A stretch of DNA of 64,000 bases from Eledone cirrhosa. Lineage: Eukaryota. The translations under genes and the position numbers were made by a program. Location of the stretch: assembly GCA_964016885.1 (NCBI GenBank), contig OZ024755.1, positions 13,206,001-13,270,000 of the forward strand, written 5' to 3'. Below the pieces are notes generated by a model that worked only from the letters and a program-made list of their open reading frames with translations, was not told the DNA's origin and searched no databases. Below are positions 1-64,000 of the stretch, piece after piece (position 1 is the stretch's first letter; each line of letters opens with the position of its first letter).

Positions 1-2765
1 ATATTTTACAAAGTTTAGTATTTGCATATTCTGGGGTTGATACACCAGAATATTGATTCGATGGTAAACTAACAACTTTTTTTTTTTTATAGCAATAAAT
101 ATATATTTTTACATATATTTATTCAAAAACCAAAGAGATTTTTTTTTTTCTTTTTTCAGAATGATTTTTTTTTTTTTTTCCAGTTTCAAATTATTCGTGT
201 ATGTTGCTGTTGTGGTTATGCTAATTTAACTGGCTTCAATTACCTCTACCACTAGAATAATTTAATAGAAGAAAACTACTGTAGTTTGCTTGAGGCAATG
301 TAGAATGTGTTATAGCAATGCAGATTAAATATTAAATATAAACAAATAAAGATATTGAAAGGTTATTTTATAAATATCTAATTGAATGGGAGACAAGCAC
401 AATCCATTTAAGAGCATTCCACACAGTTTCTATGTACTCAGTTTCATTCACAAGGTTGTGTCAACCCAAGGCTATAGTAGAAGACACTTTCCTGATATGC
501 CACACAGTGGAATCAAACTCTTGATCATGTAATTGTGAAGCAAACTTCTTGACCATTAGCCATACTGCTCAAGTACTTCTTAACTAGAAATACACAAATT
601 TGTTGCCATTCAATTTACAGAAGTAAATTATTTTTGCCTCTTATTCAGCATATTTGGAACTGGAGTTATTGTAGGTATCATAGATACCCTGTTGAGACTA
701 GGCAGATTTTATTACTTTGAAAATAGTGAAGTTGATTGTGTTGGAAATCTTAAACATTAATTCGTAAAAGACTGAGAGATATAGAACCAAATACAATGAA
801 ATACTTACAGTAGATATAAGCTCACAATGTCTAGTCTATGATTTCTAGTTGCTTATATTATTCAAATGAAAATAGATAAGTAAATGCAAGTACTTTAAAG
901 GCCATCTTCCTTGCAAAATTATGAAAGCTTCATACTCATCATGGAGTCTTTTCTGGAGTAATGTTTTACAGCCTGATGACCTTCCTGGTGCTAACCCCTT
1001 TTAGTTGCCTCTTACAATACACTGAAGTACACTTTAGCTATTCTAGACTGGTTACTCACAACATTGAACAGATTAGAGTGATATACACTTAATTATAGAT
1101 AAAAATATAAAAATTCCAAGCCATCATGTCAGTGACAGGGATTTATGACTGTATATATGTATTTATAGCCATAAATATGTAGATTCCCAAGTTGTGTCAG
1201 GGGAGGGGGGTCTACAGTTAAAAAAAGGTATTCAATACATTGGTAGAGTATAGGCATCTTTATTATATATAAAAATGACTTCTCCAGGACTAGAACTACT
1301 TCATACGAATGAAACCGTTCTACATCTGTGGAAGTCATTTCTATATATAATAAATATCATGTAATGAGTTTTGTTTCTGCAACTGAGTATATACACACAC
1401 ACATATATATATATATATATATGTGTGTGGTTAACTTTATTTGTAAGCCTTCCACATCTACAAATCTGCAAAGTTCTGCCCTAAACACTTTCCATAAAAT
1501 TCTAGACACTTTTTTTTTTTTTTATTCAAGGCCTCTCACTTGCCAGGTTTGTTGCCAAAAATAAAATATGTAAAATTTTAGAAACAAAATATTTTATTTT
1601 TAGTATGTTAACTGTGTTTTTCTTTTTTTTTTTTTTCCGTCTTAAATCTGTTAAAAGATTATCAAATACCACAATACAATTTTCCAAACTTCAGTACGAA
1701 AAGATGGCTACAAATTTATGCTGGCATTGTGTGTGTGTAGCTGGTATCTATGAATATGGAGTTCGTTTCCTGCTAGCAACTTTGTTTTCTATCTTTAAGG
1801 GTTTTCAACCTATTTAATAAGCTATTTTATAGCATCTCAACACATGAGCACACTATTATATATATATAGTTCAAGGAGACAACAAACAGAGGTACAAAAA
1901 GTCTTATTAGTTTCACACTTTATATGGAAAAGGAGAAAGTTCAACATGTTGGGCTTAAGCCCTACTTCAGGAGTACGAAATAGATATGTATGTGTATATA
2001 TGTATGTATATATAGAGAGAGAGCATCTGTACTGGGACCAGGAAGACCTCAAATCAAAAAAATACTCTATATATGGTGAGATGCAAAGTGAGTATATTAG
2101 TGGAATGTAGAGGATCCACCACTGAACTCGATGGTAGATCCTCTTCTTCCACTAATATATATATATATATATATAGTAATGTGATGTGTTGTTTCCTTGA
2201 GCAAGACACTTTATTTCACATTGCTCCAGTTTACTCAGCTGTAGAAATTAGATGATAGGACTGGGGTCCATATCATTCCACTGCAAAGTGGTTGTGGAGG
2301 TGCCACGGCAAAAAAGCCCCCAGCCCACACTGTAAAGTGGACGTGTAGGTGCCACGGAAAAAAAAAGAAAGCACCCAGCACTCGCTGTAAATAAGGTTGG
2401 TGTTAGGAAGGGCATCCAGCTGTAGAAATCAAGCCAGAATCAGTTCCCGTCCCACCCTTGGAAGCAAGGAAAAGCAGACTTATGATGATGATAAACACAC
2501 TTGTCTTATGGGTTTCTATGATACTCTAAAACCTGCACCAAATTAAGAGCTTCTATACAGTGTATTGTGTCAAGTTAGTAATCGTTGCTATTGGTGACTG
2601 TTTACTTTGATGTTTCATTGACATTAGTGGCTTATTAAAATACTTTTGATAAGACACTGACACCAGCAATACTTTGAAGTAAATAGTTACCTTTAAAAAC
2701 ATGTATGTATGTCTGTGTGTGTATATAGGTATATATACATGTGTGTGTATATATATATATATACA

Positions 2766-2797
<32 letters not shown>

Positions 2798-5665
2798 GTA
2801 ATAATAAATGTGACTAAAATAAATATATGTATGTATGTATATATATATAATAATTGTTTCTACTTTTGGCACAAGGCCAGCAATTTGGGGGAAGGGAAAG
2901 TCGATTGCATTGACTCCAGTGTGTTACTGGTGCTTAATTTTATTGACCCCATAAGGATGAAAGGCAAAGTTAACCTCGGCGGGATTTGAACTCAAACTGT
3001 AAAGGGCCGTAATTCTATGCTGCAAGGCATAGTCTCCGGCTGTCTACCGATACTGCCAATCCAACCAATTATTATTATTATTATATATAATAATAATAAT
3101 AATGAAATTATTGTGTACAGTGTTCAGGTGCACTACAACTCATCAAAGGTGCATGTATAGTACATAGAATAATATACATATATATGACGTGTGTCTGTAT
3201 ATATATATATACACATATGTGTGTGTATGTAAAGTCATGTGCTGATGCACAGAGATGCTATTAAAAGCTGATAGAGTGAAGACCCTTAAAAGTGGAAAAA
3301 GGAGTTATATATATGGTGTGTCTTGTTCTTGAGCAAAACAGCTTATTTCACATTGCTTCAGTCCACACTACTGGCCGAAATGAATTTTACCAAGGATTCA
3401 ATGGACCAGGATTTTCACATGCTAAATATCCTTGAGAACTATACTAAAACTATGTGAGTCTATGGAATGCTCAGCCACTTACATGTTAATTTCACAAGCA
3501 GGCTGTTCCATTGTTCAAACAACTGGAATACTCTGATGGAGATCCAACACACACATATATACTCTCTCTCTATCACACACATATATATATTGGCCTTCCA
3601 CATGCTAACGACCCACCGGGTTGTATTGGGACCCACTAAATTGGCGAAACATGCTCCTGGTGAGTGTGTACATGTGTGATTTAGGTGAGGATGGTTTTTC
3701 ATTTCAGTTTATACTTTTAATTTTAATGTTTTACCAATGCCTCTAGTAACTTATATTCTTCTCATGCTGGTGGTTCGAAATTCCTGTAATGAAAAACCCA
3801 CTTTCCTGTGTCTTTCCCCCTCTATATAATATATTGTATATATATATATACACACACACACACTCGTACACCTGGTTCTAATTTGGTTCTACATATATTT
3901 AGATGTTTTTGGTATGCAGTTCCTAAATACTTTTAGTGCTTCCTCAATTCCATTCTTCAATAATATACTTTATTATATAGCATCTATGTTTATGATTTTA
4001 CATATAAAAACATGGAAGTGTTGAATACTTATCAGTGAAGTTTGTAGAGTCCGGTATATATGTTTATATATATATATGTATGTCTGTGTAAAAAGTAAAC
4101 AGAAATAAAGCAAATGACACAGTATAATGAAGAAATATATAAGTTTAATGCTTGAAATAATAGGAAATGCACCTTAATGTTTCGGTCAATAGTCCTTCAT
4201 CGGAGGATAGAATGAGAAATAGAAAAGTAAAGAGTGAGAAGTGTTTTATCATCATCATCGTTTAACATCTATCTTCCATGCTAGCATGGGTTTATCTTCT
4301 GTCATAATTTTACACAAGATCCATTATGTTCTAAATATTAGCTTATAATGATAAAATTAGTTATTCTACTAAATTTTCAAAATTCTTGATTATTTACAAA
4401 ATTTATTTGAAAACATAGACTTTCATCAGAAATATAGTTCCAAAAGGGTTAAAGAATTTCACTGAGAGTTTAAAATTTGTTGACTGCCCTCAATCTAGTT
4501 TATCTGGCCTGATAATGTTGTGAGTAGGTGGTGGGGACTGCTACTTGCAGTTTGGGGGGTAACATGAGAGAGCTGGTTGCTAGGTGGGAGTCAATGGTAG
4601 ATGAGCTGAGCTGTCTTGTAAAGGAATTGGCTAGATCCCTACTAAAGGAACTGTTCTTTCTCTGATACTCAATACAGACATACAAATATTTACATAGATA
4701 CACATTTATGCTGGTTTAATAGTAGTAATTTCAACTTTAAAATAGTCTACAATAATATACACTTGAAATTGTGATATATACTTCCTTCCTTGGATATTTT
4801 AAACAATCACTATACTGTACACACAAACACACACTTTCATACTCATGTACATACACACTCATTTACATGCTTGCATACACACATACATTCACTCATGTAC
4901 ATACACACATGCACTCATCTACATATACATTTGTGTAAATGCATGCACTCATATTTAGTATGCTGATTGTTATTAAATCTCTCCACTGGACAAAACTAAT
5001 TTTTTAAAAAAAATTTTTTTGTTTTGTTTTGTCTTTAAAAAGAAAAAGGTCATTGTTGAGGATTAAAACATTTATTTTTATGTCTAATTGGCAAAATCAT
5101 TAAAGCATCAGGCAAAATGCTTCACAATATTTGTTCCATGATAACAATAATAATAATAATAATTGTTTCTACTTTAGGCACAAGGCCAGCAATTATGGAG
5201 GAGAGGAAAGTCAATTAAACCGACCACAGTGCAATACTGGTCCTTTATTTTATTGACCCTATAAGGATGAAAGACTAAGCTAACCTCTGCGGGATTGAAC
5301 TCAGAACATAAAGGACTGTAACTATGTCACATAGCATGTTGTCCGTTGTCCAACGCTCTACCAATTCTGATATACAAAGCCTGGGGAGAGGGGAAAGTCA
5401 ATTATGTTGACCCCAGAAGAATGAAAAGCAAAGTTGACCATGGTGATATTTGAATAATTGACTTTCCTCTCCCTCCACAAATTACTGTCCTTGTTCTTAA
5501 ATTGGAAATCAGTCGATAAAATAAAGTACCAATCATGCGCTGGGTAATTGCTGGCCTTGTGCCAAAAGTAGGAACATTTATAGTTATATAGAATGTGTTT
5601 TTTCCTTCGAAAGTTTCATAATTGAAACTAAAACTACGATGTGAGACAATCTTCTTCATCTGTAT

Positions 5666-6402
5666 GTTCATGTGTGTTGCTTGCATGTGTACATGTGTGT
5701 GTGTGTGTGTTTGCATGTGTACATGTGTGTGTGTGTGTGTTTGCATTTGTACATGTGTGTGTGTGTGTGTTTGCATTTGTACATGTGTGTGTGTGTGTTT
5801 GCATTTGTACATGTGTGTGTGTGTGTGTGCTTGCATTTGTACATGTGTGTGTGTGTGTGTGCTTGCATTTGTACATGTGTGTGTGTGTGTGTTTGCATTT
5901 GTACATGTGTGTGTGTGTGTGTGCTTGCATTTGTACATGTGTGTGTGTGTGTGCTTGCATTTGTACATGTGTGTGTGTGTGTGCTTGCATTTGTACATGT
6001 GTGTGTGTGTGTGTTTGCATTTGTACATGTGTGTGTGTGTGCTTGCATTTGTACATGTGTGTGTGTGTGTGCTTGCATTTGTACATGTGTGTGTGTGTGT
6101 GCTTGCATTTGTACATGTGTGTGTGTGTGTGCTTGCATTTGTACATGTGTGTGTGTGTGTGTTTGCATTTGTACATGTGTGTGTGTGTGTGTGCTTGCAT
6201 TTGTACATGTGTGTGTGTGTGCTTGCATGTGTACATTGTGTGTGTGTGTTTGCATTTGTACATGTGTGTGTGTGTGTGTGCTTGCATTTGTACGTGTGTG
6301 TGTGTGTGCTTGCATTTGTACATGTGTGTGTGTGTGTGTTTGCATTTGTACATGTGTGTGTGTGTGTGCTTGCATTTGTACATGTGTGTGTGTATATGTA
6401 CA

Positions 6403-6471
<69 letters not shown>
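5666..6471. repeat. Compound minisatellite [GCATTTGTACAT(GT)n] followed by (TA)n
   Basis: About 25 units of about 30 bp with variable GT number; source of spurious ORFs in all six frames. Confidence 0.97.
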
Positions 6472-6473
<2 letters not shown>

Positions 6474-6859
6474 CAACAGTGTGACTTAAGTTTTCAGCAA
6501 TTTCTAAGCTTGCATTCCTGCTACAGTTCTCAATTGGAACCGTTTCACTTCTTTCGCAAATGTTCATCTTTGGAAAGACATAACTTATTTCAACATCTCG
6601 GTTTCTTTTAGTCTGCAACTAAGGTTTCATACCTATTCAAGTAATATTAATAGTAATAATAATAACCCTCGTTTGTTGTTGTTGTTGTTGTTGTTGTTGA
6701 AGTTCTAACTAACCTTAGTCTTTTGACTAACTTCTCTCCTCCCCCTTAAACTTCCTAATGCCTTAAAAAATAAATTGTTATTTAATCATGCTTTGTGTCT
6801 CATTTCGTCTTTTACCTTCCTTTTGCTTGTGTCATTAATCATTTATATGTGTATGTATG

Positions 6860-6900
<41 letters not shown>

Positions 6901-6939
6901 AATATTAATAAATGGAGACATTCACGTACTCAAAATATG

Positions 6940-7003
6940 TTTTATTATATATATATATCGGAGGTACTGTGCTGTTTTTTCAGTACGTCCTCATCAGATA
7001 AAA
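6940..7003 (-). ncRNA. Decayed type I hammerhead motif (left arm of palindrome)
   Basis: TTTTAT-CTGATGA-GGACGTACTG...CAGTACCTCC-GAtA(TA)n-ATAAAA; perfect stem I, 9/10 stem II, GAAA mutated to GATA. Confidence 0.55.
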
Positions 7004-7118
7004 TATATAAATTGATGTATGACATACCTCAACTGTGCTGATGGTTCAATTCCAGTCTTGGCAGGACTGGAATTGAACCATCAGCACAGTTGAGGTATGT
7101 CATACATCAATTTATATA

Positions 7119-7180
7119 TTTTATCTGATGAGGACGTACTGAAAAAACAGCACAGTTCCTCCAAAATATATATAAGAAAA
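7119..7180 (+). ncRNA. Decayed type I hammerhead motif (right arm of palindrome)
   Basis: TTTTAT-CTGATGA-GGACGTACTG...CAGTTCCTCC-aAAATATATATA-AGAAAA; GAAA mutated to AAAA. Confidence 0.55.
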
Positions 7181-7325
7181 CATATATTTTGAGTACGTGA
7201 ATGTTTCCATTTATTAATATTTTGAATTAATATTAATAACTCCAGAAAACTTCTTTGTTGAATGCTTCTAATCTATTGTAAAACTATATTCATTGATTAA
7301 TCAATGAACCTTGTTTAACTTTTGG

Positions 7326-7360
<35 letters not shown>

Positions 7361-10200
7361 CGTGTGTGTTTATCCTGGGTTCAATCAGGCATAACCACAG
7401 TAAGGTAATCAATACATAGCAGAGTATAAATATTTAATATAGAAATGGTTTCTACAGGACAAGAACTGTTTCATTTGGGAGAACCATCAGGAAAGCCGAC
7501 TGTCAATGTTATATGGTGGTATTTATACATTTTCTGGTGGTCATTGGGGTGTTGGGAAGGGCATCCAGCCATACAAACCAAGTCCTGTATGAGCAAGTCA
7601 TGGTCATATATTAAACATGATGTTTACATTCTACTCGTATAGTACCTTCCTTATTATGGTTACCTGGGACTCACAGATATATGTATGTATATATCTATAT
7701 ATGTTTAGATTTTTGGACCTCTGTGATTGTTTTTATGGACATGACAATCTCCCTAGATTTGGTGATCTACACAATAAACATACCCAGTTCACACAGTAAA
7801 GTTGTTGGTGATAAGAAGGGCATCCAGCTGTAGAAAGCTTGCTAAACAAAGGGTTGAGAAACCCCTTTGTTTGTATCAAAGACATGACAATCTCCATAGT
7901 GCTTGTGCTACAATAAAATGCACTCAATAGAGCATGGGATCGTATATAGCAAGATGTGGACCAGTAGCCCCACGTCAATACTAACTGTGAAGACCCATCC
8001 AACACCATTGTCAGCAGGAAAAGCAGACGTTAAATGATGGTGATGATGATGATAATGATAACATATATATCACTTATCTCCACTGTAATAAGGACAGTCG
8101 GAATGGAATTCAGTATAGAAGCTAATGAAATTTGTCTTACCATGCTTTTGTTATTTAGAATAATTATTGTGAGCAATAATTAACGTTATCATTTATAGTT
8201 AATGAGCTGAAGTCATTTAAAGTGAAGTGTTTTTGCCTAAGGTACAGTATAAAATCAACAACAGAATACAATTTTGGTCAATTATATAATAACCTAAGAA
8301 GCAGCAAATTGGTTGAGTTATTAGATCAGTTTAGGTGTATTGTAGTATTAGTTCTGGCTTTCTGTGCTCTGAGTTCAAATCCTGCTAAAGTCAACTTTGT
8401 CTTTTATCTTTTTGAGATCAATAAAAAAAGTACCACTGGAGGTGATTCTTTCTCTATATCTTTTTCTCTCTTCTCTTTCTCTAGTAAAATTCAGCTGTTT
8501 AGAACTGGGGAGGGGATGAGCTCTGCAAGGTTTAAAATGCCCAAGAAATGCTGTATGTTATCACAGCACCCTTCCAACTTTATCAGGAGTTACAGATTCA
8601 TACATATACAGTAACCAGTCTACCCAGAGGCCCACATTGACACAAAATACAAAAGAATGAGTTCCTACCTAATCCCATCTTCAGAGTTGGCACCTAAGTA
8701 TTTATTGCCCTGGGCCACCTTGACAATATGTGCCCCCTTCTCCCTGTTATGTATCCATTCCATTCTCCCAAATAAAATAATTTCAACTTACCATCTGGTA
8801 AGCTGATAAACCTAGTTTAGACACTTTTTGATCTTAACACACTAAAAAAATTACTATATCAAATAGGTAGCTATTTGGCCTTAATGGAAGTATTGGCCCT
8901 GCCTACCTTATATGTTGAGTAAGGCTAGTTCTCTCGTGATGCTAGGCTTTAATATCCCCAGCTCCTTAATAGTTAATTACTCCTTTCCATGGTTCTCCCT
9001 TTAACCAGGAAACAGAAACTTTTTTTCAATTTGAACAGCCATTTTTAGCTAAAAAATATATAATAATTGATACTATTGGAGCTGCATAATTTATTACAAA
9101 CAAAAACACATACAAGAAAACATTTAATTCAATGAAAGTTTTGGTTTTGGATCCTTACCAAAAGTTTGTTTTATGTCCATGTCATTATATAATAAATAAA
9201 TAAATAAATAATTAAATTTAGACAATTTGTAGTCCCTAAAAACCATATGCTGCTCCAGTGATGCAGGTTTCCAGTCCCTGCTCTAAACCATTCTTCCAAA
9301 CTGTCTGCATATATTAAATGCTTTGAATCCACTGGTTTGGTACTCCGGTACTAACAATGTTTGACTTCACTCAGCCATCTTGGTATTCTGTTCTGCTACA
9401 CACTTCTGTTTACTACTGTTATTTACACCATCTTCTGCTTGAATCAGCGATTATTTTACATTGTTTTAACCAGAGTTCTGCAGTAAATCATTGCCACGAT
9501 TTTAGTCAAGGTCAAAACATTTATCTTTTTTTCAGATTTAATTGAAAAATATCACTATCAATTCTTCAAAGATTTTTTATGTGTACAACCAGAATTGGTG
9601 ACCATACACATGGCAGGGCAGAGTCAGAGTTCAGAGAGTTAATGAGAACCCCTTATTTATATATATATATATACATATACAATCCTCAAAGGTTATCCAG
9701 ACCTTATTTTTCTGTGATTGTCTTAAAGACTATTTTGAAAATATAACACTGACAGTAGAACCTTGCTGAACAGCCATCTTATAAACCAAATACTGCTTGA
9801 ATACTCTATTGATCCTAAACATATTTTAGTAGGGTGGACTACAACCATGAGCCCTTCCTCTACACATATATCAACCCCATTGTCCACTAGATTGATCCAG
9901 TCAAATGTTTCCTCAAGGTCAAATATCCATTATCAGATGAAAAAGATGAAGGTTTTTGTGGAAATATTTCTTTTAAAAGAAGAAAATGTGTTACAATATG
10001 GATTGATTTTCACATATCTGCTGATGTTGTTGCTGTTGTATCATATTTACCTCATATTAATTAATTTCGTCCCAGAAAATATTGAATTGAACTGTTGATG
10101 CCAGATTAGCAATATCTTTTCTTTTTCTCAAAAATATTTTTTTGTTCAAAGAACATAAAGCAAATATTTTTTTTGTCATATATATCGTAATTTGGTAAGT

Positions 10201-10223
10201 TTACCTATGGGACTGTTCATAAT
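10201..10223 (-). CDS. CDKL2: CDKL2/3-like kinase, putative terminal coding exon
   Basis: tcttttcag acceptor, then N-Y-E-Q-S-H-R-TAA in phase with exon 8; total CDS 1461 nt. Confidence 0.4.
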
Positions 10224-11248
10224 CTGAAAAGATAAATTATGATTTCAATTTAGCAATAAGTTAACAATGGAGTAAAGGTAATTGAATAGGGCTTAGTATA
10301 CGAGGGTTGGCTGAAAAATTCATAGGCTGACTATGAAGGATTTTAGGGTTGTGAAATTTGGAATGCTTTAATTTCAACTTTTCTTATTGATAACTGCATT
10401 GTTTCTTTCCTGAGACTATCATCATCATCATCATCGTTTAACGCCCATCTTCCACACTAGCATGGGTTTGGATTACTATGTTTGACTATGTTTAAAAATA
10501 AACCTCTTCAGCTGACTCACGTGTGTGTACACACACATACACACATACATATATACACACACATGATGATACGCTGAAAAGTTCATAGGCTGACCATGAA
10601 AAAGTGATACATTGTTTCTTTCAAGAAACTATGTTGAAAAATAAACCTCTTTTGGTCATTCCATGAGAGTTTCTTGGTCAGCCTATGAATTTTTCAGCTG
10701 ATACTCATATAGTAACATAGGGAGTTATAGTAAACAGAAGGAACACAATATAACTTGTGAATGTTTTACCTGTAAAATTATATCATCATCATCAACATCA
10801 TCATTTTACATCTGTTTTTACAGGTTGGCATGAGTTGGGTGGATCATCACAGCATCACAGTCCAAGACTAGAGAGGTTGGAAAACCACATCTTACTTATA
10901 TGTTCTATTTTTGATTTGATTTCTACAGTGGAATACCCTATCTAATGTCAACCACATTATGGGATTCATTTTATCATGGGCCCCAGTATTACCATTTTAC
11001 AGAGAGAAATGGGTGCATTTTATCATGGCACCACGACTACCATTTTACATTGTCTATTGGGTGCATTTTATCATGAGACCAGCACTACCACTATCATCAC
11101 TATCATCACTACAACCACCATAATCATCTTTATCATCATCACCATCAACAACAACACCACCACCATCACAGTCATTACCATCATCATCATGAATATCATC
11201 TGAAAGATAGATCGGCAATGATTTGAAACCTACACTCTCTTGACTTAC

Positions 11249-11463
11249 TTTCCAAGTTCTCCATTTTAGGCAGAATCAAAATGTCTCTTTTTTCAGGTTC
11301 ATTTAGTTTGATTTTCTTTTTATCCAAATGACTAAGTCTGTCGTAGGTTTTGCTTTCATCATTTATTTTATAAATACTAGAAAAATGGTTTTGTAGAAAC
11401 TGTAGTCGTTGCTGTGTCGGGTTGGACGAATCTATCACCTCTGTCTGGTAGTTTACCATTGGT
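11249..11463 (-). CDS. CDKL2: CDKL2/3-like kinase, coding exon 8 (tail)
   Basis: PMVNYQTEVIDSS...ILILPKMENLE; phase 2 acceptor fits exon 7; GTAAGT donor at 11248. If unspliced, the frame stops at 11196. Confidence 0.65.
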
Positions 11464-12684
11464 CTATTAATATTAAAATATTTTTACATGTGATTTGAAA
11501 GCCAATTAATGCATATGATGAAAAAAAATGTAAAAACATGGTTTTTATTCAAAATCTTTTACCTTAAAAGATCTTGTTCATTGACAGTAAATTATAGTAG
11601 TAATAGTAGAAGCAAAAATAGCTTTAGCATTTTTTTTTTTTGTGTGGTAAATATCACCATCAGTATCTTCATCATCATCACTATCGTCATCAACACCATC
11701 ATCATCATCACCACCGTTTAACATCTATTTTTTATGCTTGCATGTTTTAGACAGGGTCTCAACTTATGAGACTAGATAGGCCATGCTTATACAATCTGTT
11801 TTTGGCTAAATGCCCTTCTTAATGCTAACCACCTTACAAGGTGGAACTGGTTGTTTTTTTGTCGTGGCATTAGTATGACCACCTTACAGGACGGACTAGG
11901 TGCTTTTTTGTCATGGCACCAGCATGTCCACCTTACAGGGTGGACTGGTTGCATTTTTTGTCATGGTGCTACAATATATATATATATATCATCATCATCA
12001 CCACTGTTTTACATCCATTCTTCCCCACTAGCATGGGTTAGACGAGGTGTCTTGTTATGGGCAATGCTAGGTCAGGTGACCTATATATATCATCATCATC
12101 GTTTAACGTCCATTTTCCACGCTAGCATGGAATATATATATGCATGTGTGTATATATATATATATATATATATGACAAGCTTTTGCAGTTTCCATTCACC
12201 TAATTCCACTCACAAGGTATTGGTCAACCTATAGCTATAGTAGTAGAAGCCACAAGTCTAAGGTATTTCTCAGCATAGCTGCAAATCAAACACAACAACC
12301 ACAAAGTCAGGTAACATTAAAAAACCAATGAAATTATCATATTTATTAAAGTAAACTTACTCCCTTTAGCATTTACATTACTCTATATTTACTATTGTAT
12401 TTTCATGGTAAACACTTTACCATACATAATTATCTCACATAATATCGAATCTATGAGATATTGATATTATTTATTTTGAGAACCATACCTTAACATCGGT
12501 AAGAGTGGCCAGTTACAGCTGGTTTGAATAGAAAGAGGTGAGAGAATTCTGGCCAGATATAAAATAATAATAATAATAATAATGAAATTATTATGTACCG
12601 TGCTCAGGTGCACTACAACTCATCAATATGACTGGTTTAAATGCTAAAGGGTTAATTAATTTTCTGTGAGAGAAATCAACTTAC

Positions 12685-12887
12685 GTTGTTTGTGTATTTT
12701 GTCTGCAGATAAAATTATGATTGATTGGTGGCATGGCTTCAGAAATAGTACAATGATCAGGTCTAAAGATATTATTATTATTGTCTTGATTCCATAAACC
12801 TGTTAACTGTTTCTCTTGTTCCACATGAGGAAATATACTGAGCCATCTTGTCGTTTCTGTTGGCTTCAGGTTAGTTGTAACATTTTC
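12685..12887 (-). CDS. CDKL2: CDKL2/3-like kinase, coding exon 7 (C-terminal tail)
   Basis: Open 203-nt exon ENVTTNLKPTET...EAMPPINHNF..., tttatttag acceptor and GTAAGT donor, phase-consistent. Confidence 0.75.
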
Positions 12888-13010
12888 CTAAATAAATAAA
12901 TGATAAAAAGTCAAACTAAGAATCTGGGAGATTTATTTTTAAGAGAATAATAGTTTTTTTTTTTTTTTTTTTTTCTCGTAAATAAACTTAGCAAGTTTTT
13001 TCTCTGCTAA

Positions 13011-13052
<42 letters not shown>

Positions 13053-13365
13053 CATCATCATCATTTTACGTCCGCTTTTCCCTGCTTGCAAGGGTGGGAC
13101 GGGAACTGATTCTGGCTCGATTTCTACAGCTGGATGCTTCCTAACACCAACCTCATTTACCATGAGTGCTGGGTGCTTTTTTGCCGTGGCGCCTACACGT
13201 CCACTTTACAGTGGAATGATAGGAACCCCAGTCCCTATCATCTCATTTCTACAGCTGAGTAAACTGGAGCAATGTGAAATAAAGTGCCTTGCTCAAGGAA
13301 ACAACACATCACCCGGTCTGAGAATTGAACTCACAACCATTCGATTGCAAGCCCAATGCTCTAAC

Positions 13366-13388
13366 CTATATATATATATATATAAATT

Positions 13389-13425
<37 letters not shown>

Positions 13426-13602
13426 GTATATATATATATATATATTTATGTATATATATATATATTTATCATCATCATCATCATCATCACCGTTTTACGT
13501 CCGTTCTTCCACGCTAGCATGGGTTAGACGGGTTGTCCTGTTGTGGGCAGTGTCTGGTCGGCTGACCATGCCTTGCTCATACAGGAACTGATCTGGCTTA
13601 TG

Positions 13603-13667
<65 letters not shown>

Positions 13668-13695
13668 GTATATATATATATATATATATATTTAT

Positions 13696-13735
<40 letters not shown>

Positions 13736-13736
13736 T

Positions 13737-13773
<37 letters not shown>

Positions 13774-13838
13774 GTATATATATATATATTTATGTATATA
13801 TATATATAAATTTATGTATATATATATATATATAAATT

Positions 13839-13885
<47 letters not shown>

Positions 13886-13915
13886 TTATGCATATATATA
13901 TATATATATATATAC
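13366..13915. repeat. Interrupted (TA)n compound microsatellite
   Basis: (TA)n punctuated by TTTATG, with a SINE piece inside. Confidence 0.95.
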
Positions 13916-14109
13916 AGGTTGATATATATTATACATAAATTTATATCTATATATATATATATATAGATATATATATATATATAAATTTATGTATAATATA
14001 TATCAACCTTTCATGACATGCAAGGATATGATGGTGTGTCTCAAGACACACATGGCATATAGTTCAATATTCTAGAATGTCAACGAAAGTATTTCTTTAC
14101 TTAACTTAC

Positions 14110-14331
14110 CTTGCCAGCTTCTCTTTCTTTGAGTTTACTTCTCTTCTCTTCATGTTTCACAATGTCACTTGATTTGTGAATTTTCTGTAAAAACTTATTT
14201 TGTTTTTCCCGATGAATTTTAGCTCGAATTTCCTGAGGAAATTTTGAAGAGAAGCTGTCTTTTTGAAAGAACCCTTTTTTAAGTAATTGTGTACTTGTTG
14301 GTCTTACTTTAGGGTCAAGATTTAAACAATC
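14110..14331 (-). CDS. CDKL2: CDKL2/3-like kinase, coding exon 6
   Basis: DCLNLDPKVRPTSTQLLKKGFFQKDSFSSKFPQEIRAKIHREKQN...; kinase subdomain XI followed by the CDKL post-kinase helix; 222 nt; GTAAGT donor. Confidence 0.9.
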
Positions 14332-14765
14332 CTGAAATGAATATATTAAGGAATTCATCTTAAAATGTTTATAATTCATCATCATCATCATCATCTTCAT
14401 CATTATCATCATCATCATCATCATCATTACCACCATCATCACTGGCGTCACTATCATCATCATCATCATCACCAACACCACCACTGGTCAGGGTCAGACT
14501 TTCACCTGCCAAGGCCCTAAGCTATATGAAATTTGAGGCCCTTCTCTAAATATAATTATTTTTTATATTGATGTTAATAATAAAGAATAAATTATATATC
14601 TATATATATATAATTTTTGATGATTTTGTGTTAAAGAATAAAAACTAATGAAAAAATAAAAATATATTTTTAAAAATGAAACCCCCGAAAGTGTTTGACC
14701 CTAAGCTATAGTTTATTGAGAAAAGAAATTTTTTATTGAAAATTCCCCAAATTGAATTAACTTGC

Positions 14766-14905
14766 CTCAATAAAATGCAGTGCACCAGAGGAAATCCTAG
14801 GGAAGCGTTTTCGAAGAGTCTTTTTTTCTTTTACTTCTGGTATTTTGAGAGAAGAAAATGATGGATTCTTAACAAATAAAGCTTTATGTTGTGGAATCAG
14901 GTCTC
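14766..14905 (-). CDS. CDKL2: CDKL2/3-like kinase, coding exon 5 (GC donor)
   Basis: GDLIPQHKALFVKNPSFSSLKIPEVKEKKTLRKRFPRISSGALHFIE; 140 nt; donor GAG|GCAAGT, phase 0 matches next exon. Confidence 0.88.
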
Positions 14906-15104
14906 CTAAAATATTTGAAAAAATTTATGTTAGGTAACATTTAACTTTTAACACTCTGTAGAGCATAAAACCATATTAGTAAGGCATTGGTAAAAATAAA
15001 CCTCATTTGGTCATTTCATGAGAGTATCTTGGTCAGACTATGAACTTTTCACATATAGTCATAATATTTTATGAAGCTTCTAAATTTCTCATAAATTTCA
15101 AACA

Positions 15105-15485
15105 GGATAATAATATGATTTCCAACAGCAACTGAGCACCTTTTTGAATTCCATGTGTCTAACACTCGTGGGCATGCCTACAAAGTCAGAAAACAGCACA
15201 GCTCCCGTGACTTTCGGAAACATTTTTTCATGCTCAGAGTTGCTGCATCAGTTATTAGCTGCCGAGACACTACATCCTTTAAAACCTTCATGCTTCCTGA
15301 AATTCGCCGACACTACACCTGATATCCCCCCTCCATACACACGCACACATGTATATCATGACTCATACACTGTTCACTTTCCTGACATTTGTACATTACT
15401 CTATGTACTATATATGCACCTTTGATGAGTTGTAGTGCACCTGAGCACTGTCCAAAATAATTTCATTATTATTATTATTATTATA
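15105..15485 (+). mobile_element. CR1-type LINE 3' fragment (same family as 51890-52418)
   Basis: Shares ttccatgtgtctaacactcgtgggcatgcc...gtagtgcacctgagcact...aataatttcattattatt; tail-only copies at about 3085-3180 and 12562-12627. Confidence 0.85.
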
Positions 15486-15742
15486 TTATAATAATTGTTT
15501 CTACGTTTGGCACAAGGCCAACAATTACCCCAGTGCATTACTGATACTTTATTCTATCGACCCCGTAAGGATGAAAAGCAAAGCTAACCTCGGTGGGATT
15601 TGAACTTAGGTCATAAAGGGCCGTAACTCTATGCTGCAAAGCATGGCGTCCAACCACCTACCGATATTGTCCTATAATAAAGAATTCATTATTATTTTAT
15701 AATAATGAATTCTTTATTATAGGACAATAATATGATACTTAC

Positions 15743-15855
15743 CTACACATCTGATGATATGAAAGATTTGGTCAAGATCTGAGTCTCCAGGAAAAAGTGC
15801 ATCCCCACTTAGGATCTCAGCAACTAGACAACCAACAGCCCATATATCAACTGCT
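15743..15855 (-). CDS. CDKL2: CDKL2/3-like kinase, coding exon 4
   Basis: [37 protein letters not shown]; 113 nt; ttttacag acceptor, GTAAGT donor. Confidence 0.93.
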
Positions 15856-16141
15856 CTGTAAAAAAACAATATATCTCTGTAATATTAACAGATCTATAAA
15901 AAATAACAATTTATTTAATATCAACAGCTCTGTAAAATACAACATATCTTTGTACTACCAACAGATCTGTAAAAAAATAACATATCTGTGTAATATCAAC
16001 AGATCTGTAAAATACAATATATCTTTGTACTACCAATAGATCTGTAAATAAAAAACATATCTGTGTAATATCAACAGATCTGTAAAAGGCAAACACATCT
16101 GTGTAATATTAACAGTGCTGAAAAAAAAAAGACATATATGT
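15844..16141. repeat. 36-38 bp minisatellite, 8 units, overlapping the CDKL exon 4 acceptor
   Basis: Unit atatcaacagatctgtaaaa...atatctgtgta. Confidence 0.9.
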
Positions 16142-17370
16142 AATGTTAAAAACTGCCAGACAAGAAAACAATATTGATATTTCACATCACTTACTGTTAA
16201 TTTATAAATTATGGCTTTAAATTTTCAACAATCCATTTACCATCACATACCATATATATCAACATCATCAGCTGCAGCACTACTAACACCATCATCATTT
16301 TAACATGCACTTTCTATTCTGGATGGCTTGTCACTATCCATGACTAGACTGGTCAAAGAATTATGTCTTACTTATACATTCCATATTTTGGTATGGTCTC
16401 TATGTTTGGATACAAACTACTTTACAGAGTGTACTGGGTGCCTTTTATTATGGCACTGGCACTAGATAAGTTGACATGTATTGTCTTCGTTTGATCACCA
16501 ACCACTTTACAGAGTGCACTGGGTGCATTTTATTGTAGCACTGGCACTAGATAGGTTGTCATGCGCTCTACCCTATGCTGTCTTTGTTTGATCACCAACT
16601 TTACAGAGTGTACAGGGTGCATTTTATTGTGGCACTGGCACTAAAGATATTGTCAAAGAATTTCTCTCTACCCTACATTGTCTTGGTTTGTTCATCCACC
16701 ACTTTAAGTGTATTCCACTGTGATACCAGTAATGTTGTCATGATACAAGAAATGTTGTCATGTTCCCTTCACCCTCCAGTGTTCACTGAGGCCTCCTCCA
16801 CAATATACAGTCTCTGATTGCTCATCACATTTACTTTTAAAGTCACAGTGCTTGTACTGGTGGGCGAGTCTTTTCTAGTACAGCAAGTCACCTATGTAAA
16901 ATTATATCCATGTATAACTCCCACCGGTTGATAAGTCACACCTCCATTTCACATATATTTTGAATTAATATGTTTTAGGTTCAGTAGATAAGTCACATAT
17001 TGGTTTTTCATTTATTCTTGTGGAAAAAGTTCAACTTATATATGAATCGTCATCATTACCATCCTGGTGTCAACATTTTTGCTGCACTATTTGTAACCAG
17101 GTCACTGATATAGTTCCACTGCAACAGTGGAAATATGTCAATGAAAATTTTGAGACCAGGAAATAAATGATTTTAAAAAAAGGAGCTGATTGTTAGATCA
17201 GACCAAGGAAACTGTGTTTGTTACATTCATCTTTCTATTGTTGATACTATCGGCCAGTTACAACTCTTAGCAGAAGAAAGGAGGTGATCATTAGATCTGA
17301 TCAAGGAAACCACGTTTCCATTGATTTTTCTATTGCTGGAAAGTGAGGGAGGAAAAGAGGTACACACTCA

Positions 17371-17685
<315 letters not shown>

Positions 17686-18742
17686 CTACAAGAAAAATTA
17701 GAAACTGTTTTTAACTGTTTTGATACCAAACGGCTTGAAATCAGCTCTGGTTCTACAATACAAAGCTGCTTTATTTAAAGTGTTTATGTTCATTAAGGGT
17801 AGGTGAACTCCTCAGAGTCAACAGTCATCTACCCTCAACTATGGGTTAAATTGTCTCACCGACCCACAATTGGCCAAGTGTGGTGAGTACAGACAGCTAC
17901 ACTCACCCCTGAAGACATGACCAAAACCAATCAGAAAGCGATGGAGGCCAGCCAGGGAGGGGTTCCGCCAACAAGAGTGAGAAGGCCCAGGATTGGATTG
18001 AATGTTCATCTAAAGTTGTTAGAATATGAGATAGTATGCTTTGTGGTATTCATTTCAGCTCTCTGAGTTCAAATCCCACTGAGATTGACTTAACCTTTCA
18101 TCATTTTGAAGTTAATAATTATGGTACCAGTCAACTACTGGGATCAATCTTGTCTCTCTCTGGAAGTAATCACTTATGCTCAGACATTAAAACAGTGAGG
18201 AGGAGGATAATAATGATTATGATGGTGATGATGGTGATGGTGTTGGTGATGGTGATGGTGATAATAATAATGAAGATGATGATGGTGATGTTGGTGTTGA
18301 TGGCAATGATAATGCTGATGAGGTTGATGTTCTTCACACTGTTAATCGATGAACTGTAACAGTGAAATGGAACCTGTTTACAAAGGCAGGTTCAGTGAAG
18401 CAGAATTCAACATGGGTGGGTGAACAGACAGCCAAATGGACAGACAGAAGAGTGAAGTGATGGATGGGAAGAATAGATTGTTTTGACGAGAAAAAGGAAA
18501 TAAATAAATAGTTGTGTTGTTGATGGAGATGGTAATGACAATGATAGTAATAGTGATGATGATGAAGTTAGAGATGGTGATGATGATGAAGATGGCAATG
18601 CCTTTGACACAACTGAAGAATCCTCTCAACCCTTCTAATAATTCCTGCCAAATTTGCCTCCTTTTTATACAGAAAAGTATGAAAAAGTATTGCCTCCTTT
18701 TTACACAGAAAAGTAAGAAAACAAAAACAAAACATTTCTTAC

Positions 18743-18937
18743 ATTATGTGAATGAAAAAACTCGATCCCTTTTAAGACTTGCCACAAGATTTTCCGAGCA
18801 GCCATTTCATCAATACCATGTGGAAATCTATCAAGCTCATTCAAAACAGTATGATCAATGAATTCAAAGACTAAATAGAATCTTTTTCTTCTCTTGAAAA
18901 CTTCAATTAAATTCACTATATGGTCATGATGGAGCAT
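18743..18937 (-). CDS. CDKL2: CDKL2/3-like kinase, coding exon 2
   Basis: MLHHDHIVNLIEVFKRRKRFYLVFEFIDHTVLNELDRFPHGIDEMAARKILWQVLKGIEFFHSHN; 195 nt; tttgtag acceptor, GTAAGA donor. Confidence 0.93.
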
Positions 18938-18987
18938 CTACAAATCAGAGGAAGATCATCATCATTATTGTTTAATGCCCATTTAAA

Positions 18988-19504
<517 letters not shown>

Positions 19505-19655
19505 CTAAAATAAATAAATAAATTGATTATGCTTGGATTTTAGGGTTACCATTTAGTCAAATGACCATTCTTAGAGCCTTCAAGATCGGTGTAAGGAAAG
19601 TTATATGAAATTGTTATCACATTTGTAGGTGAAACTTTTCCAGGGAAGGAATGTT

Positions 19656-19870
19656 TAACTCTTTAGCATTTACATTACTCTATATAAACTATTATATTTT
19701 CATGGTAAAGGATTTATCTCACATAATATCGAGTCTATGAGATTTCGATATTACTTATTTTGAGAACAATACCTTAACATCAATATGAGCGGCCAGTTAC
19801 AGCCAGTTTGAACAGAAAAAAGTGAGAGAATTCTGGCCGGATACGACTGGTTTAAATGTTAAAGGGTTAA
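19656..19870. mobile_element. piggyBac-type MITE
   Basis: TTAA-CTCTTTAGCATTT...AAATGTTAAAGGG-TTAA; family copies at about 12357-12655, 39940-40163 (inverted) and 57003-57198. Confidence 0.8.
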
Positions 19871-20560
19871 ATGATTGCAGGATAAATTTTCTCATATGTA
19901 GGCAAGGGATCACTGTGAATACTCATCCAAAACTCCACAGTCAAGACACAGGACTCTGACCTAAGCTTAATATATAATTATTAGTCTCTGCTATGGTATT
20001 GTGTACTCATTCTCACGACCATCAATATTAAGTGGGTAGAAACCCCCAGCTTCTGGTAACCAGTATAGAACTTTAGATGTCCGGAGATCTTCAGGTTGAG
20101 ATGATGAGGAGAACTCCAATGACACATTCAAGCGGTACATCGTAAAAACAAAAATCATGCTCAAGCATATGAAATGGAAGGCTTAGTTCTTTCACAAGAG
20201 TACAGCTATCTTTCCTTTGATTTTAAGTTCACAAAACATATCCACACACAAGGAAATGTTATTATTGGAAGCGGACTTGATCAGTATCATTTAAAAAGGT
20301 GGAGAAATAAACTAACCATATGTATAGATTCCAACAAGAATCGGAAAAGCATCTGACCTCCTTTGGGAGCCCAAGTAATTTTTTCTTGTGGGCTGAAAAA
20401 AAAGACATACAATATTATTGAGAGGCTTAAAAAGAACCCTTAAACTTGATATTTCATGATGCATGTATGGTCCCATAACTCCTGAGGAAGTCATAAGGAC
20501 ACTGTATTGAGATACAGCATTTCTAGGTCATTTTTAAACCTGGCAGAGCCCCTCTCTTCT

Positions 20561-20562
<2 letters not shown>

Positions 20563-20644
<82 letters not shown>
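20563..20644. repeat. (AG)n microsatellite
   Basis: Pure AG run. Confidence 0.98.
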
Positions 20645-20647
<3 letters not shown>

Positions 20648-21193
20648 GATTCGATCCCAGTATTAGACTGGTACTTTTTTTACATGAAAGGTAAAGTTGA
20701 CTTCGGTGGGATTTGAACTCAGAGAGCAGAGACGACGTTCTAATGATATTTCAAGATACTTATAAAGAACTTTTGCACTTGATAACAGAAAGAATATATA
20801 TATATATGTATATGTACATATTTAGATAAAAAATAAACTATACATTTTCATAAACGAATAACATATTAAGCTTTAGAATATCATGAAGATATGTTAAACT
20901 TAAGTGTTAAACCCTGCAGGGACCCCTTCTTTCGTGACTTCCCACCCCGACCCAAATATTTTAGTAACCCTTAGAACCAATTGTAGAGACTACTATCTTA
21001 AACCACTGGTTAACGGGGGAGCTTTTTACTGTATAGATGCTTGATCTGATAAAAAATAAAGCACTTATTCATTTTAGCGTAAATATTTTTTAATATCCTC
21101 CTGGTATACCTGAAACAAAATAATTTTTTTAAGTTGCTTTTTTTTTTCGCTTTAAGAAAAAGTAATAATCAGAAACTGACCTAACGAGTGTAG

Positions 21194-21267
<74 letters not shown>

Positions 21268-21760
21268 AATTTGAAATGTGATCGTCCCAACAATAGTGAC
21301 TATAGTAATAGTCCTTCACTTATAATTAATAGTTGAGAAAATCGGGCAAAGTACACACGAAAACAGACAAATAAGTCGCCCGAAGCGGCATATTTCGTTT
21401 ACAATCATCGAAAATTAAAAACTGACTTTAAATGTTTTGATTACGTGTGTAAATATATTTTGTTTACATTTGAAAACATTCGTTGTTTACGTGTGTTCTT
21501 TTTCTTCTTTTTCTCCTCGTTGGTTTCTTTCTTCTTCTATTTTTTTTTTTCTGATTACTTTTTTTTTAAATTGTGTAGATTGTTTTAATTTTATGATAAT
21601 TTGTGTAAATAAAATATATCGCATTTATATTATTAGTTTAAAAACTGTTCATCTCCCTATAAGGCATTGATAGAAACTTTCAAACGATTTATTAGAGGGA
21701 AACTCCAGCGTCCCTAGTAGCGCGTGGTTGAGTGCGCGTGTCTTTTCCCACCTTTTACCT

Positions 21761-21802
<42 letters not shown>

Positions 21803-22856
21803 GGTAATATATATATATATATATATAATGATGGCGATGGATTTGTTTTGCGAGGTTTTTCATATGAAATCGTGTGCCGAAACAAATATTGTTATACTTG
21901 GGGATGGTCATATTGTTGTAATAATATTGACAGAAATAATAACAGAACACAATCACTGTTTGGTTTTCGCTTCTGTATCTTTTATATCTCCACGGTTAAC
22001 TCATTTGGTCCTGAATGTTTATCATTGACTGACCAAAGGTCAAAAATACAGATATAAACACATATATATAGTCTAACAAAGTTCTTTCGTTGCACATCTG
22101 CAGCATCGTCAGTGGTACTATTATGTTCCTCGTATTGTATTGTATGTCTACTCCATTTTTGTTTTATCTGTTTATTATTTATTTATTTTTACGGTATAAA
22201 CACATATAAGTTTTATTCAGTTTTATAAATAACTTAACAAATTGTTCGCAATAGAATAACATAACAAATATGTTTTAAATATATACATAAATAACATTAC
22301 AAATGCTTAGATAACATTATAAATTGCTCGCGATTCTTTCAGGATATATTCCTTTAATGTTGCAAGAAAATGTAAAGGAAGGGGTGAACAACCGAGCCAA
22401 CACCAGAGCAAAAGACAGCAGCATCTCGAGGAATACTGGGCAACCTCTCTAATGATTTTTGAAGCAAGCCAGCAAACTCGCAGCGTTGCCTCGGGTGATG
22501 GCGAGGCTATTGCCGTCTAATCTCGGGTTCAATCGGGGGTAACCACAGTAAGGTACTTAATACATAGTAGAATAAATATTTAATATGGAAATGTCTTCTA
22601 CAGGGCTAGAACTGTTTCAGTCAGATGATTTCTCTCGAATGAAACAGTTCTAGTCCTGTAGAAGCCATTTCTATATTATATGTATGTGTGTATATATATA
22701 TATATAGATGTATGTATGTGTTAGGTAATTCCGAAGGAAAAGCAAAGGAAAAAAGAGTGCTCTATGTATAGAACAGAGCTATTTAATTAGAAAGTGAACA
22801 ACACAAAATATAACTACTCCATTACATCTCATTTCATATTTTTTATCCACGTCATC

Positions 22857-22922
22857 TCTGTCTGATGACCGATCCAGACGTACATTAATATTGTCTGGAA
22901 TCCAGAAACCTTTGGTAATGGA
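22857..22922 (+). ncRNA. Type I hammerhead ribozyme motif
   Basis: TCTGT-CTGATGA-ccGATCCAGAC...GTCTGGaATCca-GAAACC(ttt)GGTA-ATGGA; intact core, base of stem II mismatched. Confidence 0.65.
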
Positions 22923-22976
22923 ATAGTTATATTTTGTGTTGTTCACTTTCTAATTATATATATATATATATATATA

Positions 22977-23162
22977 TGAGGGTAGGCTGAAAAAATCATA
23001 GGCTGACTATAAATAATGCTAGAGCTATGAAATATTGCATGCATTAATTTCAAATCTTCTTATTAATAACTGCCTTGTTTAAAAATGTTGAAAAAATAAA
23101 CATCATTTGGTCATTCCATGAGTATCTTGGTCAGCATATGAACTTTTCAGCCGATCCTCAGA
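22977..23162. mobile_element. Tc1/mariner-type MITE
   Basis: TIRs GAGGGTAGGCTGAAAAATCATAGGCTGAC / GTCAGCATATGAACTTTTCAGCCGATCCTC; copies at about 10299-10710, 47836-48040 and 57436-57634. Confidence 0.8.
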
Positions 23163-26100
23163 TGTAGTGCGTGTTTGTATATGTGATTGAGAGTGTGTCT
23201 TCTCCCACTTTTTCCTCATTATGTGTGTGTTATGTATGTGTTCGTATGCATTCTATTGAAATAGACACCTCTCTATTTTCATTGTTATTGTCGTCGTATA
23301 ACAATCGAGGAGGAGAGTAATCTCAAGTTAATATATTATATACTGTCATTATATAATTGTTTCTAACTTGGCTTTTCATCCTTACCACTAATGCACTGGG
23401 TAATTGCTGGCCTTGTGCCAAAAAGTAGAAACAATTATATAATTGTTTCTACTTTAGAAATAATTGTTTTTTTACAAAAGAAACAATTTAGTAAAAAAAA
23501 AACAAAAAAAACGGGATTGTCAATACTCATAAAAATATAAAATGAAAACGAAAGAAAATAGTAATTCAACAATAAGCAATGGGTGTCAATCAGTTACACA
23601 CCCGAGCCCCCTTCAGAATGAAGAAAGAAAAAAACGGTATAACACACACACATTCTGTTACACGCACACAACAGGGAATGCTGGTGTTACCTTCTAATGA
23701 CTTTTGAGGTAAGCCAAGACACTAACAGCATTACCACGAGTGATAGCGAGGCTAAGGCGTTGGAATAGCCAAGCCCACCCGGGAACATCACCTGATACTT
23801 CTTCAGTAAGGCTAGCCTTCATTGTTAATGTTCCGGCTCTCCCGCGAACATTTCGAATGTGACAGGCTGAGAGATATATTTTACCGATAAATTACGATAC
23901 TTCAGAAGTTTATTTCCGTTCACCTATGGCTGCAGTGATCTCCGGGATGTGAAAAGGGGCGAAATTAAAAAAAAATTAATCGTATAAAAATATTTTGTTT
24001 ACATTTGAAAACAAATTGTTTCAGTTTCTGAAAATTTTAAATGCTATATAAAATTCTGTTTCAATTTACTAAAGATGAAAATATCAATTCCAAAAGCAAT
24101 CAAAATATATTCAAATTCCATTGCGATCAACTTTACTTTTCCTCCTTGTGAGATCGATAGAATAAAGTACCAGTTGAAAGTGGAATTATTAGAGCGTCAG
24201 ACAAAAGTCTTTTCGACATTTATTCCAGCTCAAAGTTGAAATTCTTGTGTCCTATGTGGGTGGTAGACTTGATCCATCACCCATTTTAATACCACCACCT
24301 ATAGGATAGTTTACTTTGTTTCAAACATTTGTTCAAGTTAGGTCTTCGGTTTAGAGATTCTTGCCTACAAATAATCAAGGCGACATTGACTAAAACGAAT
24401 TATTATTATTTTTTTAATGCAGCTGTAAATCACAGATTAAAAAAATTAATTAAAGATAATTAAAGATTCTGAATGTCTGATGCTCAAAATATATAAATCC
24501 AGCGAGGGTTTAAAAAAAAACCGCCTAAGTGCCAAAAATAGCAACCTACGGTTTAGAAACAATTAATATAAAAAGTAGACGATGCATTCATAAATATACA
24601 AATGGATGGGATGGTCACGGGTAGAGCGCATTTGATTTATAGGTCTGATTGATCAGGATCGACCGGGCTAACAACAGTAACCTTCTCACAAGATATACAG
24701 CGATAGAAAATATTTTGAAGAACAGCAGCAACTGTCACATTCTTTATTATGTCCATTTGGTCGCCTCATTCTGTCTAGGTTAGTCCTTCCCAAACTTATT
24801 TTGTCGGAGAACACTTTATGCGATTTTCAACAAAAAAAAACTTGCGAATCTATATAAATATTTCACTGATAGTCCCCACCATAATAAGATATTAAATGGA
24901 ACAGAAAGTGTTTTAGAAAGAGAATTTATTCATTCTGAAAAAAATCTTGTATATTTTAATTAAATTTTATTAAAAGACACCTTATCCTCTGGAGCCTTGC
25001 GAGGCGAAAGAAGGGAATGTAGTTTACAAGAACAGACAGACTGCAGAAGAAACACATGGCAAGACTGCCATATTATATTTCACACAATAACATATATCGG
25101 ACCGGGCAGTGTGGTGTTTCTCAATTAAACGAAAACTTTATATATATGGGGTGCAGGCTTACACATGTAAGCATACACATATATATATATACTGTATACA
25201 GTTCTATATACTTGATATCTACACGCGTATGGCTGGCTGGGATTACTTCGTACAATAAAAGAAAGCCCCTAACACCTGACCTGCTAGAAGTAGTAGCCAA
25301 ATTTCCTTAAGATAGTACCTTAATTTTGGGGGGAAGGGCGAATATATAATAAAGCGTAGCATAATATAATGTAGTCCTGGAGATAGTATGTCTTTAAAAG
25401 ACGGGATGGCCAAAGATAGAATATATGATCAATCATGTCTGACCTAGGGTTAAACAGGAACAACCACAGCAGCACTAATAAATATCTTTAGATTGAGCTT
25501 TGCGTGTGTATTTATCTATTTGTACGTGCTCAAAATATAAACTTGTTTTTAATGACTGCTGATTAGAAATTAACAATACGAAATGTATGTTTCATTTTCT
25601 TGAAATGTATTTTAATAATATAAACAAAAGCCGCCGTGAAAAACAAATGCAAGACTTAACATAGGTGTGTTGGTAAAATTATATATATATATATATATAG
25701 GAAAATGTATGACCCCGACGGCAGAGCTCAAGCCGTTTCGACGGCTATTTCTGGACTGAAATAGCCGTCGAAACGGCTTGAGCTCTGCCGCCGGGGTCAT
25801 ACATTTTCCTATTACCCACTCTACTACCCTAAGTATTGAGTACTCTGGTGCGTTATGGTCCATCTGGTTCCTTACCACAACTCCTTCGTTTTATATATAT
25901 GTATGTGTGTGTAAATAAATATGTATATATTATATATATGTGTGTGTGTTGTATGTATGTTTATATATATACACATAGGATGACGAAGAGGGTTGGGGGG
26001 TAGGAAGTCACACACGACACAAACAAAGTAATGGAATTGTTGAGAATGAGAGAAGGAAGCAGAAAGAAAAATATATAGGAACTAGTTAAAACGATAAAGT

Positions 26101-26839
26101 AAATAAATAATAGGAGAGCGGGAAAGCTGGGAAGTGATAGAAGAGGGAAATGATAGGCAGAATTGGCAGAATCGTTAGTGTAGGACGGAAGTCCTTGCCG
26201 TATTTGTTCCGGCTGTCTGTGCTCTAAGTTCAAATCCCGTTGTGGTGAAATTCGGGTTTTATCCTTTTGTTGTGGTCAATAAAATAAAATAGAATGACCA
26301 ATCTAGGGTTGTGGAGTGGCAGAATTATCAGAGTCACAGTATTTGTTCTGGCTCTCTGAGTTCAAATTCCGCTGCGGGCTACTTAGGTGGTAGACTTAAT
26401 TAACCTATTGTCGATTGAACTCCCTTCGGTGCCTTTAGCGATGATCACTCTTTTTTGCAAGTGCGTCTTCACTTTCACCCCCTCCCTCAGTCTCAGAACC
26501 TCTGAAAAGAGTTATGGTCGTTTCTTTTCAGTCCCTGACTAAACAGTAATTTACACACACACACATGTATAAATATAATTTTGATTGGAAGCTAAACGAG
26601 CATGGTTGTGCAATCCACACTCTACTCAGCGGCGATGCGGATAAAATGAAGCCCTTAACATGTATAAATAGTACAAGCTGGAGCATTATAGAATATTAAA
26701 TAGTGGCCAAGAGATTGGGTGGGAAGAGCACTACTTTGTCGTCGGCCCCAGCAAAATATAATATATTATGGATATGGAAATAAACTTACATACAACTAGA
26801 TAAGGCTTTCATTGTAATTAATAATATACACACATACAT

Positions 26840-26874
<35 letters not shown>

Positions 26875-27189
26875 GATATATGTGTGTGTAAGTGGTTATG
26901 TCTTGAGGCTGCTACAATGCAGGTGGGCTGTAAATATTATTGTAACATAAATCAAGTGAAGAATGGGAAAGGTCAACTTAAGTGGAGAAGAGGAAGAAAA
27001 ACAAAAATCAGAGTTAATGTTACCTTGGAAATATTTATTAGTTCCAGTATATTTTGGATGTATTATCCATTATCAAGGGATCCGATTGGAACTTTGGAAA
27101 ATGTTGGAGAGGACATTTCTATGCCTCTGTGTGGCTCATGTTGAAATCAGTTCTAACTTTGGTCTGTTCATTCAGAGCTGATATGGTTT

Positions 27190-27500
27190 TCAAATACAGT
27201 TTAACTTTAAAATAAACATGTCAACTCTTGCTTGCAGGGAAAACAGGTGTTAAATGAGGAGGATGATGACACCCAAACAGCCTGTATTGTAGGAGAAAGG
27301 AGCACCGGTGGGAGTTCAAAGACAATAAAAGAAGCTTTCAGTGATCTACAAACATGCTAAACTAGAACACGATGGTTCACTGGAAAACATCAAGGTGAAG
27401 ATCCCGTCCATACACTGAGTCAACATAATGCTTAGACAGATTAAAGAAGCCACACGTATAGAGAAATTAAACCCATCCTTAATAGAGAGCAGTGATGGAA
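27190..27500 (+). mobile_element. Decayed Penelope-like element GIY-YIG endonuclease fragment
   Basis: Frameshifted ...ACIVGERS... then IYKHAKLEHDGSLENIKVKIPSIH*VNIMLRQIKEATRIEKLNPSL, matching the PLE endonuclease R-x-x-x-EA-x-x-I-x-x-x-x-P-x-LN pattern. Confidence 0.7.
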
Positions 27501-30164
27501 TAGTAACAGCATCACAACTTAGTAACTGACAACAAATGTATTATGCCAGGAATGTAAAAACTGACATAGTACTGAATACAGAGATGTGAATGAGTGTATA
27601 CAGATGTATATATGTTTATAGGTAAGGACATATGACAGCTGGTGGGAAGTTGCTAGGATATAAACAAATACAGCACATACACGGATAGGTGCAAACATAT
27701 GCAGGATCAGCAATATACAAACATACACACAGACACACACTCTGAATAACAGGAGCAATAAGAATAATAACAACAATAATATTGATTTCTGATTTAAGCA
27801 CAAGGCCAGCAATATAGGGGAAGGAGAAAATTGAGTAAATAATTCCCAGTGCTTAAATGATCTTTATTTTATCAATCCCAGAAAGATGAAAGGCAATGTT
27901 GACCTCAGATGGATTAAAACACACAATGTAAAGAGGTGCAACTAAATGCCCTAAAGCATTTTGCCCTAACGAATTTGCCAATCAAGTGGTTAGAGTAGCT
28001 ACCTGATTAATGATAAAAAAACTGAAGTGAACCTCAACAGGTACACATGTTTTTATTGGCTGTATGACCTTCTCAAAGTATAACAATATAAATATACTCA
28101 TTTAAGGTGTACATCTCATTGTCATGTAACACAGCTCTTATACACACACGTAATACAATCTTCCTTTCATTCTGACAGAAATCTTTTGCTAGTAGAAGTA
28201 GTCGTTCCCTGAACTAACTTTTTTCATTCCGTTCTTACTCTGGCTTTTATGAATATGGTACATCTACTTCCTCTGCTTATTAACTCAAAAGAACTCATTA
28301 GTTGAGTCAGGGCCATGACAGCCTCTCTAGTATTGGTAATCCACATGATAAATGACCAACCAGTACATTTCTGTACTGTAAAGTGGTTGGTAATATAAAG
28401 GACATCTGGCCAAAGAAAACCTGCCAGACAAATATTTAGGAAATATTTTCAGATATGATAAAGGCATATAGTGTTGGTGCCACAATGAAAAGCAAGCAGT
28501 CTGGGTTGACATGTTCAACTCTTCCTAGCAGAGAAAACAGACATTAAATGTTAATGATGATGATGATATTATATGTATGTATGCATTAAATGTTAATGAT
28601 GATGATGATGATGATATATGTATGCATGTATATGTATGTTTCATTCTTGAAAAATAAACCTCATTGGTCATTCCATGAGAGCAGCCTGGTCAGCCAACCC
28701 TCATAGATATAACTATAGATATTTAAATCATAAACCCCAATGTGAAAATAAACAAGTGTAAACACATTTTTTATTTTCTTTATATACACATTTCTTTAAT
28801 GTGCTTCACAGCTGTTTGGCTGTTTGTTAGAAGACAACTTGGCAAGAACTATTAGCTGTCACTGTTTGTTAAAACACAAAACACAACTCAACTGAAAGGA
28901 TCAGTCTTATTTGTATAACATGCATGCATTTGGCAACATAAGTTGTTTAATAATAAACATTTACACAGTATAGTGTATATAAGATCACAGATAAATTTGA
29001 TGTGAAATGAACATATGAAAAAACAGTTTTGTTATACACTCATACACACATATATATATACTCATGCATACACCTACATACATACATACGTCCATCTAGG
29101 ACAGTAGCTCTGATTATAACTTACATACACACACACATAAAAATATATATGTTAGGGATAGGGTTATATCAATGAATGATAAATATATGTATGTTGGTGG
29201 GGGTGCATAGATATAGCTATATATATAATCTAAGTCTTTCTCTTGAGTGGAAAGTGTTAACATAAAATAAAATGCTTCACCTAAACATTCAAAGATACAA
29301 TTTATCACAAGGCTCGGCGAACGAACTCACGACGTGACTACCGTGCGCCCTACACCTTTAACCACTCGGCTGCACGCCTTGATATACTCACGCATACATA
29401 TGTTGTGGTTCTGTTTCTATCTAGAGATTGGATGATCACGACCATGTTACGTGATCCTATATAATCGCGACATGCTTAGTATTTACTCTCAACTTATCGT
29501 TGGAGTACTTATTCGTATTTGCAAACTAAAACGCATACATCAAGGCCAGGTTAACGAAGAAGAAAGGGTAGCCTTTGCTACGGGCCTTGCAATTTCAGCG
29601 ACCCCCACGAAAAGTTCTTTATACTATAGTACTAGACTGTCTGTAACCTTTGTCATATTTAAAAAGTAAAATTTACTTTCCCTGTATAGTATAGGCACAC
29701 CACACTAACCTAATCCAGTACTGGTGTATATATGCATACTTATATATATAACGTGCGTATATATTTATGTATATATCAATGAAAAAAAATATATATATAT
29801 ATATGTGTGTGTGTTTATATAAATATATATACATGCCTAGATATTACTATTATATACATATTTATGTATATATATATATATATGTATGTATGTATATACA
29901 CATACATATTTGATGTCACGTATATATAGATATTTATTTTAAGTATAAATACGCGCGCACACATTCAAACAATTCAGTAAACACATATATATATATCACA
30001 TATATGCATACAAATAGATATAGATATATATATTACATGTTTATATACTATATATACGAATATATAGTAAACATATATAGCGGTAAATACTATTTATTTA
30101 TATATATATATATAAATTCTTCTCATCACCTCCTCTATATTGTATTATTTAAAAAAATGTTGCT

Positions 30165-30485
30165 TTGTCTGGTCGGCCGGCTGGTCGGTGGGTCGGTCGT
30201 AACGTTCCCAAACATTATATTTTTTTAATTTTCATTTGTTATAAATATTATTCGTCGATAAAATCTTTACAAAACACTCATATAAATAAAGATTTATTTT
30301 TATTTTCAACTTTCGCCTTGAGTTGTCTCTTTTTGTTAATTGCATTGGCGGTATAGGGAAGAAAATAGTTTATAGTTAAACAAAAATAATTTCTGAAATA
30401 ACACTTTGGTAACAAGATTATTGCTAGTTTTGAAAACGAGGCTTAGCAGACGAGACGCCGAAATTACAAGTAATAAAATGGCGAC
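30165..30485 (+). promoter_or_regulatory. Probable CpG-rich promoter/5' end of the zinc-finger gene, with a YY1-type motif over the start codon
   Basis: CpG-rich; repeated GGTCGG at 30171-30198; AAAATGGCG at 30475-30483. Confidence 0.5.
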
Positions 30486-30541
30486 AGGAAAGCTGAGAGG
30501 AAAACCTTGGAAAAAGTCGAGAAGAGTCGCTGGAATCAAAG
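30478..30541 (+). CDS. C2H2 zinc-finger protein, exon 1
   Basis: aaaATGGCG start in a CpG-rich region; MATGKLRGKPWKKSRRVAGIK; phase 1 donor AAG|GTGAAT fits next exon. Confidence 0.65.
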
Positions 30542-31142
30542 GTGAATTTCGTTAAAAAGTATATATATGCAGACTTTAGTTGTTACTGAAACGATTTGAG
30601 CTTTATTTGATAGTTTTCACGTCGATTTAATAGCTTCAATGTGTTTATGTCGGCTGCTACAGGGAACTATGATAAGTTTTGCAGTTGTTTTGAGTTTTCA
30701 GATTGACTTCATTTTTCGATTGTCGATATTTCGATAAATATATTAATTTTATTCATATATATGCGCATATATGAGTATATCTACACATATTATTATGAGT
30801 TGCAATACCTGATTGTAAATTTATGTTAATATATATATTTTTACTACTTAATATATAGTTATATTTAAAAAAATTATTTCAATATATTTTTATACAACTA
30901 TATATGTTTAAGTATAAACTAGCGAGCCTGTATGTATATGTGTATATATATATTTAGATAAAATTTATATATATATTTGAAATATATGTATATTTAAACA
31001 TACATGAACATATATCTCTAGATGTAAAAAACACGTGTGTACATATGTATTTATATAAATATATATATATATATATAAACACGTGATACATTCATGCATA
31101 TATTTGAGTGCATATATATATATATATATCCATAAAACTATT

Positions 31143-31203
<61 letters not shown>

Positions 31204-33207
31204 ATGTATTCAATTTATATTAATTTTATGTGCAAATAGTATGTTTATGCATGTACGAGTAAATATAATTTTATTTAATATGCGTGTATCTGTGTATACA
31301 CCCCCTCCCCACAAGTGTATATATATATATATATATAAAGTGAAAGATATACACGTGTTTTTTTTTTGTATATATATAAAGTGAAAGATATACACGTGTT
31401 TTTTTTGTGTGTATATATATACATATATATGCACGTATGTATATATATATATAGAAGTGGTTACCTTCCAGTGTTCTACCACTATATATATATATATACT
31501 CATGTATGTGTTGCGTAGCTGTACGTATATAAGCCTGTTGCACCAATAGAATATATTGATAAATCTGGTGCTGTCTAATAGAAAAATTACACACAAACAT
31601 ATATATATTTATAAATTCTGTAGAGAATGATGTTTCCTTTCTCTTCAGAAAAAGATTTCATGCTGCTCACATATATTGAGTGCCCATTCAGTGAAAGTTT
31701 GAATATGTGGGCTCTTGTTCAGTTCAGGTAATCAAATTAGTGGGGAAGGAGGCTGCACCAAGAGCATAAAGTAAGAACAAGATGAATAAAGTTAAGAAAA
31801 TTATTACCTCTTCTGAGGTTATATGAAGACAGGCAAAGCATCTGGGATGGTGTAGCAGCATCATTGTCAGCTGTAAAGAAGACACTATACATAGGCTACT
31901 ATTGAGGCATCTGGTTGATGGACCAAGTCATGAAAATTAATCATGAATAGCTGATCTTATTTATATAAGGTAAAACACCTATAAACAACAAAGATGTACT
32001 AAACTGGCCAAAGTTACAAAAAGAAACAAATATATCTGTCTACTTCCTGTTATTTTAAAACAGTTAACTTCTTAATTTTCTTGTATTTTATATATATATA
32101 TATAAAGCACCCAGCTCTCACTGCAAACTGGTTGTTATGGTGTCACAATAAAAAGCACCCAGTCCACACTGTAAATATGGTTGGCATTAGGAAGGGTATC
32201 TATAGAAACCGGGCCAGAAACAGTTCTGTATGAGCAAGACACGGTCATCTGATCTGACTTGTCTCAAATGAGACAACTCATCTAACTCATCTAGCGTGGT
32301 AAATGAACATTAAATGACGATGATATATAACTGTTTTGGTATTCTATGTTTGTTTGGGGGTAAAAACTGCAGTTTAGTAATCAACACACTGGTTTCTTGC
32401 ATTGGCGCAATATATAGGGAAGAAGCAGTAGTTGGTACTTATTTACTTGACTGTTGACAGATGAAAAGAAAGGTGTCCCTAGTGAAATTTTTTCTGTTGG
32501 AATTGGTGTTCCATTAGTAGTTAGAATAATGTTTGTGTAAGTGCAGGTAAAAGGTTTATAATAGCTATTAAAAGCTAAACGAAGTAATGTATGTTAAATG
32601 ATTTGGGACTCGCATATATACCGTGCTTGCCTTAAAAGAATGGAGGCAATGCAGAGAGGACTCTTTAGTCTTTTAGGGCAAAAGGCAACCTCTCTACTAC
32701 TGGTGCAATGAGAAAATGCACCCTGCATACTCTGTATAGGTGGTTGCTGTTATGAAGGACATTCAGCCAGAATTAAAAAAAATAACATGCCAAAAATGAG
32801 ACATACAAGTGAGATGTAGTCCGCTGAACCATCTAGGAGGACAGTAACTTCAAATAAAAACTGACAGTGACAACTCATCCAGTCTAGCCTGTATGGAAAG
32901 CAGATGTAAAATGATGATAATGAACAGTACTCAGAATACTTTGTAAAGTGGTTGGTGTTAGCAAGAACATCCAGCCAGAGAAACTGTGTAGGAAGACAAC
33001 TTTAAATAAGGATTGACACAGACTGTGATAACCTATCTAACCCAGGTCAGCATGGAAAGCAAATGTAAAAATGATTATGTAATGTATATTTATAAATCTT
33101 CAGTTGTCTTCTATTCTGTGTTTGTGTATTTTTGCTTGTTAATGCTTTGAATAAATAGTTAGCATAGGAAATAATATTTAAAAAACTATTGATTTTCTTC
33201 ATTGCAG

Positions 33208-33368
33208 GAATCTGTGAGCCTTGTTGTAATAATGACAGACAAGAAGAAAGGATGAATGGATCAACTGTTGAACAATCTACGTACATGTCTTTGGATGTGT
33301 TAGCTCAAGTTGCTGCTGATACCTTACAAAACAGTGAAAGGTTTCAGTCGAAATTTGCACCGAAAAAG
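33208..33368 (+). CDS. C2H2 zinc-finger protein, exon 2
   Basis: GICEPCCNNDRQEERMNGSTVEQSTYMSLDVLAQVAADTLQNSERFQSKFAPKK; ttgcag acceptor, AAG|GTTTGT donor. Confidence 0.8.
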
Positions 33369-34198
33369 GTTTGTATTCGTTTATTCCATCTTCTATTTTG
33401 CCAAATTAGTAACAGTTGTGAAGGTGCATGGCTTAGTGGTTAGGGTTGTTATAATCACAGTTGTAAAGACATCAGTTTGATTCCTAGAAGTGCATCGTGT
33501 CTTTGAGCAAGATACTTTATTTTACATAACTCCAGTCTACTCACCTGGCAAAAATGAGTTCTACTTGTAATTCAAGAGGTTAAGCTTGTCATCTATGCAC
33601 CTTTAGAATGCTGAGCCACTTGCATGTTTATTTCGTGAGCAGGCTGTTCTGTTGATCAAATCAACTGGAACACTGATTGTGGGAACCAACAGTTGCATGG
33701 TTTTGCTATCTTTCACATGTGAGATTGATTTTCAGATATTTACAAGAACTTTGTAGCAAGAATGTCAACCGCTTCATCATAAATGGAAACATTTCACTAG
33801 ATCAACACGATAATGTTTTCCCCATGTGTACAAAATGTTTTCAATATCCTGCATTTTATGAAAAAAAAATTAAGGGTGTCCAAGGGGCCAATCTTTAGTT
33901 AACTACATTTTTAATGTAAGTGTGACAAAGAAGTATCTGCAACTCTGATGGAATAAATATCTCATGGTATTTTTGTTTGGTGCACTAGGCTATCAGATGG
34001 TCTTGTCAATGTGTACATTTTCACAGATACGCATATATGTATCTACATATATGACAGGCTACCTTACAGTATCCATCTAGAAAATTTTATTCACAAAGCA
34101 TAACATGTAACCTGGCGCTTCCTCTCCATTTTACATAATAAAACACATCCAGTCTATCCATGTTTTTTTTCACATATTTATTTATTTTCTAATTTTAG

Positions 34199-34454
34199 AT
34201 GTCAAAACGTAGCATCCAGTGCCTTGATATATTAAACCTGGAGCAAATCCAAATGTTGTCTGAGAAATCCTTACTGAATTTTTTCTCTGAGACGACATGC
34301 AATGAGCTGACACGCAATTTCACTTACCAGTGTTTTTTAATACCAGACAAATGCTGTGAGAAGTTTACCAGTTTCGGTAATGAGGCTAAAGCAAAGCTAC
34401 AGATTAGGCAACATTTAGCTGATCACATTCAACAGCTTTTAGATGAAGCTAATG
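34199..34454 (+). CDS. C2H2 zinc-finger protein, exon 3 (atypical finger)
   Basis: MSKRSIQCLDILNLEQ...YQCFLIPDKCCEKFTSFGNEAKAKLQIRQHLADHIQQLLDEAN; ttttag and GTATGA boundaries. Confidence 0.85.
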
Positions 34455-35276
34455 GTATGATATATATATATTTGTTTCTGTCTTCTGTACATTTGCATCT
34501 TGAATCTGTATGTATTTATGTATATATGTATGTGTGCGTTTGAATGCTCATGTGTACCACCAAGGTCAAATCTGTCATTCATCCTGTTGGAATTGATAAA
34601 TAAAATGTAAGTCCAAAGCAGTGGATTGGCAAGATTGTTAGTGCATCAGATGGAGTCCATTGTAGTATCTCTTTTGGTCATTTGTATTCTGAGTTTGCCT
34701 ATAATGACACTAGTGCCAAGCTGTATTGGCCCATGCCTTTCCCTTAGACAACATTGGAGGCATGGAGAGGCTTTTGCATGTACGAGTAACTGTTGGTCTT
34801 CCAAAACTTAACAAATAAAACGTTGCTCAGGTTTGAACCTTGGAGAGGAACTTTCTAGATGCAGGTCTAATGTCTCACAAGATATATGGAAGCCCCAGAC
34901 TACTGACCACATAGTCATAAGTTCAAATCTTACAAATTACAGTAATTGTGTTGGGGCTTTTTAGAAAGTTGCGTATGAAACAAACTTTAAGTTCCACTTC
35001 TACTTTTGTAGTAGGAAGTTCAACAGTTACTCGATCAAAAGAATCAACTCCCTACTCATGGAAACTTGGATGTAAAGCATTGAAAATATAATCCAAATTT
35101 ATCTCAATGGTGACCATCACCAGCTAACCAATCCTGGTGACAACCATAAAATATGATAACATTTCTGTGTGTGAACAACATTAGGACATAAAAGAAAAAA
35201 TTGAAACTGTAACATAGATTTTAATCAAAATATTAATGTGTTAGAGCAGTAAAGTGAATTTGAGTCTTCATAAATA

Positions 35277-36077
35277 CTGGTTGAAAATCCTTTATCCAAA
35301 ATGCTTGGGGCTGGAAGTGTTTTGGATTTTGGAATATTTGTATATTTTGTACACAGCATGTATAAAGTAGGACTGCTTTGGGGTGGAACACAAGCCTTAA
35401 CACAATGTCTATTTATATTTTATAATACAGTTTATACATATTTTCTGGATACAGTTTTATATAAATTACTTATAGCCTGAAATTAGTTTTATATATATTA
35501 CATATATACTGAAGGTAATTTTATATCATCATCATCATCATCATCACCGTTTTACGTCCGTTCTTCCACGCTAGCATGGGTTAGACGGGTTGTCCTGTTG
35601 TGGGCAGTGTCTGGTCGGCTGACCATGCCTTGCTCATACAGGAACTGATCTGGCTTGATTTCTACAGCTGGATGCCCTTCCTAACACCAACCTCATTTAC
35701 AGTGAGTGCTGGGTGCTTTTTCGTGGCGCCTACACGTCCACTTTACAGTGTGGGCTGGGTGCTTTTTTGCCGTGGCACCTCCACGACCACCTTGCGGTGG
35801 GGGGGGGGGGGGGGGGGCATATTGTTTATATGCTTCAGCATGTACCCATGGGAGGTCGGGTATTTAAATGTATTTATATGTATTACATATATCCTGAAAG
35901 TAGTTTTATATACACTGAAGGTAGTTCTATATAAAGTATATATACACTGAAGGTAGTTCTATATAAAGTATATATACACTGAAGGTAGTTCTATATAAAT
36001 TATATATACCTGAAAGTAGTTTTGTCAATCATGTCAGCTCTAGATTTTGGAATTTCAGATAAAAGATTCTTAACCTG
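35277..36077. mobile_element. Tigger/pogo-type non-autonomous element interrupted by a SINE
   Basis: TA-CTGGTTGAAAATCCTTTATCCAAAAT...ATTTCAGATAAAAGATTCTTAACCTG-TA TIRs; SINE inserted at about 35525-35800. Confidence 0.75.
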
Positions 36078-36161
36078 TATATACTATATATAATTTAAAC
36101 AGATAAAGGTATATGTGTGTGTGTCTTTTAACTGACTTCTTTTGATCATTTTCCACTGCAG

Positions 36162-36230
36162 ATACTGAGCGAAAATATAGATTCATCTTCACTGCTGAAC
36201 CAGTCCATGTTCGACAACGGAGACTATCAG
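36162..36230 (+). CDS. C2H2 zinc-finger protein, exon 4
   Basis: DTERKYRFIFTAEPVHVRQRRLS; ctgcag acceptor, CAG|GTAACA donor, 69 nt, phase 1-1. Confidence 0.8.
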
Positions 36231-37021
36231 GTAACATTTTAAAATACTTTTTAATTCTTGCTCCAATTGGGTGACAATCAAGGAATGTTGGGTACAGTGA
36301 TAGGTTGTACTGCAGATATGTTGAGATCAGTTGATTGATGTTGTGTATATGATTGCTAGTGTAGAAGCCACTTCTGAAACATGCCCTCTTCTAATGTTTG
36401 GTTCCTATCCAGAGAGTTTTCCATTCTGTTAGTATGTACTTCAGCAATTTCTGTGGGCACAGCATAGCTGAATCATTAAGAAGTTTACTTTGCAATCATA
36501 AGGTTCTGCATCTAATTTCACCTCATGGCATTTCGGTGTCATTTATCACAGTCTCAGGTTGACCCAAGCTTTGTGAGTAAAACTGGGTAGACAGAAATAT
36601 AAGTAAGATTAAAGTAAGTGCAACAGGCAGGATTTAAATTTTACAAATCAAGAGGCCTTATCATCATCATCATTTTATATTCACGATGTGATAATGGCTA
36701 GTCCAACCCTTGCTAGCAGGGAAAGTAGACATTAAACAATGATGATGCTATGGGTGATGGTGTAGTGATACTGATAGTAGTAATAGTAAGGTAGAGTTAG
36801 AGAGATAAGTAGTTGAATACAGACAAATCAGAAGGCCTCTTGTGGGCAGGTGGTAAATAGGTCAGTAAATGAAGATTTTTAGTGGTTGTAATGAGCAAGA
36901 GGCCCGATATATCCAGTTTCTATCTTCTTCACCTTTTTCTTTAACAACCATGTATGTTTTGTAATATATTACCTTTATAAAAATAATTAATATCTTTTTG
37001 TTTGCCTATCACTTATTCTAG

Positions 37022-37819
37022 AAATGGATAAAATGAAGAAGAGAAAATCAGTATGTGTAAATAGCCCTCATGTAAATAAAAATAACCAACAGAGAACGCG
37101 AACATTACGGAAAACATTCACCAGTTTAAAGGCTTCCAAAGAAATTCATTGTGAGAACAAAGTTCCAATTCAGAGTCAAAGCATATGTGACATTAATGAA
37201 ACCCAGACCTTGTCAAGGTGTACCAGATCTTGGAATAAACAAAAAGTACCAATTGAAAAGAGTGTTATACCAAATCAAAATGGTTCCTGTTCTCAAAGAA
37301 CCACAAATCAGAAGCAACAGTATCCTAAAAAACAGTTAAAAAATAAAAATCCACCTAAGTGCAACAAGCAGAACATTGTTGCCCCACTTTTAAAATCTGC
37401 TGCCAAGATGGATGTCAAAGTTGAAGATGAGAGCAGTACAAGTAGTTCGTTCCCTCATGTGGATGAGGATCCACTTCCCAGAGATGCTGCCAGAAGAATT
37501 GAAGAGAATGAACTATTTATTGTGGATTTATTAAACAGGACTCAACCCTATCTTGACCATTGCTATACAACTATATTTGGTAAAAAACGTGGCATTGAAA
37601 CCTTTCATAAGCGTCTGGATGATGAATGTGACAACATTAATAACAATAATGGTGATAATGAATATATAAACTTGGCTGAAGGTGATAAAGAGGTGTTTCC
37701 AATACTTGAGTTAAGTTTTTGTAATGATGGAGAAATTCCTCAAGTGGCACTGGAAGAAGTTGTTGATTCTCCAGATGTATTATTGGCAAGTGAAGACACA
37801 CTGGGACATTGTGGACTAA
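37022..37819 (+). CDS. C2H2 zinc-finger protein, exon 5 (long linker with DHCY motif)
   Basis: 798-nt open exon; ttctag acceptor, GTAAGT donor, phase-consistent. Confidence 0.88.
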
Positions 37820-38995
37820 GTAAGTGAATTTCTTCATTCTTTAACTCTTAACATTGTGTAATGATTTAGCATAACATATCTAAAAATGGAGTTTGTTAAT
37901 TCAAATGTTTATGGTATCTATACTAGTGGGTAGATCGTTGAGAACATTTGAAATATTAGAGTAAAGACTTTAATTTTTAATGTGGTGCTGTTTTGTACTT
38001 TGTAAGAATGTCTTACTAATGCAGTTCCATGGGATACGGGATCATCGTCAGCATCACTGTTTGAACAAACACTAAATATGCTATTATCTCCAAGATTATT
38101 TTTCCATATAAGCTGTGATATGTTTGACGTGATTACTCTGGTTATCACCCATTTTTCATGCTGGCATGTGTTGGACAGCTCATTCCAGTTCAGGCCAGTT
38201 CTTATTCAGAGTTACTGCCCTTCTAGACAAGTTGGAAGACCCATGTCTCACTCATACCTTTCATTCATGTACATTGTACATTATTTTTATTGGTGGATGG
38301 ACTTTCTAACAACAGTCACCATCATCATCATTGAACGTCCATTTTCCATGCTTGCATGGATTAGACGGCTTGTCACATTATGAGACAAGTCAGGTCCAGA
38401 GATCACGTCATGCTCATACAGATCTGTATTTTGGCTTGGTTTCTATGGCTGGATACCCTTCTTAACACCAACCTAGGTGCCTTTTATTGTGACACCAGCA
38501 CAAGAGAGGTTTTGTTCTCCACATAACTAAAAACACCTCTCTACTCCATGCTGTTTGATCACCAGCCACTCTACAGAGTGTATTAGGTGCATTTTATCAT
38601 GGTAGCAACAGTAGAAAGGTTGTCATGTCTTCTACATGGCTAAAGAATCTTATTTTTCCTATTCAAATTCTTCATTATTTTCAAAAATAATATTTGAAAA
38701 TCATATATAGTATTTTTCATTAGATATATGGTAACAAAAGGGTTGAAGTGTTTATATTTATCTTTAAAATCTTTCGTCATAATTTTATGTAAGGCCCTTT
38801 GTTAAGTTATGTTCCAAACACCAGCTTAATTATGTTAAAGTTATATTACTCAAAATTCTCGATTATTTTCAAATGTATTTAAAGATCAAAGGCAATGTTT
38901 TCATTAGAAATATGTTAAGAAAAGGGTTAAGTAAAATATATATTGATTGAGAGACTGACAATATGGTTATATATATATGTATATTATTTATGTAG

Positions 38996-39156
38996 AACCT
39001 TATCCACCAATGCCAAAATCAGCTTTAGCAAAGAAGGGTAAAATTCAAGTGCCTGAAGAAGAGGAATCATTTAGTGAAGGTGAAAAGAACACAGAAGAAA
39101 TCAATGGAAAAAAAAGTGAAGATAATGAAAATGATGTTGTTGATGATTTGGAGAGA
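38996..39156 (+). CDS. C2H2 zinc-finger protein, exon 6 (acidic)
   Basis: KPYPPMPKSALAKKGKIQVPEEEESFSEGEK...DDLER; tgtag and GTAAGT boundaries. Confidence 0.85.
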
Positions 39157-39214
39157 GTAAGTGGTTTTTCTTCCTTTATATATTTCGTATTTTCTATACA
39201 AGTGTTTTAAGGCC

Positions 39215-39650
39215 ATTTTTTTCCTAAAGCCTTGGTTAGCCTTGCAGCAGGCCCCATGGTATGCTGCTCTATTTTGCCCTATCCTGTGAATCTTCCCACA
39301 CCTACTCTTGCTTTCATTTTCTCCTCCACCATTTTTTGTCGTGTCTTTCTTGGTCTTCCCCTTCCTCTACTTCCTTCCACATTCGTTTTTCTCAATTTCC
39401 CCACAACCACCACCACCATGTTCCTCCTTCCTTAATACATAACTCAACCCTTTCATTCCATTTCTCTTCACAACATTCATCACTGACTCTATTTCCATCA
39501 CCCTCTGAAATTCATTGTTATCCTCCTCTCTCTGAATGATATTCCACTCATTCACATTTTTGTTTTTCCAGCCTTCTCTGCTGTTCAATGGTCATCATCC
39601 ATGTTTTGTTGCCATAAATTATGTCACTTCTCACACTTGTCGCATACACT
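39215..39650 (-). mobile_element. Decayed RTE-type LINE 3' end
   Basis: VEGSRGRGRPRKT motif typical of RTE ORF C-termini. Confidence 0.6.
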
Positions 39651-39778
39651 GGGGTCAATGTTATTGACTAAATGAGAGCAGTACCCCAGCATGGCAGCTG
39701 TCTAATGCATGAAACTAATAAATATGAAATACTTTCTACATTACATTAAAATATGTCTTTTCCCCACTTCTATTCCAG

Positions 39779-39914
39779 AAAACTGCTCTACATTACATCC
39801 GAGAACTCAAAGCTCGAAAGAAAGATGAAAAAATTTCCCTTACTTGTCAAATTTGTTTAAATAAAACATTCACAGCTAGTGCAACACTAATGTACCACTA
39901 CCGTAGTCATGCTG
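39779..39914 (+). CDS. C2H2 zinc-finger protein, exon 7 (finger 1)
   Basis: KTALHYIRELKARKKDEKISLTCQICLNKTFTASATLMYHYRSHA; ttccag and GTAAGT boundaries. Confidence 0.93.
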
Positions 39915-40520
39915 GTAAGTGACATTTCAGCTACATTTTACACTTTAGCATTTAAACGGCCGTATCCTGCCAGAATTCTCTCACCTCTTTCTGTTCAAAG
40001 CGGCCATAACCGGCTGCTCATACTTATGTTAAGGTATTATTCTCAAAATAAATAATATCAAAATTTTATAGATTTGATATTACGTGGGATAATTATGTGA
40101 AATAAAGTGTTTCCTATGAAAATACAATAGTAAGTATAGAATAATGTAAATGCTAAAAAGTTAATTAGTCTACACTATACAGCGGTCGTTTTGGTGCCAC
40201 AACAAAAAGTGCCAAGTCCACAAAGTGGTTTTTATTGGTGTCAAGACAAAAAGCACTTGGCCAACACTGTAAAGGGGTTGTTTTGGTGCCACGATAAAAA
40301 GCACCCATTCCACACCAGCTTAAAAGAATCATTAATAAGTATCTAAAAACTAAATGTTTAATGCCTGTAATTCTTTTGTAATATATTTTTTTAAAGTTGT
40401 ACAGTGTATATACATGTGTATGTTCTGTTTTGTATTCATATGATTTCATTTAAGGATATTCAATCTCTCTTAAATTACCTCAAACTAATGTTGTTTTTTT
40501 ATTTGCTCATATGTTTTCAG

Positions 40521-40666
40521 GGATCAAACCTTTTGTGTGCCTTCTATGTAGAACATCCTTTACCAGACAACATAGCCTCAATTATCACATGTTGATTCAT
40601 AACGACCAAAGCCGATTCACATGTAAAGATTGCGGTAGAAAATTTAGACATCCGAGCCATTTTAAG
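40521..40666 (+). CDS. C2H2 zinc-finger protein, exon 8 (fingers 2-3)
   Basis: GIKPFVCLLCRTSFTRQHSLNYHMLIHNDQSRFTCKDCGRKFRHPSHFK; tttcag and GTAACT boundaries. Confidence 0.95.
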
Positions 40667-41116
40667 GTAACTTTTTATGTTTTTGTGTTTTGTGTTGTGA
40701 GATATAATTGCTATGCAGAAAATCTATGTGCATTTATGGGTTGTAAGTTCACATTCTTCTTGTGATATCAACACAGGAAGTTCAGAGTACAGTATGTGAG
40801 TTATTTAGTTATCATGTATGTTGACAAAGGTGCAGCTGTGTGGCTTTGCAATCATGAGATTCCAGGTTTGGTCCTTTTGCATGGCATCTTAGGCAAGTGT
40901 CATTTACCATAGTTTTAGGTTGATGGGGAGCTGTGTGGAAGCTCATTGGATGGATTGTATTTGTAATTCAAAGATCCAACCTTGTCTGTGATAATTGGGA
41001 TAAACCTTGGGCCAATGGACTTTAATTTTTGCGACATTTGTTTTTCATTTCAAAACCATAAAATCCATGTTTCAATATAGTAAAATAAGTTTTCCATTTC
41101 TTTTACTTTCATCAAG

Positions 41117-41368
41117 GAACATCTACGACGGCATACAGGAGAAACTCCTTTTGAATGCAAAGACTGTCCTCAAAAATTCAAAACCCGTAATACATATAAA
41201 AGACATTTGAAAACACGACATGGGAAATTGCTTACTGCAACAGGCATTCATGTGTTATCCAAAGAAGAGTTTATGAAGGTGAGGACCAAGCCATACAAAA
41301 AATATCAGTGTGGAAAAGACACAGAAGCAGTTGTAGAACATGAAAATCCTGAATCCAATGAATCATGA
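41117..41368 (+). CDS. C2H2 zinc-finger protein, exon 9 (finger 4, stop)
   Basis: EHLRRHTGETPFECKDCPQKFKTRNTYKRHLKTRH...SNES-TGA; AAG acceptor; total CDS 2043 nt = 680 aa. Confidence 0.93.
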   Translation, partial: EHLRRHTGETPFECKDCPQKFKTRNTYKRHLKTRHGKLLTATGIHVLSKEEFMKVRTKPYKKYQCGKDTEAVVEHENPESNES

Positions 41369-42774
41369 TAAGTTGGTCCTTACCTGAAATCTTTGCCATA
41401 CAGTTGCTTGGCAGTTTTTTTTTTACCAACATCTACTATGGTAGTTAATTCAAGACAAAATCATATTTTACTAGACTACAAACCATATCAGTAGGTACAT
41501 CATCAATAACAAAGATATAATCATCTGTAGATGTGTATTGGCCACAAAACATTTAACTGTATCAGTTTACATTATAGGAAAAATGGCCTATGTCAGCTAT
41601 AGTTCTATGAGATACACAAAATCTGTTGTATGGTTATTGAATATCTGAATTAACTGGATCTTGTTTACTTGGTTCTCATGTGGAATCTATTTGAAATATT
41701 GTGTCTCTAATTGTGAATTAATTCAGAGAAAATGTGAAACACTGGGAAATTTATAATTATGTGAAGAGAAAAAAAAACTATCTTACTTCATGGTTGAGTG
41801 GTTATCAATTTGAGAAATAAATAGATTTGCAGAATATTTTGAACCCAATACCATGGAAATAATATATACCAGTATGACACAAATTTTCCAGCACCTTCGA
41901 TTCCAGACCTGTGCTGAATTATCTGTTTTGCTGGATTAACAAAGATTGCATAATAGTAATTCGGGGTAAATTCTGAAGAGAATGCCAACACGTTATTAAT
42001 AATTGTTTTCGCTATGACACTTTTACAACATATCCACTGTCCTTGGACACCCATAACTAGAGCTAAATGTAAGTAAAATAGGATAAGAATTTCCCTAATT
42101 TACCAGAACTGCAGCAGCTACCAATATCTAAATGTTTAGGTTAATGCAAATGACACACAGTGCCACCTGGGGCCATCATGTAAACCACTCTGGTGGGACA
42201 CAAGAAATTAATTATGTCCATGTTAATATAGGTGTCGGACCATCCATTGCTGGAAGATCTGTGTTGTACCTGTATAAAATAATGGAGATGAGGACTAAAA
42301 GAGAACATATTCAGTTATAATACATGCAAAAATTGAATGTAGATCAAACTTATCTTCCATCTGAAAAATGTTTGCAAAACATATAGTGCCTATAAATAAA
42401 TGAAGAAAGCAACCAGTTGAAATACTAGTGGATAGAAATATCACTGAATGATTGCATCGCATTTGTTTGGTTCACATTTAGAACCTACATATAACTTAGT
42501 GCCTGTAAATATCTGAAGAAAACAGCCCAATGGAATAACTGTTAGAATATCTGGCAGTACCATCTCCTCCCCAATGGTGCTTCACTCCCTAATTCGGCAG
42601 ACAATCCATAGCATTTATTTTATTTTTCGATGAATACTTCATATCTAAATACAACCAAATAGTGACTTGTTCTTAAGAAAGACTATTTCTCACATCCAGA
42701 TATTTTATCTATTTTAATAGCTATATCTTCATCATTTCTATGTAATCATATATGTGTGCATATGTATGTGTGTG

Positions 42775-42821
<47 letters not shown>

Positions 42822-43478
42822 CTATATATATATACATATATGTGTATGAGTATATATTTAAGTGGTTTTATATCAGAAGTGCTGTTTTTTCTGATGATGA
42901 TGGAAAAATAAACCATCTTAGCTGTGTGTGATCTGGGGTAAAGTGCAGCAATTCACCCATTCTTGGGCATGGTACAATACTTCAATCGAATCTAGATCAG
43001 AGAACCTAAGATTCTTGTACTATTTCATATGTTTGTGTATTATTGTAATGTATATATATATGCTTGTTTTATAGGTTTATGTATTTACATGCATTCAACA
43101 TGTATTGAATAAAGGACTCAATATTGCTTCAAAAGTCAAAATAATATTTATCATTAATAGAGACTGTTTACTTCAAAGTTTTGTTACTACACAGTTTTGA
43201 GAAGCCAGTATCAGCAAAACTTCAAAGTAAACAGTTAGTATTGATAATAAATATTATATATGTATGTATATGTTATTGAGGGAATGGAATGTACAATTCC
43301 TCAGTCACTGATAAATTTCATTTCAGTTCCATATTATCAGATTGTTAATGACAAATTGTATTTTCAATTCTCTCTATACAAATACATACTCTTCTTATAT
43401 ATTGAGTTCTCTTTCTTATAAAGAAACCCTTTACTAGTATTATATGTATGTATATTCACACAGATAGATGTGTGTATG

Positions 43479-43515
<37 letters not shown>

Positions 43516-44328
43516 GGAAAGTGTTACACATTTGTGCAGTAGGCAAGACATAAGTGATTTGAATCTCAATAGTTTTTTTTTCATTCTTCAATTATTGTAA
43601 TCTATAAAGTTTGATAGCTGTCTATATAAAGTATTATTTGCTATTAATCTATATCATTATCATTTAACAAATGTTAAATGATGATTATGCTATTATAGAT
43701 TAATATTATATATATATGTCTTATTAGTTTAAGCAAACTATTTCTGCTTTCACCCTAAAGCGGGATCATCTGAAACTTTTATGCATACAACCCTTATATC
43801 GAATCATCTGGATTTTGGTTTTTGTATTTATTATTACTACTATATATATAAACAATCTATTTAGAACTGTTGAGTGATAGGAAGTTTATTGAATTTGAAC
43901 ACATCAACATTGTTTGACTATGAAAAATAGTCTAGTATATAAACTCTGGAGATGGAAAAAATTTGGGCAGTACTGTACAAATGTTTTCTGTCTTCAGGGT
44001 TTATATGTCCAACTTAGACTATTTTTCATAGTCAAACAACGTTGATGCATCTAACTTTTAAATTCAATGAACATGTGTGTGTGTTTATATATACATGTAT
44101 GTATATGTATAAGTGACAGTTACTTGTATTGCAAGTAACTGTCACTTTGTTATATCGAGTATATCATTTCACTCTATTCAATGTATAGAGATCTACTATC
44201 TGAGAATGTTCCCAATGTGTATAATATATACTTGTCTATGTCTTACAGCAACTACATTATGATATATATATTTGTAATTTATCTAATTTTTATATTCACA
44301 AACATTCACACATTCTCTCTTTATCTTT

Positions 44329-44379
<51 letters not shown>

Positions 44380-46894
44380 CCATTTTCTTAAAGTCTTTTT
44401 GGCCATATACTAAACACATGCTCTAAAATATTTTACTCCATTGTTTTCCATTGTTAATAGTATGAAAAGTCTTTGTCATTCAGCCTTAGTCTTGTTTAGA
44501 ATCACCCAGTTTAACACTACCACCTGTCTCTTGGTTACCTTTAGCAGAGACCACTCTCTTGCAACTATACAAACCAGGTCTCCAGTTTGGGGAGCTTTAT
44601 ATAGGCAAAACAGGCATGGCTTTATGGTTAAGTATTTTGCTTCACAGCCACATATTTTGGGGTTCGGTTCCTCTGTGTGGCACCTTGGACAAGTATCTAC
44701 TATAGGCTTGGGTTTACCAATGCCTTGTGAGTGAAATTTGGTAAACAGAATTGTGTGGAAGTCTGTTGTGTATCTGTGTTTATCGAGTACTTGTTTTGGT
44801 ACCACCATCCGTAATTCACTGAATCGCATACACTATATATATATATATATACACACACACACTTATATGTATGTGTGTCTGTGTCTATGTTTACTGTTTA
44901 TGTCCCATAAATTAGCAGTTTGATAAAAAAGATTGGTAAAATAAGCACCACACTTGAACAAAATAAGTACTAGGGTCAATATGATCGACCTAATCCCATC
45001 AAGTCAATGCCCCAGCATTGTTGCAGTCCAATGACTAAAAGAAGTAAGATGAATAATAGAATATTTTCTAGATAACATTGCTTCTAATTTATCCCAACTA
45101 CTGAGTGAAACTTTGACACTTTGCACAATGATATATAATCCAAAGCTGCTGCACAGCTAAAGTTTGATGTGTGCAGTGCATACAATGTTTGTATGTAGGC
45201 TAGAGGGAACATTTCTTTTATAGTATCAATAGATTGGGGTTTGATGACGATAAATTCTTTGATAGTATCATCTTTAAAAAGGGCCAGAGTGAATTTTATA
45301 GTGCATGTGTTGAATGTATGGACAATATGAGTCTACTAAGATACATTTAAATCAAATAACTTGCCAAATACATATACAAAAAAGAAGGTTATGTGCACAT
45401 ATATATTTGCTCTGTATTGTGCATGTGTGTAAAAATACTCATAATAATGCACTTTTCTCAAATCATAAAATGTATTTTTATAAAAATCTGTGAAGATTCT
45501 TTCACTAAAATTATATTATTGAAAATAGATTTTAAATAATCTTTCCATACCATAAAGAAAAAGCCTAGGAATCAATGCTTTTTGTATATTCATACTTACA
45601 AGAGAAACTATATTTTTAATCATCTGTATGGTAACTCATCATGATAATGTCCAAGTTTGACACCACCTTAATCTTGGTCATCTTTGGGCTATGATTCATT
45701 TCTTCCTCAGAGTTCAATATTATTGATCAATTGTAAATTTGATTTCAGTTCATCTGATTGGTCGCACATTTAACTATCACTCCAGTTTGACTCTGCTAAA
45801 CTTCAATTGAGCTAACATGTGTATTTTTGATAAATATATTATATTATTTATCGTTGTTGGCTCAACCTAAAGTAAGCAAACTGCTGTTTTATGAAAGGTA
45901 GAAATAGTAATCATCCAGCTGACCAATGAGAAGAGTTTTTGTTAAGTCAGTGACAATATTTCTCAAGCCTGAAGGATGACCTCTTTAAAAACCTTAATAA
46001 CGAAGTCTTTATTATGTTCTGTTACCTAATGATTAAAGAGTTTTGATATTAATTTTGGTCTTTTGTGTTTTCTCTTCATTGTACAAATTCAGGTATAGCT
46101 GAGTGGTTAAAAAGTTCACATTACACAATCTTGAGGTCTCAGGTTTGATCCCACTGTGGAGCATCTTGGGCAAATGTCTTTACCATAATCTTGGGTTAAC
46201 TCAAGCCTTGACGGTGAAATTGGATAGATGAAAACTATGTACTGGGTGCATTTTATTGTATCACTAGGGAGGGTTTTATGTTGACACAACTGAAGAGTCA
46301 TCTCAACCTTTTGTTTGGCATGGGTTCTACAGCTAGATCCCCTTTCTATCACCAACCACTTTATCGAATGTACTGGGTGTATTTTGTGGAACTAGTCTAG
46401 GGAGGTTTTCATGTCCTTCACACAACTCTTTCTTTGGCATTGTTTCATTATATTATATAATGAATTGGCAGTATCGGTAGAGGGTTGGATGCCATGCTTT
46501 CTAGCATAGTTACGTCCCTTTATGGTCTGAGTTCAAATCCCGCCGAGGTTAACTGCCTTTCATCCTTACGGGGGAGTCAATAAAATAAAGTACTAGTAAT
46601 TGCTGGCCTTGTGCCAAAAGTAGAAACAATTATATATATATACATGTGTACCAAAACGAATCATCTCATTTTAGTTACAATTATTACAAATGCTCAATAT
46701 AAATAACTTTATAAAAATTTATAAAATAAGAATAAAACTTTATATTCAGACATGTATCATACAAGTTACTGCATGATTATATGGTCATTTGTTTCAAAAA
46801 TATATTCTTTTTGATACACCCTGTATACAAGTAATATCATCATGATATAGTGCTAAAGTGTTTGTTTTTCCATGCTAATCATTTTTATATACTA

Positions 46895-47320
46895 GGTTAC
46901 ATAAAGTTAATGAGTTATTACACCAGGTTATGAAAGTTAGAGAAAAAGTTGTAGCACAATTGATTAGTAACAGAATTACTCTGGCTGAAATGCAGTTTGG
47001 CTTTATGCCAGGAAGATATATAACTGATGTCATCTATCTAGTTAGACAACTGCAGAAGAAATACTTAGGTAGTAGTAAACCAGCATAGTTAGTATTTGTT
47101 GATGTGGAGAAGACTTTTGGCAGAGTTCCATATTCTGTAATCTGGTGGTTGTTAAGGAAGCTGATGATAGATGAATGGTTTGTGAGGGCTGTAGAAACCA
47201 TGTACAGAAGAGATGTCAGCAAGGTGACAGCAAGTTCAGAGAGGAATGTATTATAAAAGTAGATGTCCATTAATGCTCAGTTCTGAGCCCCCCCCCCCCC
47301 CCCCCTATTATACTCCTCAA
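46895..47320 (+). mobile_element. Decayed RTE/BovB-type LINE reverse transcriptase fragment
   Basis: MQFGFMPGRYITDVIYLVRQLQKKY...FVDVEKTFGRVPYSVIWWLLRK...VRAVETMY, with an internal stop. Confidence 0.85.
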
Positions 47321-48827
47321 CTGAGAAATCTAACCCTGTTGATACCAACCCACCAAATACCACCACTATTCTACAATGACAAACTTCTTGTTTTAAAGTA
47401 TTCCTGTTTAAATAAAAAATAATGTTATGGAAGAATATCTTTGTTAAGCTATGTACTAGTTCCAACTTATTGATATGGTTAGTTATTTTACAAAAACTCT
47501 TTGAATTGGTGATTATTTGCAAAATTAATTGTAAAATATAGGTGGTGTATTTATTAAAAATATACTAAAGAATGGGTTAAGACCAGTTGGCCATGGGAAT
47601 TCCTGTATTCTGATGACTGCTCCTCATCACTGAATCTATAGATGACTAACAAGATATTTCACATCATTGTCATCATCATTTTCAGATCCACTTTTTCCAT
47701 GTTGGCATGTATTGGACAGGTTATTTTGAGACAGTGTTTTACAGCTGGATGCCCTTTCCAATACCAGCCATTTTAGTTGCCTCTTACAACATTCAAGGAT
47801 ACAGTGTACCTATTCTAAAAACCTGGACACACACATATGAAGGTTAGCTGAAAAATTCATAGGCTGACTATGAAGGAGTGGTGCTAGGGCTGTGAAATCT
47901 TGCATTCACTAATTTCAACTCTTATTAATAACTGCACAACTGCATTGTTTTTTCCTGAGACTATGTGGAAAAATAAACCTCATTTGGTCATTCCATGAGA
48001 GTATTTTGGTCAGCCTATGAACTTTTCAGCAACTCTCATATATGTAAAAAAAAAACCCTAGAATCTAGAAGCCTTAAAAGTAAACATACTTTTGTGGGGA
48101 AATATGTGACTTATACATGAGTATGTACAATATTTGTCTGCAAGTTCAGCCTTCACTGTTTCAAATGAAATCACTTGTCAAACAAGTATATCACTGATAT
48201 AATACTTTCTAATTTAGGCATAAGGCCAATCATTTAAGAAGGGAAAATTGATTCAATTGACCTCGATATTTGATGGACTTTATCAACCCCCAGATAGATG
48301 AAAGGCAAAGTTGAACTCAGAACATAAAGAACTGCAATGAATACAGCAAAGTATTTTGTCTGATGCTGTAATAATTCTGTCAATCCAGCATTCTCTGAAA
48401 TAATTGTTTCTACTTTTGACACACGGCCAGCAATTACCCCCAGTGCATTACTGATGCTCTTATTTGTATCGACCCCGTAAGGATGCAAAGCTAACCTCGG
48501 CGGGATTTGAACTCAGAACGTAAAGGGCCATAACTCTATGCTGCAAAGCATTGTGTCTGACACTCTACCGATACTGCCAATCTGCTGTGTTCAAGGCCAG
48601 CAGTTTTGGGGGAAAGTTGGAGGAAAATTGATAATATTGATAATATTTGACTAGTACTTTATTTTTTCGACCCTCTCATTCCACCAAAAAAAAAAAGATA
48701 AACAGCAAAGTTGACCTCAGGAGGGTTTGAATTCAGATCATGAATTGGACTAAATATAACAACCTATTTTGTCTGGTAACAATTCTGTCAATCGCCCACC
48801 TTCACCCATTGAAGTAACAAAATATGC

Positions 48828-49006
48828 TGTATATACTCGAATATAAGTCGACCCCACAATTTTATGTCTGAGAAATGGGCGAAAATCTAAACCTTATCTA
48901 CATAGAATTTGATGTTGGTGAAAATTGTCAAAATATTAACCCCGAATCAGTTCTACCATCAGTTTTTTGGTCATATATTCCTTGGCTTATATTTGAGTAT
49001 ATACAG
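48828..49006. mobile_element. Tc2/pogo-type MITE
   Basis: TIRs CTGTATATACTCGAATATAAGTC / GGCTTATATTTGAGTATATACAG. Confidence 0.7.
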
Positions 49007-50584
49007 TAATTGTTAAAAAATTGAAGTTACTTACATTATTTTGGCTTCAAAATCATTAATCCTTTTTAGGAAAAAAAGAATATATATATTTATAAATATT
49101 GTTGTCTGAATGTAGGGCTGTAATCACTAAGGAAAGTAAGATCAGTTTGCTTCTGGAAACTCCGAGTACCTAGGAAAGTATATGCCAGTTTGCCATGTAT
49201 ATTATATAATATAGTATATTGATGATGAATATATATATATATAATTCCATTTGTTGAAGAAAGCTGTATTTGTATTTACATAAATGTTATTACTCCATTG
49301 TACAACAGTTAGACAAATAGTAGAAAATTAATATCCAGCAACTGTAGTTTCCTCTAACTCTGTACCATAGTGTGGCTGTTTATATTTACACATTGTTTCA
49401 TGATAAAACACCTGAGAGGACGTTGGACGCTGTAAATAGTTGTTTGATCATGATGTATTTGTAGAGGTGAATAAGTAAACATATATGTATATATATGTGT
49501 GTGTGTGTGTGTGCATATATATATGTGTGTGTGTGTATTATATATATAGATATAATTAGAGTGGATTATTTTTGGTAAGGTCCGTTAAGTTCAATGTGTT
49601 ATTAGAGTCAACAGCATGTAGAAATCTAAGTCAGATCAAAGGTATACCTCAATGGGTTAGAAAATTTGTAGTTGCAGTGAAAGCCACAGAGCTTAATACA
49701 ACATTTTGTATTAAGTATATATATATATATATTACTTTGAAGTAATATTCTGTTGTAGATGAACAGGGTTAGATTTCGATATACACTGAAGAATCTGTGG
49801 TGGGGGGTGAAGATATTTATAGTTTGTTCAACATTTGTGATGATTTTAACCCTTTCGTGACCTTATTTCAATTAATTAGTGAAGAATTTTGTGGGATTTA
49901 ATGAAATCATTAATTATCTCATTACTAAGATAGTAACTTAATAAATGGCTCTTATATAAAGTTATGCTGGAAGATTTTAATTTAGAATGGTTGATTTTAT
50001 TTCATAGAACCAGAGCTAGTTTTGGTTAGGTTAGTATCAAAAGGTTTAAATATTGTTCATTCCTGAAGTACTGTTTATGTAGGTGAACAGGATTAGATTT
50101 GGATTCATGCTGGAAAATCTGTGGTATGGTGTATATGGTTACATTTTGATTAACTTTATATAATATTTAATGTAAATGAACATGTTTAGATATTAATCAA
50201 TATTTAAATATTGTCATGTGGGTGAACATGGTTAGATTTTGTTTAACACTGGAAAATATGTTGGTGAACATGTTTAAATGTTGTTCAGAGCTGAAGTATT
50301 ATGTAGTAAGTCAGCAGGGTTAAATTTTAGTTTATACTGGAAAGTCTGTGGTGTGATGAACATTGTAATATGTTGTTCAATACTAAAGTGCTGTTTATTT
50401 TTAGGTGAACATGGTTAGATTTTGGTTAACACTAAAGTGTCTGTGATGTAAATATTATTTGACAGGCATGGAAGTATTTGGGATGTTATTGAATATTATT
50501 ATAGTTTCATGTGGTTAAAATATTTGCAGATCTAGTGAACAGAGTTAGATGTCATTTGATGAGGAAGTAACCCAGACAGAAGTA

Positions 50585-50920
50585 TCTGTAGTGTTGGTAA
50601 ACATGGTGAGATACTGTTTAACAGTGAACATTCTGTGGTTGGTGAACATGGTGAGATACTGTTTAACACTGATCATCCTGTGGTGTTGGTAAACATGGTG
50701 AGATACTGTTTTACAGTGAACATTCTGTGGTTGGTGAACACAATGAGATACTGTTTAACAGTGAACATCCTGTGGAGTTGGTGAACATAAATGAATACAG
50801 TTTATCAGTGAACATCCTGTGGTATTGGTAAACATGGTTAAACATCGTTTAACACTGAAGTATCTATTAAACACTGTTCAATAGTGAAGTATTGTTTGCT
50901 GTAGCTGAACATGGTTAAAT
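50585..50920. repeat. 47-49 bp minisatellite with decayed copies upstream to about 49740
   Basis: Unit ttggtaaacatggtgagatactgtttaacagtgaacattctgtgg. Confidence 0.9.
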
Positions 50921-51286
50921 ATTCTTTCACACAAAAGAAGCTGTGTTGTTTGCAAACATGTTAAAAGGTTATTGATCAAACTACAATCAATCGATTCCAG
51001 AAATACACAATACCACACAACACTACACACACATACTGAAACTAAGCACACACATATTCACACAAATGCTACTTTTAATACACCTAATCTATGTTTGGCT
51101 GAGAGATCCACATGATTACGATGCATATATGCATGAATATGTGTGTAAGTGTGTGTGTGTCCATATTTCTATGGACGGACACACACACAGACACAGAAAT
51201 ATATATATATATATAGGCACACACACACACATATATATAACTTGCTAGTAGAGAAAGTAGACATTAAAACAAGGATGATGATGATG

Positions 51287-51329
<43 letters not shown>

Positions 51330-51337
<8 letters not shown>

Positions 51338-51632
51338 TGTTTCCTTGAGCAAGACACTTTATTTCACATTGCTGCAGTTTACTCAGCTGTAGAAATGAGA
51401 TGATACGACTGGGGTCCCTATCATTCCACTGTAAAGTGGTCGTGGAGGTGCCACAGCAAAAAAGCACCCAGCCCACACTGTAAAGTGGACGTGTAGGCAC
51501 CACGGAAAAAAAGCACCCAACACTCACTGTAAATGAGGTTGGTGTTAGGAAGGGCATCCAGCTGTAGAAATCAAGCCAGAATCAGTTCCCGTCCTACCCT
51601 TGCAAGCAGGGAAAAGCGGACGTAAAATGAAT
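51330..51632 (+). mobile_element. Second SINE family (CORE-like ccttgagcaagacact segment, internal ~45-bp repeats, (ATG)n tail)
   Basis: Near-identical copies at about 2180-2492 (+), 13052-13365 (-), 35525-35800 (-), 53190-53450 (+) and 55775-55988 (-). Confidence 0.85.
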
Positions 51633-51811
51633 GAAATGAAATAAATATATATATATATATATATGATGATGATGATGATATAGATATTTTTTTTTTTTTT
51701 TTTTTTTTTATATATAACAGTGACATGTAAGGCACTTGCATTTCGTTGGGTTATGCACCATGCACTCCAACTCATTCAGCCTGTTATAAAAACCAAAGAT
51801 GTTACTTTATA

Positions 51812-51861
51812 ACAGGCTGAATGAATTGGGGTGCATAACCCAATGAAACTTAAGTACCTGT
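51812..51861 (+). ncRNA. Type I hammerhead ribozyme motif (one extra base in core)
   Basis: ACAGG-CTGAATGA-ATTGGG(gtgcataa)CCCAAT-GAAAC(ttaa)GTA-CCTGT: stems I, II and III all pair; predicted cleavage after GUA at 51856. Confidence 0.75.
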
Positions 51862-51889
51862 ATATATCACTGTTGTAACTAATTATACT

Positions 51890-52418
51890 TAATAATAATA
51901 ATGAAATTATTGTGTAAAGTGCTCAGGTGCACTACAACTCGTCAAGAAAGTACATAGAATAATACACAAATGTCAGGGAAGTACATGTGTGTATGTGTTA
52001 GCTGTAGTGTTGGCGGATCTCGGGAAGCATGGAGGCCTTAAAGGATGCAGTGTCTCGACAGCTAACAACTGATGCAGGTAGTTTGTTCCATGCTTCAGCA
52101 ACTCTGAGCGTGAAAAAATGTTTCCGAAAGTCATGGGAACTGTGCTGTTTTCTTACTTTGTGGGCATGTCCACGTGTGTTAGACACATGGAAATCGAAAA
52201 GGCACTCAGGGTTGTTGTTGGCAACATGGTTAACAATTTTGTGGGTGTTTACCAAGTCAGTTGCCAGACGTCGGAGCTTCAATGAATCCATGCCCAGGGA
52301 AGCAAGGCGCTCAGAGTATGGTAGATGCCTGATGGAGGGTATTCGCTTGGTTGCACGTCTCTGAACAGTTTCCAGGCGGTCAATGTCCTGAGCAAGATAG
52401 GGGTTCCAGACTGGTGAT
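51890..52418 (-). mobile_element. 5'-truncated CR1/L2-type LINE (RT C-terminus plus 3' UTR)
   Basis: SPVWNPYLAQDIDRLETVQRRATKRIP...YSERLASLGMDSLKLRR...TRGH...FFTLRVAEAWNKLP; (ATT)n tail. Confidence 0.9.
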
Positions 52419-52478
52419 GGACTGAGTGCTCTTACCCTTGGATATTTCTACCAAAGTTTTACTATATATATATATATA

Positions 52479-52527
<49 letters not shown>

Positions 52528-52715
52528 CATTTAATGCCTATCTTTCCGTGCTTGCATGGGTTAGACAAATACAATATCACTCAATATGTTATGTAAAATA
52601 TTTGTTTGTATAGCAAAGAAGTCAATGATTTTACTCAGAATCTCCTAGGAATGCAATCCCCCCTCCCTCATCACCACACATATATATGGCTGAGGAATCT
52701 GTAACACACACACAC

Positions 52716-52747
<32 letters not shown>

Positions 52748-53448
52748 CTCCCTCTACCTTTTCTTGAAATCTTTGAAAAAAGAATTCAATAAAATTTATA
52801 GCTCACACCTTTATGCAGATTTAGCTGGTGGCTTATGAAGTTGCATCTTATAGGAGGTTTCTTAGATGTTTTAATGATAGGGCTCCCAGTCATAACATGA
52901 AAACAATATGAAATGACGTGTCTTTCTCAAGAACCCAGTGCATCGACCAGTCCAGGTATTGAAACCCTGACCTTATAATTGAGTCCAACACCCTAACCAC
53001 TAGGCCACATACCTTCATGTTAGGGTTGAGAAGATTGGCTCATGAGCTGATTCTATGACTGACAATGTCCCTAGTGGTATTGGCATGATAAAACACACAC
53101 AGTGTACTCAGTAAAGTAGTTGCTGTTAGGATCAGCATCCAGTCATAGAAACCATACCAAAAGGGAACAGGCAATCCCAACAAAAACATTTCTCCAGTTT
53201 ACTCAGCTGTAGAAATGAGATGATAGGACTGGGGTCCCTATCATTCCACTGCAAAATGGACATGGAGGTGCCACGGCAAAAAAGCACCCAGCCCACACTG
53301 TAAAGTGGATGTGTAGGCGCCACGGAAAAAAAAAACCCCAGCACTCACTGTAAATGAGGGTGGTGTTAGGAAAGGCATCCAGCTGTAGAAATCAAGCCAG
53401 AATCAGTTCCCGTCCCACCCTTGCAAGCAGGAAAAAGCGGACGTAAAA

Positions 53449-53482
<34 letters not shown>

Positions 53483-54194
53483 CAAAATTTAATATAGAAA
53501 TGGCTTCTACAGGACTAGAACTGTTTCATTCGAAGGATATCATTAGGAAAGCTTTCCTGATTATTTCCTTTGAATGAAACATTTCTAGTCCTGTAGAAGC
53601 CATTTCAATATTAAATTTTGTTGTATACACTCTACTAATGTATTGAGTACCTTACTTACTGTGGTTACCCCCGATTGAATCTGGGACTCACACACACATA
53701 TATATATATAAATAATGTATTGGAGATCAAGTGACGCAACTTCGAGCGATTAGTGGCCTCTAGACTCACCTGATCAATGAAACAATTGTTAATACCTGAA
53801 ATAAAGCCCCTTGTTGTACAGCCAGCCATGTTACTCTTCAATCTTTCACTATATATATATATATATAAACGTTTAATTAACTCAGCCAATATAGAAAGAT
53901 ACCAAAGATGATGTCTGCAGTGTAGGTGTTATAATTTAGCTGATCTATTTATGGTATTATTTATAGTTAGGGTTGTTCCAGACCTTATACTACTACTACT
54001 ACTATATACTACAGCTGTAGTTGCTGTTGTTGTCATGGCTAAGTTATTAAACCCTATGTTGTATTGTCATGGTCTGTTGCCCTACAGCAATCAATGACAG
54101 AGGTTTGCGGCTGAGGATTTCATTTGATTGAGATGTAACAAGGCTGGATGAGATTAATTTTTTACACTACTACAATACTTGTGAGACAAGTTGT

Positions 54195-54420
54195 ACTAGT
54201 AGTAGTAGTAGTAGCAGTAGCAGCAGTAGTCGTAGTAGTAGTGGTGGTGGTGGTAGTGGTTGTGAAAGAGGTGGTAGTAGTAGTACTGGTGATGGTGGCG
54301 GAGGAGGTGGTAGTAGTAGTAGTGGAAGTGGTAGTAGTAGTGGTGGTGGAGGAGGTGGTAGTAGTAGTAGTGGTAGTGGTGGAGCAGGTGGTAGTAGTAC
54401 TAGTAGGAGGAGGGGTAGTG
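54195..54420. repeat. (GTA/GTG)n trinucleotide microsatellite
   Basis: Direct inspection. Confidence 0.95.
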
Positions 54421-55710
54421 CTGGTTCTACATTACAATAAACCCAGTATACTCTGTAAAATGGTAGTGCTGGTGCCAAAATACAATACACCCAGTACACT
54501 CTCTAGAGTGGTAGTGCTGGTGCTATGAAAAAATGCACCTAATACATCCTGCAAAGTGGTTAGCATTATTAAGGGTATCCAACCAAAGAAACTATGCCAA
54601 AATATGGGACATATGAGCAAGATGAGTTCTCTTCGACCCATCTAGTTTCAGACTGTGAAAAGCTATTCAACCTATGTCAACATGGAATCCAGATGTGAAA
54701 CTATGATAATGATGATGATGATGATGATGTGTGGGGTCAGAGGGGTTTGCTGGAAGAATAAGGGCCAGTGATGTCATGGGACCGAAGGGCCTTGCTGAAA
54801 GTAGTGGGGCCCTGTGATGTCACAGGAGGGAAGGTAAGAAGCAACAGCGGGCGTTGCATGGGGAGGGGGAGTTTTCCACTTTCTCGGTCAATGAATGTTG
54901 GAGCAAAGGGTCGTGCATTTTTCTGCTACATGCATGGGGGTCACATGTGGGCCACGTGGGGACATTTTCTGGCAATAGAGTAAGATTGAGCTGGGCATTT
55001 AAGGACCATGGATATACTGCATTCTGGAGATCAACCAGCGAGACATCCCACAAAGTAGGTAACGATGATTATGATGATGATGATGATGGTGATGGTCATG
55101 ATGCTGATGGTGGTGATGATAATGGTGTTGATGATGGTGATGATGATGATGATGATTTTGACAATTTGAAATTAATAAAATTCAGTACTGATCAACATTC
55201 TACATTAAAAACACTTAGTGGAAAATCAAATAAAACGTTTATATTTGGCAATGCTTTTGTTCTTTGATAGTTAAAAATACTTAATCAATATTGTCATTGA
55301 AAAAATTGCACTGAAAAAATGTTGTATATTTACCTCTATACATACATACATATATATATACATACATATTTATGTATGCACATACATATATACATACATA
55401 CAAGATGTGTAATGGAATAACAGGCAGACTTTGTATGGGACATTTGGTAATAAGAACATCAGTGGAATAAACTTTTTCCAATCCTTTGGGGCTTCATAGA
55501 TGTGGTTGATAGCTTTTGCTACCCAGGTGACTTAATTAGCAATGGCTGAGGTTGCTCTGAGAGCATAGTAAGTAGCTAGACTTCTTAGGAAGGAAAAAGT
55601 TAAAGGGACTACTCCCTCATATTGCTTATGTATAGTCTCACATTCTACTGTATGCACAGGAGAGGTTGACACAGCTGAAGAACCCTTTTTCTTTTTTACA
55701 TGTGTGCATG

Positions 55711-55746
<36 letters not shown>

Positions 55747-56879
55747 TATATACGTATACACATATATATCCTCATCATCATCACCCTTATACGTCTGTTC
55801 TTCCACGCTAGCATGGGTTAGATGGGTCGTCCTGTTATGGGCAGTGACCAGTCGGCTGACTTTGTCTTGCTCATACTGGAACTGATTCTGGCTTGATTTC
55901 TACAGCTGGATGCCCTTCCTAACACCAACCTCATTTACAGTGAGTGCTGGGTGCTTTTTTTCTGTGGCGCCTACATGTCCACTTTACACACACACACATA
56001 TATATATATATTTTATATGTGTGTATGTGTATATGTAGGTAAGTATTGATAATACCAATTATGTCTAGTCAATAATAGTATACATGTTGTGTTATCTTTT
56101 GTGAAAGTTGATTTGGCCACACATGTAGTTGAAAGTAAGACAACAATCTGGAATATTTATGCTTATATTATGTCTATCAACAACCTATTATATTTATGTC
56201 AATCAACCTGCTCTAATGACAGCTGAGTGTTAAACACTTCTCACAGAAGTCTTGATTGAGTTTTTTGTCTTAAGTGTTTCACATGTCTGACAAGAGAAAA
56301 AATAACACCACCACCAATATCAACACCTGGTTGAAGAGGGCTTACACATGCCTTGAGGCATCTAGGTGATCTCCGACAGACTGGATATTCAGCAGCCCCT
56401 ATCTGGACCCTGGTCTGTCCTGGAATCCTTCTTGTCACCAGAACAATATGGGAATCAAGTCTGTGCATCTCCTGCTTCATTGGAATCTACTCATCTGTGC
56501 AGAACTCATCATATATAATAAACAATTACATAAGATATTTAGTCTTCTTGGTACAGAAAGCAGAATGGTATGGTATGGTCCTGTAACTTCTAGTGGTGTT
56601 GTAGGGGTGCTATATTGGCATACAGCATTTCTTGACATTTTAAGCCTGGTACTTTTTTTATCGACCTCAAAAGGATGAAACGCAAAGTTAATCTTGGCAG
56701 GATTTGAATTCAGAGAGCAGATAGCCAGACTGAATACTACAAAGCACTCTATTCGATGTTCTAATGACACTGATAATTTGCTGCCTTAGAAAGCAGAACA
56801 CCTAAGGCTAATTGAGGAAGCCCATAGATCTGCATCTCTGCCAATCAGCTACTTTGCCTATTTGATACCAGAGTTTAAA

Positions 56880-57002
56880 AAAGAAAAGTAGAACATTACA
56901 CTGACTTGAAATATGAAATCTTCAAGTGCTGGTATAAAGTAGTTGACAAGGTCATGATCCTGTCAATTGTCATTGGAACTTTGGGTTCTGTGATGAAGAA
57001 TT
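56880..57002 (+). mobile_element. R4/Rex6-like REL-endonuclease retrotransposon fragment
   Basis: LKYEIFKCWYKVVDKVMILSIVIGTLGSVMKN resembles the 'W...V.VIPIVIGALG' terminal motif; interrupted by a MITE. Confidence 0.5.
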
Positions 57003-57269
57003 TTAACCCATTAGCATTTACATTACTCTATATTTACTACTGCATTTTCATGGTAAAACACTTTATCTCACATAATATCGAATCTATGAGATTTTGAGAA
57101 CAATACCTTAACATCAGTATGAGCGGCTGGTTATGGGCAGTTTGAACTGAATGAGGTGAAAGAATTCTGGCTGGATACGACCGGTTTAAATGCGTTAAAG
57201 TAGATGAAGAACAAGACCTTAATCTTGGAGTAGGTGTGGTGTACAATATTTATTTAATTGGATCAGCAA

Positions 57270-57430
57270 GAATCATCCAGAAAAATGTTTATGTCTGAAA
57301 ATATCTTATATCTTTATAAATCTACTATTTACCCTTGTATTGAAAACTATTGCTACATCTGGTCTGGTGCTTCTGCTGTGTACCTTGAGGGTCTAGATAA
57401 AATCCAAAGAAGAATTATCAACATTATGTC
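57270..57430 (+). mobile_element. Decayed CR1/Jockey-group RT fragment
   Basis: LYLYKSTIYPCIENYCYIWSGASAVYLEGLDKIQRR resembles the LYKSxIRPxLEYCxxIW motif. Confidence 0.7.
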
Positions 57431-58164
57431 AGCTCTGAAGGTTGGCTGAAAAGTTCATCGACTGATTATGAAGGAGTGGTGCTAAAGCTGTGAAATTTTG
57501 CATGCATTAATTTTAACTCTTCTTATTAATAACTGCATTGTTTCTCTCCAAGGACTATGTTGAAAAATAAACCTTATTTGGTCATTCCACGAGAGTATCT
57601 TGGTCAGCTGTTGAACCTTTCAGCTAATCCTTGTATTTATTTAGTTACCATCATCACAACCATGCACAGACACATACTAACATACATGTACTTTACAATT
57701 ATCTATCAAATGTGCAAAACTGAAATATCATATATACACATGATCAGGACAAATAATGAAGATGATGACAACGATGATGCTGGCTTTGTCAAATGCAGAC
57801 TTTTATTTATATTTTTTAAATGTTTACATTTTTTTTTTCATAAAAAAAAAAATTTGGAACTTTATTTCATTAAAGAGAATGCATAGAATTTAAATTAGCT
57901 TTTATGATGATGATGATGATGATAATGATGGTGATGATAATAAATAAATTATCAAATATTAATTATAATTGCACAAACAGGTTTGTTTTGTTGTTTTTTT
58001 TTTAGAAAAATAAATACAAATTTCATTTTTTTTTATCCACCAAGACAGAACAAGGAAGGAGAAACTAAAACAGAGTTTTGGTCACGGGTGAAGATAAAAA
58101 CAGAAAGACATACACCAAGTGATTGAGCAGCACTTAAGTGGTTTCTTTCAATGTGTGGATGTGA

Positions 58165-58166
<2 letters not shown>

Positions 58167-58238
<72 letters not shown>
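58167..58238. repeat. (GT)n microsatellite
   Basis: Direct inspection. Confidence 0.98.
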
Positions 58239-58241
<3 letters not shown>

Positions 58242-58534
58242 GTAATCCATGCATGCATGGAATATTGGATGTAAAATGATAAATTATATATACATGTGTG
58301 TGTGTGTGTGTGTGTGCGTTTATTATATCTGTATGTGTGTGTATTTCTATATATATATATTAATAAAAGATTGGCGGCCATATTCAGTTGATTCAGGTTT
58401 ATTTAAAACTCCGTTATACATATTTCACTGAGGACTATCAATTATCAGATGGCAAAACCTAAAATAAGGAAAATTTTTAGATTCTTCCAAATTTAAAGGT
58501 TTCTTAGGAACTTTCTATGTTTATTTTAGGTTTT

Positions 58535-58595
58535 GCCACCTGAAGAGCCCAGGCTATCATAATTGATAGTCCTAAGTGAAATATGTATAACTGAG
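58535..58595 (+). ncRNA. Decayed type I hammerhead motif
   Basis: CTGAAGA-gcccAGGCTATCA(taat)TGATAGtCCTaagt-GAAATATGTATA; core intact, stem I eroded. Confidence 0.5.
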
Positions 58596-58673
58596 TTTAA
58601 AATAAACCTGAATCAACTGAATATGGCCTCCGATCTTTTATTAATATATATATATATATATATATACATATAC

Positions 58674-58704
<31 letters not shown>

Positions 58705-58952
58705 CACACACACATATGTATGTATGTGCATATGTGTGTGTATGTATTGAAGCCAAGCTGTATCTGCCACTCCTTGATGTTTATAAATAGATGTCATCAG
58801 TGGAGAGAATTTCTCATCACTCAACTATTGCAACGTTATTCAATATTTGTTAATGTTCACTTTCACCAGGATGTTTATTACATACAGTTTTCTGTAGTGA
58901 ATGTCTTTCCGAAAGATATGCTAGGGATACTAGTTTAAACAATGATGATGTG

Positions 58953-59128
58953 CTAAGTGATAGGCTTATCAATCACAACAACTCCTGCATAACTTCGTCC
59001 AGTCGCCATACATGAAGGTAATAAGGTCCATTTATTGTTTTTGGCATCATAGCACTCAATGGAGCCCAAATTTGAAGAACCATCATCTCCGCCTATCACA
59101 TACAAAAACCCTTCGTTTGTCACAACCC
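58953..59128 (-). CDS. KLHL2: Kelch-like protein, last coding exon
   Basis: GVVTNEGFLYVIGGDDGSSNLGSIECYDAKNNKWTLLPSCMATGRSYAGVVVIDKPIT-TAG; C-terminus resembles KLHL2/3. Confidence 0.95.
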
Positions 59129-59650
59129 CTGCAAAATAAACAATTACAATATCATATAATGGTGATAGTGTGTTAGGGTTAGGTACTTTTTTTTTACAAC
59201 AAGCAACAACAAGCATTTTAAGGCCATTTTCCCTGCTAAAACAATGAGTGGAACAGATTAAGTGAAGGGAGAAAGTGTATGTATGGTGAGTGAAGGGTGC
59301 AAGTGTAATGTGAGTGGAACAGGCTGTAGGGGGTGAGTAATAGAAGAAGGAGCAATCCACCCTTTCATTACCATATTTCTAATGAAAAACACTGCTAAAT
59401 GATTTTCAATTAGTTTTGAAAATTATCAAGAATTTAGAAGGATTTATTGATATAACTAACTTTCTCATTATTAAGCAACTGAGCTGCTTGGAATCTAAGG
59501 TTCTTACATAAAATTACAATGGAAATTTGTTTAGATACATATGAAGACTTTAAATTAACAGTTTGGTATTATAGAACCAGAGATAATTTAGGCACACTGG
59601 TACCAAAAGGTTTAAGATGTGATGAAATAATTATTTTCTGTTTAACATAC

Positions 59651-59791
59651 CGGCATTTCTACGACAAAAATGCATGTCTGCAACCAGACTCCATGAATTA
59701 GTTTGTGGGTTGTAAACTTCCACACTTTTGCGCACAAGGGGGCCATCATGGCCTCCAACTGCATACAATAAGCCATCAACAACCCCTACAC
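59651..59791 (-). CDS. KLHL2: Kelch-like protein exon
   Basis: GVGVVDGLLYAVGGHDGPLVRKSVEVYNPQTNSWSLVADMHFCRRNA; 141 nt. Confidence 0.95.
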
Positions 59792-60234
59792 CTAAACGAA
59801 AAAAAAGAAAAAGAAAAATGACATTTTCAGATCTTTTAATGTTTTAGTAAAACGTATCTAAAGATCTGTTTGTTAATTCAAATGTTTATAGTATTTTTAC
59901 TAATAGACACAACATTATGAACATTTACAGTTTTAAACTAAATACTTATTCAATCATAAATGAAGCACATGCAAGACCATTAATTAATTCTTAACATCTT
60001 AATGAATGAGTAGAAAATATATAAAAATGGGTTTATTGATTCAAATGTTTATAGTAACTATCCTAGTGGACAGATTGTTCTGAAAAACCACAGTACTAAA
60101 GTAAAGACATTCATTGTTAATGTGATGCTGTCATAGAGCTGTTTTGTACTTTTCAAGAATGTTTTGCTAATGCAGTTTCATGCTGCACAAGGCATTAACA
60201 ATTAAAGAACATATGTCAGAAAAGTTTGGCATAC

Positions 60235-60363
60235 CAGCACCACTTCTTCTACAAGACATTTCTGCAGCTGGGTTCCAGGAGTTTGCTACGGGATCAAAAT
60301 ATTCCACTGTACTTAAACATTGTCTTGAACAACCATCATAGCCCCCTACTGCATAAAGAAAAC
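60235..60363 (-). CDS. KLHL2: Kelch-like protein exon
   Basis: GFLYAVGGYDGCSRQCLSTVEYFDPVANSWNPAAEMSCRRSGA; 129 nt. Confidence 0.95.
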
Positions 60364-60799
60364 CTACAACAAAATATAAAAACACATTAAGGAACACACA
60401 GAGAAAGAAAGAAGAGGGTACCCCCTTTGGTCATGACTGGCCATAGGTTGGCATCACTGCAACCCATTTTTTTTCCAGCCGAGAGGATTGGAGCAAATGT
60501 GAAATAAAGTGTCTTGCTCAAGGACACAATGCATCTATTGGTCTGGGATTTGAACTCAGATTGTGAGCCCAAATCCCTAACCACTAAGCCATGCACCTAG
60601 TCATCAATAGTAATAAAAATAATGTAGTCTGAATCCTCCCTAATATATAACTAGTACTTAGTTTGTCAATCTAAGATGTGCAAAGTAATCGAAGTTAGAA
60701 CATATAAAGGGGAGATAAGCACTTGTTTTAAGTGTAATAAATTTAGTTGACCTCCAGCTCTATTTTAATCAACACTGGAAACATAAAAAGCACAGTCTT

Positions 60800-61710
60800 C
60801 TTCAGTAAGGATGAAAGGCAAAGATGACCACGGTGGGATTTGAATTAAGTGCGTAAAGAGCTTCAACAGATACCACAAAGAACTTATCTGACACTCTAAC
60901 GATTCTGCCAATCTACAACCCTTGAGATAATAATAATTGTTTCTACTTTAGGCACAAGGCCAGCAATTACCCAGTGCATTACTGGTACTTTATTTTATCG
61001 ACCCCGTAAGGATGAAAGGCAAAGTCAACCTCAGCGGGATTTGAACTCAGATCATAAAGGGACGTAACTATGCTGGAAAGCATGGCGTCCGACTTCTTAT
61101 ATAGGCATAAGGCCAACAATTTTGGTGGGGAAAGTCGATAAAATCGACCCCAGTGCGTGACTGGTACTTTATTTTATCGACCTCGTAAGGATGAAAGGCA
61201 AAGTTAACCTCGGCGGGATTTGAACTCAGATCATAAAGGACTGTATCTCTATGCTGCAAAGCATGGCGTCCGACCCTCTACCGATACTGCCAATCTACCA
61301 TTGATTTCTGATTTAGGCACAAAGCTAGCAATTTTTTGGGAGGGTAAAGTCAATTAAATTGACCGCAGTGCATTACCAGTGCTTTACTTTACTGACCCCC
61401 GTAAGGATGAAAGGCAAAGCTCACCTTGGTGGGATATGAACTGAGAAGGTAAAGGGCCGTAACTCGATACGCGTAGCAAGGTGTCCGACGCTTTACCGAT
61501 ACTGCCATAATAATAATAATAATAATAATTGTTTCTACTTTTGGCTCAAGGCCATCAATTATCCCAGTGCATTACTGGTACTTTATTTTATCGACCCCGA
61601 TGAAAGGCAAAGTCAACCTCGGCGGGATTTGAACTCAGATCGTAAAGGGACGTAACTATGCTGGAAAGCATGGTGTCTGATCCTCTACCGATACTGCCAA
61701 TCCACCACCC
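60800..61710 (-). mobile_element. Tandem cluster of about 5 tRNA-derived SINE copies in a kelch intron
   Basis: Repeated gaccccgtaaggatgaaaggcaaagttaacctcggcgggatttgaactcag (reverse B-box GAGTTCAAATCCC); the family also occurs at about 2850-3065, 5160-5370, 15490-15670, 46465-46630, 48200-48800 and 63357-63566. Confidence 0.85.
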
Positions 61711-61711
61711 T

Positions 61712-61758
<47 letters not shown>

Positions 61759-61811
61759 TAATAATAAAAACACACCGCCCTTATAATAATAATAATAATA
61801 ATAATAATAAC

Positions 61812-61913
61812 CTCCAATAACACCAACTCCAACACTACTTCTTCGAATACTCATTGATGCAACTGATTTCCACAGTCCTGTCTTTACATCGTAACATTCA
61901 GCACAATCAAAAC
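61812..61913 (-). CDS. KLHL2: Kelch-like protein exon
   Basis: GFDCAECYDVKTGLWKSVASMSIRRSSVGVGVIG; 102 nt; donor GAG|GTTATT. Confidence 0.92.
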
Positions 61914-62886
61914 CTACAGTAACAGAGAAAATATTTGTATAAAATGAAATAAAAAATAAATACACTTTTTATATTATATAATAAATGTATCAGGAAGGCA
62001 TAGCAGAAAGATAATGTAAAGGGTTTTAAATTAACAGGGACCTTGTTATGTCTTGTGGGATCACAGATTTGTTCCTCTCCAAGACACAAGCCTATGGCAA
62101 GGTCTATGTGGAAAAGTAGCTGTTACCAATACCTGTATATCTCATCTCTCCACAACATTTATGACCGAGAGAAAGGCCAAGAGCAGACACAGCTTGGCAC
62201 CGGTGCTATCACAAGTGAAGTGAGATGCCCATTCATTCCACTCACCTATCTCTATGCCAATGATATTCATCATCCTCATTTAATGACCATTTTTCTATGC
62301 TAGCATGGGTTAAACAAGTATATTGTGAGGCAAGCAAGATCAGATGACCATGTCTTGCTCATATAGAACTGATTCTGGCTTGGCTTCTACGGCTGGATGC
62401 CCTTCCTAACACCAACCACATTTACTGTGTGTATTTTCCAAGGGAAAAACAAAGACTGATACAGCTTGGCACATATGTTGTTGATAGTGATCTTTTCCAG
62501 CTGAGTGGAATGGAGCAATGTGAAATAAAGTGTCTTCTTGTTCAAGGACAATGTGTAAGGTGGTTGGGGAATTTAACTAACAATCTTACGATCACGAATC
62601 AAGCACTCTAACCACTAAGCCACACTTGTCATAAACTAATCATCATTATCATCGTTTAAAATCCATTTCCCACACTAGCATGGGTTAGATGAGTTGTCTT
62701 GTTGTTACACAAGTCAGATCAGATGTCTACGTCTTGCTCATAGAGAACCGTTTCTGACTTGGTTGTATACGAGCAAGACACAACCATTAACCAGTCAGGG
62801 AATAGAAGTACAATCTTACAGTCATGACCACAGCACTCCAACCACTAAGCCACACTTTTCATAAACTAATGTATTCCTATACTTAC

Positions 62887-63084
62887 CCGATGAACCATCA
62901 AATCCACCAACAGCATAAATGAGATCATTGAGTAAAGCAACTCCCAATGTACTTCGACGTGCCTTCATACTCTGGCATGTAATCCAGACATCTTTGACAG
63001 GGTCATATGCATCAACTTCTCGTACCCTCAGTGAACCACTGAAGCCACCGACAACATACACCAAACCATTAACAACAGCTACCC
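62887..63084 (-). CDS. KLHL2: Kelch-like protein (KLHL2/KLHL3/Drosophila kelch type), internal exon; 5' part of gene lies beyond the window
   Basis: GVAVVNGLVYVVGGFSGSLRVREVDAYDPVKDVWITCQSMKARRSTLGVALLNDLIYAVGGFDGSS; 198 nt, phase 1-1. Confidence 0.95.
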
Positions 63085-63565
63085 CTGCAAGATGGAACAT
63101 ATTTAGTTTTAAGGACAGCAAAAACACTCATCTTTCTTTACCGATGTCTATCTACAATATGTAAAGATGTAAAGAATGATAAACTATCTTATGGAGCAGA
63201 GTTTCAGTTGTGAAGCAGATGTTTTTTACTATTATCTCACCCACATTTATCTTTTTAACACTTTCATGACTGTATTTCTAATGAAATACACTCTATTCCA
63301 ATTAATTAAGAAAGAATTTTGAAGGTTTTACTAAAATTATTATTATTTCATTACTAAGGCGGTGAATTGGCTGTATTGGTAGAGCATCGGACGACATGCT
63401 TTGTGGCATAGAGTTACGACCCTTTCGGTTCTGAGTTTGAGTCGCGCCAGGGTCAACTTTGCCTTTCACCCTTATGTGGTTGATAAAATAAAGTATCAGT
63501 CAAGTACTGGGGTTGATATACTTGACTTTTCTCTCCCCCCAAATTACTGGCCTTGTGCCTAATGT

Positions 63566-63875
63566 ACCACTTTACAATGTGGACTGAGTGCTTTTTGTCA
63601 TGGCACCAACACAACCACCTTACAATGTGGACTGGGTGCTTTTTTACATGGCACCAACACAACCACCTTACAATGTGGACTGCGTGCTTTTTTACATGGC
63701 ACCAACACAACCACCTTACAATGTGGACTGGGTGCTTTTTTACATGGCACCAACACAACCATCTTACAATGTGGACTGGGTGCTTTTTGTCATAGCACCA
63801 ACACAACTACCGTACAATGAAGACTGAGTGCATTTTATCACAGCACTTTATAGAGTGCACTGGGTGTATTTTATC
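63566..63875. repeat. 45-bp tandem repeat derived from the SINE-internal unit
   Basis: accaccttacaatgtggactgggtgcttttttacatggcaccaacaca, about 6 copies. Confidence 0.92.
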
Positions 63876-64000
63876 ATGTAGTTTGTAATAGATTTACACA
63901 AGTTCGAAGAAGAAGAAGAAGAAGAAGTTCTAATATAATAATAGCAAATTACATTTGTAACTAAAAAAAAAATTCAAAGGTTTGAAGGATTAAACTGAAA

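Follow-up and report, generated by a model that had tools for sequence, protein, structure and literature searches.

A head-to-head pair of truncated octopod repeat ends, likely Penelope-like, with an A6a-type hammerhead core variant

A palindrome between two convergent genes

In the 64-kb window (the whole stretch of DNA that was analyzed), a palindrome composed of two head-to-head copies of a repeat end is located between a C2H2 zinc-finger gene and a kelch-repeat gene. The two genes are convergent, and the palindrome lies ~10 kb and ~7 kb, respectively, past their coding ends. The features of the locus and its surroundings are as follows.

30478-41365, + strand: C2H2 zinc-finger gene with nine coding exons, the largest exon having 74% identity to an Octopus bimaculoides protein
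51643-51712: left flank with TA, TGA, and T runs (AT-rich microsatellite target)
51710-51801, - strand: left arm, an inverted and decayed copy of the same family end, delimited by alignment and reaching ~51801
51772-51779, - strand: 8-nt core of the left arm; the pair that follows is G-C, as in the family majority, and the triplet is GUG (predicted to be inactive)
51802-51805: approximate junction of the head-to-head arms, placed from family depth and spacer sequence
51806-51888, + strand: right arm, the 3′ end of a repeat family, likely Penelope-like, 5′-truncated ~4 to 6 nt before stem I
51812-51861, + strand: type I hammerhead motif (stem I, 51812-16/51857-61; stem II, 51825-30/51839-44; loop II, 51831-38)
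51817-51824, + strand: 8-nt core CUGAAUGA, with an extra base after A6 ("A6a") and none after A9
51848-51856, + strand: palindromic stem III ACUUAAGU and the predicted cleavage site after A51856 (GUA)
51880-52447, - strand: right flank, the 3′ end of an unrelated truncated LINE, whose TAA/ATT tail abuts the palindrome; open frame at 52001-52447
58956-59378, - strand: last coding exon of the kelch-repeat gene

The open frame of the right flank, which we take to be that of a LINE from its peptide, has no Pfam match. An exon elsewhere in the window (14104-14487, - strand) presumably encodes the end of a protein-kinase domain, and it has no Pfam match either.

Alignment of the two arms places the truncation of the left arm further upstream than that of the right arm. 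Because the spacer, read on the minus strand (CATCTTT followed by a T run), resembles the upstream loose ends of other family copies, the left arm appears to have been truncated later than the right arm. The left arm is also decayed: its triplet is GUG, its stem I is down to 3 pairs, its stem III has three changes, its loop II contains a 7-nt duplication, and it has lost 1 nt by deletion. The initial annotation correctly gave this arm the same core and a stem II closed by G-C, but left the decay, with the GUG triplet and the broken stems I and III, unmentioned. A similarity of the left-arm duplication to LINE 3′ ends (13 of 15 positions alike, E = 1.5) was treated as chance.

A type I hammerhead motif with an 8-nt core

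On the + strand, the right arm can be parsed into three stems around a core, with stem I open (type I layout) and stem III predicted to form between two copies only. Stem I (ACAGG at 51812-16 and CCTGT at 51857-61) is followed by the 8-nt core CTGAATGA at 51817-24, stem II (ATTGGG at 51825-30 and CCCAAT at 51839-44), GAA at 51845-47, and stem III ACTTAAGT at 51848-55, which is a perfect palindrome. All elements of this anatomy, including the GUA triplet, were recovered as they had been proposed in the initial annotation. The GAAA sequence, the A15.1-U16.1 pair, and an NUH triplet are present in the right arm (GAAA ... GUA), while the left arm fails with its GUG. Under a strict descriptor that allowed 7- or 8-nt cores and required 5, 5, and 2 pairs in the stems, the sole match in the real window is at 51817, and the same descriptor found a match in 1 of 200 dinucleotide-shuffled windows. 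Relaxing it to 4, 4, and 2 pairs gave a match in 10 of 200 shuffled windows.

The canonical 7-nt core, CUGANGA, is not matched; the core is 8 nt long in both arms and in the family. By sequence, it is the A6a variant, in which one base is added after A6 while C3, U4, G5, A6, G8, and A9 are kept. A hammerhead core requires the C3-G8 pairing and A9, and we rejected on this basis an alternative parse with the spare base after A9 (U at 8 and G at 9), which breaks both. Mutants of C3 and G8 were used in a study of a Penelope-like element (PLE) hammerhead (PMC11167929), which bears on the C3-G8 requirement. No Rfam family matched the 64-kb window at the gathering score, and no hammerhead family was among the 17 matches obtained around the locus at E ≤ 10. 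These matches, mostly to miRNA-type hairpin models, were rejected as generic hairpin matches. Since both arms and the family share the 8-nt length and no Rfam hammerhead model matches, we class the locus, from its letters, as a hammerhead core variant and not as a canonical hammerhead.

Bases 51807-51811, immediately upstream of stem I, could pair with 51834-51838 of loop II through four to five A-U pairs, best in the majority-level variant with T51834. Such a pairing resembles the loop II pseudoknot of type I hammerheads; the bases involved are AT-rich, and the match is possibly due to chance.

The extra core base is a trait of a high-copy repeat family

We examined four of the six listed public runs: three contig sets derived from a single sample, possibly the very source of the window (X1 to X3), and RAD reads from another sample with the same species label (X4). 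Contigs and reads were aligned to the right arm (51786-51879) at ≥80% likeness, which favors copies resembling the window. The right arm was matched by 694, 743, and 696 contigs in X1 to X3 and by 294 RAD reads in X4. The locus thus belongs to a high-copy repeat family of the octopod genome. Family depth leaps from ~30 to >1,100 at 51806-09 and ends ~20 to 25 nt past stem I; the loose ends beyond 51878 match the window to ~51888. One contig equals the right arm with 0 differences and another crosses the spacer with 6 differences; they may be alleles, paralogs, or assembly chimeras. Exact-pattern scans for the family in metagenome and viral contigs gave 0 matches.

None of the 40 substitutions listed (45 in all) falls into the core at 51817-24. 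In X1, the tallies by substitution type show that a single C>T, a single G>A, and a single G>T place are absent from the list, so that no variant reaches 2% in X1 at U4, A6, the extra A, U7, or A9. An empty indel table constitutes no evidence here, since a group shifted by one base is reported as loose ends. For the same reason, the bound on core length rests on the depth step and on the alignments that start upstream and stay in register. A copy with a 7-nt core would align only from 51821 on, so the depth step there limits such copies to at most 9.1, 8.7, 7.4, and 9.7% in the four runs. Starts at 51806-12 that continue in register number 89, 108, and 126 contigs and 106 reads. Judged in this way and among the loose ends listed (there are 190 others), the 8-nt core is in register in at least ~90% of the depth that crosses the core, in two samples. 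A loose-end group that looked like a loop-length variant was rejected as such, being a substitution variant of the same length.

Because at least ~90% of the core-crossing depth has the 8-nt form, the extra core base is a family trait and the majority state. It had been argued from its presence in both arms that the base predates the duplication, and a count of genomic copies carrying it had been proposed as a check; the family copies bear out both the argument and the check.

Stem II pair and variation across the motif

The basal pair of stem II is G10.1-C11.1 in the left arm and in the family majority, and A-U in the right arm. In the contig runs, G accounts for 76 to 79% of the depth at 51825 and C for 80 to 83% at 51844, and in the RAD reads, G is found at 51825 in 149 of 156. 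The window's letter at 51825 makes up 20 to 21% of contig depth versus at most 2 of 156 RAD reads. Because G51825 and C51844 are the family majority, the left arm retains the ancestral G-C state, and the A-U pair of the right arm is derived. C51844 is part of a CpG, and the G next to it leads all positions of the contig runs in G>A rate (6 to 8%); decay of CpG is expected to raise this rate. The right arm differs clearly from the family majority at three positions, two of which pair with each other, a double change with a chance of ~1 to 3% if private and neutral. The A-U pair may mark a minor subfamily, or it may stem from a second template, from repair templated by the hairpin, or from luck. 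The difference between the arms had been presented as covariation in stem II, but selection is not supported by it, given that G-C is the family majority, A-U is derived, and one side is a CpG. The arms are more different than one would initially expect, with 3 versus 8 to 9 private changes (P = 0.15 to 0.23).

Better evidence for selection on the fold is the clustering of common subfamily variants in loop II (51833, 51834, and 51836), with one more at 51862, just outside stem I. Variants with a frequency above 20% occupy 3 of 8 loop II positions versus 0 of 42 other motif positions (Fisher's test, P = 0.003), a count that omits the places where the window departs from the majority and a P value that exaggerates the significance because two of the three loop II variants are probably one linked subfamily.

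In stem I, an A at 51816 (4 to 5% of contig depth) and a T at 51857 (~1%) would together form an A-U pair; the main RAD group with A51816 appears to be uncompensated.

Predicted folding as a dimer and masking at the locus

In the isolated right arm, the predicted pair probabilities are 0.84 to 1.0 for stem I, 0.95 to 0.98 for stem II, and <0.01 for stem III, as a monomer. When two right arms are cofolded, the double hammerhead is the minimum (-34.6 kcal/mol versus -22.2 kcal/mol for two monomer hammerheads), with the ACUUAAGU palindrome as an 8-bp intermolecular helix. The modeled stem III of the right arm is of the dimer type and fits the dimer model of PLE hammerheads, in agreement with what the initial annotation had supposed of its short palindrome.

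The right arm alone shows a modest gain in folding over shuffles (z = -1.7; 10 of 200), and the 181-nt stretch over both arms is a hairpin (z = -12 versus shuffles). For an RNA that includes both arms, the hairpin is predicted at -87 kcal/mol, and a hammerhead fold would cost 49 kcal/mol more. Because the arms would pair together and mask the ribozyme, this copy is predicted to be inert in read-through RNA, whatever the ability of its core. The suggestion of a possibly active natural core variant can be kept in part: the variant is natural, although not new in kind (A6a has been published), while "active" does not apply to this locus in read-through RNA, given the predicted pairing of the arms.

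Known hammerheads and Penelope-like elements

A base inserted after A6 is common to the Eledone family and to the A6a insertion reported by Perreault 2011 (PMC3088659), a natural hammerhead variant with low activity. The letters of a marine-metagenome example in a supplementary figure of that paper appear, as we read the figure, to give the same core. That paper presents A6a as a rare core variation of an environmental hammerhead with a stable stem III and its own tertiary context, whereas the Eledone family, a high-copy animal repeat whose stem III is of the dimer type, has A6a as its majority state.

The hammerheads of metazoan PLE pLTRs are described by a consensus that consists of a U-rich flank, CUGANGAH, G...C, GAAAN, a palindrome, NUH, and an AU-rich flank (Cervera and de la Pena 2014, PMC4209133). 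The Eledone family shares with them the type I layout, a stem I of 5 bp, a stem II of 6 bp, a small palindromic stem III, the U-rich and AU-rich flanks, and G10.1-C11.1 (in its majority state), as well as dispersed truncated copies and pairs of motifs on opposite strands. An 8-nt junction between stem I and stem II is also common to both, being found in 42 of 44 rows considered from PMC4209133. The extra base, however, is located after A9 in those hammerheads (CUGANGAH) and after A6, with none after A9, in the Eledone family, where G10.1 directly follows A9 in the left arm and in the family majority. A core with an extra base after A6 occurs in 0 of the same 44 rows, which were collected with a descriptor that required CUGANGA. 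Read from its letters, the Eledone family keeps the 8-nt junction length and shifts the spare base from A9 to A6, and descriptors with CUGANGA miss an A6a-type core.

PLE hammerheads cleave slowly in vitro (PMC4209133, PMC6765202), and one of them cleaves only with PLE protein (PMC11167929). A diminished palindromic stem III and cleavage as a dimer, as proposed here, are features of small PLE-associated hammerheads (Lunse, Weinberg and Breaker 2017, as reviewed in PMC6765202). Typical PLE insertions are truncated at the 5′ end, lie next to an inverted truncated copy, and occupy microsatellite targets (Craig et al. 2021, PMC8557442). Strong 5′ truncation, an adjacent inverted copy, and a microsatellite or TA-rich target are likewise found at the Eledone locus, which is reduced to ~80 to 90 nt per arm in comparison with those units. 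PLEs make up 6.83% of the O. vulgaris genome (PMC13282606). The possibility that the family is the end of octopus Naiads was rejected for two consensus sequences, in which the motifs are absent and the 3′ end of Naiad_Obim is unlike the family; no family motif was found in the part of the PMC8557442 supplement that holds octopus Naiads, where a motif interrupted by a line break may be missed.

Each component is thus already known: the hammerhead of PLEs, stem III of the dimer type, the insertion of inverted truncated copies, and A6a. What we did not find in print is a high-copy animal repeat family in which A6a is the majority core and replaces the usual spare base after A9. In the literature considered, A6a is not reported from any PLE or cephalopod family; the 2017 survey of small PLE hammerheads and supplement file 1 of PMC4209133 may hold such a case.

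Origin of the palindrome and the status of its core

Several traits of PLEs are found at the locus and in its family: a hammerhead near the element end, T-rich upstream loose ends, U-rich and AU-rich flanks, and a 5′-truncated copy with an adjacent inverted 5′-truncated copy in an AT-rich or microsatellite target. The family is likely a Penelope-like retrotransposon, and the palindrome is, by analogy, most likely the usual inverted 5′-truncated Penelope insertion. We propose, with a probability of about 0.6, that the locus joins, head to head, two 3′ ends, truncated to different extents, of a high-copy octopod repeat, likely a PLE, that the A6a hammerhead of the family would slowly cleave itself as a dimer in the parent RNA, and that this copy is predicted to be inert. 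In the parent element, tandem or paired RNAs would bring two motifs together via the ACUUAAGU palindrome, completing stem III, and the dimer would cut after GUA, probably weakly and with help from protein. Insertion would then yield a 5′-truncated copy and an inverted 5′-truncated copy in an AT-rich microsatellite. In vitro, the protein of an Anolis PLE cuts both strands of the target and extends them (PMC11167929), and a similar activity could produce head-to-head pairs, perhaps from two templates. The left arm would have decayed once inserted, and the right arm would have gained its A-U pair at the base of stem II; any RNA crossing both arms would form a long hairpin in which the ribozyme is hidden. 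This copy, situated between two genes, is probably an inert relic.

A bolder form of this proposal, which we put forward only tentatively, is that an octopod Penelope lineage fixed a rearranged core, with the spare base moved from A9 to A6, that is functional across several subfamilies as a ribozyme licensed by dimerization or protein. Should it be true, high-copy ribozyme families may be hidden in animal genomes, including "hammerhead-less" PLE clades, because published PLE surveys required CUGANGA. If the family core cleaves, the natural hammerhead core is widened, and standard descriptors and Rfam are shown to miss such families. The family-wide A6a core also offers a direct test of selection for catalysis in PLE hammerheads, and it allows core plasticity, as well as how many hammerheads current descriptors miss, to be tested cleanly and cheaply.

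The core could instead be dead, the extra A having arisen in a source element for which cleavage was unnecessary, with amplification of a crippled ribozyme. A base inserted after A6 should distort the core, and the published A6a has low activity (PMC3088659). Common descent would by itself suffice to maintain a uniform core, and because hammerhead cleavage is dispensable for insertion of the Anolis PLE in vitro, where PAc hammerhead mutants inserted normally (PMC11167929), a dead core could have spread; Naiad PLEs have spread without canonical hammerheads (PMC8557442). We nevertheless consider this explanation unlikely, if by no means far-fetched, given that the subfamily changes cluster in loop II while the core, stems, palindrome, and GUA are fixed, which suggests that the fold was kept across source lineages. 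That the extra base was a private mutation in the template of this single insertion might be expected from its presence in both arms, as if copied from one mutant RNA, but the 8-nt form in at least ~90% of core-crossing family depth in two samples largely refutes this and makes it exceedingly improbable.

Two further explanations concern the unit that moved. The family could be a non-autonomous retrozyme or SINE-like unit mobilized by PLE proteins and not the end of an autonomous PLE: a type I motif whose stem III is a short palindrome would suit a retrozyme, retrozymes are described as PLE derivatives (10.64898/2026.07.22.740005), and no coding link to the family was found. Among window frames of ≥120 codons, inspected by eye over the first 200 residues each, no PLE reverse transcriptase or GIY-YIG domain was noticed. 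Yet the locus has no tandem head-to-tail copies, the 64-kb window has no other copy, the inverted arrangement and asymmetric truncation fit PLE insertion, and other family copies continue upstream (median, ~70 to 125 letters) into shared T-rich sequence and not into a mirror arm, all of which renders a retrozyme improbable. The same upstream continuation argues against the 165-bp palindrome itself being mobile as a fold-back MITE, with the hammerhead likeness as a passenger or chance. We regard such a MITE as very improbable despite the strong hairpin, the TA-rich flanks, and the many palindromes in the window, since coverage of the locus-specific spacer amounts to one contig in X1, palindrome centers differ between copies in a neighboring hammerhead-like family, and the motif passes the strict descriptor. 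No strand-changing joint occurs among the loose ends listed, where contigs may break at palindromes.

Other repeats in the window

The neighboring hammerhead-like family forms palindromes at 1256-1357, 22578-22681, and 53476-53627, and has an unpaired copy at 7429-7495 (- strand). It contains remnants of a 7-nt core, GAAAC, and a near-palindromic stem III region, in what is a candidate parse. Its three head-to-head palindromes have three different centers and one shared 3′ end, and lie mostly beside TA-rich sequence. Arms that start at varying places in the family sequence but stop at a common one agree with what has been described for PLE insertions (PMC8557442). In four palindromes of other families (6889-7233, 22780-22960, 25697-25812, and 58331-58673), the arms read outward via CTGATGA, CTGAAGA, and GAAA; these palindromes are likely further fold-back PLE ends. 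Short palindromes without an obvious hammerhead core are found at 2093-2159, 15665-15729, 43141-43257, 43642-43705, and 43902-44047.

A degenerate tandem array with a period of 45 to 47 nt extends over 49740-50983. A SINE-like repeat is present in three copies that are 92 to 96% alike (51366-51630, 53186-53451, and 55875-55988), the first two of which each precede a TA run and a hammerhead palindrome.
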